NCBI GenBank assembly: GCA_964466545.1
Contig: CAYXNQ010000002.1
Location: 1 to 39,534, forward strand
Direction: 5' to 3'
Source of the DNA: an uncultured Lachnospiraceae bacterium
GTDB taxonomy: Bacteria > Bacillota > Clostridia > Oscillospirales > CAG-272
DNA: 39,534 nt
Shown here: in pieces, positions 1 through 39,534 of the stretch
How the letters are laid out: the number at the start of each line of letters is the position of its first letter
How positions within the stretch are numbered: the stretch's first letter is position 1
Made by a program: the position numbers and the translations under genes
The notes under the pieces: generated by a model
Told to the model about the DNA's origin: nothing
Databases searched by the model: none
The model's input: only the letters and a program-made list of their open reading frames with translations

Positions 1-1865
1 ATAGCAGAGATATGGCGTTTGCCGCGCCGCGTTACACCGAGGTAAAGCTTGATCCTTTCTGCGCCGAGCTGTTTAACGGTATTGATAAAAACGCCGTTGA
101 TATGATTCCCAATTACGATAATACGATGACCGAGCCGACGCTTTTGCCTACAACGTTCCCGAACGTGCTTGTGTCACCGAATATGGGAATTGCCGTAGGC
201 ATGGCGTCTACGATCTGCTCGTTTAATCTCGGCGAAATATGTGACGGCACCATAGCGTTGCTCAAGAATCCGAAGATCACGACGGACAAGCTAATGGATA
301 TAATAAAAGCGCCGGATTTTTCCGGCGGCGGTATCCTTATATACGATCGCGAGCAGATGAAACGGATATACGAAACAGGTCGTGGCAGCTTTAAGTTGCG
401 CGCACGGTATTCTTATGATGCGGCGAACTCCTGCATAGATATTTTACAAATACCGTATTCAACTTCTATTGAAGTAATAATGAAGCGTATATCCGATCTT
501 CTTAAGGAAGGAAAACTGAAAGAGGTCACGGATTTCCGCGATGAAATCGACCTTAACGGCTTCAAACTGACAATAGACTTAAAACGCGGAAGCGATCCTG
601 AAGCTGTCATGGCTCGCCTGTTTAAGCAAACTACTCTGGAGGACGAGTTTTCAGCGAACTTCAATGTTTTAATCGACGGTTCACCGAAACAGCTCGGTGT
701 TGCGGAGCTGCTTGCCGAATGGATAAAATTCAGAGTGAACTGCCTGAGGCGCGAACTTACTTTCGATCTCGAACGTAAAAAAGAAAAGCTTCACTTGCTT
801 CTCGGCCTCGGAAAAATTTTACTCGATATAGATAAAGCGATAGCTATAATACGCGAAACCCAGAAGGAATCGGATGTTGTTCCTCGCCTTATGACAGGCT
901 TCGCGATCGATAAGATTCAAGCCGAGTACATTGCCGAGATCAAGCTTCGTCATCTCAACCGTGAATATATCGTAGAGAGGATAAAAGAGATCGAAGCTTT
1001 GCAGAATGAGATCAAAGAGCTTGAAGAACTGATCGGCGACGATCTGAAGCTGAAATCGAAAATTGCAACTCAGCTTTCCGAAATCAAGAAAAAATACGGC
1101 AAGCCGCGCAAAACGCAGATCATGGATTCCGCAGACGTTGTTCAAGTGCAGATAGACGACGTCCCGGAAAACTATAATGTTAAGGCTGTGCTTACGCGAG
1201 AGGGATATTTCAAGAAAGTCACTCTTGTTTCTCTCCGCGGTAACGATGAGCACAAGCTAAAGGACGGAGACGAGATCATCAGCTGCGAGGAGAGCGATAA
1301 TCTTTCGCAGATCATGTTCTTTACCGATAAAGCTCAGGTCTATCGCGCAAGAATGGCAGATTTCGCTCCGGTAAAAGCATCAGCTCTCGGCGATTTCGTT
1401 GCGGCAAAACTCGGTATGGATGAGGATGAGCGTCCCATCATGATGAAAGTTATCTCCGGAGAGAAGCTTTCCGGAAATATGATATTCATTTTCGAAAACG
1501 GAAAGGGCGTTCGCGTTCCGCTTTCGGCATACGAAACAAAAACATTCCGCAAACGCATGACGGCGGCGTATTCGTCTGCCTCTCCGATAGTTGCGGCAAT
1601 TTGGGAAGATCAGCCGGTTAATTTATTTATCGAAAATTCACTGTCCAAAGCAATACTTATAAAATCATCGCTTATCCCGATAAAGACTACGAGAACGTCA
1701 AACGGAGTCCAGCTTGTCAATATAAAAGCCGGTGCTGTGCTGACTTCGGTGACGGTCGGTGACAAGATCGGCGAAATACGCGGCGCCGCAAAATGCAAGA
1801 AAAATAAAATTCCCGCTACTCCCGTAACTCCGATGGAAGACAGCGTGCAATTGCGCCTCGATTAA
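1..1865 (+). CDS. Type IIA DNA topoisomerase subunit A (GyrA/ParC family), 5' end cut by the window edge
   Basis: The frame is open from the window edge to TAA at 1863-1865. The active-site motif AAPRYTE is present (Tyr codon 33-35). The tower and coiled-coil region is followed by a short C-terminal repeat domain. I saw no GyrA-box (QRRGGKG), so it is more ParC-like than GyrA-like. Confidence 0.85.
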   Translation, partial: SRDMAFAAPRYTEVKLDPFCAELFNGIDKNAVDMIPNYDNTMTEPTLLPTTFPNVLVSPNMGIAVGMASTICSFNLGEICDGTIALLKNPKITTDKLMDIIKAPDFSGGGILIYDREQMKRIYETGRGSFKLRARYSYDAANSCIDILQIPYSTSIEVIMKRISDLLKEGKLKEVTDFRDEIDLNGFKLTIDLKRGSDPEAVMARLFKQTTLEDEFSANFNVLIDGSPKQLGVAELLAEWIKFRVNCLRRELTFDLERKKEKLHLLLGLGKILLDIDKAIAIIRETQKESDVVPRLMTGFAIDKIQAEYIAEIKLRHLNREYIVERIKEIEALQNEIKELEELIGDDLKLKSKIATQLSEIKKKYGKPRKTQIMDSADVVQVQIDDVPENYNVKAVLTREGYFKKVTLVSLRGNDEHKLKDGDEIISCEESDNLSQIMFFTDKAQVYRARMADFAPVKASALGDFVAAKLGMDEDERPIMMKVISGEKLSGNMIFIFENGKGVRVPLSAYETKTFRKRMTAAYSSASPIVAAIWEDQPVNLFIENSLSKAILIKSSLIPIKTTRTSNGVQLVNIKAGAVLTSVTVGDKIGEIRGAAKCKKNKIPATPVTPMEDSVQLRLD

Positions 1866-1903
1866 ATGAAAAATTTGCCAATTGTTAATATTTAGCGTTT
1901 TGC

Positions 1904-1932
1904 TTGCAATTTGTCGATAAATAATATATAAT
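1904..1932 (+). promoter_or_regulatory. SigmaA-type promoter TTGCAA-17-TATAAT
   Basis: -35 TTGCAA at 1904-1909, a 17-nt spacer, and -10 TATAAT at 1927-1932. It lies in the gap upstream of the 2025 CDS. Confidence 0.55.
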
Positions 1933-2024
1933 GTGTTTACGAATCTACCTTCTATCGCAATAGGTAAAGTATGTTGGTTTACTTATTGCTTTCACCCAAA
2001 CGAAAGGCAGGTATAATACGATAC

Positions 2025-2744
2025 ATGAAAAAGAAGAATAAGATCATAATTGCTTTAATCGCGGTTTTTGTTGCGATCTCCGCCGCCGTTACCGTTTACG
2101 CAGTCGGATATGACAGCGAAAGTGATCCGATAGTTGCGCTCAGCTATATCACCGACGTATTCAAGCCTCAGCTCGAATCCATGATTCAAGGTGTAAAGAC
2201 CGAATTATCCGAGTTGATTTCCGGACTTCAGGCGTCGGTCTCCAAGCTCGATGCATCCGCAGATAAGGCCGAAACCGAAATCAAGGCCCTCGAATCGACT
2301 GTTGCCGAGCTTGAAAGCGGAAATGCATCGTTGAAAGACTCCCTTGAAAGTTCAAGCGCGGCGGACGAGCAGCTAAAGGATAAGCTCAACGCGCTTGAAT
2401 CCGCATTAAACGAAATTGAATCTAAGGTCGATAATGATGATCACGATGAAACTCCGATATATAATTTTGAAGTCGTATATCTGACAAAAGGTCAATCTTT
2501 AATGGCGACCAACGCGTGCGAGGTGATTCTTCGTTCCGGAGCTGCCGATGCTATCTCTCCCTTTGATGAGCAGGGATTGGCCGACTACACATCCGGAGCT
2601 GAGCTTCTGAACGGTGCTATGCTTACCGTAAATCATTTGAATTTGATATCTCGCGGTAACGACGGCAGAGGTTTGATCGTTACTTCCGATGATGCATATT
2701 TTATGGTGAGAGGAGGCTACACAATTGTCGAGCCGCAACAGTAA
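2025..2744 (+). CDS. Hypothetical single-pass membrane protein with a coiled-coil ectodomain
   Basis: ATG 2025 is preceded by AAAGGCAGG. The protein has a K-rich N-terminus and one hydrophobic helix (IIIALIAVFVAISAAVTVYAV). A long A/E/L/S/K-rich heptad-like segment follows, then a C-terminal domain of about 90 aa. I recognise no family. The track start at 1971 has no RBS. Confidence 0.7.
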   Translation: MKKKNKIIIALIAVFVAISAAVTVYAVGYDSESDPIVALSYITDVFKPQLESMIQGVKTELSELISGLQASVSKLDASADKAETEIKALESTVAELESGNASLKDSLESSSAADEQLKDKLNALESALNEIESKVDNDDHDETPIYNFEVVYLTKGQSLMATNACEVILRSGAADAISPFDEQGLADYTSGAELLNGAMLTVNHLNLISRGNDGRGLIVTSDDAYFMVRGGYTIVEPQQ

Positions 2745-4956
2745 TAATAAAGCGCGTCGTGTAGATCGGCGAACTACGCTGAAACGTGCGTTTTGCCTAT
2801 TTCTCGCGCTGTTGATGGTCGGCAGTGTAGCGTATACATTAATTATCCTTTTGTCTCAAGGTGTACTCGGCATTGAACGCGGGCGACCGCAGTCTACCAC
2901 CGGTACAACCACTACGTCGGAGCCTTTAGATGTGACTGATTCAACGGGCGAATCTGAAGCCTCAAGCGAAAGCGATACACAAAGCGAATCGTTGAGTGAA
3001 CCGGAAACAGAGCTTGAGACTGAAACTGAGACTGAAACTGAGACTGAAACTGAGACTGAAACTGAGACTGAAACTGAGACTGAAACTGAGAGCGAACCCG
3101 AATCGACGGAAGTAATTCCGCCGGATGAGCCGATCATACCTGAATATGAAGATATAAAGCTCCGTATTGGTCTTGTATATGGCTCCGGGGTACAGGTGTC
3201 ATACAAAACTACAACGGTAAACGGCTATACCATCGGTGCGCAGTCGCTTTCCGACGATAAAAAAAGCTTTACTGAGCTTTGGAATATCACCAATAATGAC
3301 GTTCTCGTTATGCTTGACGCAAACATTTGGAAATACAATGGCGAATACTTGCTTACAAACGGTGAATGGGGGCAGATCGGTTCGCATCACGTTCAGCTTG
3401 CGCAAGAATTTTCAAGTCTCGAAGAAGCTCAACTGTTTATTATCAAAAAATCGACGGAGCTTTCGTGGTACGCTCTTTCCGGATTTCCGGCATATGATAA
3501 CGGTCGCTTCTTTGTTCGCATCGGAAATTTTGTAAATGCGTCTGCTGCCGCCGGATATATCGATAAAATAGCTAATGCTTTGTCTTTAACCACTGATCAG
3601 ATGTATGTTGTGGGACCGTCCGATACTTCGGTTACACTTGTCAACCCGTATAATGATACGATCATTTTGGAGTTTGACGGCGGTGCTGATACGGTTCTTG
3701 GACTTGCCGCACGACCGAAGGATAATGAAAAGGCATATATAAAAACCCCCGCCGGTGAGCTTCATGACGGAGTTTTCGCGTTCAAGCATTATAACGTCTC
3801 GTCGTATAACGGCATTTCCGTTATTTCCGTAATCAATCTCGAAGATTATGTTGCCGGAGTTTTGCCTTACGAAATCAGCAATACCTGGCCGCTTGAAACG
3901 CAGAAGGCTTTTGCTATTGCCGTTCGGTCATTCGCTGTTTCTAAGATAAATCTCCATTATTACAGCTATTCGTTCGATCTTTGCAATACGGCACATTGTC
4001 AAGTTTATCGTGGGATCGCTCAAATTAACGATACTGTCCTCCAAGCCGTCGAGGAGACCAAAGGTCAGATACTTACCTACGGCAATATCATCTGTTCTAC
4101 TTGCTATTCTTCAAGCGTAGGCGGGATTACAGTCAATTCGCTCGATTGCTGGGGAAGCGTTTCACTGCCTTATCTTATAGCGAAAAGAACAGCGTGGGAG
4201 GATTACTACAATTACAACCACGGCTTCTGGATTGAGGAAGTTTCCGGCGCCGAGCTTCTGACATATCTTCGCGATACGCGTGGATACACAACTCTCGCCG
4301 GCTCATATATCGCCGACATTTCCGTAGATCAGTTTGCCACCGATTCAACATATGTAAAGACCTTAACCTTTACCGATAACCTCGGTTGCTCGGTGACACT
4401 GACGAACACAGATAAGATACGCGTTACGATGAGCGGATATCTTTACAGCTCTAATTTCGTTGTCGGCAAGGGAAGCGTTGCGTATACTTATGATGTCGTA
4501 AAAACGCGTAAAGAATACGAAGAATCACTAAAACAGCAAGAAAGCGGCGGCGCAGTATCATTCAAGTTGGCCGATTTTTCGATTATCACTGCTTTAGACC
4601 GATTCGTCACTTCGATCAACGGATACATAAACGTTATTACGGGAAGCGGTAACCAAAAGCTTGATCAGTCGAGCGCATATGTTATAACCAAGAATAACGC
4701 CGGACTTTATGTCGATGTATCCGGAGATATACAAAACGAGACAGAGACTCTGTATTCGTATGTGCGGCATAATACGGCTAATGCTTCGTCGCCCGATAAT
4801 TTTATATTTGTCGGCAAGGGGTGGGGGCACGGCGTCGGTATGAGTCAATACGGCGCAAAGGATCTTGCAGATCTCGGCTTCACATATGATAGTATACTGT
4901 ATTCGTATTTTGGCGACACAACAATAGTTGATTTCAGAACGATAATCGGCGATTGA
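2725..4956 (+). CDS. SpoIID/LytB-family protein (lytic transglycosylase / amidase enhancer type), extended 743-aa form
   Basis: TTG start at 2725 lies 8 nt after GAGAGGAGG and overlaps the upstream gene by 20 nt. The N-terminus has a TM helix, an acidic S/T/E linker and an SPOR-like stretch (FFVRIGNFVNASAAAGYIDKI). SpoIID hallmarks are present: LEDYVAGVLPYEIS, FDLCNTAHCQVYRG and GKGWGHGVGMSQYGA. Confidence 0.85.
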   Translation: MSSRNSNNKARRVDRRTTLKRAFCLFLALLMVGSVAYTLIILLSQGVLGIERGRPQSTTGTTTTSEPLDVTDSTGESEASSESDTQSESLSEPETELETETETETETETETETETETETETESEPESTEVIPPDEPIIPEYEDIKLRIGLVYGSGVQVSYKTTTVNGYTIGAQSLSDDKKSFTELWNITNNDVLVMLDANIWKYNGEYLLTNGEWGQIGSHHVQLAQEFSSLEEAQLFIIKKSTELSWYALSGFPAYDNGRFFVRIGNFVNASAAAGYIDKIANALSLTTDQMYVVGPSDTSVTLVNPYNDTIILEFDGGADTVLGLAARPKDNEKAYIKTPAGELHDGVFAFKHYNVSSYNGISVISVINLEDYVAGVLPYEISNTWPLETQKAFAIAVRSFAVSKINLHYYSYSFDLCNTAHCQVYRGIAQINDTVLQAVEETKGQILTYGNIICSTCYSSSVGGITVNSLDCWGSVSLPYLIAKRTAWEDYYNYNHGFWIEEVSGAELLTYLRDTRGYTTLAGSYIADISVDQFATDSTYVKTLTFTDNLGCSVTLTNTDKIRVTMSGYLYSSNFVVGKGSVAYTYDVVKTRKEYEESLKQQESGGAVSFKLADFSIITALDRFVTSINGYINVITGSGNQKLDQSSAYVITKNNAGLYVDVSGDIQNETETLYSYVRHNTANASSPDNFIFVGKGWGHGVGMSQYGAKDLADLGFTYDSILYSYFGDTTIVDFRTIIGD
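3016..3087 (+). repeat. Perfect tandem repeat, 6 x 12 bp (GAGACTGAAACT), encoding (ET)n
   Basis: Six identical 12-nt units were read directly at 3016-3087. A degenerate unit precedes them at 3004-3015. The repeat is in frame within the SpoIID-family linker. Confidence 0.95.
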
Positions 4957-4964
4957 TACTTTCA

Positions 4965-4996
4965 AAAAGCGAGAGATTTTTCATCTCTCGCTTTTT
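4965..4996 (+). terminator. Rho-independent terminator after the SpoIID-family gene
   Basis: Stem GCGAGAGAT (4969-4977) pairs with ATCTCTCGC (4983-4991). It is flanked by an A4 run and a T5 run. Confidence 0.85.
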
Positions 4997-5082
4997 AGTT
5001 AGTTGCACAATTTTTTATTCAACTGCAGCGAATTTTTTTGCAAAAATCTTTCTGCGTTTTCGGCAAAATCTCGTTAAAAAAC

Positions 5083-5111
5083 TTGACAAGTCATACATTT
5101 TCTGATATACT
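5083..5111 (+). promoter_or_regulatory. SigmaA promoter of the pyr operon, TTGACA-17-TATACT
   Basis: -35 TTGACA at 5083-5088, a 17-nt spacer, and -10 TATACT at 5106-5111. An A/T-rich tract lies upstream. Confidence 0.7.
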
Positions 5112-5117
5112 TATCAA

Positions 5118-5246
5118 GTAATCTTTAAGCGGTACCGTGATGCCATCAAGATTCGTTTACAATATTATTGCGCCCAGTAGCAGTATGTTGCGGTGCTATG
5201 TTTGCTTCGGAATCTTGATATATCGAGATTCCGTTTTTGCTTTTAG
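5118..5246 (+). promoter_or_regulatory. pyr leader transcription attenuator (three mutually exclusive helices); candidate PyrR-type binding loop
   Basis: The anti-antiterminator is AATCTT 5120-5125 paired with AAGATT 5148-5153, with an inner stem GGTA/TGCC. The antiterminator is ATCAAGATTC 5145-5154 paired with GAATCTTGAT 5210-5219. The terminator is at 5208-5233 plus a T-run. Confidence 0.6.
5208..5244 (+). terminator. Intrinsic terminator hairpin inside the pyr leader
   Basis: An 11-bp stem (CGGAATCTTGA / TCGAGATTCCG) with loop TATA, followed by TTTTTGCTTTT. It lies 28 nt upstream of the pyrC start codon. Confidence 0.75.
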
Positions 5247-5271
5247 TCTTGCATGCGAGGAGGAAGATCAT

Positions 5272-6483
5272 ATGAGTTCCGTTTCAAAATTGACGGTTAA
5301 CGGCTATCAATTTGATCAAAGTAAACTTGACGCTCAAAGTGCCTCTATTTGCGATCAACTTTTGAAAAAATATAAGAATTGTACTGTTTTACCCGGCTTT
5401 GTTGACGTGCATGTGCATTTCAGACAGCCGGGTTATTTGTATAAGGAAACAATACTTACGGGCACGAAAGCGGCGGCGGCCGGCGGATATACGGCGGTTT
5501 GTACAATGCCGAATCTGCTTCCGCCCCCCGATTCGCCGAAAAATTTGCGGCTTCAGCTCGACGCTATCCAAAGCGACGCCGTTGTAAATGTATATCCATA
5601 CGGCACGATCACGCGCAATAGGGAAGGCAAGAAGTTGTCGGATTTCGCCGCTATTGCCGATAACGTTATTGCATACAGCGATGACGGCTCTGGAATTGCC
5701 GATGCCGCCCTTATGCGCGAAGCAATGACAGAGGCAAAAAAACTCGGGAAAATTATCGCTGCGCACTGTGAAGATCTCACTTTGCTCGGCGGCACACACG
5801 TTAACTCAGGTCCGCTTTCCGAACGCCTCGGTATCAACGGGATTTCGAGAGAATCTGAATGGCGGCAGATCGAACGCGATTTGAAGCTTGCGGATGAGAC
5901 GGGCGTAAAATACCACGTGTGTCACATCTCATGTCGCGAAAGTGTGCAATTGATTCGAGACGCTAAGAAAAGCGGCGTCGATGTGACGTGCGAAACCGCG
6001 CCGCATTATCTATTGCTTGATGAAAGCATGGCTGAAGATAGCGGAGCATTTAAGATGAATCCGCCGCTACGCTCGATTGAAGACAGACTTGCTTTGCTAG
6101 AAGGAATTGCCGACGGTACTGTGGATATGATAGCCACAGATCACGCGCCACATTCGGAAAAAGAAAAAACCGGCGGTCTGCTTGGATCGCTCATGGGAGT
6201 TGTCGGCCTTGAAACCGCGTTTCCAGTGTGCTTCACCAGATTGGTAAAAAGCGGGATAATACCGTTTTCGCGTTTGATAGAGCTGATGAGCATATCACCG
6301 GCAAAACGCTTTGAGATACCTGATAAAAATTCATTTACGATATTCGATCTTGAATCCGAATACATTATAGATTCAAATAAATTTGCGAGCATGGGACGCT
6401 CCACGCCATTTAACAACTGGAGAGTCAACGGAAAATGTGTAGCTACAGTAACGGAGGGAAATATAGTATATGAGCAGGAATAA
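5272..6483 (+). CDS. pyrC: Dihydroorotase
   Basis: ATG 5272 follows GAGGAGGAAG. Motifs present: PGFVDVHVHFRQPG (HxH), AAHCED, HVCHIS, ATDHAPH. The track start at 5137 lies inside the leader. Confidence 0.9.
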   Translation: MSSVSKLTVNGYQFDQSKLDAQSASICDQLLKKYKNCTVLPGFVDVHVHFRQPGYLYKETILTGTKAAAAGGYTAVCTMPNLLPPPDSPKNLRLQLDAIQSDAVVNVYPYGTITRNREGKKLSDFAAIADNVIAYSDDGSGIADAALMREAMTEAKKLGKIIAAHCEDLTLLGGTHVNSGPLSERLGINGISRESEWRQIERDLKLADETGVKYHVCHISCRESVQLIRDAKKSGVDVTCETAPHYLLLDESMAEDSGAFKMNPPLRSIEDRLALLEGIADGTVDMIATDHAPHSEKEKTGGLLGSLMGVVGLETAFPVCFTRLVKSGIIPFSRLIELMSISPAKRFEIPDKNSFTIFDLESEYIIDSNKFASMGRSTPFNNWRVNGKCVATVTEGNIVYEQE

Positions 6484-7552
6484 CTTTATAACAGATCATA
6501 ACAGAAAGATCGTCCTGGAGGATGGAAGTGAATTTTACGGCTACGGATTCGGCGCAAACGTGGATCGCGTATGCGAATTGGTTTTTAACACCTCGATGGT
6601 GGGATATCAAGAAATAATATCCGATCCCGCAAATTACTGCCAAGCTGTCGTGATGACGTATCCTCTTATAGGCAATTACGGCATCTCCGATGATGATTTT
6701 GAGCGATGTGTTCCCGTCGTCGGCGGTCTGATAGTACGGGATTACAATGATCATCCGAGCAATTTCAGTTACACGCGAACTCTTTCGGAAGTCATGGAAG
6801 ATAACGGAGTGCCCGGCATCTACGGCTTTGACACACGCGCGCTTACGCGAAAAATTCGCGATAACGGAAGTTGCAAGGTCTTGTTCACAAATGCAGATAC
6901 GCCGCTTGATGTTGCGAAAGATATTATCAATAATGCGGAAATTCCGCACGATTCGGTTTCTAAAGTTAGCACTCGCAAGCGCTGGTATTCGCGAACGCAC
7001 AATCCGCAGTTCAATATTATCGCGATTGATTGCGGAATCAACCATAATGCAATTAAAAGCATGAAGGATTGCGGTTGCAATGTAACGGTCGTTCCGTGGA
7101 ACACTACTTCGGATGTCATCGAAGCAATGCATCCGGATGCTATATATGTTTCGGGCGGCCCCGGAAATCCGGCAGATATACCCGAAACGGTCGAAACTGT
7201 ACAGCAGTTGATCGGAAAGTATCCTATGTGCGGTATTTCACTCGGACATCAACTGATATGTCTTGCGCTCGGAGCTACCACTTATAAAATGAACCTCGGA
7301 CACAGAGGCTCCAACCATCCCATCAGATGTACTTTGGATAGCAGCCTGATTTTCGCATCTCAAAATCACGGATACGCCGTCGATGCAGACAGCATTGGTA
7401 ACACCGCTTTGCAAATTACTCACATCGATGCACTTGATAATACGCTGGAAGGCGTTCAGTGCGAGGAAAAGCGTGTATTCAGCGTTCAGTTCCAGCCTGA
7501 TTATTCAGAGTTTTTCCGCAAGCTTGTTAATTTGATAAATGAAAGCAGGTAA
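6470..7552 (+). CDS. carA: Carbamoyl-phosphate synthase small subunit homologue with a substituted glutaminase triad
   Basis: Full-length CarA-like sequence ([28 protein letters not shown]). The nucleophile motif reads GISLGHQ instead of GICLGHQ, and the HPE motif reads QPD. The gene overlaps pyrC by 14 nt. Confidence 0.9.
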
Positions 7553-7557
7553 TTAAA

Positions 7558-10500
7558 ATGCCGAAAAGAACAGATATTAAAAAGGTATTGGTTATTGGCT
7601 CGGGTCCGATCGTTATCGGTCAGGCGGCTGAATTTGATTATGCCGACACGCAGGCATGTCTCGCGCTAAAAGAAGAAGGGTACGAAGTTGTACTTGTAAA
7701 CTCCAATCCGGCAACTATCATGACGGATACCACAATTGCCGATAAAGTATATATGGAGCCGCTCACGCTGGAATATGTGGCTAAAATAATCAGATTTGAA
7801 CGTCCGGACGCTGTAATCCCGAATTTAGGCGGACAGACGGGTCTGAATCTTGCAATGCAGCTTTCCAAAAAAGGTATTCTTGACGAGTGTCAAGTGGAGC
7901 TTCTCGGTACATCGTGCGAGAGTATTGAGCTTGCGGAGGACAGAGAAAAATTCAAAGAGCTTTGCGAAAGCATCGGCGAGCCTGTTCTCCCTTCCGTTAT
8001 TACATATTCAGTTGAAGAAGCGATAGAAGCGGCAAAAGCTATTACATATCCTGTTGTTTTGAGGCCCGCCTTTACGCTCGGCGGTACAGGCGGTGGATTC
8101 GCGGATAACGAGGAAGAGCTTGTTGAACTTATGAAAAACGGACTTGCTCTTTCGCCCGTTCATCAGGTGCTTGTGGAAAAAAGTATACGCGGCTATAAAG
8201 AGATCGAATACGAGGTCATGAGAGACGCCAACGACACTGCAATTGCCGTCTGCAATATGGAAAACATCGACCCAGTCGGCATACATACCGGAGACTCGAT
8301 CGTTGTAGCACCTACGCAAACGCTTACCAGCAAAGAATGCAGTATGCTTCGCGAGAGCGCCATCAAGGTTATTCGCGCACTGAAGGTCGAAGGCGGATGC
8401 AATGTTCAGTTTGCTCTCGATCCTCATTCGCTTAAATATTATCTGATCGAAGTAAATCCCAGAGTTTCCCGTTCGTCTGCGCTTGCTTCAAAAGCGAGCG
8501 GATATCCGATAGCGCGCGTAACGGCGAAGGTATCCGTTGGTATGCACTTGGACGAGATAAAGCTTGCCAATACTCCGGCAAGCTTTGAGCCGGCGCTTGA
8601 TTACATCGTCACAAAAATGGCGCGATTCCCGTTTGATAAATTCAGATCAGCTTCAAACACACTCAGTACGCAGATGAAGGCGACCGGCGAGGTAATGAGC
8701 ATCGGAAGAACGCTCGAAGAAAGCTTCCTCAAAGCCGTAAGATCTCTCGAAATCGGTGTATCTCATATATACATGAAAAAATTCGACAATTATGAGACCG
8801 ATCAGCTTTTGAAATACATTGTCGATGGTAGAGACGACCGTTTGTATGCGCTTGCCGAGCTTATAAGACGAAATGTTGAACTCGATATTCTTTGCAACAT
8901 CACAAAGATAGATCAGCTCTTCCTGCAAAAGATTAAGAATATCGTTGACTTTGAAACAACGCTAAAAGATAATATCGGAAATGTCGAATATCTTTACAGA
9001 GCAAAGGTTATAGGATTTTCCGATAAATACATCGCAAAGCTCTGGAATATGACAGATGCCGATGTATTCTATATGCGAAAGAATAATTCGATATTCCCGT
9101 CGTATAAAATGATCGATACTTGCGCTGCCGAATTTGCAAGCTATGTTCCGTATCTTTACTCAACTTATGAGGACGAAAATGAATCGGTTGTCAGTGATAA
9201 GAAAAAGATACTTGTGCTCGGTTCCGGTCCGATCAGAATAGGTCAGGGAGTTGAGTTTGATTATTCGACTGTACATGCCGTAAAAACTATCAAAGAAAGC
9301 GGATATGAAGCTATCATCATAAATAACAATCCGGAGACTGTGTCTACAGATTATACCGTAAGCGATAAGCTTTACTTTGAGCCGCTCACCGTTGAAGATG
9401 TAATGAATGTCGTTGAGCTTGAAAAGCCATACGGTGTTATTGCATCACTCGGCGGTCAGACAGCTATAAATCTTGCCGAGCCTCTCGGTAAGCTCGGCGT
9501 TAATATAATCGGCGCCGACGCCGAAGCGATCGAACGTGCGGAAAATCGTGACGCGTTTGAGAAGTTGCTTGTCCAGCTTGATATTCCTCAACCTAAGGGC
9601 CATGCGGTCACTAATATTGAAGATGGTGTAAAAGCGGCGGAGGAGATCGGATATCCTGTACTTGTTCGTCCCAGCTATGTACTTGGCGGACGCGCTATGC
9701 AGATCGTAACAAACGAGAGCCAGCTTCGTCAGTATCTCCGTAGCGCCGTTGAAGTAAACGAAGATCAGCCGGTTCTTGTCGATAAGTATATTTTCGGTAA
9801 AGAGCTTGAAGTCGACGCAGTCTGCGACGGAACGGATGTATTTGTTCCCGGAATAATGGAGCATGTCGAAAGAACCGGTATCCATTCGGGTGACAGTATT
9901 AGCGTATATCCCACATTCAGCGTATCTAATAAAGCTAAGCAAACGATACTTGATTATACAAAACGTCTCGGTCTCGGCATTAATATAGTCGGTCTCTATA
10001 ATATCCAGTTTATAGTTGACAAAAACGAAAACGTGTATATAATCGAAGTAAATCCGCGTTCATCGCGTACCGTGCCGTTTTTGTCGAAGGCTACGGGATA
10101 TCCGATTGCCGATATTGCTACGCTCGCAATTCTCGGTAAATCTCTGAAAGAGCAGGGCTATACCAGCATTTACCCACCGGAAAGACAGCGTTGGTATGTA
10201 AAAGCACCCGCGTTCTCGTTCTCTAAACTTAGGGGATTGGACGCATATCTCTCGCCTGAAATGAAATCAACCGGCGAGGCTATTGGCTACGACAATACTT
10301 TGACTCGCGCTTTATATAAGGCTCTGCGTTCTTCCGGAATGAACGTAATGAATTACGGAACGTTACTTGTTACTATAGCAGACTGTGATAAAGAGGAAGC
10401 GCTTCCGCTGATACGCAGATTTTACCGTCTCGGATTTAACATTGAGGCAACCTCCGGCACAGCAAAGTATCTAAAGGAACATGGAATCAGAACGCGAGTA

Positions 10501-10737
10501 CGCGCTAAGATAAGCGAGGGCAGTGATGAGATCCTCAGCTCGATACGTCAGGGACACGTCACCTATGTCATAAATACGCGCGATATCGGTTCATCCGATC
10601 AGATAAGCGACGGGTTCGAAATAAGACAGTGCGCGGTCGAGAATAATGTTACCATGTTCACCGCTCTTGATACAGTTAGAGTTTTACTCGATGTTCTTGA
10701 GGAAACAACGCTCTGTATATCGACGATCGATTCATGA
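7558..10737 (+). CDS. carB: Carbamoyl-phosphate synthase large subunit
   Basis: A 1059-aa protein with duplicated ATP-grasp halves ([17 protein letters not shown] and [17 protein letters not shown]; [17 protein letters not shown] and [17 protein letters not shown]). The C-terminus has an MGS-like allosteric domain. Confidence 0.95.
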
Positions 10738-11474
10738 CTATGGCAAAGAATGTAATACTTACCTTGATTGAAAATTACGAGATCGCAAGCAATGTGTATA
10801 AAATGAAGCTTACGGGCGATGTATCTGCAATAGCTGCTCCTGGGCAATTTGTTAATATTAAGCTCAGCGGGCTATATCTCAGAAGACCGATCTCGGTGTG
10901 TGATCTAAACGGCGATGTTTTGACGCTTATCTATAAAGTCGTCGGAAAGGGAACTCGCGCAATGGCGACGCTTTCCGACAGTGAAAACCTTGACGTGCTT
11001 GTCGGGCTTGGCAACGGATATGATATTTCGAAATCCGGTCCTACGCCGCTGCTTATCGGCGGCGGTGTAGGCGTGCCACCTCTTTATTATCTCGCCCGAA
11101 CGCTTATGGAAAACGGAAGGACTCCAAGCGTCGTTCTCGGATTTAACTCAATAAACGATGTAATTTTATATGAAGAATTCAAAGCATTAGGACTTGATAC
11201 TGCAGTAGCGACGGCTGACGGTACTTTCGGTCAGCGCGGATTTGTGACCGATGTCTTGCCCAATTCCGATTATTCTTACGTATTTACCTGCGGTCCTGAG
11301 CCTATGCTTAAAGCCGTATATAATAAAACAACCGTTGGCGGACAGTACAGCTTTGAAGAACGAATGGGGTGCGGATTCGGTGCTTGCATGGGTTGCACCT
11401 GCGAAACAAAATACGGTTCTAAACGCATATGTAAAGACGGCCCTGTGCTTGAAAAAGAGGAGATCATATGGTAA
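10734..11474 (+). CDS. pyrK: Dihydroorotate dehydrogenase B electron-transfer (FAD/2Fe-2S) subunit
   Basis: ATGA overlap with the carB stop. RRPISV flavin motif. C-terminal cluster [11 protein letters not shown]...ICKDGPV. Confidence 0.9.
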
Positions 11475-12379
11475 ATACTGCTGTTGAGCTTTCCGGAATC
11501 AAGCTTGAAAATCCTATAATTCCCGCAAGCGGTACATTCGGATACGGCGAAGAATTTGCCGAATTTTACGATCTGAATATTCTCGGCTCGATATCGATCA
11601 AAGGTACGACGGTCAATCCAAGATTTGGAAATCCGACGCCGCGTATAGCGGAATGTACCGAAGGAATGATAAATTCCGTCGGCTTGCAAAATCCCGGCGT
11701 CGATCACGTGTTGAAAGAAGAACTTCCGCGTCTTGCCAAGCTTTTTCATAAGCCGGTAGTTGCCAATGTTAGCGGATTTTCGATCGACGAATATATAACT
11801 ATGTCCGAAAAAATTTCAGATGCCGATAACGTCGGAATAATTGAAGTCAATATCAGTTGCCCCAACGTTCACAGCGGCGGTATGAGCTTTGGTGTTTCGC
11901 CTGAATCGGCGGCTGAAGTGACAAAAGCTGTGAAAGCTCATACCAAGAAGCCTGTATATATGAAGCTTTCGCCGAATGTTACCGATATTGCTACTATAGC
12001 GCGCGCGTGCGAAAAGGCCGGAGCAGACGGCATAAGCTTAATTAATACACTCCTCGGTATGCGAATAGATCTGAAAAAACGCAAGCCGATAATCGCGAAT
12101 AAAGTCGGAGGTTTTTCCGGACGTGCAATTTTACCGGTAGCGCTCGGAATGGTTTATCGAGTTTATGATGCTGTCGACATACCTATTATCGGAGGCGGCG
12201 GAGTCTCAAGCGCCGAAGACGCCATTGAAATGATGCTGGCAGGAGCTTCAGCTGTTGAGGTCGGCGCCGAAAATCTTATAAATCCTTTTGCTTGCCGCGA
12301 TATTATCGCAAGTTTGCCCGAAAAAATGGCGGAGCTTTCTATAACAGACCTATCGTCTATTGTCGGTGCCGCGCACTGA
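11468..12379 (+). CDS. pyrD: Dihydroorotate dehydrogenase, class 1B catalytic subunit
   Basis: GAGGAG RBS. Motifs IPASGTFGYG and VNISCPNV (catalytic Cys). 7-nt overlap with pyrK. Confidence 0.92.
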   Translation: MVNTAVELSGIKLENPIIPASGTFGYGEEFAEFYDLNILGSISIKGTTVNPRFGNPTPRIAECTEGMINSVGLQNPGVDHVLKEELPRLAKLFHKPVVANVSGFSIDEYITMSEKISDADNVGIIEVNISCPNVHSGGMSFGVSPESAAEVTKAVKAHTKKPVYMKLSPNVTDIATIARACEKAGADGISLINTLLGMRIDLKKRKPIIANKVGGFSGRAILPVALGMVYRVYDAVDIPIIGGGGVSSAEDAIEMMLAGASAVEVGAENLINPFACRDIIASLPEKMAELSITDLSSIVGAAH

Positions 12380-12412
12380 CAGAACAATATTAATGTGAAA
12401 GGCGGAAAATTT

Positions 12413-13108
12413 ATGGATCGCGATGTTGTGATTGCATGTGATTTCCCTACAAAAAACGAATTATTTGAATTCCTGTCAAAGCTGGGCAATGAGAAGCCGT
12501 ATTTGAAGATCGGTATGGAAATGTACTATGCCGAAGGCGCCCAGATCATTTATAAGCTCAAAAGCTTGGGCTTTAAGATATTTCTTGATCTTAAGCTTCA
12601 TGACATTCCGAATACGGTAAAAAGCGCGATGAAAGTTTTAGCATCTCTTGATATTGATATGTGCAATGTCCATGCGGCTGGCGGAATTAAAATGATGAGC
12701 GCTGCGGCAGAAGGCTTGACAAAACCGGACGGTTCTCGCGCTAAGTTGATCGCGGTCACGCAGTTGACTTCAACATCACAGGAAATGCTGAGCGATGAGC
12801 TTATGATAAATATGCCCGTCCTTGATTGCGTATTGAAGTATGCCGAAAATGTGAAGAATGCCGGACTTGACGGAGTTGTTTGTTCTCCGCTCGAAGCGGG
12901 AAGTGTAAAAGAACGTTGCGGAAGTGATTTTATTGCGCTTACGCCTGGCATAAGATTTGCCGGTGGAGATAACGACGATCAGTCAAGAGTAACTACGCCC
13001 GCAAAGGCTAAAGAGCTTGGCTCCGACTATATCGTTGTCGGCAGACCTATCACCAGAGCGGCAGATCCGCTTGGGGCATACTTAAAATGTGTTAAAGATT
13101 TCATATAA
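12413..13108 (+). CDS. pyrF: Orotidine 5'-phosphate decarboxylase
   Basis: ATG 12413 lies 7 nt after AAAGGCGGA; the GTG at 12395 is less likely. Motifs DLKLHDIPNT and IVVGRPI. Confidence 0.9.
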   Translation: MDRDVVIACDFPTKNELFEFLSKLGNEKPYLKIGMEMYYAEGAQIIYKLKSLGFKIFLDLKLHDIPNTVKSAMKVLASLDIDMCNVHAAGGIKMMSAAAEGLTKPDGSRAKLIAVTQLTSTSQEMLSDELMINMPVLDCVLKYAENVKNAGLDGVVCSPLEAGSVKERCGSDFIALTPGIRFAGGDNDDQSRVTTPAKAKELGSDYIVVGRPITRAADPLGAYLKCVKDFI

Positions 13109-13123
13109 CGGAGGTCATATCAG

Positions 13124-13759
13124 ATGATAAAACATGAAGTAGCAAAGCATTTGCTTTCGATCGGTGCCGTTTTCTTGCGCCCCGATGAACCTTTCACTTG
13201 GGCAAGCGGCATAAAGAGTCCTATTTATTGCGACAACAGATTGATACTCACAGCTCCCGAAGCTCGTACAACGGTTGAAGCTGCAATTGCGGATACTGTA
13301 AAACGGGAATATCCGGAATGTGAGAAGCTTATGGGAACAAGCACCGCCGGTATAGCTCACGCGGCTATTGCGGCGCATATGCTCGGCCTGCCTATGGGAT
13401 ATGTACGCGGTAGCGCGAAGGATCATGGAAGACAGAATAGAGTTGAGGGAAAGCTAAACGCAGGCGATAAGGTTGTTGTTATCGAAGATTTGATCTCGAC
13501 CGGCGGAAGCGTTATAGACGTTGTCGAAGCACTGCGCGAAGCCGGTGCGGAAGTTCTTGGCATTGTAAGTATATTTACATACGGTATGCAGCGCGGTCTC
13601 GATAGATTGTCTGCAGCAAATGTCAAAAACGTGAGCGTGACAGATTTTGATACTGTTATCGAAGTTGCAATTGAAAATGGGTATATTTCGCCGGCTGATA
13701 AAGAACGCTTAATCAGCTTCAGAAATAATCCGTCCGACGAAAGCTGGATCAACAAATAA
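13124..13759 (+). CDS. pyrE: Orotate phosphoribosyltransferase
   Basis: ACGGAGG RBS. PRPP-binding loop [13 protein letters not shown]. Confidence 0.9.
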
Positions 13760-13770
13760 TCGGTGATGTA

Positions 13771-14685
13771 ATGAGACATTTAATAGATATAATGGATCTC
13801 ACAACAGATGAGATCGACGGCTTGATCACGACTGCCTTTGATATCATTAATTCGCCCGAAAAATATCGCGACATATGCAAATACAAAAAATTGGCTACGC
13901 TATTTTTTGAACCTTCAACTCGAACCCGCCTCAGCTTTGAAGCCGCTATGCTGGAGCTTGGCGGCAGTGTTATCGGATTTTCCGAAGCATCAAGCAGCTC
14001 GGCTTCAAAAGGAGAGACGGTGACCGACACTGTTAGAGTAGTGGGAAATTATGTCGATATCATAGCAATGAGGCATCCTAAGGAAGGCGCACCGTTTGCC
14101 GCGTCTATGAAATCACCCGTTCCGATAATTAACGCGGGCGACGGCGGTCATAATCATCCTACTCAAACTCTTGCGGATCTGCTGACGATCAAAGCTGAAA
14201 AGGGAAGATTACACGACCTCACCATTGGACTTTGCGGTGATCTGAAATTCGGACGTACAGTCCATTCGCTGATATCCGCTATGTCGCGTTACAGTGGAAT
14301 CAAGTTTATTCTAATTTCACCGGATGAACTGAAGGTGCCGGATTACGTAATCGAAAAGCTCAAGGCCGCAAATATTCAATATGTGGAAACGCGCGATCTT
14401 CTCGAATATATGCCTGAGCTTGATGTTTTGTATATGACGCGGGTGCAGCAAGAACGTTTTTTCAACGAAGCAGACTATATACGGCTTAAAGACAGCTACG
14501 TTTTGACCGAAGAAAAACTGCATACAGCCAAAGCGTCGCTTTCGATACTTCATCCGTTGCCGCGCGTTAACGAGATATCTGTTGAGATCGACGATGATCC
14601 TCGCGCTTGTTATTTTAAGCAAACACGTTACGGAAAATATATCCGCGAAGCACTTATTCTTAAGCTTCTCGGCATACAGGAGTAA
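13771..14685 (+). CDS. pyrB: Aspartate carbamoyltransferase catalytic subunit
   Basis: Motifs [20 protein letters not shown] and HPLPRV. Confidence 0.93.
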
Positions 14686-14690
14686 TCGGT

Positions 14691-15116
14691 ATGAATATTG
14701 ATTCAATAAAAAACGGTATTGTCATTGATCACATAAAATCCGGTGGCGCGATGCAAATATACAAGCTCCTCAATTTTGAGGCACTTGACTGCCAGATTGC
14801 GATTATAAAAAATGCTAACAGTCGTAAGATGGGCAAAAAAGATATAATTAAAATCGACGCGAAAATTGATATTGATTTTATGACTCTCGGATATCTTGAT
14901 CCCAATATTACCGTAAATACGATTGTAGACGGCAAGATTGTTGAAAAATGCCACCCGAATCTTCCTGCACGAATGGTAAACGTTATCACCTGCAAAAATC
15001 CGCGTTGTATCACGTCAGTTGAGACGCAACTCGATCAGATTTTTGAACTTGCGGACCGTGAGAAGCGCATTTACAGATGCATTTACTGCGAAACAAAAGC
15101 AAATCATAATTTATAA
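14691..15116 (+). CDS. pyrI: Aspartate carbamoyltransferase regulatory subunit
   Basis: A 141-aa protein with N-terminal IKNGIVIDHI and a C-terminal zinc domain (CKNPRC...YRCIYCE). Confidence 0.9.
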   Translation: MNIDSIKNGIVIDHIKSGGAMQIYKLLNFEALDCQIAIIKNANSRKMGKKDIIKIDAKIDIDFMTLGYLDPNITVNTIVDGKIVEKCHPNLPARMVNVITCKNPRCITSVETQLDQIFELADREKRIYRCIYCETKANHNL

Positions 15117-15134
15117 TTTTTGTTGAGGTATATT

Positions 15135-15845
15135 ATGGAAATCAAAGAAATGATCTATGAAGGCAAAGCAAAGCGCGTTTATAAGACTGACGATGACAAC
15201 TATTTCGTTGTGTCCTATAAGGATGACGCTACCGCATTCAACGGACTTAAAAAAGGCACTATAATGGGAAAAGGCGCTATCAACAATCGCGTTACAAATT
15301 ATCTGATGCAGATGCTTGAAAAGAATGGTGTGCCCACTCACTTTGTTAAAGAACTTAACGACCGTGAGACTGTCGTTCGCCACGTAAAGATCGTTCCTCT
15401 CGAAGTTATCGTGCGTAATATAGCCGCCGGTTCTCTCGCAAAACGTCTCGGCGTTGAAGAGGGAACGCCCATGAAGAGTACGGTTATCGAATATTGCTAT
15501 AAGGATGACGCTCTCGGCGACCCTATGGTAAATGAGTATCACATTAATGCAATGGGCTGGGCTACAAAAGAAGAGGTTGCCCTGATTGCCGAATATTCAT
15601 TGAAGATCAACAAAATACTTTCTGAATATCTCGATGAATGTAATATTCAATTGATCGATTTTAAGCTTGAGTTCGGAAGAACCCCGGACGGTAAGATTAT
15701 TCTTGCCGATGAGATATCTCCGGATACTTGCAGATTCTGGGACAAAACCACCCACGAAAAGCTTGACAAGGACCGCTTCAGACGTGATCTCGGAGGCGTC
15801 GAAGACGCATATAACGAGATACTCAAAAGACTTCTCGGTGAATAA
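15135..15845 (+). CDS. purC: Phosphoribosylaminoimidazole-succinocarboxamide (SAICAR) synthase
   Basis: ATG 15135 lies 6 nt after GAGG. Motifs [34 protein letters not shown]. It starts only 18 nt after the pyrI stop. Confidence 0.92.
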
Positions 15846-15854
15846 CTGCACAGC

Positions 15855-15886
15855 AGCGCCCGATATTGCAAAGAATATCGGGCGCT
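15855..15886. terminator. Bidirectional rho-independent terminator between convergent purC and spoIVA
   Basis: A 13-bp perfect stem: AGCGCCCGATATT (15855-15867) pairs with AATATCGGGCGCT (15874-15886). Confidence 0.85.
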
Positions 15887-15892
15887 GTTCCG

Positions 15893-17392
15893 TTATAGCA
15901 AAATGCAGATCAATCCACTGCTACCGTCATTGATGATTTTTCCGAGCGTTTCGGAAATTTTCTGTCGTGCATCATAGGGCATATGCTCCAGCTTTGCGTG
16001 CAACCCTTCATTGATCAGCTCATAAAGCGATTTTCCAAATAGATTTGATTCCCAAAGCTTTGAAGGGTCATCGCTGAAGTCTGCAAGAAGTGATTTGATG
16101 AGTTCTTCGGATTGAGCCTCGCTTCCAACGATCGGATTTATTTCAGTGTTGATCGAGGCGCGGATCAAGTGGATCGATGGAGCTGTTGCGCGTAGCTTTA
16201 CGCCGTAACCGCCGCTTCCTTTTATGATCTCCGGTTCGTCAAGCGCAAGATCGTGAATTCCCGGCATAACGATGCCGTATCCGTGTTCATTAAGCTCGTT
16301 AAGAGCGTCGGAATATTTTTCCCACTCGCGTTTGATCTCCGTAAGCTCTCGGAGAATTGAAATTAGTTCTTTTTCGCCTGTTATATTGATACCTGTAAAC
16401 TCACCGATTATTGTGTAATACAAAGACGCGGGAAATTCGAGCCGGACAATACATTTTCCGCTGCCCATATCGACATTTACTTTGCTTGTTACACTTTTGC
16501 TCACACCAACATTTTTACCGATCACCGCTCCAAAGCTTTCCGCGAACAAAGCGTGTGTCTCGCCGATCTTATGGCACTTTTCGGCGCAATCGATCGCCGC
16601 TTGCGTAATTGCCTTTTTCAGCCAATGATCGCCGTCCAGCGCTGCACACCATTCCGGCAACTCTATCCTTAATTCGCGAATCGGAAATTCATCGAGGATC
16701 ATTTTCATAATATGATTTATGTCCGTAAGATCAAGCTCTGTGCAATTCACGAGAGCGACAGGAGCGCGGTATTTTTCTTCTAATTCTAACGCTAACCGTT
16801 CCGATCTTTCGTTTTCCGGATCGGCTGAATTTAAAATTACGGCAAACGGCTTTCCGATCATGTGTAATTCATCAGCGATTCGTGCTTCGGCATCTGCAAA
16901 ATTCTCTCTGGGAATATCACCGTAACTGCCGTCTGACGTAACGAGCATACCGATCGTTGAATGTTCAGTTATTACGCGCTTTGTTCCAATTTCCGCGGCC
17001 GCTTCAAAGGCAATAGGTTCCTCGGACCATGGAGTGTTTACCATTCTTACCGCGCCGTTTTCAGTGTTTCCGAGAGCGTCCGGCACAAGATATCCAACAC
17101 AGTCGATCATCCTTACCTTTGCTTCGATTCCGTCATCTGTCTTTATGGTGACCGCTTCATCGGGGATGAATTTCGGCTCTGTCGTCATGACGGTTTTACC
17201 GCCGGCACTTTGCGGCAATTCATCTCGTGCGCGCATTTTATCGTTTTCATCTGATATATTGGGAATGACAGCGCTTTCCATAAATCGCTTGATAAATGTG
17301 GATTTTCCGGTCCTGACCGGTCCGACAACCCCTATGTAGATATCGCCGCCAGTTCGAGTTGCAATGTCATTGTAAATTTGAGCTTTGTCCAT
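15893..17392 (-). CDS. spoIVA: Stage IV sporulation protein A (spore-coat morphogenetic ATPase)
   Basis: N-terminus IYNDIATRTGGDIYIGVVGPVRTGKSTFIKRFM (Walker A). Length of about 500 aa. Conserved C-terminus ...GSSGLICILL. Confidence 0.95.
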   Translation of the reverse strand: MDKAQIYNDIATRTGGDIYIGVVGPVRTGKSTFIKRFMESAVIPNISDENDKMRARDELPQSAGGKTVMTTEPKFIPDEAVTIKTDDGIEAKVRMIDCVGYLVPDALGNTENGAVRMVNTPWSEEPIAFEAAAEIGTKRVITEHSTIGMLVTSDGSYGDIPRENFADAEARIADELHMIGKPFAVILNSADPENERSERLALELEEKYRAPVALVNCTELDLTDINHIMKMILDEFPIRELRIELPEWCAALDGDHWLKKAITQAAIDCAEKCHKIGETHALFAESFGAVIGKNVGVSKSVTSKVNVDMGSGKCIVRLEFPASLYYTIIGEFTGINITGEKELISILRELTEIKREWEKYSDALNELNEHGYGIVMPGIHDLALDEPEIIKGSGGYGVKLRATAPSIHLIRASINTEINPIVGSEAQSEELIKSLLADFSDDPSKLWESNLFGKSLYELINEGLHAKLEHMPYDARQKISETLGKIINDGSSGLICILL

Positions 17393-17436
17393 ATAAATAC
17401 CAGCCTTTCGGTTTAATTTTAACGCTTGACTGATAT

Positions 17437-17464
17437 ATTATATTTGGAATGTCAATTTATATGA
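17437..17464 (-). promoter_or_regulatory. Candidate sigmaE-type promoter for spoIVA
   Basis: The minus strand reads TCATATA-13 nt-AATATAAT. The remembered sigmaE consensus is (G/T)(A/C)ATA(A/T)(A/T) and CATACA(A/C)T. The -10 element ends about 44 nt before the ATG. Confidence 0.35.
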
Positions 17465-17495
17465 CAGTTATTAAACATCTCGGCGTAGATAATAC

Positions 17496-17525
17496 TAAAA
17501 ACCGGTAACACGATGTGCTACCGGC
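17496..17525 (-). terminator. Rho-independent terminator after serA
   Basis: On the minus strand, CCGGTAGCAC-ATC-GTGTTACCGG forms a 10-bp stem with one G-U pair. It is followed by TTTTT. Confidence 0.8.
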
Positions 17526-17546
17526 TTGTTTAGTAAGGCGATTAAA

Positions 17547-18704
17547 TTATTTAATTTTGATAACGCGGATAACGCCGGGAACGGAACTTAGCGAAGATAG
17601 CAATGCATCCGAAATGTCCGAGCCAAGCTCTGCTATTACCGCCGCTTTGCCTTCTTTAGTACCACTTGCAATATTTACGATGGAGTTACTGCCATTCTCT
17701 ATGGTAGCTGTTATCGCTGATATAATACATGGATCACTATTTCCGAGAACAACGATTCTGTGAGTCGGAGGACACTGTAGTGAAACAGACGGATAATTTA
17801 CGCTGTTCTTAATATTTCCACGTTCAATATAATCGCGAAGCTCGGAAACCGCCATAACTGCGCAATTATCTTCGCTTTCTTCGGTAGAAGCGCCTAAATG
17901 CGGAATAGTTAAAATTCCTGGAACGTTAATAGCTTCGGGGGTAGGAAAATCGGTAATATAACGAGTAATCTTACCGACCGACAGTGCAGATTTTACATCT
18001 TCTATGCAAACAAGATCCGCTCTCGAAAGATTTATGATTTTTACACCGTTTTTCATTTTAGAAATAGAAGCTGCGGAAATCATATTCTTGGTTTGCGGTG
18101 TAGCCGGTACATGTAAAGTGATATAATCAGATTTTTCAAATATCTCATCGTATGATGAAGCCAAGCAAACGTCAGGAGATAATCTCCAGGCTGCATTAAT
18201 GCTGAGGTATGGATCGTATCCCATAACATTCATACCAAGTGATACAGCGGCATTAGCGACCATGCCTCCGATCGCTCCTAAGCCAATAACGCCGAGCGTT
18301 TTGCCTTTTATTTCGCAACCGGAAAATTTGCTTTTTCCCGCCTCTACTTCTTTTGCCACATCACCGTTAAGAGTTTTCGTCCATTCTATGCCACCAACAA
18401 TATCACGTGACGTAAGAAACAGGGCGGCGATTGCAAGCTCCTTGACGCCGTTTGCGTTAGCTCCGGGCGTGTTAAAAACAACAATGCCTTTATCTGCATA
18501 TTCGTCTACCGGAATATTGTTAACGCCGGCACCGGCTCGAGCAACCGCTTTAAGAGATGAGGACACCGACATATCATGCATTTTTGCGGATCTTACCAAT
18601 ATAGCATCAGGGGCTTCACATTCCGTTGTTGCGTTGTACAGCTCGGATGGGAGATTATCTAAACCTACAGATGATATTTTATTCAGAAGCTTTATATTGT
18701 ACAT
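17547..18704 (-). CDS. serA: D-3-phosphoglycerate dehydrogenase (short form with a C-terminal ACT-like domain)
   Basis: NAD fold GVIGLGAIGGMVA and catalytic region TIPHLGASTEES. It sits adjacent to serC. Confidence 0.88.
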   Translation of the reverse strand: MYNIKLLNKISSVGLDNLPSELYNATTECEAPDAILVRSAKMHDMSVSSSLKAVARAGAGVNNIPVDEYADKGIVVFNTPGANANGVKELAIAALFLTSRDIVGGIEWTKTLNGDVAKEVEAGKSKFSGCEIKGKTLGVIGLGAIGGMVANAAVSLGMNVMGYDPYLSINAAWRLSPDVCLASSYDEIFEKSDYITLHVPATPQTKNMISAASISKMKNGVKIINLSRADLVCIEDVKSALSVGKITRYITDFPTPEAINVPGILTIPHLGASTEESEDNCAVMAVSELRDYIERGNIKNSVNYPSVSLQCPPTHRIVVLGNSDPCIISAITATIENGSNSIVNIASGTKEGKAAVIAELGSDISDALLSSLSSVPGVIRVIKIK

Positions 18705-18716
18705 TGAAATATCTCC

Positions 18717-19805
18717 TTATGCCTTGGGATTCTCGGAAGCGAATTTTTTCATAAATTCCACAAGTGCGACAACACCGTCGATGGGCATAGCATTGTATAT
18801 CGAAGCTCTCATGCCGCCGACAGAACGATGTCCCTTTAAGCTTACCAAAGAAGCTTTCGCGGCTTCGGCAGCAAATTTCTTATCAAGCTCCGCATCTCCG
18901 GTAACGAATGTAACATTCATCATCGAACGGCTTTCGGGCTGTACCGGCGCAATATAATAATCTTGAGAATCGAGGTAATCATATAAAAGTGCGGCTTTCT
19001 TTTGGTTCATTTTTTGCACCGCTCCCAATCCACCGAGCGATAAAGCCCACTCGAACACAAGACCGGCAATATAGATCGAATAGCATGGCGGGGTGTTGTA
19101 CATTGAACCGTTGTCAGCCATAAGTTGATAATTGAGCACGGACGGTGTTATCGGCATAGCATGTCCGAGGAGATCGTCACGAATGATTACGATTGTTACG
19201 CCGGCAGGAGCAACGTTTTTCTGCGCACCGGCATAGATAACTCCGAATTTACTTACATCGACCGGCTCTGATATGATGCAGGATGACATATCTGCAACAA
19301 GAGGAATGTCTCCCGTGTCTGGAATATAATTATACTTCGTTCCGTAAATCGTATTGTTATAACAAATATGAACATAATCTGCGTCATGACGGAACATATC
19401 ACGCGTTACCGCGGGAATTTTTGAAAAATTTACGTCCTTGCTTGATGCAACAGCTACCGCGTCACCGTATTTTTTAGCTTCTTCAAATGCTTTGGTAGAG
19501 AACTGTCCCGAAAGAATGTAGTCGGCTTTTCCCGATTTTGTCATCAAGTTCATCGGAATTGCGGCAAACTGACCGGATGCTCCGCCTTGCATAAACAGCA
19601 CGCGATAGTTATCCGGAATCTTCATAAGCTCTCTGAGTTTAGACTCCGCGTTTTTTATGATAGCATCATAAGTACCGGAGCGATGACTCATCTCCATAAC
19701 CGACATTCCGGTTCCGTTATAATCGATAAGCTCAGAGGCTGCTTTTTCAAGCACCGGCATCGGAAGCATCGAGGGACCCGCCGAGAAATTGTAAACTCTG
19801 TTCAT
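18717..19805 (-). CDS. serC: Phosphoserine aminotransferase
   Basis: N-terminus YNFSAGPSMLP. PLP-lysine region YAGAQKNVAPAG. Confidence 0.92.
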   Translation of the reverse strand: MNRVYNFSAGPSMLPMPVLEKAASELIDYNGTGMSVMEMSHRSGTYDAIIKNAESKLRELMKIPDNYRVLFMQGGASGQFAAIPMNLMTKSGKADYILSGQFSTKAFEEAKKYGDAVAVASSKDVNFSKIPAVTRDMFRHDADYVHICYNNTIYGTKYNYIPDTGDIPLVADMSSCIISEPVDVSKFGVIYAGAQKNVAPAGVTIVIIRDDLLGHAMPITPSVLNYQLMADNGSMYNTPPCYSIYIAGLVFEWALSLGGLGAVQKMNQKKAALLYDYLDSQDYYIAPVQPESRSMMNVTFVTGDAELDKKFAAEAAKASLVSLKGHRSVGGMRASIYNAMPIDGVVALVEFMKKFASENPKA

Positions 19806-19836
19806 AGTTAGTTACCTCGCATAAATTGATGGGATA

Positions 19837-19865
19837 ATTATATCACTTTAGCGCGCTAAAGTCAA
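19837..19865 (-). promoter_or_regulatory. SigmaA promoter of serC-serA, TTGACT-17-TATAAT, with an embedded 18-bp palindrome
   Basis: On the minus strand, -35 is at 19865-19860 and -10 at 19842-19837. The perfect palindrome ACTTTAGCGCGCTAAAGT (19845-19862) fills the spacer. Confidence 0.65.
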
Positions 19866-19933
19866 TGTGATGATACTAAAATAATGACGAAAATTTATAG
19901 ATTAATCGAAAACAAGCTATGTACAGTGACGAA

Positions 19934-21169
19934 TTATCTGAATCGAATATTAGCTTCCGGAAGCATTTTTTCAATACGCTCAAGCTTAATTGATGATACT
20001 TTATATGAAGCTTGTACGTGAACGTCGTCGCCAAAAGCATTTTCAAGCTCGCTGACAAATTTATCCGATACCTTGTAAGTGACCGGATCATATACGCTGT
20101 CGGTTACATGATTGTATTCTTTTGCAGTTTCGCCTATATTGAGGGCGAGCTCTTTTTCAGACGTTGTATCAATGACTGCCGGTGTATTATCGGCGCAAAT
20201 GTAATCAATTGCGGATTTTGCGGAGCGCTCTGCCAACGCAATATCATTTGAATCAAGAACATAAGGTGAAGTACGGAGAAAATCGTTTGATTCAAACACA
20301 TGGACGTTTTTAAGAAGATTTTCTCTGGCGGTATAGGCTATATATGACGATAACTCATGCTTATAAAGCGAACCGTAATTGTCGTGCGATATATCGTATT
20401 TCGGGAAGAAGTAAGTTCCTTTTTCGTTTGTTGCGCCGCAGGGCAGTACTGTCAAAGCGACATTTGATTCATTTTCGAGCACAGGTACCGAACGAAGAAC
20501 AAAGTCGCTTCTGTTGAACGGAAATTCGGGAACAAACGTGAGAGCCGAGCAACGCTTTCCGTTAAAGCTTGCAAGCGAAGTGGCGATCGACAGCCAGCCG
20601 GTGTGCAGTTCGGGCGTCTCGAAGATCATGACAGCCCGTTCGTTTGTGTGCGAAGCAATATCCGCATAAGCGGCAGCAAGATTGGTTGCTACGAATTTAG
20701 CGGCTGTGCGATATCCGAGGTTGAATGATGTCGTTTTTACGTCGTTGTAAGAAGATACGGGAATAACGGCAAACGCGAGCTTATGTGAAAGCTCAACTGA
20801 ATACGCAACGATCTTTTCAGCCAGCACAACGCCGCCCTTATCGCAAAGCATAATCATGTGGGTAATGTTATGCGCTGACAATACATTAAATATGCGAGTG
20901 TATTCGTATTTTCCGAAATCATACGAAAGATTGCCGCCCGCAGTTGCGAGAACGCAGCCGGGTGTAGTTTTGAGGCTATTGATGTCGCAATCGCAAACGT
21001 TTGTCAAATCGGCAATATTTTCATCTATAATTCCGTACAAACCGCCGATCGCACCGTAAATCTCGGAGAATTTTTTCGATGCTTTTGCGTTATCAATAAG
21101 ATTTGCTATCACATTATTTGAAATTGCAGACATTTCTCCGCACTGTACTATAAGTAATTTACTGTTCAT
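19934..21169 (-). CDS. Phosphofructokinase-fold protein with degenerate active-site motifs
   Basis: ATG 21169 is preceded by AAAGGAAA. The protein is collinear with long-form PFK/PPi-PFK (N-terminal nucleotide loop, GGDGS-like, TIDND-like and MGR-like segments, and FPEIPF matched by VPEFPF), but key residues are replaced. Confidence 0.6.
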   Translation of the reverse strand: MNSKLLIVQCGEMSAISNNVIANLIDNAKASKKFSEIYGAIGGLYGIIDENIADLTNVCDCDINSLKTTPGCVLATAGGNLSYDFGKYEYTRIFNVLSAHNITHMIMLCDKGGVVLAEKIVAYSVELSHKLAFAVIPVSSYNDVKTTSFNLGYRTAAKFVATNLAAAYADIASHTNERAVMIFETPELHTGWLSIATSLASFNGKRCSALTFVPEFPFNRSDFVLRSVPVLENESNVALTVLPCGATNEKGTYFFPKYDISHDNYGSLYKHELSSYIAYTARENLLKNVHVFESNDFLRTSPYVLDSNDIALAERSAKSAIDYICADNTPAVIDTTSEKELALNIGETAKEYNHVTDSVYDPVTYKVSDKFVSELENAFGDDVHVQASYKVSSIKLERIEKMLPEANIRFR

Positions 21170-21205
21170 GTTGATATTTTCCTTTGATAAAATGTACTTT
21201 AAGCT

Positions 21206-21234
21206 ATTATAAAACAAATGCACCGAAAAATCAA
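21206..21234 (-). promoter_or_regulatory. SigmaA promoter of the PFK-fold gene, TTGATT-17-TATAAT
   Basis: On the minus strand, -35 is at 21234-21229, the spacer is 17 nt, and -10 is at 21211-21206. Confidence 0.55.
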
Positions 21235-21319
21235 TAGGTTATTGTTTTTTTGCATTTTCATGCAATACTTTTCAAAAATCAACGGTAATAAATATTCGGC
21301 GACAACTTGAAAATTAATC

Positions 21320-21348
21320 TTGACAAATTTCGCGAATAGTGCTATTAT
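21320..21348 (+). promoter_or_regulatory. SigmaA promoter of the antiporter gene, TTGACA-17-TATTAT with a TGn extension
   Basis: -35 at 21320-21325 and -10 at 21343-21348. TG at 21340-21341. Confidence 0.6.
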
Positions 21349-21399
21349 ATGCAGGATATTGTTTTAGGTATTAAGTACTTTTTTGAAAGGATGTTCTCA

Positions 21400-22674
21400 A
21401 TGACAATTTTATTAAGTTTGTCTATCGCGCTTGCAGCCGGCCTGCTTATGTCGCGATTTGTGAAAAAAATAAAGCTGCCGGCGGTCACCGGTTATTTGAT
21501 CGCTGGTGTTTTGATCGGACCGTATTGCTTAGGCAAGCTCGGCATAAACGGACTCGGATTTACATCCAATTCTTCCGTTTCGGATATGAAGATCATATCC
21601 GACGTTGCGCTTGGCTTTATCGCATTTGCTATCGGAAATGAATTTAGGATCACTCAGCTGAAAAAAATCGGAAAACAGGCTACGGTCATTGCAATTTTTC
21701 AGGCAACCGTCGCAACGCTCTTTGTCGATTTAGCGTTGATCGCGCTCCATTTCATAATGCCGGAAGCAGTCTCGCTTTCGACCGCAATAATTCTCGGAGC
21801 AATTGCAGCCGCTACAGCGCCCGCCGCAACACTGATGGTAGTTCGTCAGTATAAAGCGAAAGGACCGCTCACGGATCTGCTTCTTCCCATCGTTGCTTTA
21901 GACGACGCTGTCGGCCTTGTAATATTTTCAGTATCATTTGGCGTTGCAAAAGCAATTGCCGGCGGAAACTTCAGCGTGATTTCGGTATTGGTCAATCCGC
22001 TACTCGAAGTTGTGCTGTCGCTGGCACTTGGATTCGTGATTGGCCTCTTGTTCACGCTCGCCGAAAAGTTCTTTGAATCTAACAGTAAGCGTCTTTCGCT
22101 TGCAGTCACGTTTGTAATGCTGACTGTCGCTCTTTCGATGCTTGAATTTAAGATAGGTGAGATACATATCAGTTTCTCGACGCTTCTCGTGTGCATGATG
22201 CTCAGCACGGTATTTTGCAATATGTGCAATTTCTCCGAGGAGATCATGGGTAAAACGGATAAGTGGACAGCTCCTCTTTTTGTGCTGTTTTTCGTTCTCA
22301 GCGGAGCGGAGCTTGAGTTGAGCGTATTTATGAACATTGCTGTTGTTATCGTCGGCGTCGTATATATCATCTCTCGTTCGCTTGGAAAGATAAGCGGCGC
22401 ATATGTCAGCGCAAAATTCATGAAATGTCCTCCGCAGGTAACAAAATATCTTGGAATAACGCTGTTGCCGCAGGCGGGTGTAGCGCTCGGAATGTCGATA
22501 ACAGCACTTCAATTCGGCGAAGAAGGCAAGCTTGTCAGAAATATAGTTCTTTTTGCAGTGCTTATATACGAGCTTGTCGGACCGTTGCTCACTAAGATCG
22601 CGCTCACAAAAGCAGGCGATATTCACCCGAAGGCTTCGTCAGTTGTTGTACAAACAGACGATGATGACGAATAA
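21400..22674 (+). CDS. Cation:proton antiporter (Na+/H+ exchanger family, CPA-type)
   Basis: ATG 21400 follows GAAAGGA. There are about 12 hydrophobic helices. The N-terminus LPAVTGYLIAGVLIGP is typical of this family. Confidence 0.8.
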   Translation: MTILLSLSIALAAGLLMSRFVKKIKLPAVTGYLIAGVLIGPYCLGKLGINGLGFTSNSSVSDMKIISDVALGFIAFAIGNEFRITQLKKIGKQATVIAIFQATVATLFVDLALIALHFIMPEAVSLSTAIILGAIAAATAPAATLMVVRQYKAKGPLTDLLLPIVALDDAVGLVIFSVSFGVAKAIAGGNFSVISVLVNPLLEVVLSLALGFVIGLLFTLAEKFFESNSKRLSLAVTFVMLTVALSMLEFKIGEIHISFSTLLVCMMLSTVFCNMCNFSEEIMGKTDKWTAPLFVLFFVLSGAELELSVFMNIAVVIVGVVYIISRSLGKISGAYVSAKFMKCPPQVTKYLGITLLPQAGVALGMSITALQFGEEGKLVRNIVLFAVLIYELVGPLLTKIALTKAGDIHPKASSVVVQTDDDDE

Positions 22675-22682
22675 TTAATAAG

Positions 22683-22727
22683 AAAACGCAACCGCGGTTA
22701 AGCTCCGTAGGTTGCGTTTTATCGTTT
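22683..22727. terminator. Bidirectional terminator between the antiporter and the convergent membrane-protein gene
   Basis: AAAACGCAACC (22683-22693) pairs with GGTTGCGTTTT (22710-22720). There are A- and T-runs on both sides. Confidence 0.8.
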
Positions 22728-22730
22728 TAC

Positions 22731-23189
22731 TTATTTTCTTTTATTTCCACTGTCATTTGAATCGGTGAATTGCGCCTCGTATTCGCTCTCTCGCTCTTTT
22801 GAAGCTTTTGTCTTGATCTTGCCGAACAAGAATCCAAATCCAATTCCCGCCGCATAAATGACCGCGTACATTGCCGAGGCCAGTAACGACACGCCGAAAT
22901 TTTTGCTGAATCCGCTCCACAGTATAAAGCAAACGTAAAAAATTGCAGTCGTAACAATAAAATGTATACCGATTCTTATAGCGGGAGACAGCGCTTCTAT
23001 CCTCAACAAGAAATTCACCGAAGCGAACAGAAGCGAAAATGCCATGACCTGAAGCATTGCGCGATAAGTCAATACCGCGCTGTTTTCCATCGGTATAAGC
23101 TCGATTACGGAATATAGAAGAAACCATAAAACAGTAAACACGCACGCGGCTCGGACGCAAAGATTTTTTATAAATTTGGGGATCTTCAA
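22731..23189 (-). CDS. Hypothetical small integral membrane protein (about 4 TM helices, charged C-terminal tail)
   Basis: Strongly hydrophobic translation. The apparent start is TTG with a weak RBS, so the start is uncertain. The equally long overlapping ORF in another frame (22753-23211) is basic and low-complexity and is judged spurious. Confidence 0.6.
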   Translation of the reverse strand: MKIPKFIKNLCVRAACVFTVLWFLLYSVIELIPMENSAVLTYRAMLQVMAFSLLFASVNFLLRIEALSPAIRIGIHFIVTTAIFYVCFILWSGFSKNFGVSLLASAMYAVIYAAGIGFGFLFGKIKTKASKERESEYEAQFTDSNDSGNKRK

Positions 23190-23361
23190 TCAATATCACT
23201 CTTTTCTGCATTTATTCGGGAGATCAGCGAAGTTAAATCTTCACCTTAGAAGAATTATATCATATTTTGTCAAACTTAGCAAGAGAATTTATACAAGAGG
23301 AACGTACGAGATATAATCTCGCAGGAAAGACTGAATTTTGAGTATTAATTCTGACTTTTCA

Positions 23362-23390
23362 TTGACAGCCGAAGAATATTAATGTATAAT
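23362..23390 (+). promoter_or_regulatory. Perfect-consensus sigmaA promoter TTGACA-17-TATAAT upstream of nusB
   Basis: -35 at 23362-23367 and -10 at 23385-23390. Confidence 0.7.
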
Positions 23391-23436
23391 AATTATGTAT
23401 ATACATATTTTACTTTGTTAGGAACGGTATTTATAG

Positions 23437-23859
23437 ATGACTAAACATGAAAAACGCGAGCAAATATATTTGCTTTTGTTTGAAACTGAATTTAACCGCG
23501 ACAAAACTGCAGAAGAAATAATCAACGACGCAATAGAAGCGCGTGATCTGAGCGCAAATCCGCTAATACGAGATACGTATACCGATATATATCGCATGAC
23601 CGAAAAGCTTGACGCGTTTATCAAAACTTACGTTGAAAACTGGTCGCTCGAAAGAATGTCGCCTTCTGTAAGATCTATTTTAAGATTGGCGACTTATGAG
23701 ATCATGTTCACCGATACGCCGCCTAAGGTTGCTATAAACGAAGCTTTGGAGCTTGCGAAAACCTACGACGCTGAATCGTCTCCGGCATTTGTTAACGGTA
23801 TACTTAATAAATTGGCAAAAACCGAAGGCAAGCTTGTCTTAACCGAAAATATCCAATGA
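23437..23859 (+). CDS. nusB: Transcription antitermination factor NusB
   Basis: A 140-aa protein. The N-terminus REQIYLLLFETEF and the segment SILRLATYEIMFTDTPPKVAINEALELAK...FVNGILN are typical of NusB. Confidence 0.9.
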   Translation: MTKHEKREQIYLLLFETEFNRDKTAEEIINDAIEARDLSANPLIRDTYTDIYRMTEKLDAFIKTYVENWSLERMSPSVRSILRLATYEIMFTDTPPKVAINEALELAKTYDAESSPAFVNGILNKLAKTEGKLVLTENIQ

Positions 23860-24833
23860 CAGATCGCGAACTATATCTCGGCATAGATACAAGTAATTAC
23901 ACCACATCATTTTCGCTGGTCGATAATGCCGGTAAGGTCGTTTTGAACTTTAAGAAGCTGTTGCCGGTTTCAGAGGGAAAATGCGGGCTTCGCCAAAGTG
24001 ATGCGGTTTTCGCGCATATAAAACAGATACCGGTCGTCGCCGACGTGGTTCGCGATTACATCAGACAAACGGGAACCACTGTAATTGCCGTAGGTTATTC
24101 ACATTCACCGCGAGACGTTGAAGGGTCATATATGCCGTGTTTTCTTCCCGGAGAGGCTGTAGCTTCTTCCGTTTCGGCCGTGCTTGACGTGCCGATGTTT
24201 CATTTTTCGCATCAGGCAGGACACATTCGCGCCGCTGTTTATTCAGCTAATTGTGAAGGACTCCTAAACAGCGCCGAACGCTTTGCCGCAATGCACATTT
24301 CTGGCGGTACGACCGAAATACTGAGCGTTAGATCGCTTGAAGGCAAGCTGGCAATCGACCTTATTGGCGGGACTGACGATATTTCCGCAGGGCAAGCAAT
24401 CGACCGTATCGGCGTTATGATGAATATGCCGTTTCCTGCGGGAAGACACATGGAGCAGGCGGCAAAACAGTATCATGGCGAAATATATAAACCAAAACTT
24501 TCGGTTCACGGTTATTCGTTTAATCTTTCGGGAATTGAAAACATCGCAAAGAAGCTATATTCACAAAATCACGATATTTCCGAGGTTTCGGCATTCACAA
24601 TTGATTTTATCGCACGCACATTAAAGCTTGTGCGCAACAACGTTCTTGCCAAGTACGGAGATATACCTATGATTTTTTCGGGCGGTGTTATGAGTTGTGA
24701 ATACATAAAACAAGCGCTTAATGCGCCTAAAATGTATTTTGCCGCTCCGGAATATTCGTCAGATAATGCTGCCGGTATTGCGCTTCTGACGCGCGATATG
24801 TTCTTACGAGCAAAGTCACTTGAAAATTTATAA
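23856..24833 (+). CDS. TsaD/Kae1-like ASKHA-fold protein (peptidase M22 family paralogue)
   Basis: ATGA overlap with the nusB stop. Motifs GIDTSNYTT, SHQAGH (HxxGH metal site), HISGGTTEIL, DDISAGQAIDRIG, FSGGV and SSDNAAGIA parallel TsaD motifs. Confidence 0.7.
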   Translation: MTDRELYLGIDTSNYTTSFSLVDNAGKVVLNFKKLLPVSEGKCGLRQSDAVFAHIKQIPVVADVVRDYIRQTGTTVIAVGYSHSPRDVEGSYMPCFLPGEAVASSVSAVLDVPMFHFSHQAGHIRAAVYSANCEGLLNSAERFAAMHISGGTTEILSVRSLEGKLAIDLIGGTDDISAGQAIDRIGVMMNMPFPAGRHMEQAAKQYHGEIYKPKLSVHGYSFNLSGIENIAKKLYSQNHDISEVSAFTIDFIARTLKLVRNNVLAKYGDIPMIFSGGVMSCEYIKQALNAPKMYFAAPEYSSDNAAGIALLTRDMFLRAKSLENL

Positions 24834-24854
24834 TGCAATCGGAAAGAGTCGATT

Positions 24855-25091
24855 ATGGAAAAGAATAGCGAATCATACAATTTTGAGACAGCGATCGCGC
24901 GTCTTGAAGAAATAGTTAAGTTGCTTGAAAGCGGAAACGCCGCGCTTGATGAATCGCTTGCGTTGTTTGAGGAGGGCGTTTCATTAGTCAAACTTTGTAA
25001 TTCAAAGCTTGATTGCGCGGAGCAGAAGATCAAGCTTGTCGGAATTTTACCGGACGGGAATTTCAAAGACGAGGATATGCCAAAGCTATGA
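24855..25091 (+). CDS. xseB: Exodeoxyribonuclease VII small subunit
   Basis: A 78-aa protein. FETAIARLEEIVKLLESGNAALDESLALFEEGVSLVKLCNSKL is the canonical XseB helix-hairpin. Confidence 0.9.
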   Translation: MEKNSESYNFETAIARLEEIVKLLESGNAALDESLALFEEGVSLVKLCNSKLDCAEQKIKLVGILPDGNFKDEDMPKL

Positions 25092-25966
25092 TCGATATCA
25101 ATGCATTGCTTAAAGAAAATACTGTAATCGTTGAAAATGCATTGAAGGAGACGTTAGACTGCCAAAACGTAGGGACGTCTTTACTGTCCGATGCAATGCG
25201 ATATGCAGTACTCGGTGGCGGAAAGCGTATCCGTGCATTTTTATGCAGACAATTCGCGAGGCTGTTCGGCGGTAACGTTGCCGCCGCCATTCCGTATGCC
25301 GTATCGCTTGAGTTGCTTCACGCATACTCGCTCGTGCATGACGATATGCCGTGTATGGACAACGACGATATGAGACGCGGTAAACCCTCGACGCATGCAA
25401 AGTTCGGTGAAGGTCAGGCTTTGCTCGCCGGAGATACACTGTTAACGCTGGCTTTCCAAGTCGCGCTTGAAAATAAATACGTTTCCGATGCATCGGCACG
25501 TGCTGCCGCAGGCGAGCTTGCGCGTTCGGCAGGGGTGCTCGGAATGTGCGGCGGACAGCAGATAGACTTGACCTGTTCTGCCGCGAATTATGACGAGCTG
25601 AAGAATCTTCATCGCATGAAAACGGGAGCTTTAATTTCTGCTTCATGCGTTATGGGGGCTTACAGCGCAACGCTTCCTACCGACGAAGATTTGGCAAAAA
25701 TCCGCGATTACGCTTACTCTATCGGGCTTGCGTTTCAGATCGTTGACGATATTCTTGATGTCACCTCGACACCGGAGATTCTCGGAAAGCCCATCGGAAG
25801 CGATTCTGAAGAAGATAAGATCACAGTGCTTTCGTTTTTATCGGTCGATGAAGCAAGGGATGAAGCCGAGCGACTTACCGAACACGCAAAAAATGTCATC
25901 CGCGATTTTGATTCAGCGGAAATATTGACCGCCTTTGCCGATTATCTTTTATTTCGCGACAGATGA
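25088..25966 (+). CDS. ispA: (2E,6E)-farnesyl/geranyl diphosphate synthase
   Basis: ATGA overlap with xseB. First Asp-rich motif LVHDDMPCMDNDDMRRGKPS and second motif FQIVDDILD. Confidence 0.9.
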   Translation: MIDINALLKENTVIVENALKETLDCQNVGTSLLSDAMRYAVLGGGKRIRAFLCRQFARLFGGNVAAAIPYAVSLELLHAYSLVHDDMPCMDNDDMRRGKPSTHAKFGEGQALLAGDTLLTLAFQVALENKYVSDASARAAAGELARSAGVLGMCGGQQIDLTCSAANYDELKNLHRMKTGALISASCVMGAYSATLPTDEDLAKIRDYAYSIGLAFQIVDDILDVTSTPEILGKPIGSDSEEDKITVLSFLSVDEARDEAERLTEHAKNVIRDFDSAEILTAFADYLLFRDR

Positions 25967-25969
25967 TTT

Positions 25970-26698
25970 ATGAGAATAGACGTATTAATGGCACAAAAAA
26001 AGCTTGTCGCTAGCCGATCAAAAGCTCAAGAATTTATAAGATCCGGATACATATATGTAAACGGTGCGCGTATTGACAGACCGTCATTTGATTTAGACGA
26101 ATGCGAAGCCGATAATATTCAAATCATCGGGGCTTACGATTTTGTAAGCCGCGGCGCCTTAAAACTTAAGCAAGCTATTGACACTTTCGGTATAGAACCG
26201 CGCGGTAAAATATGCTGCGATATCGGGGCTTCGACCGGCGGCTTTACGGATTGTCTTTTGAAACACGGAGCCATTAAAATAATCGCCGTTGATTCAGGCG
26301 AAGGTCAGCTTGCCGAATCGCTATTGCACGATCCGAGAGTACATTCGATCGAGAAGTTCAACGCAAGATATATATCACGCGAAGCAATCGGAGCCACTTG
26401 CGATATTGTAACCTGCGATGTGTCGTTTATTTCGCAAACTCTTATAATTCCGGCTGCCGCGACGCTCCTCGAACCAGGCGGAGAATACATATCGCTGATC
26501 AAGCCGCAATTTGAACTCACCCAAAATGAGATCGGAAGCGGCGGGGTAGTACGTTCGCCAAAAGCTCGCGACGCAGCAATTAAACGAGTAACGGATTGCT
26601 TTACAGCTCATTCATTTTCGGTTATCGGAATTACAGATTCACCTATCTGCGGCGGCGATGGAAATCACGAATATTTAATATATTCTAAGAAGCTCTGA
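25970..26698 (+). CDS. tlyA: TlyA-family rRNA 2'-O-ribose methyltransferase (S4 domain plus FtsJ-like)
   Basis: N-terminal S4-like segment (RIDVLM...SRSKAQEFIRSGYIYVNG). SAM loop DIGASTGGFTDCLL. Confidence 0.85.
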   Translation: MRIDVLMAQKKLVASRSKAQEFIRSGYIYVNGARIDRPSFDLDECEADNIQIIGAYDFVSRGALKLKQAIDTFGIEPRGKICCDIGASTGGFTDCLLKHGAIKIIAVDSGEGQLAESLLHDPRVHSIEKFNARYISREAIGATCDIVTCDVSFISQTLIIPAAATLLEPGGEYISLIKPQFELTQNEIGSGGVVRSPKARDAAIKRVTDCFTAHSFSVIGITDSPICGGDGNHEYLIYSKKL

Positions 26699-26721
26699 TT
26701 TTTTCGAGCTAAAGGAGCATT

Positions 26722-27588
26722 ATGACACGAATCAACCGTTTGCTTTTGATACCGAGCAGCGTAAAAAAGATACAGCCCGAAAAAATTCAATATCTATGCG
26801 AGCATATCCGCTCGCAGTCATGCGATTTATTCACTACGAGTGAATTTGAATACCTGACGTCACTATCGCCATACGTCTGTATCGCCGACGGTGAGGCGGA
26901 CATAAAAAAATGCGATATGGTGTTAGTGCTTGGCGGAGACGGTTCTTTTTTGAATGCCGCCGGTATAGCTTCAAAATATCTCTTGCCGATTGCGGGAATC
27001 AACTTCGGAAGATTGGGGTATTTAGCGGAGCTTGAATATAACGATAGGGAATTGCTTTCTAAGCTTCTCGCGGGTGAATTTACAGTTGAGAACCGAATTA
27101 TGCTTGACGCTATCGTAAATTCAAATAACGACGGCGAACAAATTGTATTACCGCCTGCTCTAAATGATATAGTTATAGCTAACGGCCCTATTTCGCGGCT
27201 TCTTTCGTTTGATCTTTATTGCAACGGCGAGCTTGCCGTCACCAATAGAGGGGATGGTATCGTAATCGCAACTCCAACCGGCTCTACGGCATATTCAATG
27301 TCAGCCGGCGGACCGGTGCTTGACCCTTGCCTTGACTGCATACTCGCAACAATGATCTGCCCTCACTCCCTGACATCAAGACCCATCGTTTTTGGTGGAG
27401 ATTCAAAAATAGAACTGCGAAATCTCACTGCCCGCGATACAGAGCCGTACATCATGATCGACGGTCGCGATATAACAAAATTAAACGATTCTGATGTAGT
27501 TACTATAACGCGTAGCACGTCATTCGTAAAATTCGCGCGTGTGCGCACAGGCGGTTTTTTAGCTACATTACGTGAAAAAATGATTTGA
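26722..27588 (+). CDS. nadK: NAD kinase
   Basis: AAAGGAG RBS. Motifs GGDGSFL, NDIVI and ATPTGSTAYSMSAGGP. Confidence 0.9.
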   Translation: MTRINRLLLIPSSVKKIQPEKIQYLCEHIRSQSCDLFTTSEFEYLTSLSPYVCIADGEADIKKCDMVLVLGGDGSFLNAAGIASKYLLPIAGINFGRLGYLAELEYNDRELLSKLLAGEFTVENRIMLDAIVNSNNDGEQIVLPPALNDIVIANGPISRLLSFDLYCNGELAVTNRGDGIVIATPTGSTAYSMSAGGPVLDPCLDCILATMICPHSLTSRPIVFGGDSKIELRNLTARDTEPYIMIDGRDITKLNDSDVVTITRSTSFVKFARVRTGGFLATLREKMI

Positions 27589-27608
27589 ACTTAGGAGAAA
27601 ATCTAACG

Positions 27609-28079
27609 ATGAAAAATTCGCGCCAAGAATTGATCCTGCAAATTATAGAAAAATACTGCATCACAACACAGGAAGAGCTTCTCAAAAAGCTTACCGATGC
27701 CGGACATTCAGTTACGCAAGCTACCGTTTCGCGCGATATTCGCCAAATGAAGCTTGTAAAGATAATGAACGATGCGGGCGAATACAGATATGTTTCTCCG
27801 GAGTCCTCAAGCGAGTATTCAGAAAGGGAGGATATCAGTATCTATTCGTCGGCGCTGCTTGAATCGGTAAAAAAGGTCGATTGCGCAATGAATATTGTCG
27901 TTATTAAAACCTATCCGGGAATGGCGTCACCTGTTGCCGCCGCTGTCGATTCCATCAAAGATGTTGACATACTCGGTTGCGTTGCCGGCGACGATACGGT
28001 AATCATAATTGCTCGAAGTGAAACTGTCGCTATTGACATATCGCGTAAACTTTCAAATCTCAACACGACGGGAAAATAG
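27609..28079 (+). CDS. argR: Arginine repressor
   Basis: ATG 27609 follows AGGAGA. The winged-helix N-terminus is RQELILQIIEKYCITTQEELLKKL...VTQATVSRDI. The C-terminal oligomerisation domain contains GCVAGDDTV. Confidence 0.88.
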   Translation: MKNSRQELILQIIEKYCITTQEELLKKLTDAGHSVTQATVSRDIRQMKLVKIMNDAGEYRYVSPESSSEYSEREDISIYSSALLESVKKVDCAMNIVVIKTYPGMASPVAAAVDSIKDVDILGCVAGDDTVIIIARSETVAIDISRKLSNLNTTGK

Positions 28080-28081
28080 AA

Positions 28082-29770
28082 ATGCTTACAAATCTGTATA
28101 TTGAAAATATTGCGGTTGCAAAGCGCCTGTCAATAGATTTTACAAACGGATTTTCAGTATTGACCGGCGAAACAGGTGCTGGAAAATCTATCGTTGCCGA
28201 CTGCTTGGGTTTATTGATCGGAAACAAAGCAAGTCGCGATATGATACGTTCCGGTGAAGATCATGCGCTCGTCGCCGGGATATTTTCGATTTCTCCCGAA
28301 AAATCGTCTCTGCTTTCCGAGCTTGGGTTCACTCCTGACGAAAACGGCGAACTTTTGATAACAAGAACGATCACATCTGACGGAAGAAGCTCTGTAAAAT
28401 GCAATAAACGTGCTGTTACACTCTCTGCTTTGCGAGAAGCCGGAGGCTATCTGATCAATATTCACGGTCAGGGAGAGAGCATATTTTTAACGGATACCGT
28501 TTTTCACGCTGAAATTTTGGATGAATATTCAAAGCTTTCAAAAGAACTTCAAGATTACAAAAAAGCTTACGGCGAATATATTCGTCGGCGCGACGAGCTT
28601 TCGCGTTTCACCCATGACATAGGCGAGCGCGAAATGATGATAGATATATTGAAATATCAACTGAAAGAAATAGATTCGGCTAAGCTTTCGTCGCCGGACG
28701 AAGAAGATAAACTCAGATTAATGAGATCGAAACTAAAGAGCTATGAGCAGATCAGCAAATTGATAGCAATTATCAAAAAAAGCTTGGTGGATTCGGAAAA
28801 GGGAAGCTCGGCAAGTCAACAACTGCTTCGTGCCTCAAAAGCGGTGGATGCCCTCTCGGCAGTCCTGCCGGAAAGCGCAGATATTTCATCACGGCTTGAT
28901 GCTATACGGTATGAGCTGGAAGATATATCCGACAAATGTTCTGCCGTAATCGACGATTCAATAGCGGATCCGGAACGACAGCTCGATATTATCGAAACAC
29001 GTCTTGCGCTTATAGAAAAGCTTGAGCGCAAATACGGAACAGATATTGCTGAAATTTTAGCAAAAAGAAAATCACTGCATGATAAGCTTGAAAATCTGCA
29101 AAGTGCGGATAATACAAGAGATGAGCTTGAAAAACAGCTCAATATTTGCTATAATAATGCTTGTTCGATAGCGATGTTGCTATCAGAAAAGCGAAAAAGC
29201 TCTGCCGATGAAATAACCAAAAAGGTGAGCGGTGTTCTTTCATATCTTGATATGCCTAAGGTTAGATTTATCGTCTCGGTTACCAAGAATATTGAAAAAG
29301 ACGGAAGTCCGTTGCTCTCATCGGGGGGATACGACAGAATTGAATTTCTAATTTCAACAAATCCCGGCGACGAGCCTAAGCCGCTTGCAAAAATCGCTTC
29401 CGGCGGCGAATTATCGCGAGTGTTGCTTGCTCTGAAAAGTGAACTTTCTAACGAAAACGGCGCTGACACGATAGTGTTTGACGAAATAGATTCGGGTGTT
29501 TCCGGCGCGACTTCAGAAAAAATCGGTCGCAAGCTGAAAGAGATATCCGAAAAATCGCAGGTCATATGCGTTACACATTCTCCGCAGATCGCCGCCATGG
29601 CGGATACACATTATTTTGTTTCCAAGGTCGAATGTAACGGTAGAAACGAAAGTTCGGTCAGAATATTATCTGATGAAGAGCGAATCGAGGAGATCGCAAG
29701 AATAATAGGCGGTGTAACTGTTACTGACGCGCAACGCGCTGCGGCAAAAGAGCTTATCAACAATCATTAA
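28082..29770 (+). CDS. recN: DNA repair protein RecN
   Basis: Walker A GETGAGKS, a long coiled coil, the signature ASGGELSRVLLALK, and Walker B IVFDEIDSG. Confidence 0.93.
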   Translation: MLTNLYIENIAVAKRLSIDFTNGFSVLTGETGAGKSIVADCLGLLIGNKASRDMIRSGEDHALVAGIFSISPEKSSLLSELGFTPDENGELLITRTITSDGRSSVKCNKRAVTLSALREAGGYLINIHGQGESIFLTDTVFHAEILDEYSKLSKELQDYKKAYGEYIRRRDELSRFTHDIGEREMMIDILKYQLKEIDSAKLSSPDEEDKLRLMRSKLKSYEQISKLIAIIKKSLVDSEKGSSASQQLLRASKAVDALSAVLPESADISSRLDAIRYELEDISDKCSAVIDDSIADPERQLDIIETRLALIEKLERKYGTDIAEILAKRKSLHDKLENLQSADNTRDELEKQLNICYNNACSIAMLLSEKRKSSADEITKKVSGVLSYLDMPKVRFIVSVTKNIEKDGSPLLSSGGYDRIEFLISTNPGDEPKPLAKIASGGELSRVLLALKSELSNENGADTIVFDEIDSGVSGATSEKIGRKLKEISEKSQVICVTHSPQIAAMADTHYFVSKVECNGRNESSVRILSDEERIEEIARIIGGVTVTDAQRAAAKELINNH

Positions 29771-29816
29771 ATTTACATATTGCAGATATTATAATTATAA
29801 TTCAGGAGATTCTACT

Positions 29817-31043
29817 ATGACTATCTACGAAGAACTTCAGGCGCGTGGTCTTATCGCGCAAACAACCAATGAAGATGAGATAAAAGATCTTATCAATAAC
29901 GGCAAAGCAACGTTCTATATTGGCTTCGATTGCACAGCTGACAGCTTGACTGCAGGACACTTTATGGCGCTCACACTTATGAAACGTTTGCAGATGGCTG
30001 GCAATAAACCGATCGCACTCATTGGCGGCGGTACCACGATGATCGGCGACCCCTCGGGCAGAACCGATATGCGCAAAATGCTGACAAAGGAAGATATCGA
30101 TCATAACGCAGCTTGCTTCAAGAGACAAATGGAGCAGTTTATTGATTTTTCGGATGGCAAGGCAATGATGATAAACAATGCCGACTGGCTCCTAAAGCTA
30201 AACTATATCGAGCTGTTGCGCGACGTCGGCGCTTGCTTCTCGGTCAACAATATGCTGCGCGCTGAATGTTATAAACAGAGAATGGAAAAAGGCCTTTCCT
30301 TCCTCGAATTCAACTATATGATAATGCAATCGTATGATTTCTATTATCTCTTCAAAAATTACGATTGCAATTTGCAGTTCGGCGGCGACGACCAATGGTC
30401 CAATATGCTCGGCGGAACTGAGCTTATTCGTCGAAAGCTCGGCAAGGATGCCAACGCGATGACTATTACACTTCTGACGGACTCCCAGGGCAAAAAGATG
30501 GGAAAGACCGCCGGCAATGCTGTTTGGCTTGATCCTAATAAAACTTCTCCTTACGATTTTTATCAGTATTGGAGAAACGTTGCCGATGCCGATGTTTTGA
30601 AGTGCATCCGTATGCTTACATTCCTCCCGCTTGAACAAATCGATGAAATGGACACATGGGAAGGTAGCCGTCTCAATACGGCAAAGGAAATTCTCGCTTA
30701 CGAGCTGACTAAGCTCGTTCACGGCGAACTTGAAGCAAATAAAGCTCAAGAAGCAGCAAAAGCTCTCTTTACCTCCGGTGGTGTTTCCTCCGAAAATATG
30801 CCTACCACCACTCTCACTGACGATGACTTTACCGGCGGAAGTATGCTTATCCTCGATATGCTTGTAAAGAGCAAGCTCGCCCCTTCAAAGAGCGAAGCGA
30901 GACGCCTTCTCCAGCAGGGCGGCGTATTTGTAGCCGATGAGAAAATAACCGCGCTCGATGCCGCGATCTCACCCTCCGATATTTCCGACGGTCTTATAGT
31001 GCGCAAGGGCAAGAAGACATACCATCGTTTTATTAAACAATAA
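29817..31043 (+). CDS. tyrS: Tyrosine--tRNA ligase
   Basis: N-terminus LQARGLI...FYIGFDCTADSL. KMGKT (KMSKS-type loop). C-terminal S4-like domain. The HIGH position reads TAGH. Confidence 0.9.
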   Translation: MTIYEELQARGLIAQTTNEDEIKDLINNGKATFYIGFDCTADSLTAGHFMALTLMKRLQMAGNKPIALIGGGTTMIGDPSGRTDMRKMLTKEDIDHNAACFKRQMEQFIDFSDGKAMMINNADWLLKLNYIELLRDVGACFSVNNMLRAECYKQRMEKGLSFLEFNYMIMQSYDFYYLFKNYDCNLQFGGDDQWSNMLGGTELIRRKLGKDANAMTITLLTDSQGKKMGKTAGNAVWLDPNKTSPYDFYQYWRNVADADVLKCIRMLTFLPLEQIDEMDTWEGSRLNTAKEILAYELTKLVHGELEANKAQEAAKALFTSGGVSSENMPTTTLTDDDFTGGSMLILDMLVKSKLAPSKSEARRLLQQGGVFVADEKITALDAAISPSDISDGLIVRKGKKTYHRFIKQ

Positions 31044-31732
31044 TGAAAAAATATAAATATCTTCTGTTTGACGCCGATAATACTCTTTTTGATTTCGATA
31101 AAAGCGAACATGAGGCTTTGCTACTAACGCTCAAAGCCTTCTCGCTACCAACAGATGACGTCACTCTTGCGACGTTTCATTCAATAAACGACGCGCTGTG
31201 GAAATCGCTCGAACGCGGCGAAATAACTCAAAGCGAATTACGCGTCGAAAGATTCCGGCAACTTTTAGAAGCAATACATGCTAATGAAGAACTGGCAAAT
31301 GCCATGAACTGTGAGTATGTCAAAAATCTCTCCGAAATGAGATATACACTCGATACATCTGAATCCGTACTGGAGCAGCTTTCCTCCGAATATCGTATAA
31401 TCATCATAACAAACGGCATTTACGAGGTGCAATCAAAACGCATATCCGCTTCTTCGCTTCATAACTATATAACTGATATATTTGTTTCCGAAAAAGTCGG
31501 ATATAGCAAGCCCGCAAAAGAGTTTTTCGATTTCGTATTGCGATCCATTGGTGATCCGCTCAAGACAAACTATCTCGTCATCGGCGATTCGCTAACGTCG
31601 GATATTAAGGGTGCAGTCAATTCCGGCATAGACTCCGTATGGTTCAATCCACATAAAAAGCAAAACAATGTGGTTCCTTCCATGTATACTGTTAATAAGC
31701 TCACTGAGCTATTACCGCTTTTGCTTGTTTAA
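31043..31732 (+). CDS. HAD-superfamily hydrolase (YjjG-like nucleotidase subfamily)
   Basis: Motif I FDADNTLFD, a cap domain, and the motif IV region VIGDSLTSDIKGA. The start overlaps the tyrS stop by 1 nt. Confidence 0.8.
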   Translation: MKKYKYLLFDADNTLFDFDKSEHEALLLTLKAFSLPTDDVTLATFHSINDALWKSLERGEITQSELRVERFRQLLEAIHANEELANAMNCEYVKNLSEMRYTLDTSESVLEQLSSEYRIIIITNGIYEVQSKRISASSLHNYITDIFVSEKVGYSKPAKEFFDFVLRSIGDPLKTNYLVIGDSLTSDIKGAVNSGIDSVWFNPHKKQNNVVPSMYTVNKLTELLPLLLV

Positions 31733-31757
31733 GCATTAACACGCTTTTGAGGAATAT

Positions 31758-32702
31758 ATGAATAATCGTATCGCGTATCTAAAAGAACAGTTCGATTTAT
31801 ATAATTTTGAAAACAGCACACGGATAACCTATATCGAGAATGAATCGCTTTCCGCACATTCCAGCTTCAGAATCGGCGGTAAAGCAGATCTGTTTATCGC
31901 TCCCAGCACACAAGATGCGCTTATATACGTGCTTGAAGCCTGCAAGAATTGCGATATGCCCATCTTTTTGATCGGCCGAGGCACGAATCTGCTCTTTGAC
32001 GATAGCGGATTTAGAGGTGCGATCATATCAACTACGCACATTACGGATATATCCGTAACCAGAAATGTTCTGACCGCCTCTTGCGGTGCATCGCTTGCTG
32101 ATGTTGTAAAAACGGCGAAAAAACACTCACTCGGCGGCATTTCATATCTATATGGAATCCCGGGAAGCGTTGGTGGAGCTGTGTATATGAATGCAGGCGC
32201 ATACGGCGGCGAGATCGCAGACGTATTGCTCTCCAGTACATGTTTTGATTTAGCTTCTGCCGATTTAATAACGTTAAATGCAAACGAACATTGTTTTGGG
32301 TACAGAACAAGCTCTTATACAAATAACAGAAATCTGTTGATTGTCTCGGCTGAATTCTGTCTGAATCCGGCAGATCCTAAGAAGATCGAACAAGAATGTT
32401 CGGATTATATAAGCCGCCGAAAAGAAAAACAGCCTCTTGAATATCCGAGTGCCGGTAGTTCGTTTAAAAGAGCACCGGGGCACTATACTGCTCAGTTGAT
32501 TGATTCGTGCGGGCTTAAAGGCTTCCGCGTAGGCGATGCAGCTGTATCGCAAAAGCACGCCGGATTTATTATCAATCTCGGAAAAGCGACGTCGAACGAC
32601 GTGCTTGAGCTTATGAAATTGATCGAAGAACGTATTTGGGAACGATTCGGCGTCCGGCTTGAAAGAGAAGTAATATACGTATGTCCTACTCCGCAGAAAT
32701 AA
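31758..32702 (+). CDS. murB: UDP-N-acetylenolpyruvoylglucosamine reductase
   Basis: FAD-binding region FRIGGKADLF...GRGTNLL, GIPGSVGGAVYMNAGAYG, and the catalytic region PSAGSSFK. Confidence 0.92.
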   Translation: MNNRIAYLKEQFDLYNFENSTRITYIENESLSAHSSFRIGGKADLFIAPSTQDALIYVLEACKNCDMPIFLIGRGTNLLFDDSGFRGAIISTTHITDISVTRNVLTASCGASLADVVKTAKKHSLGGISYLYGIPGSVGGAVYMNAGAYGGEIADVLLSSTCFDLASADLITLNANEHCFGYRTSSYTNNRNLLIVSAEFCLNPADPKKIEQECSDYISRRKEKQPLEYPSAGSSFKRAPGHYTAQLIDSCGLKGFRVGDAAVSQKHAGFIINLGKATSNDVLELMKLIEERIWERFGVRLEREVIYVCPTPQK

Positions 32703-33406
32703 AAAAGTATTTATCAGAACAAAAGATAAAAAAGAAATGCTGCCGAGACAGCTATTCCAAAGGTTTGACCTTTTTGGCGGATCCGATTTCAGAATTCGAT
32801 TTTGATAGCTGCGATACTTGCCTAAACGCACTTTTGCGCGGTATATTCATATCATGCGGTCATATTACGGATCCCGCAAAGCAATATCATTTGGAATTTG
32901 TATTGGACTCGCCGGAACGTGCAAGGGTTCTTTTCTCACTTATTTCAGCATTCGGTATTCATGCAAACGAATACCAACGAAAAGGGAAGTACGTCGTATA
33001 CATCAAAGCTTCTGATAGTATTTCAGAATTACTCGCGGCTATCGGCGCCAATACCGCCGCATTTGATATCATAAACAACCGCATTTTAACCGGAATGACG
33101 TCCGATGTAACGCGCGCTGTCAATTTCGATACCGCTAATATCAAACGTCTTTCAAGCGCTTATGAGCGAGATATTGAAGCTATACGCTATTTATCCGAGC
33201 ATGATAAGCTTGATAAGCTTCCGCCGCATCTTTACGAAACAGCGATATTGCGTCAAAAATACGATTATATGTCGCTTGCGGAATTAGGCTCTCACCATTC
33301 GGTATCCATAAGCAAATCGGGCGTCAAGCATCGCCTTGCCGCGATCACCAAGATATATAACGATATAATTGCCGAGCTGGCGGAAACCAAGCAGAATAAT
33401 TCATAA
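32681..33406 (+). CDS. whiA: WhiA-family DNA-binding protein, short 241-aa form
   Basis: The N-terminal S.EIKKYL...KKCC motif, one LAGLIDADG-like domain (LLRGIFISCGHITDPAKQYHLEF) and a C-terminal HTH (ISKSGVKHRL). The gene overlaps murB by 22 nt. Confidence 0.8.
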   Translation: MSYSAEIKKYLSEQKIKKKCCRDSYSKGLTFLADPISEFDFDSCDTCLNALLRGIFISCGHITDPAKQYHLEFVLDSPERARVLFSLISAFGIHANEYQRKGKYVVYIKASDSISELLAAIGANTAAFDIINNRILTGMTSDVTRAVNFDTANIKRLSSAYERDIEAIRYLSEHDKLDKLPPHLYETAILRQKYDYMSLAELGSHHSVSISKSGVKHRLAAITKIYNDIIAELAETKQNNS

Positions 33407-33539
33407 TATATTTCAAAATATTACCTAATAACTTTCAAATTTGGGTATTATAATGATACCTGTAGCATACCAACTCCCCGTAACCGATTTTTCGATATTT
33501 CCGCTTCAGTCGGTTGCAGAAAGCAAGGGTACACACTTA

Positions 33540-36248
33540 ATGGGAAAATTTATAAAAAAATCCGGAGATAATCCAAACGGGCATATTGATTGGGGAAATG
33601 AGATCGTTCATGCCGGTCAGCTTTCGCTTCACGTGACCTACAGAATACTCTCGTATTTCCTAAATATTGTCATAACTATAATGCTTATCGGACTTATAAC
33701 CGGCATTATTGTCGGCACGTTTTTTGCACTGTATGTCCGCAATTATGTTGACACATCTCTTGATATGTCGCTTTTTGTCAGCTCTAAGCAGGATATAACG
33801 ACAAGAATATTTTACTACGATTACGAATCAATTGAGGACAGACAAAATCGTAACGGCGAAGCTGTTGAGCTTGAAGACGAGTCGCTTCACGGAAGTGTTA
33901 ACAGCTTGTGGGCTGATTACAGCGAAATGCCGAATTATTTGATAGAGGCTTTCGTTTCCTACGAAGATCACAGATTTTGGTCGCATAACGGGGTAGACTG
34001 GTTAACGACAGGAAAAGCATTTATAAATTACTTCATTCCGGTATTCTCCGACAACAGCTTCGGAGCGTCTACAATAACTCAGCAGCTTATCAAAAACGTT
34101 ACACAAGAGGATGAAGTAAAGATCGACCGTAAGGTCAAAGAGATATTTCGCGCTCTGAATCTCGAAAAGGAAAAAAGTAAAGAAGAAATACTCGAACTGT
34201 ATCTGAACATCATCTACATGGCTAATAACTGTCGTGGTGTAAAAACGGCGGCAAAATCTTATTTCGGAAAATCGCTCGATCAGCTTACGCTTGTTGAATG
34301 TGCGTCACTTGCGGCTATTGTCAAAAATCCATCTCAGTATGAGCCTAAGTATCACCCGATAAATAACAAAGAACAGCGTGATACCGTGCTATTGACCATG
34401 TATAATTACGGAAAAATTACACATGACGAATATCTTGAGGCTATAAACACGGAGCTGGTTATCGTTGACTCCGATGAAGATGATTCGTCAGACTCCACGA
34501 CCGATATATTTTCTTGGTATACGGACGCGCTGTTCAATGAAGTTCGAGATGCGCTTGTCGAAAAATATAATTATTCCGAATATGCGGCAAGTCTTGTAAT
34601 ATATAACAGCGGGCTTCAGATATACAGCGTCATGGATCCGGATATTCAAAATATACTTGAAGAAGTATATGAAAATGACAGCGAATATTTTCCGAATTCC
34701 GGCGACGGTATGCAACCGGAATCCGCTATGGTCATTATAGACCCGTATACAGGTGATATAGTCGCGTTGGTCGGCGGACGCGGGGAAAAGCTCGGTAACC
34801 GTTTGCTCAATCACGCAACGATGACAAAACGCCCTCCCGGCTCCTCCATAAAACCGCTATCCGTTTACGCGCCGGCATTAGACGCGGGCTTGATTACGTG
34901 GGGTTCAGTATTTGACGATACTCCGTTAAGATTCGATATAGTCGAAGACGAAGAAGATGAAGATGAGGAGACAACAGAAGCCGAAACCGAGGAAAAAGAG
35001 ATCGTGTATAAGCCGTATCCGCAGAATTACGACAAAACATACGGCGGTCTTACAACGGTCTGTGAGGCTTTGCGTGTTTCCTTGAATACACTTCCGACCA
35101 AGATACTTGATCTTTTAGGCTTGGAAAACTCGTTTAATTTCGTAAAATATAAGCTTCATATAGACAGCATCAACGCGCAATACCAGGTAGGCAACAGATT
35201 TCTTTCTGATATAGATTATGCTCCGCTCGGTCTTGGTCAGTTCACATACGGAGTAACTGTTTCGGAGATAACAGCTGCATATTCGATTTTTGTAAACAAC
35301 GGCATATACAACGAACCGCGTATGTATATGCAGGTTTTAGATTCAAACGGTAACGTTATTCTCGGCGATGAAAAAGTTTCCGAGATCGTGATCAGCGACC
35401 AAACAGCCACCATTATGACAAAGCTTCTGCAAAACGTCGTTAATAACGGTACAGGTGCGGCCGCTTGGCTTAGATACACAGTAGATGTTGCAGGCAAGAC
35501 CGGTACTTCGCAGGACGACTACGACAGATGGTTTATCGGATATACTCCTTATTATATCGGCGGAGTTTGGTTCGGATATGATATAAACGAAACTCTGAAT
35601 AGTTTCGGCGGCGCTAATCCGGCGTTAAACGTTTGGAATACAGTCATGACAAAGATTCATCAACCGTTTATCGACGCTGCGAACAGCGGGGAAGAGCCTC
35701 TCCGCAAATTTGTCGACGCCCCCGGAATCGTTACCGCTCAATATTGCAAAGATTCCGGAAAGCTATGTACAGACGCATGCGAGCATGATCCTCGCGGAAA
35801 TCGCGCTGAGACTGGATATTTTACCAGAGATACAGTGCCTACGGAGCGGTGCGATACACATGTAGAAGTCACATACGACAATGTCTTCGGCGGTGTCGTG
35901 CTTAATAAGGATGAATACACAGGTGACAAAAATAATCTTATCACGGTGTCGCTTCTGAATGTTAAGCGTATATATCCAATGCAAATATACGTCAAGGACG
36001 CGCAATACACGTTTTTTGAATTGCCGGATAATATCAAACCCGGTAATACAGGCGTTGTCCCGTTCTATATTAATATTGCCGGCGAAAAAGAATATGTTCC
36101 TCTTTCCAATACCGCAGGTCTGATCCAGTATAACAGATTTGCATATCTGCATTACGACTTTTCAAAATGGGATAAGTTAGAGGAAGAATCGAAGGAAAAC
36201 GAATCAAAGGAAGAAGAGGCTTCCACTTCAAACAAATCCAAGGACTAA
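33540..36248 (+). CDS. Class A penicillin-binding protein (glycosyltransferase plus transpeptidase)
   Basis: GT51 motifs EDHRFWSHNGVD and GASTITQQL. Transpeptidase motifs GSSIKP (SxxK) and KTGTS. There is a TM helix near the N-terminus. The start is taken as ATG 33540; the upstream part of the track ORF is probably non-coding. Confidence 0.88.
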   Translation: MGKFIKKSGDNPNGHIDWGNEIVHAGQLSLHVTYRILSYFLNIVITIMLIGLITGIIVGTFFALYVRNYVDTSLDMSLFVSSKQDITTRIFYYDYESIEDRQNRNGEAVELEDESLHGSVNSLWADYSEMPNYLIEAFVSYEDHRFWSHNGVDWLTTGKAFINYFIPVFSDNSFGASTITQQLIKNVTQEDEVKIDRKVKEIFRALNLEKEKSKEEILELYLNIIYMANNCRGVKTAAKSYFGKSLDQLTLVECASLAAIVKNPSQYEPKYHPINNKEQRDTVLLTMYNYGKITHDEYLEAINTELVIVDSDEDDSSDSTTDIFSWYTDALFNEVRDALVEKYNYSEYAASLVIYNSGLQIYSVMDPDIQNILEEVYENDSEYFPNSGDGMQPESAMVIIDPYTGDIVALVGGRGEKLGNRLLNHATMTKRPPGSSIKPLSVYAPALDAGLITWGSVFDDTPLRFDIVEDEEDEDEETTEAETEEKEIVYKPYPQNYDKTYGGLTTVCEALRVSLNTLPTKILDLLGLENSFNFVKYKLHIDSINAQYQVGNRFLSDIDYAPLGLGQFTYGVTVSEITAAYSIFVNNGIYNEPRMYMQVLDSNGNVILGDEKVSEIVISDQTATIMTKLLQNVVNNGTGAAAWLRYTVDVAGKTGTSQDDYDRWFIGYTPYYIGGVWFGYDINETLNSFGGANPALNVWNTVMTKIHQPFIDAANSGEEPLRKFVDAPGIVTAQYCKDSGKLCTDACEHDPRGNRAETGYFTRDTVPTERCDTHVEVTYDNVFGGVVLNKDEYTGDKNNLITVSLLNVKRIYPMQIYVKDAQYTFFELPDNIKPGNTGVVPFYINIAGEKEYVPLSNTAGLIQYNRFAYLHYDFSKWDKLEEESKENESKEEEASTSNKSKD

Positions 36249-36263
36249 AATCATAACCTCGAC

Positions 36264-36299
36264 GGAGCGTTCATATTGATTAATATGAACGCTCTTTTT
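36264..36299 (+). terminator. Rho-independent terminator after the PBP gene
   Basis: GAGCGTTCATATT (36265-36277) pairs with AATATGAACGCTC (36282-36294), followed by TTTTT. Confidence 0.85.
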
Positions 36300-36312
36300 G
36301 TGTGAGGTATTT

Positions 36313-36846
36313 ATGGTTCATTTTTCGATTATCGCAAGAAAAGTCAAAGGAGATCTCAGGTTACTGCGCAGTAGCAGCAACGGAAACATATTTTCCGCGG
36401 TTATATCGGCTTCGATAATGTTTGCGGTTATGTTAATATGCAAATTCGGCTCCGAAATTTACAACAGAACTACCGTCAGGATTCCGGCAATAATGCCGTC
36501 GAGATTTCTACTCAATATCAGTATGCTGTGCATTGCCGCAATATTGGGATTTACATTTTCGTGTATAATACACGGCGGGTGGTTATTGAACAGCGGGGCT
36601 TCCGGTGTAAATTATCTGAATATGTTCCTCGCCGCTGTGTTTTTCATTTTATGGTATCCGCTGTTTTTCGGTGCCAAAACATTCTTTTTTTCAATCCTAT
36701 CATTGTTATCGGCTGCTTTTTTTGCCTATCTTACGCTAAGAAAAATCAGATGCACGAATATTTTGCTTATAGGCTTAATTATTGCGACAATAATATATGA
36801 AATTATCCTTATTTTGTCAAACGTCGCATATATTTTTTTGAATTAA
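36313..36846 (+). CDS. Hypothetical multi-pass membrane protein
   Basis: ATG 36313 lies 5 nt after GAGG. There are about 5 hydrophobic helices. A faint W..LFF-type resemblance to TspO/MBR proteins is unverified. Confidence 0.55.
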   Translation: MVHFSIIARKVKGDLRLLRSSSNGNIFSAVISASIMFAVMLICKFGSEIYNRTTVRIPAIMPSRFLLNISMLCIAAILGFTFSCIIHGGWLLNSGASGVNYLNMFLAAVFFILWYPLFFGAKTFFFSILSLLSAAFFAYLTLRKIRCTNILLIGLIIATIIYEIILILSNVAYIFLN

Positions 36847-36868
36847 TTGTTAAATAGCGACACATCTA

Positions 36869-36897
36869 TTGACAATTAGCATCATTTATTGTATAAT
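36869..36897 (+). promoter_or_regulatory. Perfect-consensus sigmaA promoter TTGACA-17-TATAAT
   Basis: -35 at 36869-36874 and -10 at 36892-36897. It lies upstream of the lipoprotein gene. Confidence 0.7.
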
Positions 36898-36938
36898 TAG
36901 CTCAGCATTACAAATACGCTATAAGGAGTTTTCAAAAA

Positions 36939-37385
36939 ATGACACGTATTAAATTTATCGCATTGCTGCTTATCGTTTGTATGTTCCCGATAGCTCTTTT
37001 CGGTTGCAATAACAGCACTGAAAAAGTTTCTTACACTGTGACGGTCAGTGGAAAGGTCGAAAATTCAGACCAAAATCTTTTCGGTCCTATCGAGATAACA
37101 ATTGAGCAAAAAGCCAGCCTGAAGACAGCTCCCGTCGTTCTTGATGCACTTGCAGACGCGCTCCATGAGGTCGGTATGACAATTAAATATACCGAAGATG
37201 AGCAGAATGTATCTGCAATCGGTGACAAGGCAGAAAAATCTGTGGTAGATGATGACGGAAACATTATTGAAGATTATTTCTGGGAATTTACTGTTAACGG
37301 TGAAAAGCCCTCCGGTCGTGCCGGCGCAGTAGAAATTCAAACCGGCGATGTGATCGAGTTTGTTTTCGTTCATGTAACATATTAA
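36939..37385 (+). CDS. Lipoprotein with a DUF4430-like (transcobalamin-like) domain
   Basis: AAGGAG RBS. Signal peptide with lipobox LFGC. The C-terminus YFWEFTVNGEKPSGRAGAVEIQTGDVIEFVF resembles DUF4430. Confidence 0.7.
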   Translation: MTRIKFIALLLIVCMFPIALFGCNNSTEKVSYTVTVSGKVENSDQNLFGPIEITIEQKASLKTAPVVLDALADALHEVGMTIKYTEDEQNVSAIGDKAEKSVVDDDGNIIEDYFWEFTVNGEKPSGRAGAVEIQTGDVIEFVFVHVTY

Positions 37386-37409
37386 TTGCGAATCGTCAGA
37401 ATATATCAA

Positions 37410-37447
37410 GTCGAGACACGCTACTAAAGTGTGTCTCGGCTTTTTTT
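37410..37447 (+). terminator. Rho-independent terminator after the lipoprotein gene
   Basis: GTCGAGACAC (37410-37419) pairs with GTGTCTCGGC (37431-37440), followed by T7. Confidence 0.85.
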
Positions 37448-37463
37448 GTGTTCCGTTTATAAT

Positions 37464-37496
37464 ACGACAGCTTTCCTTAAATTTAAGTGATATAAT
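37464..37496 (+). promoter_or_regulatory. Candidate spoIIG-type promoter (overlong spacer, 0A-box-like element)
   Basis: TATAAT at 37491-37496. ACGACA at 37464-37469 lies 21 nt upstream. Its complement TGTCGTA is a 6/7 match to the Spo0A box TGTCGAA. Confidence 0.35.
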
Positions 37497-37522
37497 AAAA
37501 AAAATGATTACGGATCACCAAT

Positions 37523-38350
37523 ATGATTATTTATATTGATATTTATTTCATTATTAACTTTTTTGTCGACTATCTCTCGCTCGTTATTACCGCACGTATA
37601 TTAAAAAGGAGATTTCCTTTTCTTGTCCCTCTCATCTCGTCGGGCATATGTTCCGTCATTGCCACCGCTGGAATACTTTTTCAACTGCCGTATATATTAC
37701 AGTTATTGATCAATCTTGCAGCTTTCATTGTTAATAACGGAATCGTATTCAAATATCACTCGTTCAAAGATTTCATTGTAAATATGTCTATCATATTCTC
37801 CGTCGGTGTTGCAATCGCCGGAGCTACCGAAACTATCGAAACAATTTCGATAATGGTAACGCCGCGCTCAAGCTTCATAAAATTGACAATTTTTATTGTT
37901 TTCGCTTTACTTACAAATATAGCACTACATAAAATCCTTGCAATTCCTTTTACGCCTACAACTTGCGAAGTACAAATACGATTGTGCGACAAAGTAACAA
38001 AATTCCACGCATTGATTGACACAGGCTCGTTTTTAAGAGAGCCGATAACCCAAAGACCTATATTATTAATCAGCAATGAAATACTTTCCGAGCTTGAAAG
38101 ATCAAATGAAGCACTCTTAAAAACAGAAAACGGAAAAAGTGCGCCGCTTTCCTGTGTTCAGATTTCTTCAAAGGGTATAGGCGGCAAAACCACACTTCGC
38201 GTATTTGAATGTAACGAAGTAAAAATTAAAGTTGGCAGGCACACTTTTCTCAGCGACGCCCTTATTGGATATTCGCCCGAACTGTCAGGAAAATTTTCAA
38301 ATTGCGACGCAATAATCCCTAACGCCGCAATTTCATTAAATAATAATTAG
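37523..38350 (+). CDS. spoIIGA: Sigma-E processing peptidase SpoIIGA
   Basis: The N-terminus IYIDIYFIINFFVDYLSL is typical of the family. There are five TM helices. The aspartic protease motif ALIDTGSFLREPIT is present. Confidence 0.9.
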   Translation: MIIYIDIYFIINFFVDYLSLVITARILKRRFPFLVPLISSGICSVIATAGILFQLPYILQLLINLAAFIVNNGIVFKYHSFKDFIVNMSIIFSVGVAIAGATETIETISIMVTPRSSFIKLTIFIVFALLTNIALHKILAIPFTPTTCEVQIRLCDKVTKFHALIDTGSFLREPITQRPILLISNEILSELERSNEALLKTENGKSAPLSCVQISSKGIGGKTTLRVFECNEVKIKVGRHTFLSDALIGYSPELSGKFSNCDAIIPNAAISLNNN

Positions 38351-38359
38351 GAGATCGGC

Positions 38360-39082
38360 ATGAAACTATCAAGAAAGCTGTACACAAAGTGTTATGAAAA
38401 GCTACTCGCGTTTTTTCAAAAAATAAATTTCATTTCTCCATGCGAGGCTTATTATATAAACGGACCGGACATACTGCCGCCCCCGCTGACGCCGGAGAGA
38501 GAAAATGAAATCCTCAGTCAATCCGAACTTACTCCCGAATTAAAATCCGAGCTGATTGAACATAATTTAAGACTTGTGGTCTATATAGCAAAAAAATTTG
38601 AAAACACCGGAATCGGAATTGAAGATCTGATCTCCATTGGTACGATTGGATTAATAAAATCCGTAAATACACACAAAACCGATAAAAATATTAAGCTCGC
38701 AACCTACGCGTCTCGCTGTATAGAAAATGAAATTTTAATGTTCATGAGAAAATCTTCACAATTAAAGCATGACGTTTCAATTGATGAACCGCTAAATATA
38801 GACTGGGACGGCAACGAGCTTTTGCTTTCCGACGTTCTGTTTTCCGATGGTGACAGCGTTAGCGGAAAAATTGAAAAGGATGAAGATGAGCTTGCTGTCC
38901 GCCGTGCCGTGCAAGATTTATCCGAGAGGGAACGAACGATAATCAAATTACGGTATGGTTTCGGAGGCGAAAGATCATATACGCAGAAAGAGGTCGCCGA
39001 TATGCTCGGTATTTCGCAATCATATATATCACGCTTAGAAAAAAAGATCATCGAAGAGCTGAAAATTAAAATGTGTCTGTAG
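38360..39082 (+). CDS. sigE: RNA polymerase sporulation sigma factor E (pro-sigma-E)
   Basis: GGAGATCGGC RBS. Pro-sequence followed by YYINGPDILPPPLT. Region 2 is HNLRLVVYIAKKF. Region 4 is TQKEVADMLGISQSYISRLEKK. Confidence 0.93.
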   Translation: MKLSRKLYTKCYEKLLAFFQKINFISPCEAYYINGPDILPPPLTPERENEILSQSELTPELKSELIEHNLRLVVYIAKKFENTGIGIEDLISIGTIGLIKSVNTHKTDKNIKLATYASRCIENEILMFMRKSSQLKHDVSIDEPLNIDWDGNELLLSDVLFSDGDSVSGKIEKDEDELAVRRAVQDLSERERTIIKLRYGFGGERSYTQKEVADMLGISQSYISRLEKKIIEELKIKMCL

Positions 39083-39097
39083 AAACGTCGTAATATC

Positions 39098-39126
39098 TTG
39101 ACTTTGAAGCGGCTTGGACGTATAAT
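39098..39126 (+). promoter_or_regulatory. SigmaA promoter TTGACT-17-TATAAT
   Basis: -35 at 39098-39103 and -10 at 39121-39126, downstream of sigE. Confidence 0.6.
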
Positions 39127-39164
39127 AAATATAGTTATAAAATTACTCAGAGCTGATAAAATTT

Positions 39165-39534
39165 ATGAATAAAGATACACAATCTAACGTTGCTGTAAAT
39201 TTTGAACGCAATCTGAGCTGGATCAATTCACGACGCGCACTACTTGATTCGGCAGAGCGCGGACTATTGCATGAAATAGCTGAAAAAGATATTTTTGAAG
39301 CCAAAACGCTTAACGACTGTTATAAAGATCTATTGAGCATATTCAAAGCCGATCATTTATATACGCTGTTTGCCAAATATTTAATGGAGTTTCGCAGTAT
39401 TATCAATAATTATTCTTCACAGCGTACATTGAAACACACACACGCAATTTTTGAAAATGATTATTATGAATTGCCCGCGACTGCACGTGGAAGATGCGCT
39501 TATTTCAGAAATGTATATACTGATATAGCTTATT
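39165..39534 (+). CDS. Hypothetical protein, 3' end cut by the window edge
   Basis: Hand translation from ATG 39165 (MNKDTQSNVAVNFERNLSWINSRRALLD...) stays open for 123 codons to the window end. There is no clear Shine-Dalgarno site and I recognise no family. It is not sigG-like. Confidence 0.4.
   Translation, partial: MNKDTQSNVAVNFERNLSWINSRRALLDSAERGLLHEIAEKDIFEAKTLNDCYKDLLSIFKADHLYTLFAKYLMEFRSIINNYSSQRTLKHTHAIFENDYYELPATARGRCAYFRNVYTDIAY

Follow-up and report, generated by a model that had tools for sequence, protein, structure and literature searches.

In E. coli, carbamoyl-phosphate synthase (CPS) in which Cys269 of the small subunit, CarA, is changed to Ser or Gly, or His353 to Asn, loses glutamine-dependent activity and keeps NH3-dependent activity, and the same holds for mutants in which the ammonia tunnel is blocked or perforated. 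In the accepted view, vertebrate CPS I is the only type of CPS that does not use glutamine (PMC4655335). Human CPS1 has Ser (Ser294) in place of the catalytic Cys and a replacement of Gly293, its tunnel gate is conserved, and CPS I takes its ammonia from the environment (PMC4655335). For the Thermococcales (Pyrococcus furiosus), an enzyme of the carbamate-kinase type that makes carbamoyl phosphate from ammonia has been described (Legrain et al. 1995, cited in PMC6245113; also PMC13260591). Our search of the full-text literature found no earlier description of a bacterial CarA that lacks the catalytic triad. We describe here such a CarA, encoded in a pyrimidine operon. At a probability of roughly 0.7, our main reading is that the glutaminase of this CarAB pair would be dead, that free NH3 would most likely be the nitrogen donor, and that CarA would be kept as a structural partner.

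The window, that is, the whole stretch of DNA analysed, is one 39.5-kb contig of a metagenome-assembled genome (MAG); unless noted otherwise, the features given below are on its forward strand. Its pyrimidine genes are pyrC (dihydroorotase, 5272–6483; TIGR00857, 382 bits), carA (6470–7552, an open reading frame for 360 aa with profile matches), carB (large subunit, full-length at 1059 aa, 7558–10737; NF003671, 1490 bits), pyrK (electron-transfer subunit of dihydroorotate dehydrogenase, 10734–11474), pyrD (dihydroorotate dehydrogenase, 11468–12379), pyrF (OMP decarboxylase, 12413–13108), pyrE (orotate phosphoribosyltransferase, 13124–13759) and pyrB (aspartate carbamoyltransferase, the consumer of carbamoyl phosphate, 13771–14685; TIGR00670, 337 bits). 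The order pyrC-carA-carB-pyrK-pyrD-pyrF-pyrE-pyrB is that of a Firmicute pyrimidine operon with carAB embedded. OTCase models score below their cut-offs on the pyrB product, and the ATG of pyrC at 5272 is backed both by the orthologue at a related locus (L001) and by a GAGGAGG Shine-Dalgarno sequence. Upstream of the operon lies a promoter-like site (5083–5111, TTGACA-17-TG-TATACT), which is called from 11 of 12 consensus matches only. A leader hairpin of 11 bp with a T-tract (5208–5243) is found 30 nt before pyrC, and its 5' arm is able to pair instead with an upstream copy, which gives an attenuator-like geometry. Rfam returned nothing in the window at the gathering threshold, and we found no PyrR site in the pyr leader. 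Nor did we find an extra glutaminase gene in the operon or in the 39.5-kb window.

The original prediction held that carA encodes a full-length, intact homologue of the CPS small subunit, and profile searches bear this out. The whole protein matches TIGR01368 with 370.4 bits (cut-off 307.35) and NF009475 with 346 bits (cut-off 221), and both domains of the family are present (PF00988 at residues 14–136 and PF00117 at residues 185–345). In an AF2 model, the glutamine amidotransferase (GATase) domain was built at a pLDDT of ~90, while the N-terminal domain was modelled poorly because the alignment held only 14 sequences. The gene junctions are also as first read: carA overlaps pyrC by 14 nt (pyrC stop at 6481–6483) and ends 5 nt before the carB ATG at 7558. 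A strong Shine-Dalgarno sequence, GGAGGG, precedes carA at 6453–6458, and carA is translationally coupled within a complete pyr operon; from this arrangement we take it to be expressed together with the pathway. An antisense ORF inside carA (6443–7132, 229 aa) was taken to be a mechanical one.

We next consider the catalytic residues. When the protein was aligned by phmmer with the CarA of E. coli structures, Ser257 (codon TCA, 7238–7240) was placed opposite the nucleophile Cys269 (GISLGHQ against GICLGHQ), Gln342 (CAG, 7493–7495) opposite His353, and Asp344 (GAT, 7499–7501) opposite Glu355. The replacements originally predicted for the nucleophile and His columns are thus upheld by profile and pairwise alignments and by direct reading of the codons. 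The predicted change of Glu to Asp stands in part: the Glu is absent in every alignment, but whether an Asp takes its place depends on where the alignment puts a 7-residue deletion. This deletion directly follows Q-P and takes out either the catalytic Glu or the residues beside it, together with the G359/P360/H361 segment, leaving D-Y-S-E (7499–7510) as a 4-residue remnant of the 11-residue loop E355–P365. In one MAFFT placement the Glu itself is deleted (ESAPGPQ) and Asp344 is the Asp of '...PQDS', whereas a second MAFFT run keeps Asp344 in the Glu column. Of the residues by which a class I GATase is recognized, namely the Cys of the G-x-C-x-G elbow, the His and the Glu, none is present in the window CarA.

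Further changes are found in the pocket. The column of E. coli Ser47, which is Ser in the 173 close relatives with an intact triad, holds Ala54 (GCA, 6629–6631); that of Lys202, which is Lys in intact relatives, holds Asn191 (AAC, 7040–7042); and that of Gly293, the tunnel residue replaced in human CPS1, holds Ser281 (TCC, 7310–7312). In addition, Asn240 and Thr308 are replaced by Gly229 and Ala296. The columns of the triad and of these five residues are 98–100% invariant in the 173 intact relatives. Because the triad columns themselves read C/H/E in 100% of these relatives, their loss in the window CarA is not chance. Leu258, Gln261, Asn299, Gly301 and Tyr302 (E. coli L270, Q273, N311, G313 and F314) are kept. 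What a glutamine-hydrolysing CPS (EC 6.3.5.5) requires in its sequence, namely the triad, S47 and K202, is missing. At the level of sequence, loss of the whole glutaminase active site is confirmed, and the best reading is that the CarA of the pyr-operon pair would be a catalytically dead pseudo-glutaminase.

A dead site presupposes that no residual or alternative glutaminase chemistry survives, with Ser257 or Cys254 acting as nucleophile alongside other partners. Ser can serve as the nucleophile in hydrolases of other folds, and Cys254 (TGC, 7229–7231, as read directly) lies three residues upstream of Ser257. Yet the His and the Glu are both gone, the nucleophile column is Gly in 17 of 27 homologues with degenerate triads (described below), and glutaminase activity is absent from E. 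coli CarA with the C269S change. Cys254 had been named at the outset as a residue that might prove to be the true nucleophile. The alignment shows otherwise: it falls in the column of E. coli F266, ahead of the elbow's first Gly and so outside G-x-C-x-G, and intact relatives carry the same Cys, reading P-I-C-G-I-C-L-G-H-Q. We therefore consider such chemistry very improbable.

Because the source is a MAG contig, one might suspect that the sequence contains errors made in sequencing or assembly, or that carA is a pseudogene that has begun to decay. Against this, the three codon changes are accompanied by an in-frame deletion of 21 nt and at least five more active-site substitutions, and the reading frame stays open with neither frameshift nor stop. 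The same Ser, Gln and deletion recur in a 79%-identical orthologue that was assembled independently from two SRA runs (L001, L002). Compared with this syntenic relative, carA has a dN/dS of ~0.055–0.06 overall, and its GATase domain has one of ~0.07; pyrC and pyrD give 0.076 and 0.069. All of these NG86 values are approximate, as dS is saturated. The original prediction that the gene is still selected is therefore sound, in that carA is under purifying selection. Together, the independent assemblies and a dN far below dS rule out sequencing error and pseudogene status, and we give an artefact or a dying gene virtually no chance. The GATase domain of this CarA nonetheless evolves about 3-fold faster than that of live ones: at a CarB identity of ~95%, its identity is 73%, as against 91% in intact pairs. 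Constraint on the GATase domain is relaxed, not lost.

The initial description was of a single odd gene. Instead, we found a widespread and recurrent state, with degenerate triads in 27 of 201 close homologues and in 12 of 80 species-representative genomes. Among the best 150 representatives of 50%-identity clusters, ~37 are full-length proteins with a degenerate triad. One of these is the protein of Candidatus Pelethenecus faecipullorum (HIT49621.1), which was seen on over 100 contigs and there too belongs to a pyr operon; another genome with a degenerate CarA is GCA_045580145.1. Wherever a source of degenerate CarAs is named, it belongs to the Clostridia of gut or rumen or to a single gut genus of the Mollicutes type, and among the matches listed the named relatives all come from gut or rumen metagenomes. 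A search for a cultured carrier with the CarA of Congzhengia sp. gave uncultured sources only. We observe that intact relatives share the gut and rumen habitats, which makes an argument from habitat weak.

The degenerate pockets differ from one another. Gly293 is replaced in 23 of the 27 degenerate CarAs, and in 14 of them, including the nearest relative (GHE in P0002), Glu, Leu or Gly occupies the column of Gln273. Some degenerate lineages have kept the Cys and lost the His, and others have kept the His and lost the Cys; the sequences therefore indicate that the triad was disabled on at least three separate occasions, which is a logical minimum. We claim only this minimum because the deep branches of the neighbour-joining (NJ) trees of CarA and CarB are very short and poorly resolved. 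A single ancestral loss found no support in NJ trees of either protein, where monophyly was recovered in 0 of 50 bootstraps. The best reading of the pattern is that gut Clostridia and a gut lineage of the Mollicutes type repeatedly ceased to be under selection for glutaminase, the pocket then decaying in various ways.

We next asked whether the operon copy could be a regulatory or scaffolding paralogue, with a second, intact CarA elsewhere in the genome providing this CarB with ammonia from glutamine (or with a second complete CarAB in charge of the synthesis). Some Firmicutes (Bacillus, Lactobacillus) do carry two CPS sets, and the window carries an ArgR gene, so arginine metabolism is regulated. 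Degenerate and intact CarAs, however, occur in the same two gene contexts and are therefore orthologues, which rules out a specialised, pyr-specific paralogue family; degenerate CarAs are also encoded in stand-alone carAB pairs, such as L083. Moreover, no genome appears twice among the best 80 loci, and the translational coupling of the dead CarA to carB and the purifying selection on it also speak against this rival. The state is found, too, in the Mollicutes-type lineage, where a spare CPS is unlikely because such genomes are small. On balance, a second CarA in this role seems unlikely to us.

The large subunit bears on where the nitrogen would come from. Window CarB is 95% identical to its L001 orthologue. 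The residues of the ammonia-tunnel gate, as given in PMC8674909 and PMC4655335, are conserved: Cys232 (8251–8253), Ala251 (8308–8310) and Ala313 (E. coli A314; 8494–8496). Three nearby positions that are invariably S/N/Y in the partners of intact CarAs are Thr253, Ser258 and Cys261 here (8314–8340), and position 322 (E. coli A323) is Thr (8521–8523). In this group, all 14 CarBs that go with a degenerate CarA have Thr at position 322, and all 57 that go with an intact one have Ser. Ser253 was lost in all 11 partners of our first set, and Ser is kept in two of the three added later; Asn258 and Tyr261 are mostly lost in the partners of degenerate CarAs. We rejected S322T as a universal correlate, as four more distant degenerate lineages keep Ser, and the co-variation could mark shared ancestry that is hidden by the poorly resolved NJ trees.

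From these comparisons we infer that ammonia is most likely the physiological donor of the pair. Gut and rumen are rich in ammonia, and NH3 would pass the retained gate C232/A251/A313 on its way to the carboxyphosphate site of CarB. CarA would be retained as a structural partner that CarB needs, and would also form part of the ammonia path, while the shortened 355–365 loop or the changes in CarB may help to admit external NH3. Against this reading, the Km of E. coli CPS for NH4+ is very high, and a CPS that depends on NH3 physiologically would need a better affinity for ammonia. We see about an even chance for a stronger version, in which gut and rumen anaerobes would repeatedly have turned CarAB obligately ammonia-dependent, with the CarA loop, G293 (to Ser or Cys) and CarB positions 230/253/258/261/322 remodelled for NH3.

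CarA might alternatively bind glutamine without hydrolysing it, and so sense nitrogen allosterically, tuning a CarB that depends on ammonia. E. coli C269S does bind glutamine (PDB 1C30), the large subunit's ATPase is stimulated when glutamine binds, and the five kept pocket residues listed above would be in keeping with such a site. On the other hand, the S47-to-Ala and K202-to-Asn changes remove invariant pocket residues, Gln273 is replaced in about half of the degenerate relatives, and the pocket drifts as a whole. Some of the lost invariant positions are ones that we take to be glutamine-binding, and because these too are gone, a glutamine-sensing role is the less likely, indeed an improbable, one. 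The original prediction had offered a structural or an allosteric partner; the structural half fits a GATase domain that evolves faster yet remains constrained, whereas the allosteric half is less likely. We accordingly prefer an ammonia-using pair in which CarA would be a structural partner.

If ammonia use is true, chemistry like that of CPS I arose independently and repeatedly in bacteria, which would provide natural replicates for the rewiring of an amidotransferase complex to external ammonia. Luminal ammonia would then directly govern pyrimidine synthesis, and possibly arginine synthesis, in a sizeable number of Clostridia and Mollicutes-type bacteria of gut and rumen, with a bearing on nitrogen-flux models of gut and rumen ecosystems. 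Databases name degenerate CarAs "glutamine-hydrolyzing" (e.g. P0333, P0316); the label 'glutamine-hydrolyzing carbamoyl-phosphate synthase small subunit' (EC 6.3.5.5) would be wrong, and metabolic reconstructions would inherit the error. Very many MAGs would encode an unrecognised class of CPS, a heterodimeric bacterial counterpart of CPS I, and the retained dead CarA would be a clean bacterial pseudoenzyme kept for a structural role.

How does the window pair compare with known systems? The Pyrococcus furiosus route is likewise prokaryotic and uses ammonia without glutamine, but it relies on an unrelated carbamate kinase homologue and involves neither CarA nor CarB, whereas the window encodes a bona fide CarAB. 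The pair has the two-gene architecture of E. coli CarAB (PDB 1JDB, 1BXR) and belongs to the same families: among PDB sequences, the window CarA matches 1C30 and 1M6V best (E = 1e-66 for 1m6v_B/1c30_B), and CarB matches 1bxr_A with 1045 bits. The N-terminal CarA domain and the gate C232/A251/A314 are shared with E. coli. In contrast to E. coli CarA, the window protein is without the triad, S47, K202, N240, G293 and T308, and its 355–365 loop is shortened from 11 to 4 residues; the two CarBs differ at positions 230, 253, 258, 261 and 323 (E. coli numbering).

The natural degenerate CarAs can also be set beside engineered E. coli mutants (PDB 1C30, 1A9X and 1M6V). The kinds of substitution found in C269S, C269G and H353N (Cys to Ser or Gly; His replaced) match those seen in nature, and the deletion in the window CarA takes out the loop that holds G359, the residue changed in the tunnel mutant G359F. 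The engineered mutants, however, are single laboratory changes in an enzyme that is adapted to glutamine and has a poor affinity for NH4+, whereas in the window pair natural selection has let the entire pocket drift and CarB has changed alongside.

Vertebrate CPS I (EC 6.3.4.16; PDB 5DOT/5DOU) retains an inactive glutaminase-like domain, as the window CarA appears to do. The original prediction drew this parallel from the Cys-to-Ser change, and it goes further than was claimed, in that both proteins also have Gly293 replaced and the gate kept (PMC4655335). The hydroxyl of Tyr261 is absent in both as well, CPS1 having Phe and window CarB Cys. There are differences: CPS I consists of one fused chain of 1500 residues, needs N-acetylglutamate and works in the urea cycle, whereas the window has separate carA and carB genes in a pyrimidine operon. 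CPS1 still has the catalytic His and Glu, both of which the window CarA has lost, and its tunnel is blocked by a bulky Gln, where the replacement of G293 in the window CarA is a small Ser.

The carA gene (6470-7552, + strand; 360-residue product) lies in a complete pyrimidine operon of the order pyrC-carA-carB-pyrK-pyrD-pyrF-pyrE-pyrB, with pyrC (5272-6483, +) as the first gene, carB (7558-10737, +) directly 3' of carA, and pyrB (13771-14685, +) matching TIGR00670 at 337 bits. As originally predicted, the first 14 nt of carA overlap the end of pyrC and a 5-nt gap separates carA from the carB ATG; GGAGGG precedes the carA start. The product carries PF00988 (residues 14-136) and PF00117 (residues 185-345) and scores above the cut-offs of two curated equivalog models, TIGR01368 (370 bits, cut-off 307) and the CarA model NF009475 (346 bits, cut-off 221). 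A 229-aa antisense ORF wholly inside carA (6443-7132, - strand) was taken to be mechanical. For pyrC, the ATG at 5272 (403 aa) is backed by a GAGGAGG Shine-Dalgarno and by the orthologue in L001, a syntenic locus whose CarA is 79% identical to the window's, and is preferred to the GTG at 5137 (mechanical ORF, 448 aa), which precedes the terminator hairpin of the leader. In the leader (5083-5271), a near-consensus promoter, TTGACA-17-TG-TATACT, precedes an 11-bp terminator-like hairpin with a T-tract. The hairpin's 5' arm could also base-pair with a repeat lying upstream (AUCAAGAUUC / GAAUCUUGAU), a predicted attenuator geometry; a comparison of the leader with Rfam gave no PyrR-site match.

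We then asked whether this CarA has lost the Cys-His-Glu triad of the glutaminase, as the original prediction held. The codons were read as TCA (7238-7240), CAG (7493-7495) and GAT (7499-7501), and the phmmer alignment to E. coli CarA (E = 1e-66 among solved structures) places Ser257 opposite Cys269, Gln342 opposite His353 and Asp344 opposite Glu355. The observation of a triad-less CarA in a pyr operon is thus confirmed, and the same state is found in the L001/L002 orthologue. The Glu-to-Asp change held only in part: Glu is absent in every alignment, but whether Asp takes its column varies with the placement of a 7-residue deletion. In two MAFFT alignments Glu itself is deleted and D344 becomes the Asp of "...PQDS"; in a third, D344 falls in the Glu column. 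Cys254 was considered as a displaced nucleophile and rejected: it aligns with E. coli F266, ahead of the first Gly of the elbow, and intact relatives also read P-I-C-G-I-C-L-G-H-Q at this site.

Alternatively, these lesions could be an assembly artefact or the marks of a dying gene. We reject both, because the same Ser, Gln and deletion occur in L001/L002, assembled independently from two SRA runs, and because dN is far below dS even allowing for saturation. Nei-Gojobori dN/dS against L001, with ratios only approximate because dS is saturated (~2), was 0.055 for carA as a whole, about 0.07 (dN 0.168) for its GATase domain, 0.076 for pyrC, 0.069 for pyrD and 0.019 for carB. Constraint on this CarA is nonetheless relaxed: at ~95% CarB identity the two CarA domains of intact pairs are each 91% identical, whereas in the window-L001 pair, with a CarB identity of 95%, the figures are 85% for the N-terminal and 73% for the GATase domain. 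Such drift is the pattern expected of a domain that lacks catalysis but keeps a structural role. In an AlphaFold2 model the GATase domain folds at pLDDT ~90; a shallow alignment left the N-terminal domain poorly modelled.

To assess the rest of the pocket, we built an alignment of E. coli CarA and 200 close homologues, of which 173 are intact and 27 degenerate by triad state. In the intact set, invariance is 100% at C269, H353, E355, S47, K202, N240 and G359, 99% at Q273, T308 and P360, and 98% at G293; the degenerate set is relaxed at exactly these positions. The window CarA has A54 at S47, N191 at K202, G229 at N240, S281 at G293 and A296 at T308, and its E355-P365 loop is cut from 11 residues to 4 (D-Y-S-E). 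G241, G243, Q310, N311 and H312 do not vary in either set, so decay has spread through the entire glutaminase pocket and spared the scaffold. S47, Q273, N311, G313 and F314 reportedly bind glutamine (work of Thoden, Holden and Raushel). That CarA might sense glutamine without hydrolysing it is made unlikely by S47A and K202N in the window CarA and by the drift of Q273 in relatives. The top match in the phmmer structure search was PDB 1M6V, the G359F mutant, in which a displaced 355-364 loop containing G359 reportedly lets ammonia escape to solvent. P0005, an otherwise intact CarA of 437 aa from a Eubacterium sp. MAG, carries an internal tandem duplication of ~75 residues that follows directly on GICLGHQ and copies the GHRGGNHP...SQNH segment.

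We next examined how widely this state recurs. At least one triad residue is missing in 14 of the nearest 120 database proteins; a further one of the 120, P0109, keeps C/H/E but has GHP at the Q273 position. Degenerate triads also occur in 12 of the 80 nearest species-representative genomes; all 80 are MAGs of gut or rumen Clostridia (labelled Oscillospiraceae, Acutalibacteraceae, Ruminococcaceae, Congzhengia and others). An exhaustive HMMER search with a degenerate-CarA profile against 1.84 billion 50%-identity cluster representatives found ~37 full-length degenerate-triad proteins among the best 150, mostly with Cys replaced by Gly and most also lacking S47, Q273 or G293. One such cluster is from Candidatus Pelethenecus faecipullorum (Mollicutes incertae sedis, chicken gut), found on >100 contigs, where carA lies in the operon pyrB-pyrC-carA-carB-pyrK-pyrD-pyrF-pyrE; a further three divergent clusters share this operon. 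Both contexts, pyr operon and stand-alone carAB pair, are common to degenerate and intact CarAs, which are therefore orthologues rather than members of distinct paralogue families.

In neighbor-joining trees of CarA and CarB, degenerate lineages are spread over at least four to six clades, with degenerate monophyly in 0/50 bootstraps, although the deep branches are very short. Independently of any tree, the residue patterns require at least three separate inactivations: some lineages keep Cys and have lost His (P0003, P0033, L012, L077), others keep His with Cys replaced by Gly (P0015, P0086, P0094), and one keeps His with Cys replaced by Ser (P0035/L008). A second, intact carA elsewhere in the source genome seems to us improbable: the dead copy is translationally coupled and under purifying selection, degenerate CarAs also occur in stand-alone carAB pairs and in a Mollicutes-type lineage, a group with small genomes, and no genome occurs twice among the best 80 loci.

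Elsewhere in the window, a conserved Firmicute cluster at 25013-29770 (ispA, a tlyA/rrmJ-like methyltransferase gene, nadK, argR, recN) places an arginine repressor gene 14 kb from the pyr operon; arginine biosynthesis genes are absent from the 39,534 nt. A 743-aa SpoIID-domain protein (2725-4956) has a long acidic low-complexity (Thr-Glu)n repeat ("ETETETE...") near residues 57-126, mirrored by a spurious antisense (Ser-Val)n ORF at 2856-3206.

The partner CarB is full length (NF003671, 1490 bits) and keeps the ammonia-tunnel gate C232/A251/A313 (E. coli A314), as defined in PMC8674909 and PMC4655335. A251 is Cys in CarB from L084, a degenerate-CarA locus whose CarB also has R265K, and from the intact loci L033 and L079; the triangular gate is therefore not strictly invariant in this group. 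We compared positions invariant in 57 intact-CarA partners with 11 degenerate-CarA partners (window numbering) and found S253 changed to T, C or A in 11/11, S322 to T in 11/11, N258 to S or A in 10/11, F533 to L in 10/11, Y261 to C or N in 8/11 and T230 to A in 7/11. As a prediction test, three added degenerate lineages (L083, L084, L085) had T322 in 3/3 and had lost N258 in 3/3. Since four much more distant degenerate lineages keep S322, the S322T change is confined to the window's wider group, and common descent rather than convergence may lie behind it. An adaptive meaning of this co-variation is a hypothesis.

Degenerate CarAs such as P0333 (G/Q/G; an NCBI MAG protein, Clostridia bacterium) and P0316 (G/D/D; HIT49621.1 / UniRef100_A0A9D1KIL1) are named "glutamine-hydrolyzing" in NCBI/UniRef, which looks like systematic over-annotation by equivalog HMMs blind to catalytic residues. 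The CarA family and the functional analogy to CPS I, the ammonia-dependent vertebrate enzyme, are already known. Our full-text literature search, which covered few subscription journals, found no description of a bacterial triad-less CarA, and a recurrent heterodimeric CPS I-like version inside bacterial pyrimidine operons appears undescribed.

Because both triad and pocket are lost, glutamine hydrolysis by this CarA is very unlikely. E. coli C269S/G, H353N and tunnel-blocked or perforated mutants keep NH3-dependent synthesis. Given these losses, the E. coli mutants and the CPS I parallel, we consider the likeliest working model to be a CarAB that depends obligately on NH3 and works in an ammonia-rich habitat, in which CarA would persist as structural partner and contribute to the ammonia path; the shortened 355-365 loop perhaps opens an ammonia entry portal. 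The triad and pocket losses and the likeness to CPS I thus lend qualified support to the earlier suggestion of ammonia use with CarA as structural partner. According to the CPS1 structure paper (PMC4655335), glutamine is used by all CPS types but CPS1, and tunnel-blocked or perforated variants were normally active with ammonia. In CPS1, the catalytic Cys is a Ser, a Gln in place of Gly293 closes off the old tunnel, the gate residues are conserved, and ammonia has been proposed to take an alternative path from outside (PMC4655335). The bacterial degenerate CarAs likewise have C269 replaced (Ser or Gly; Ser in CPS1) and G293 replaced (23/27 degenerate), with the gate kept. At the equivalents of CarB 253, 258, 261, 322 and 533, human CPS1 has A, N, F, A and L, so that the Tyr261 hydroxyl is absent there too. 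CPS I shows that external ammonia can sustain a CPS whose glutaminase domain is dead.
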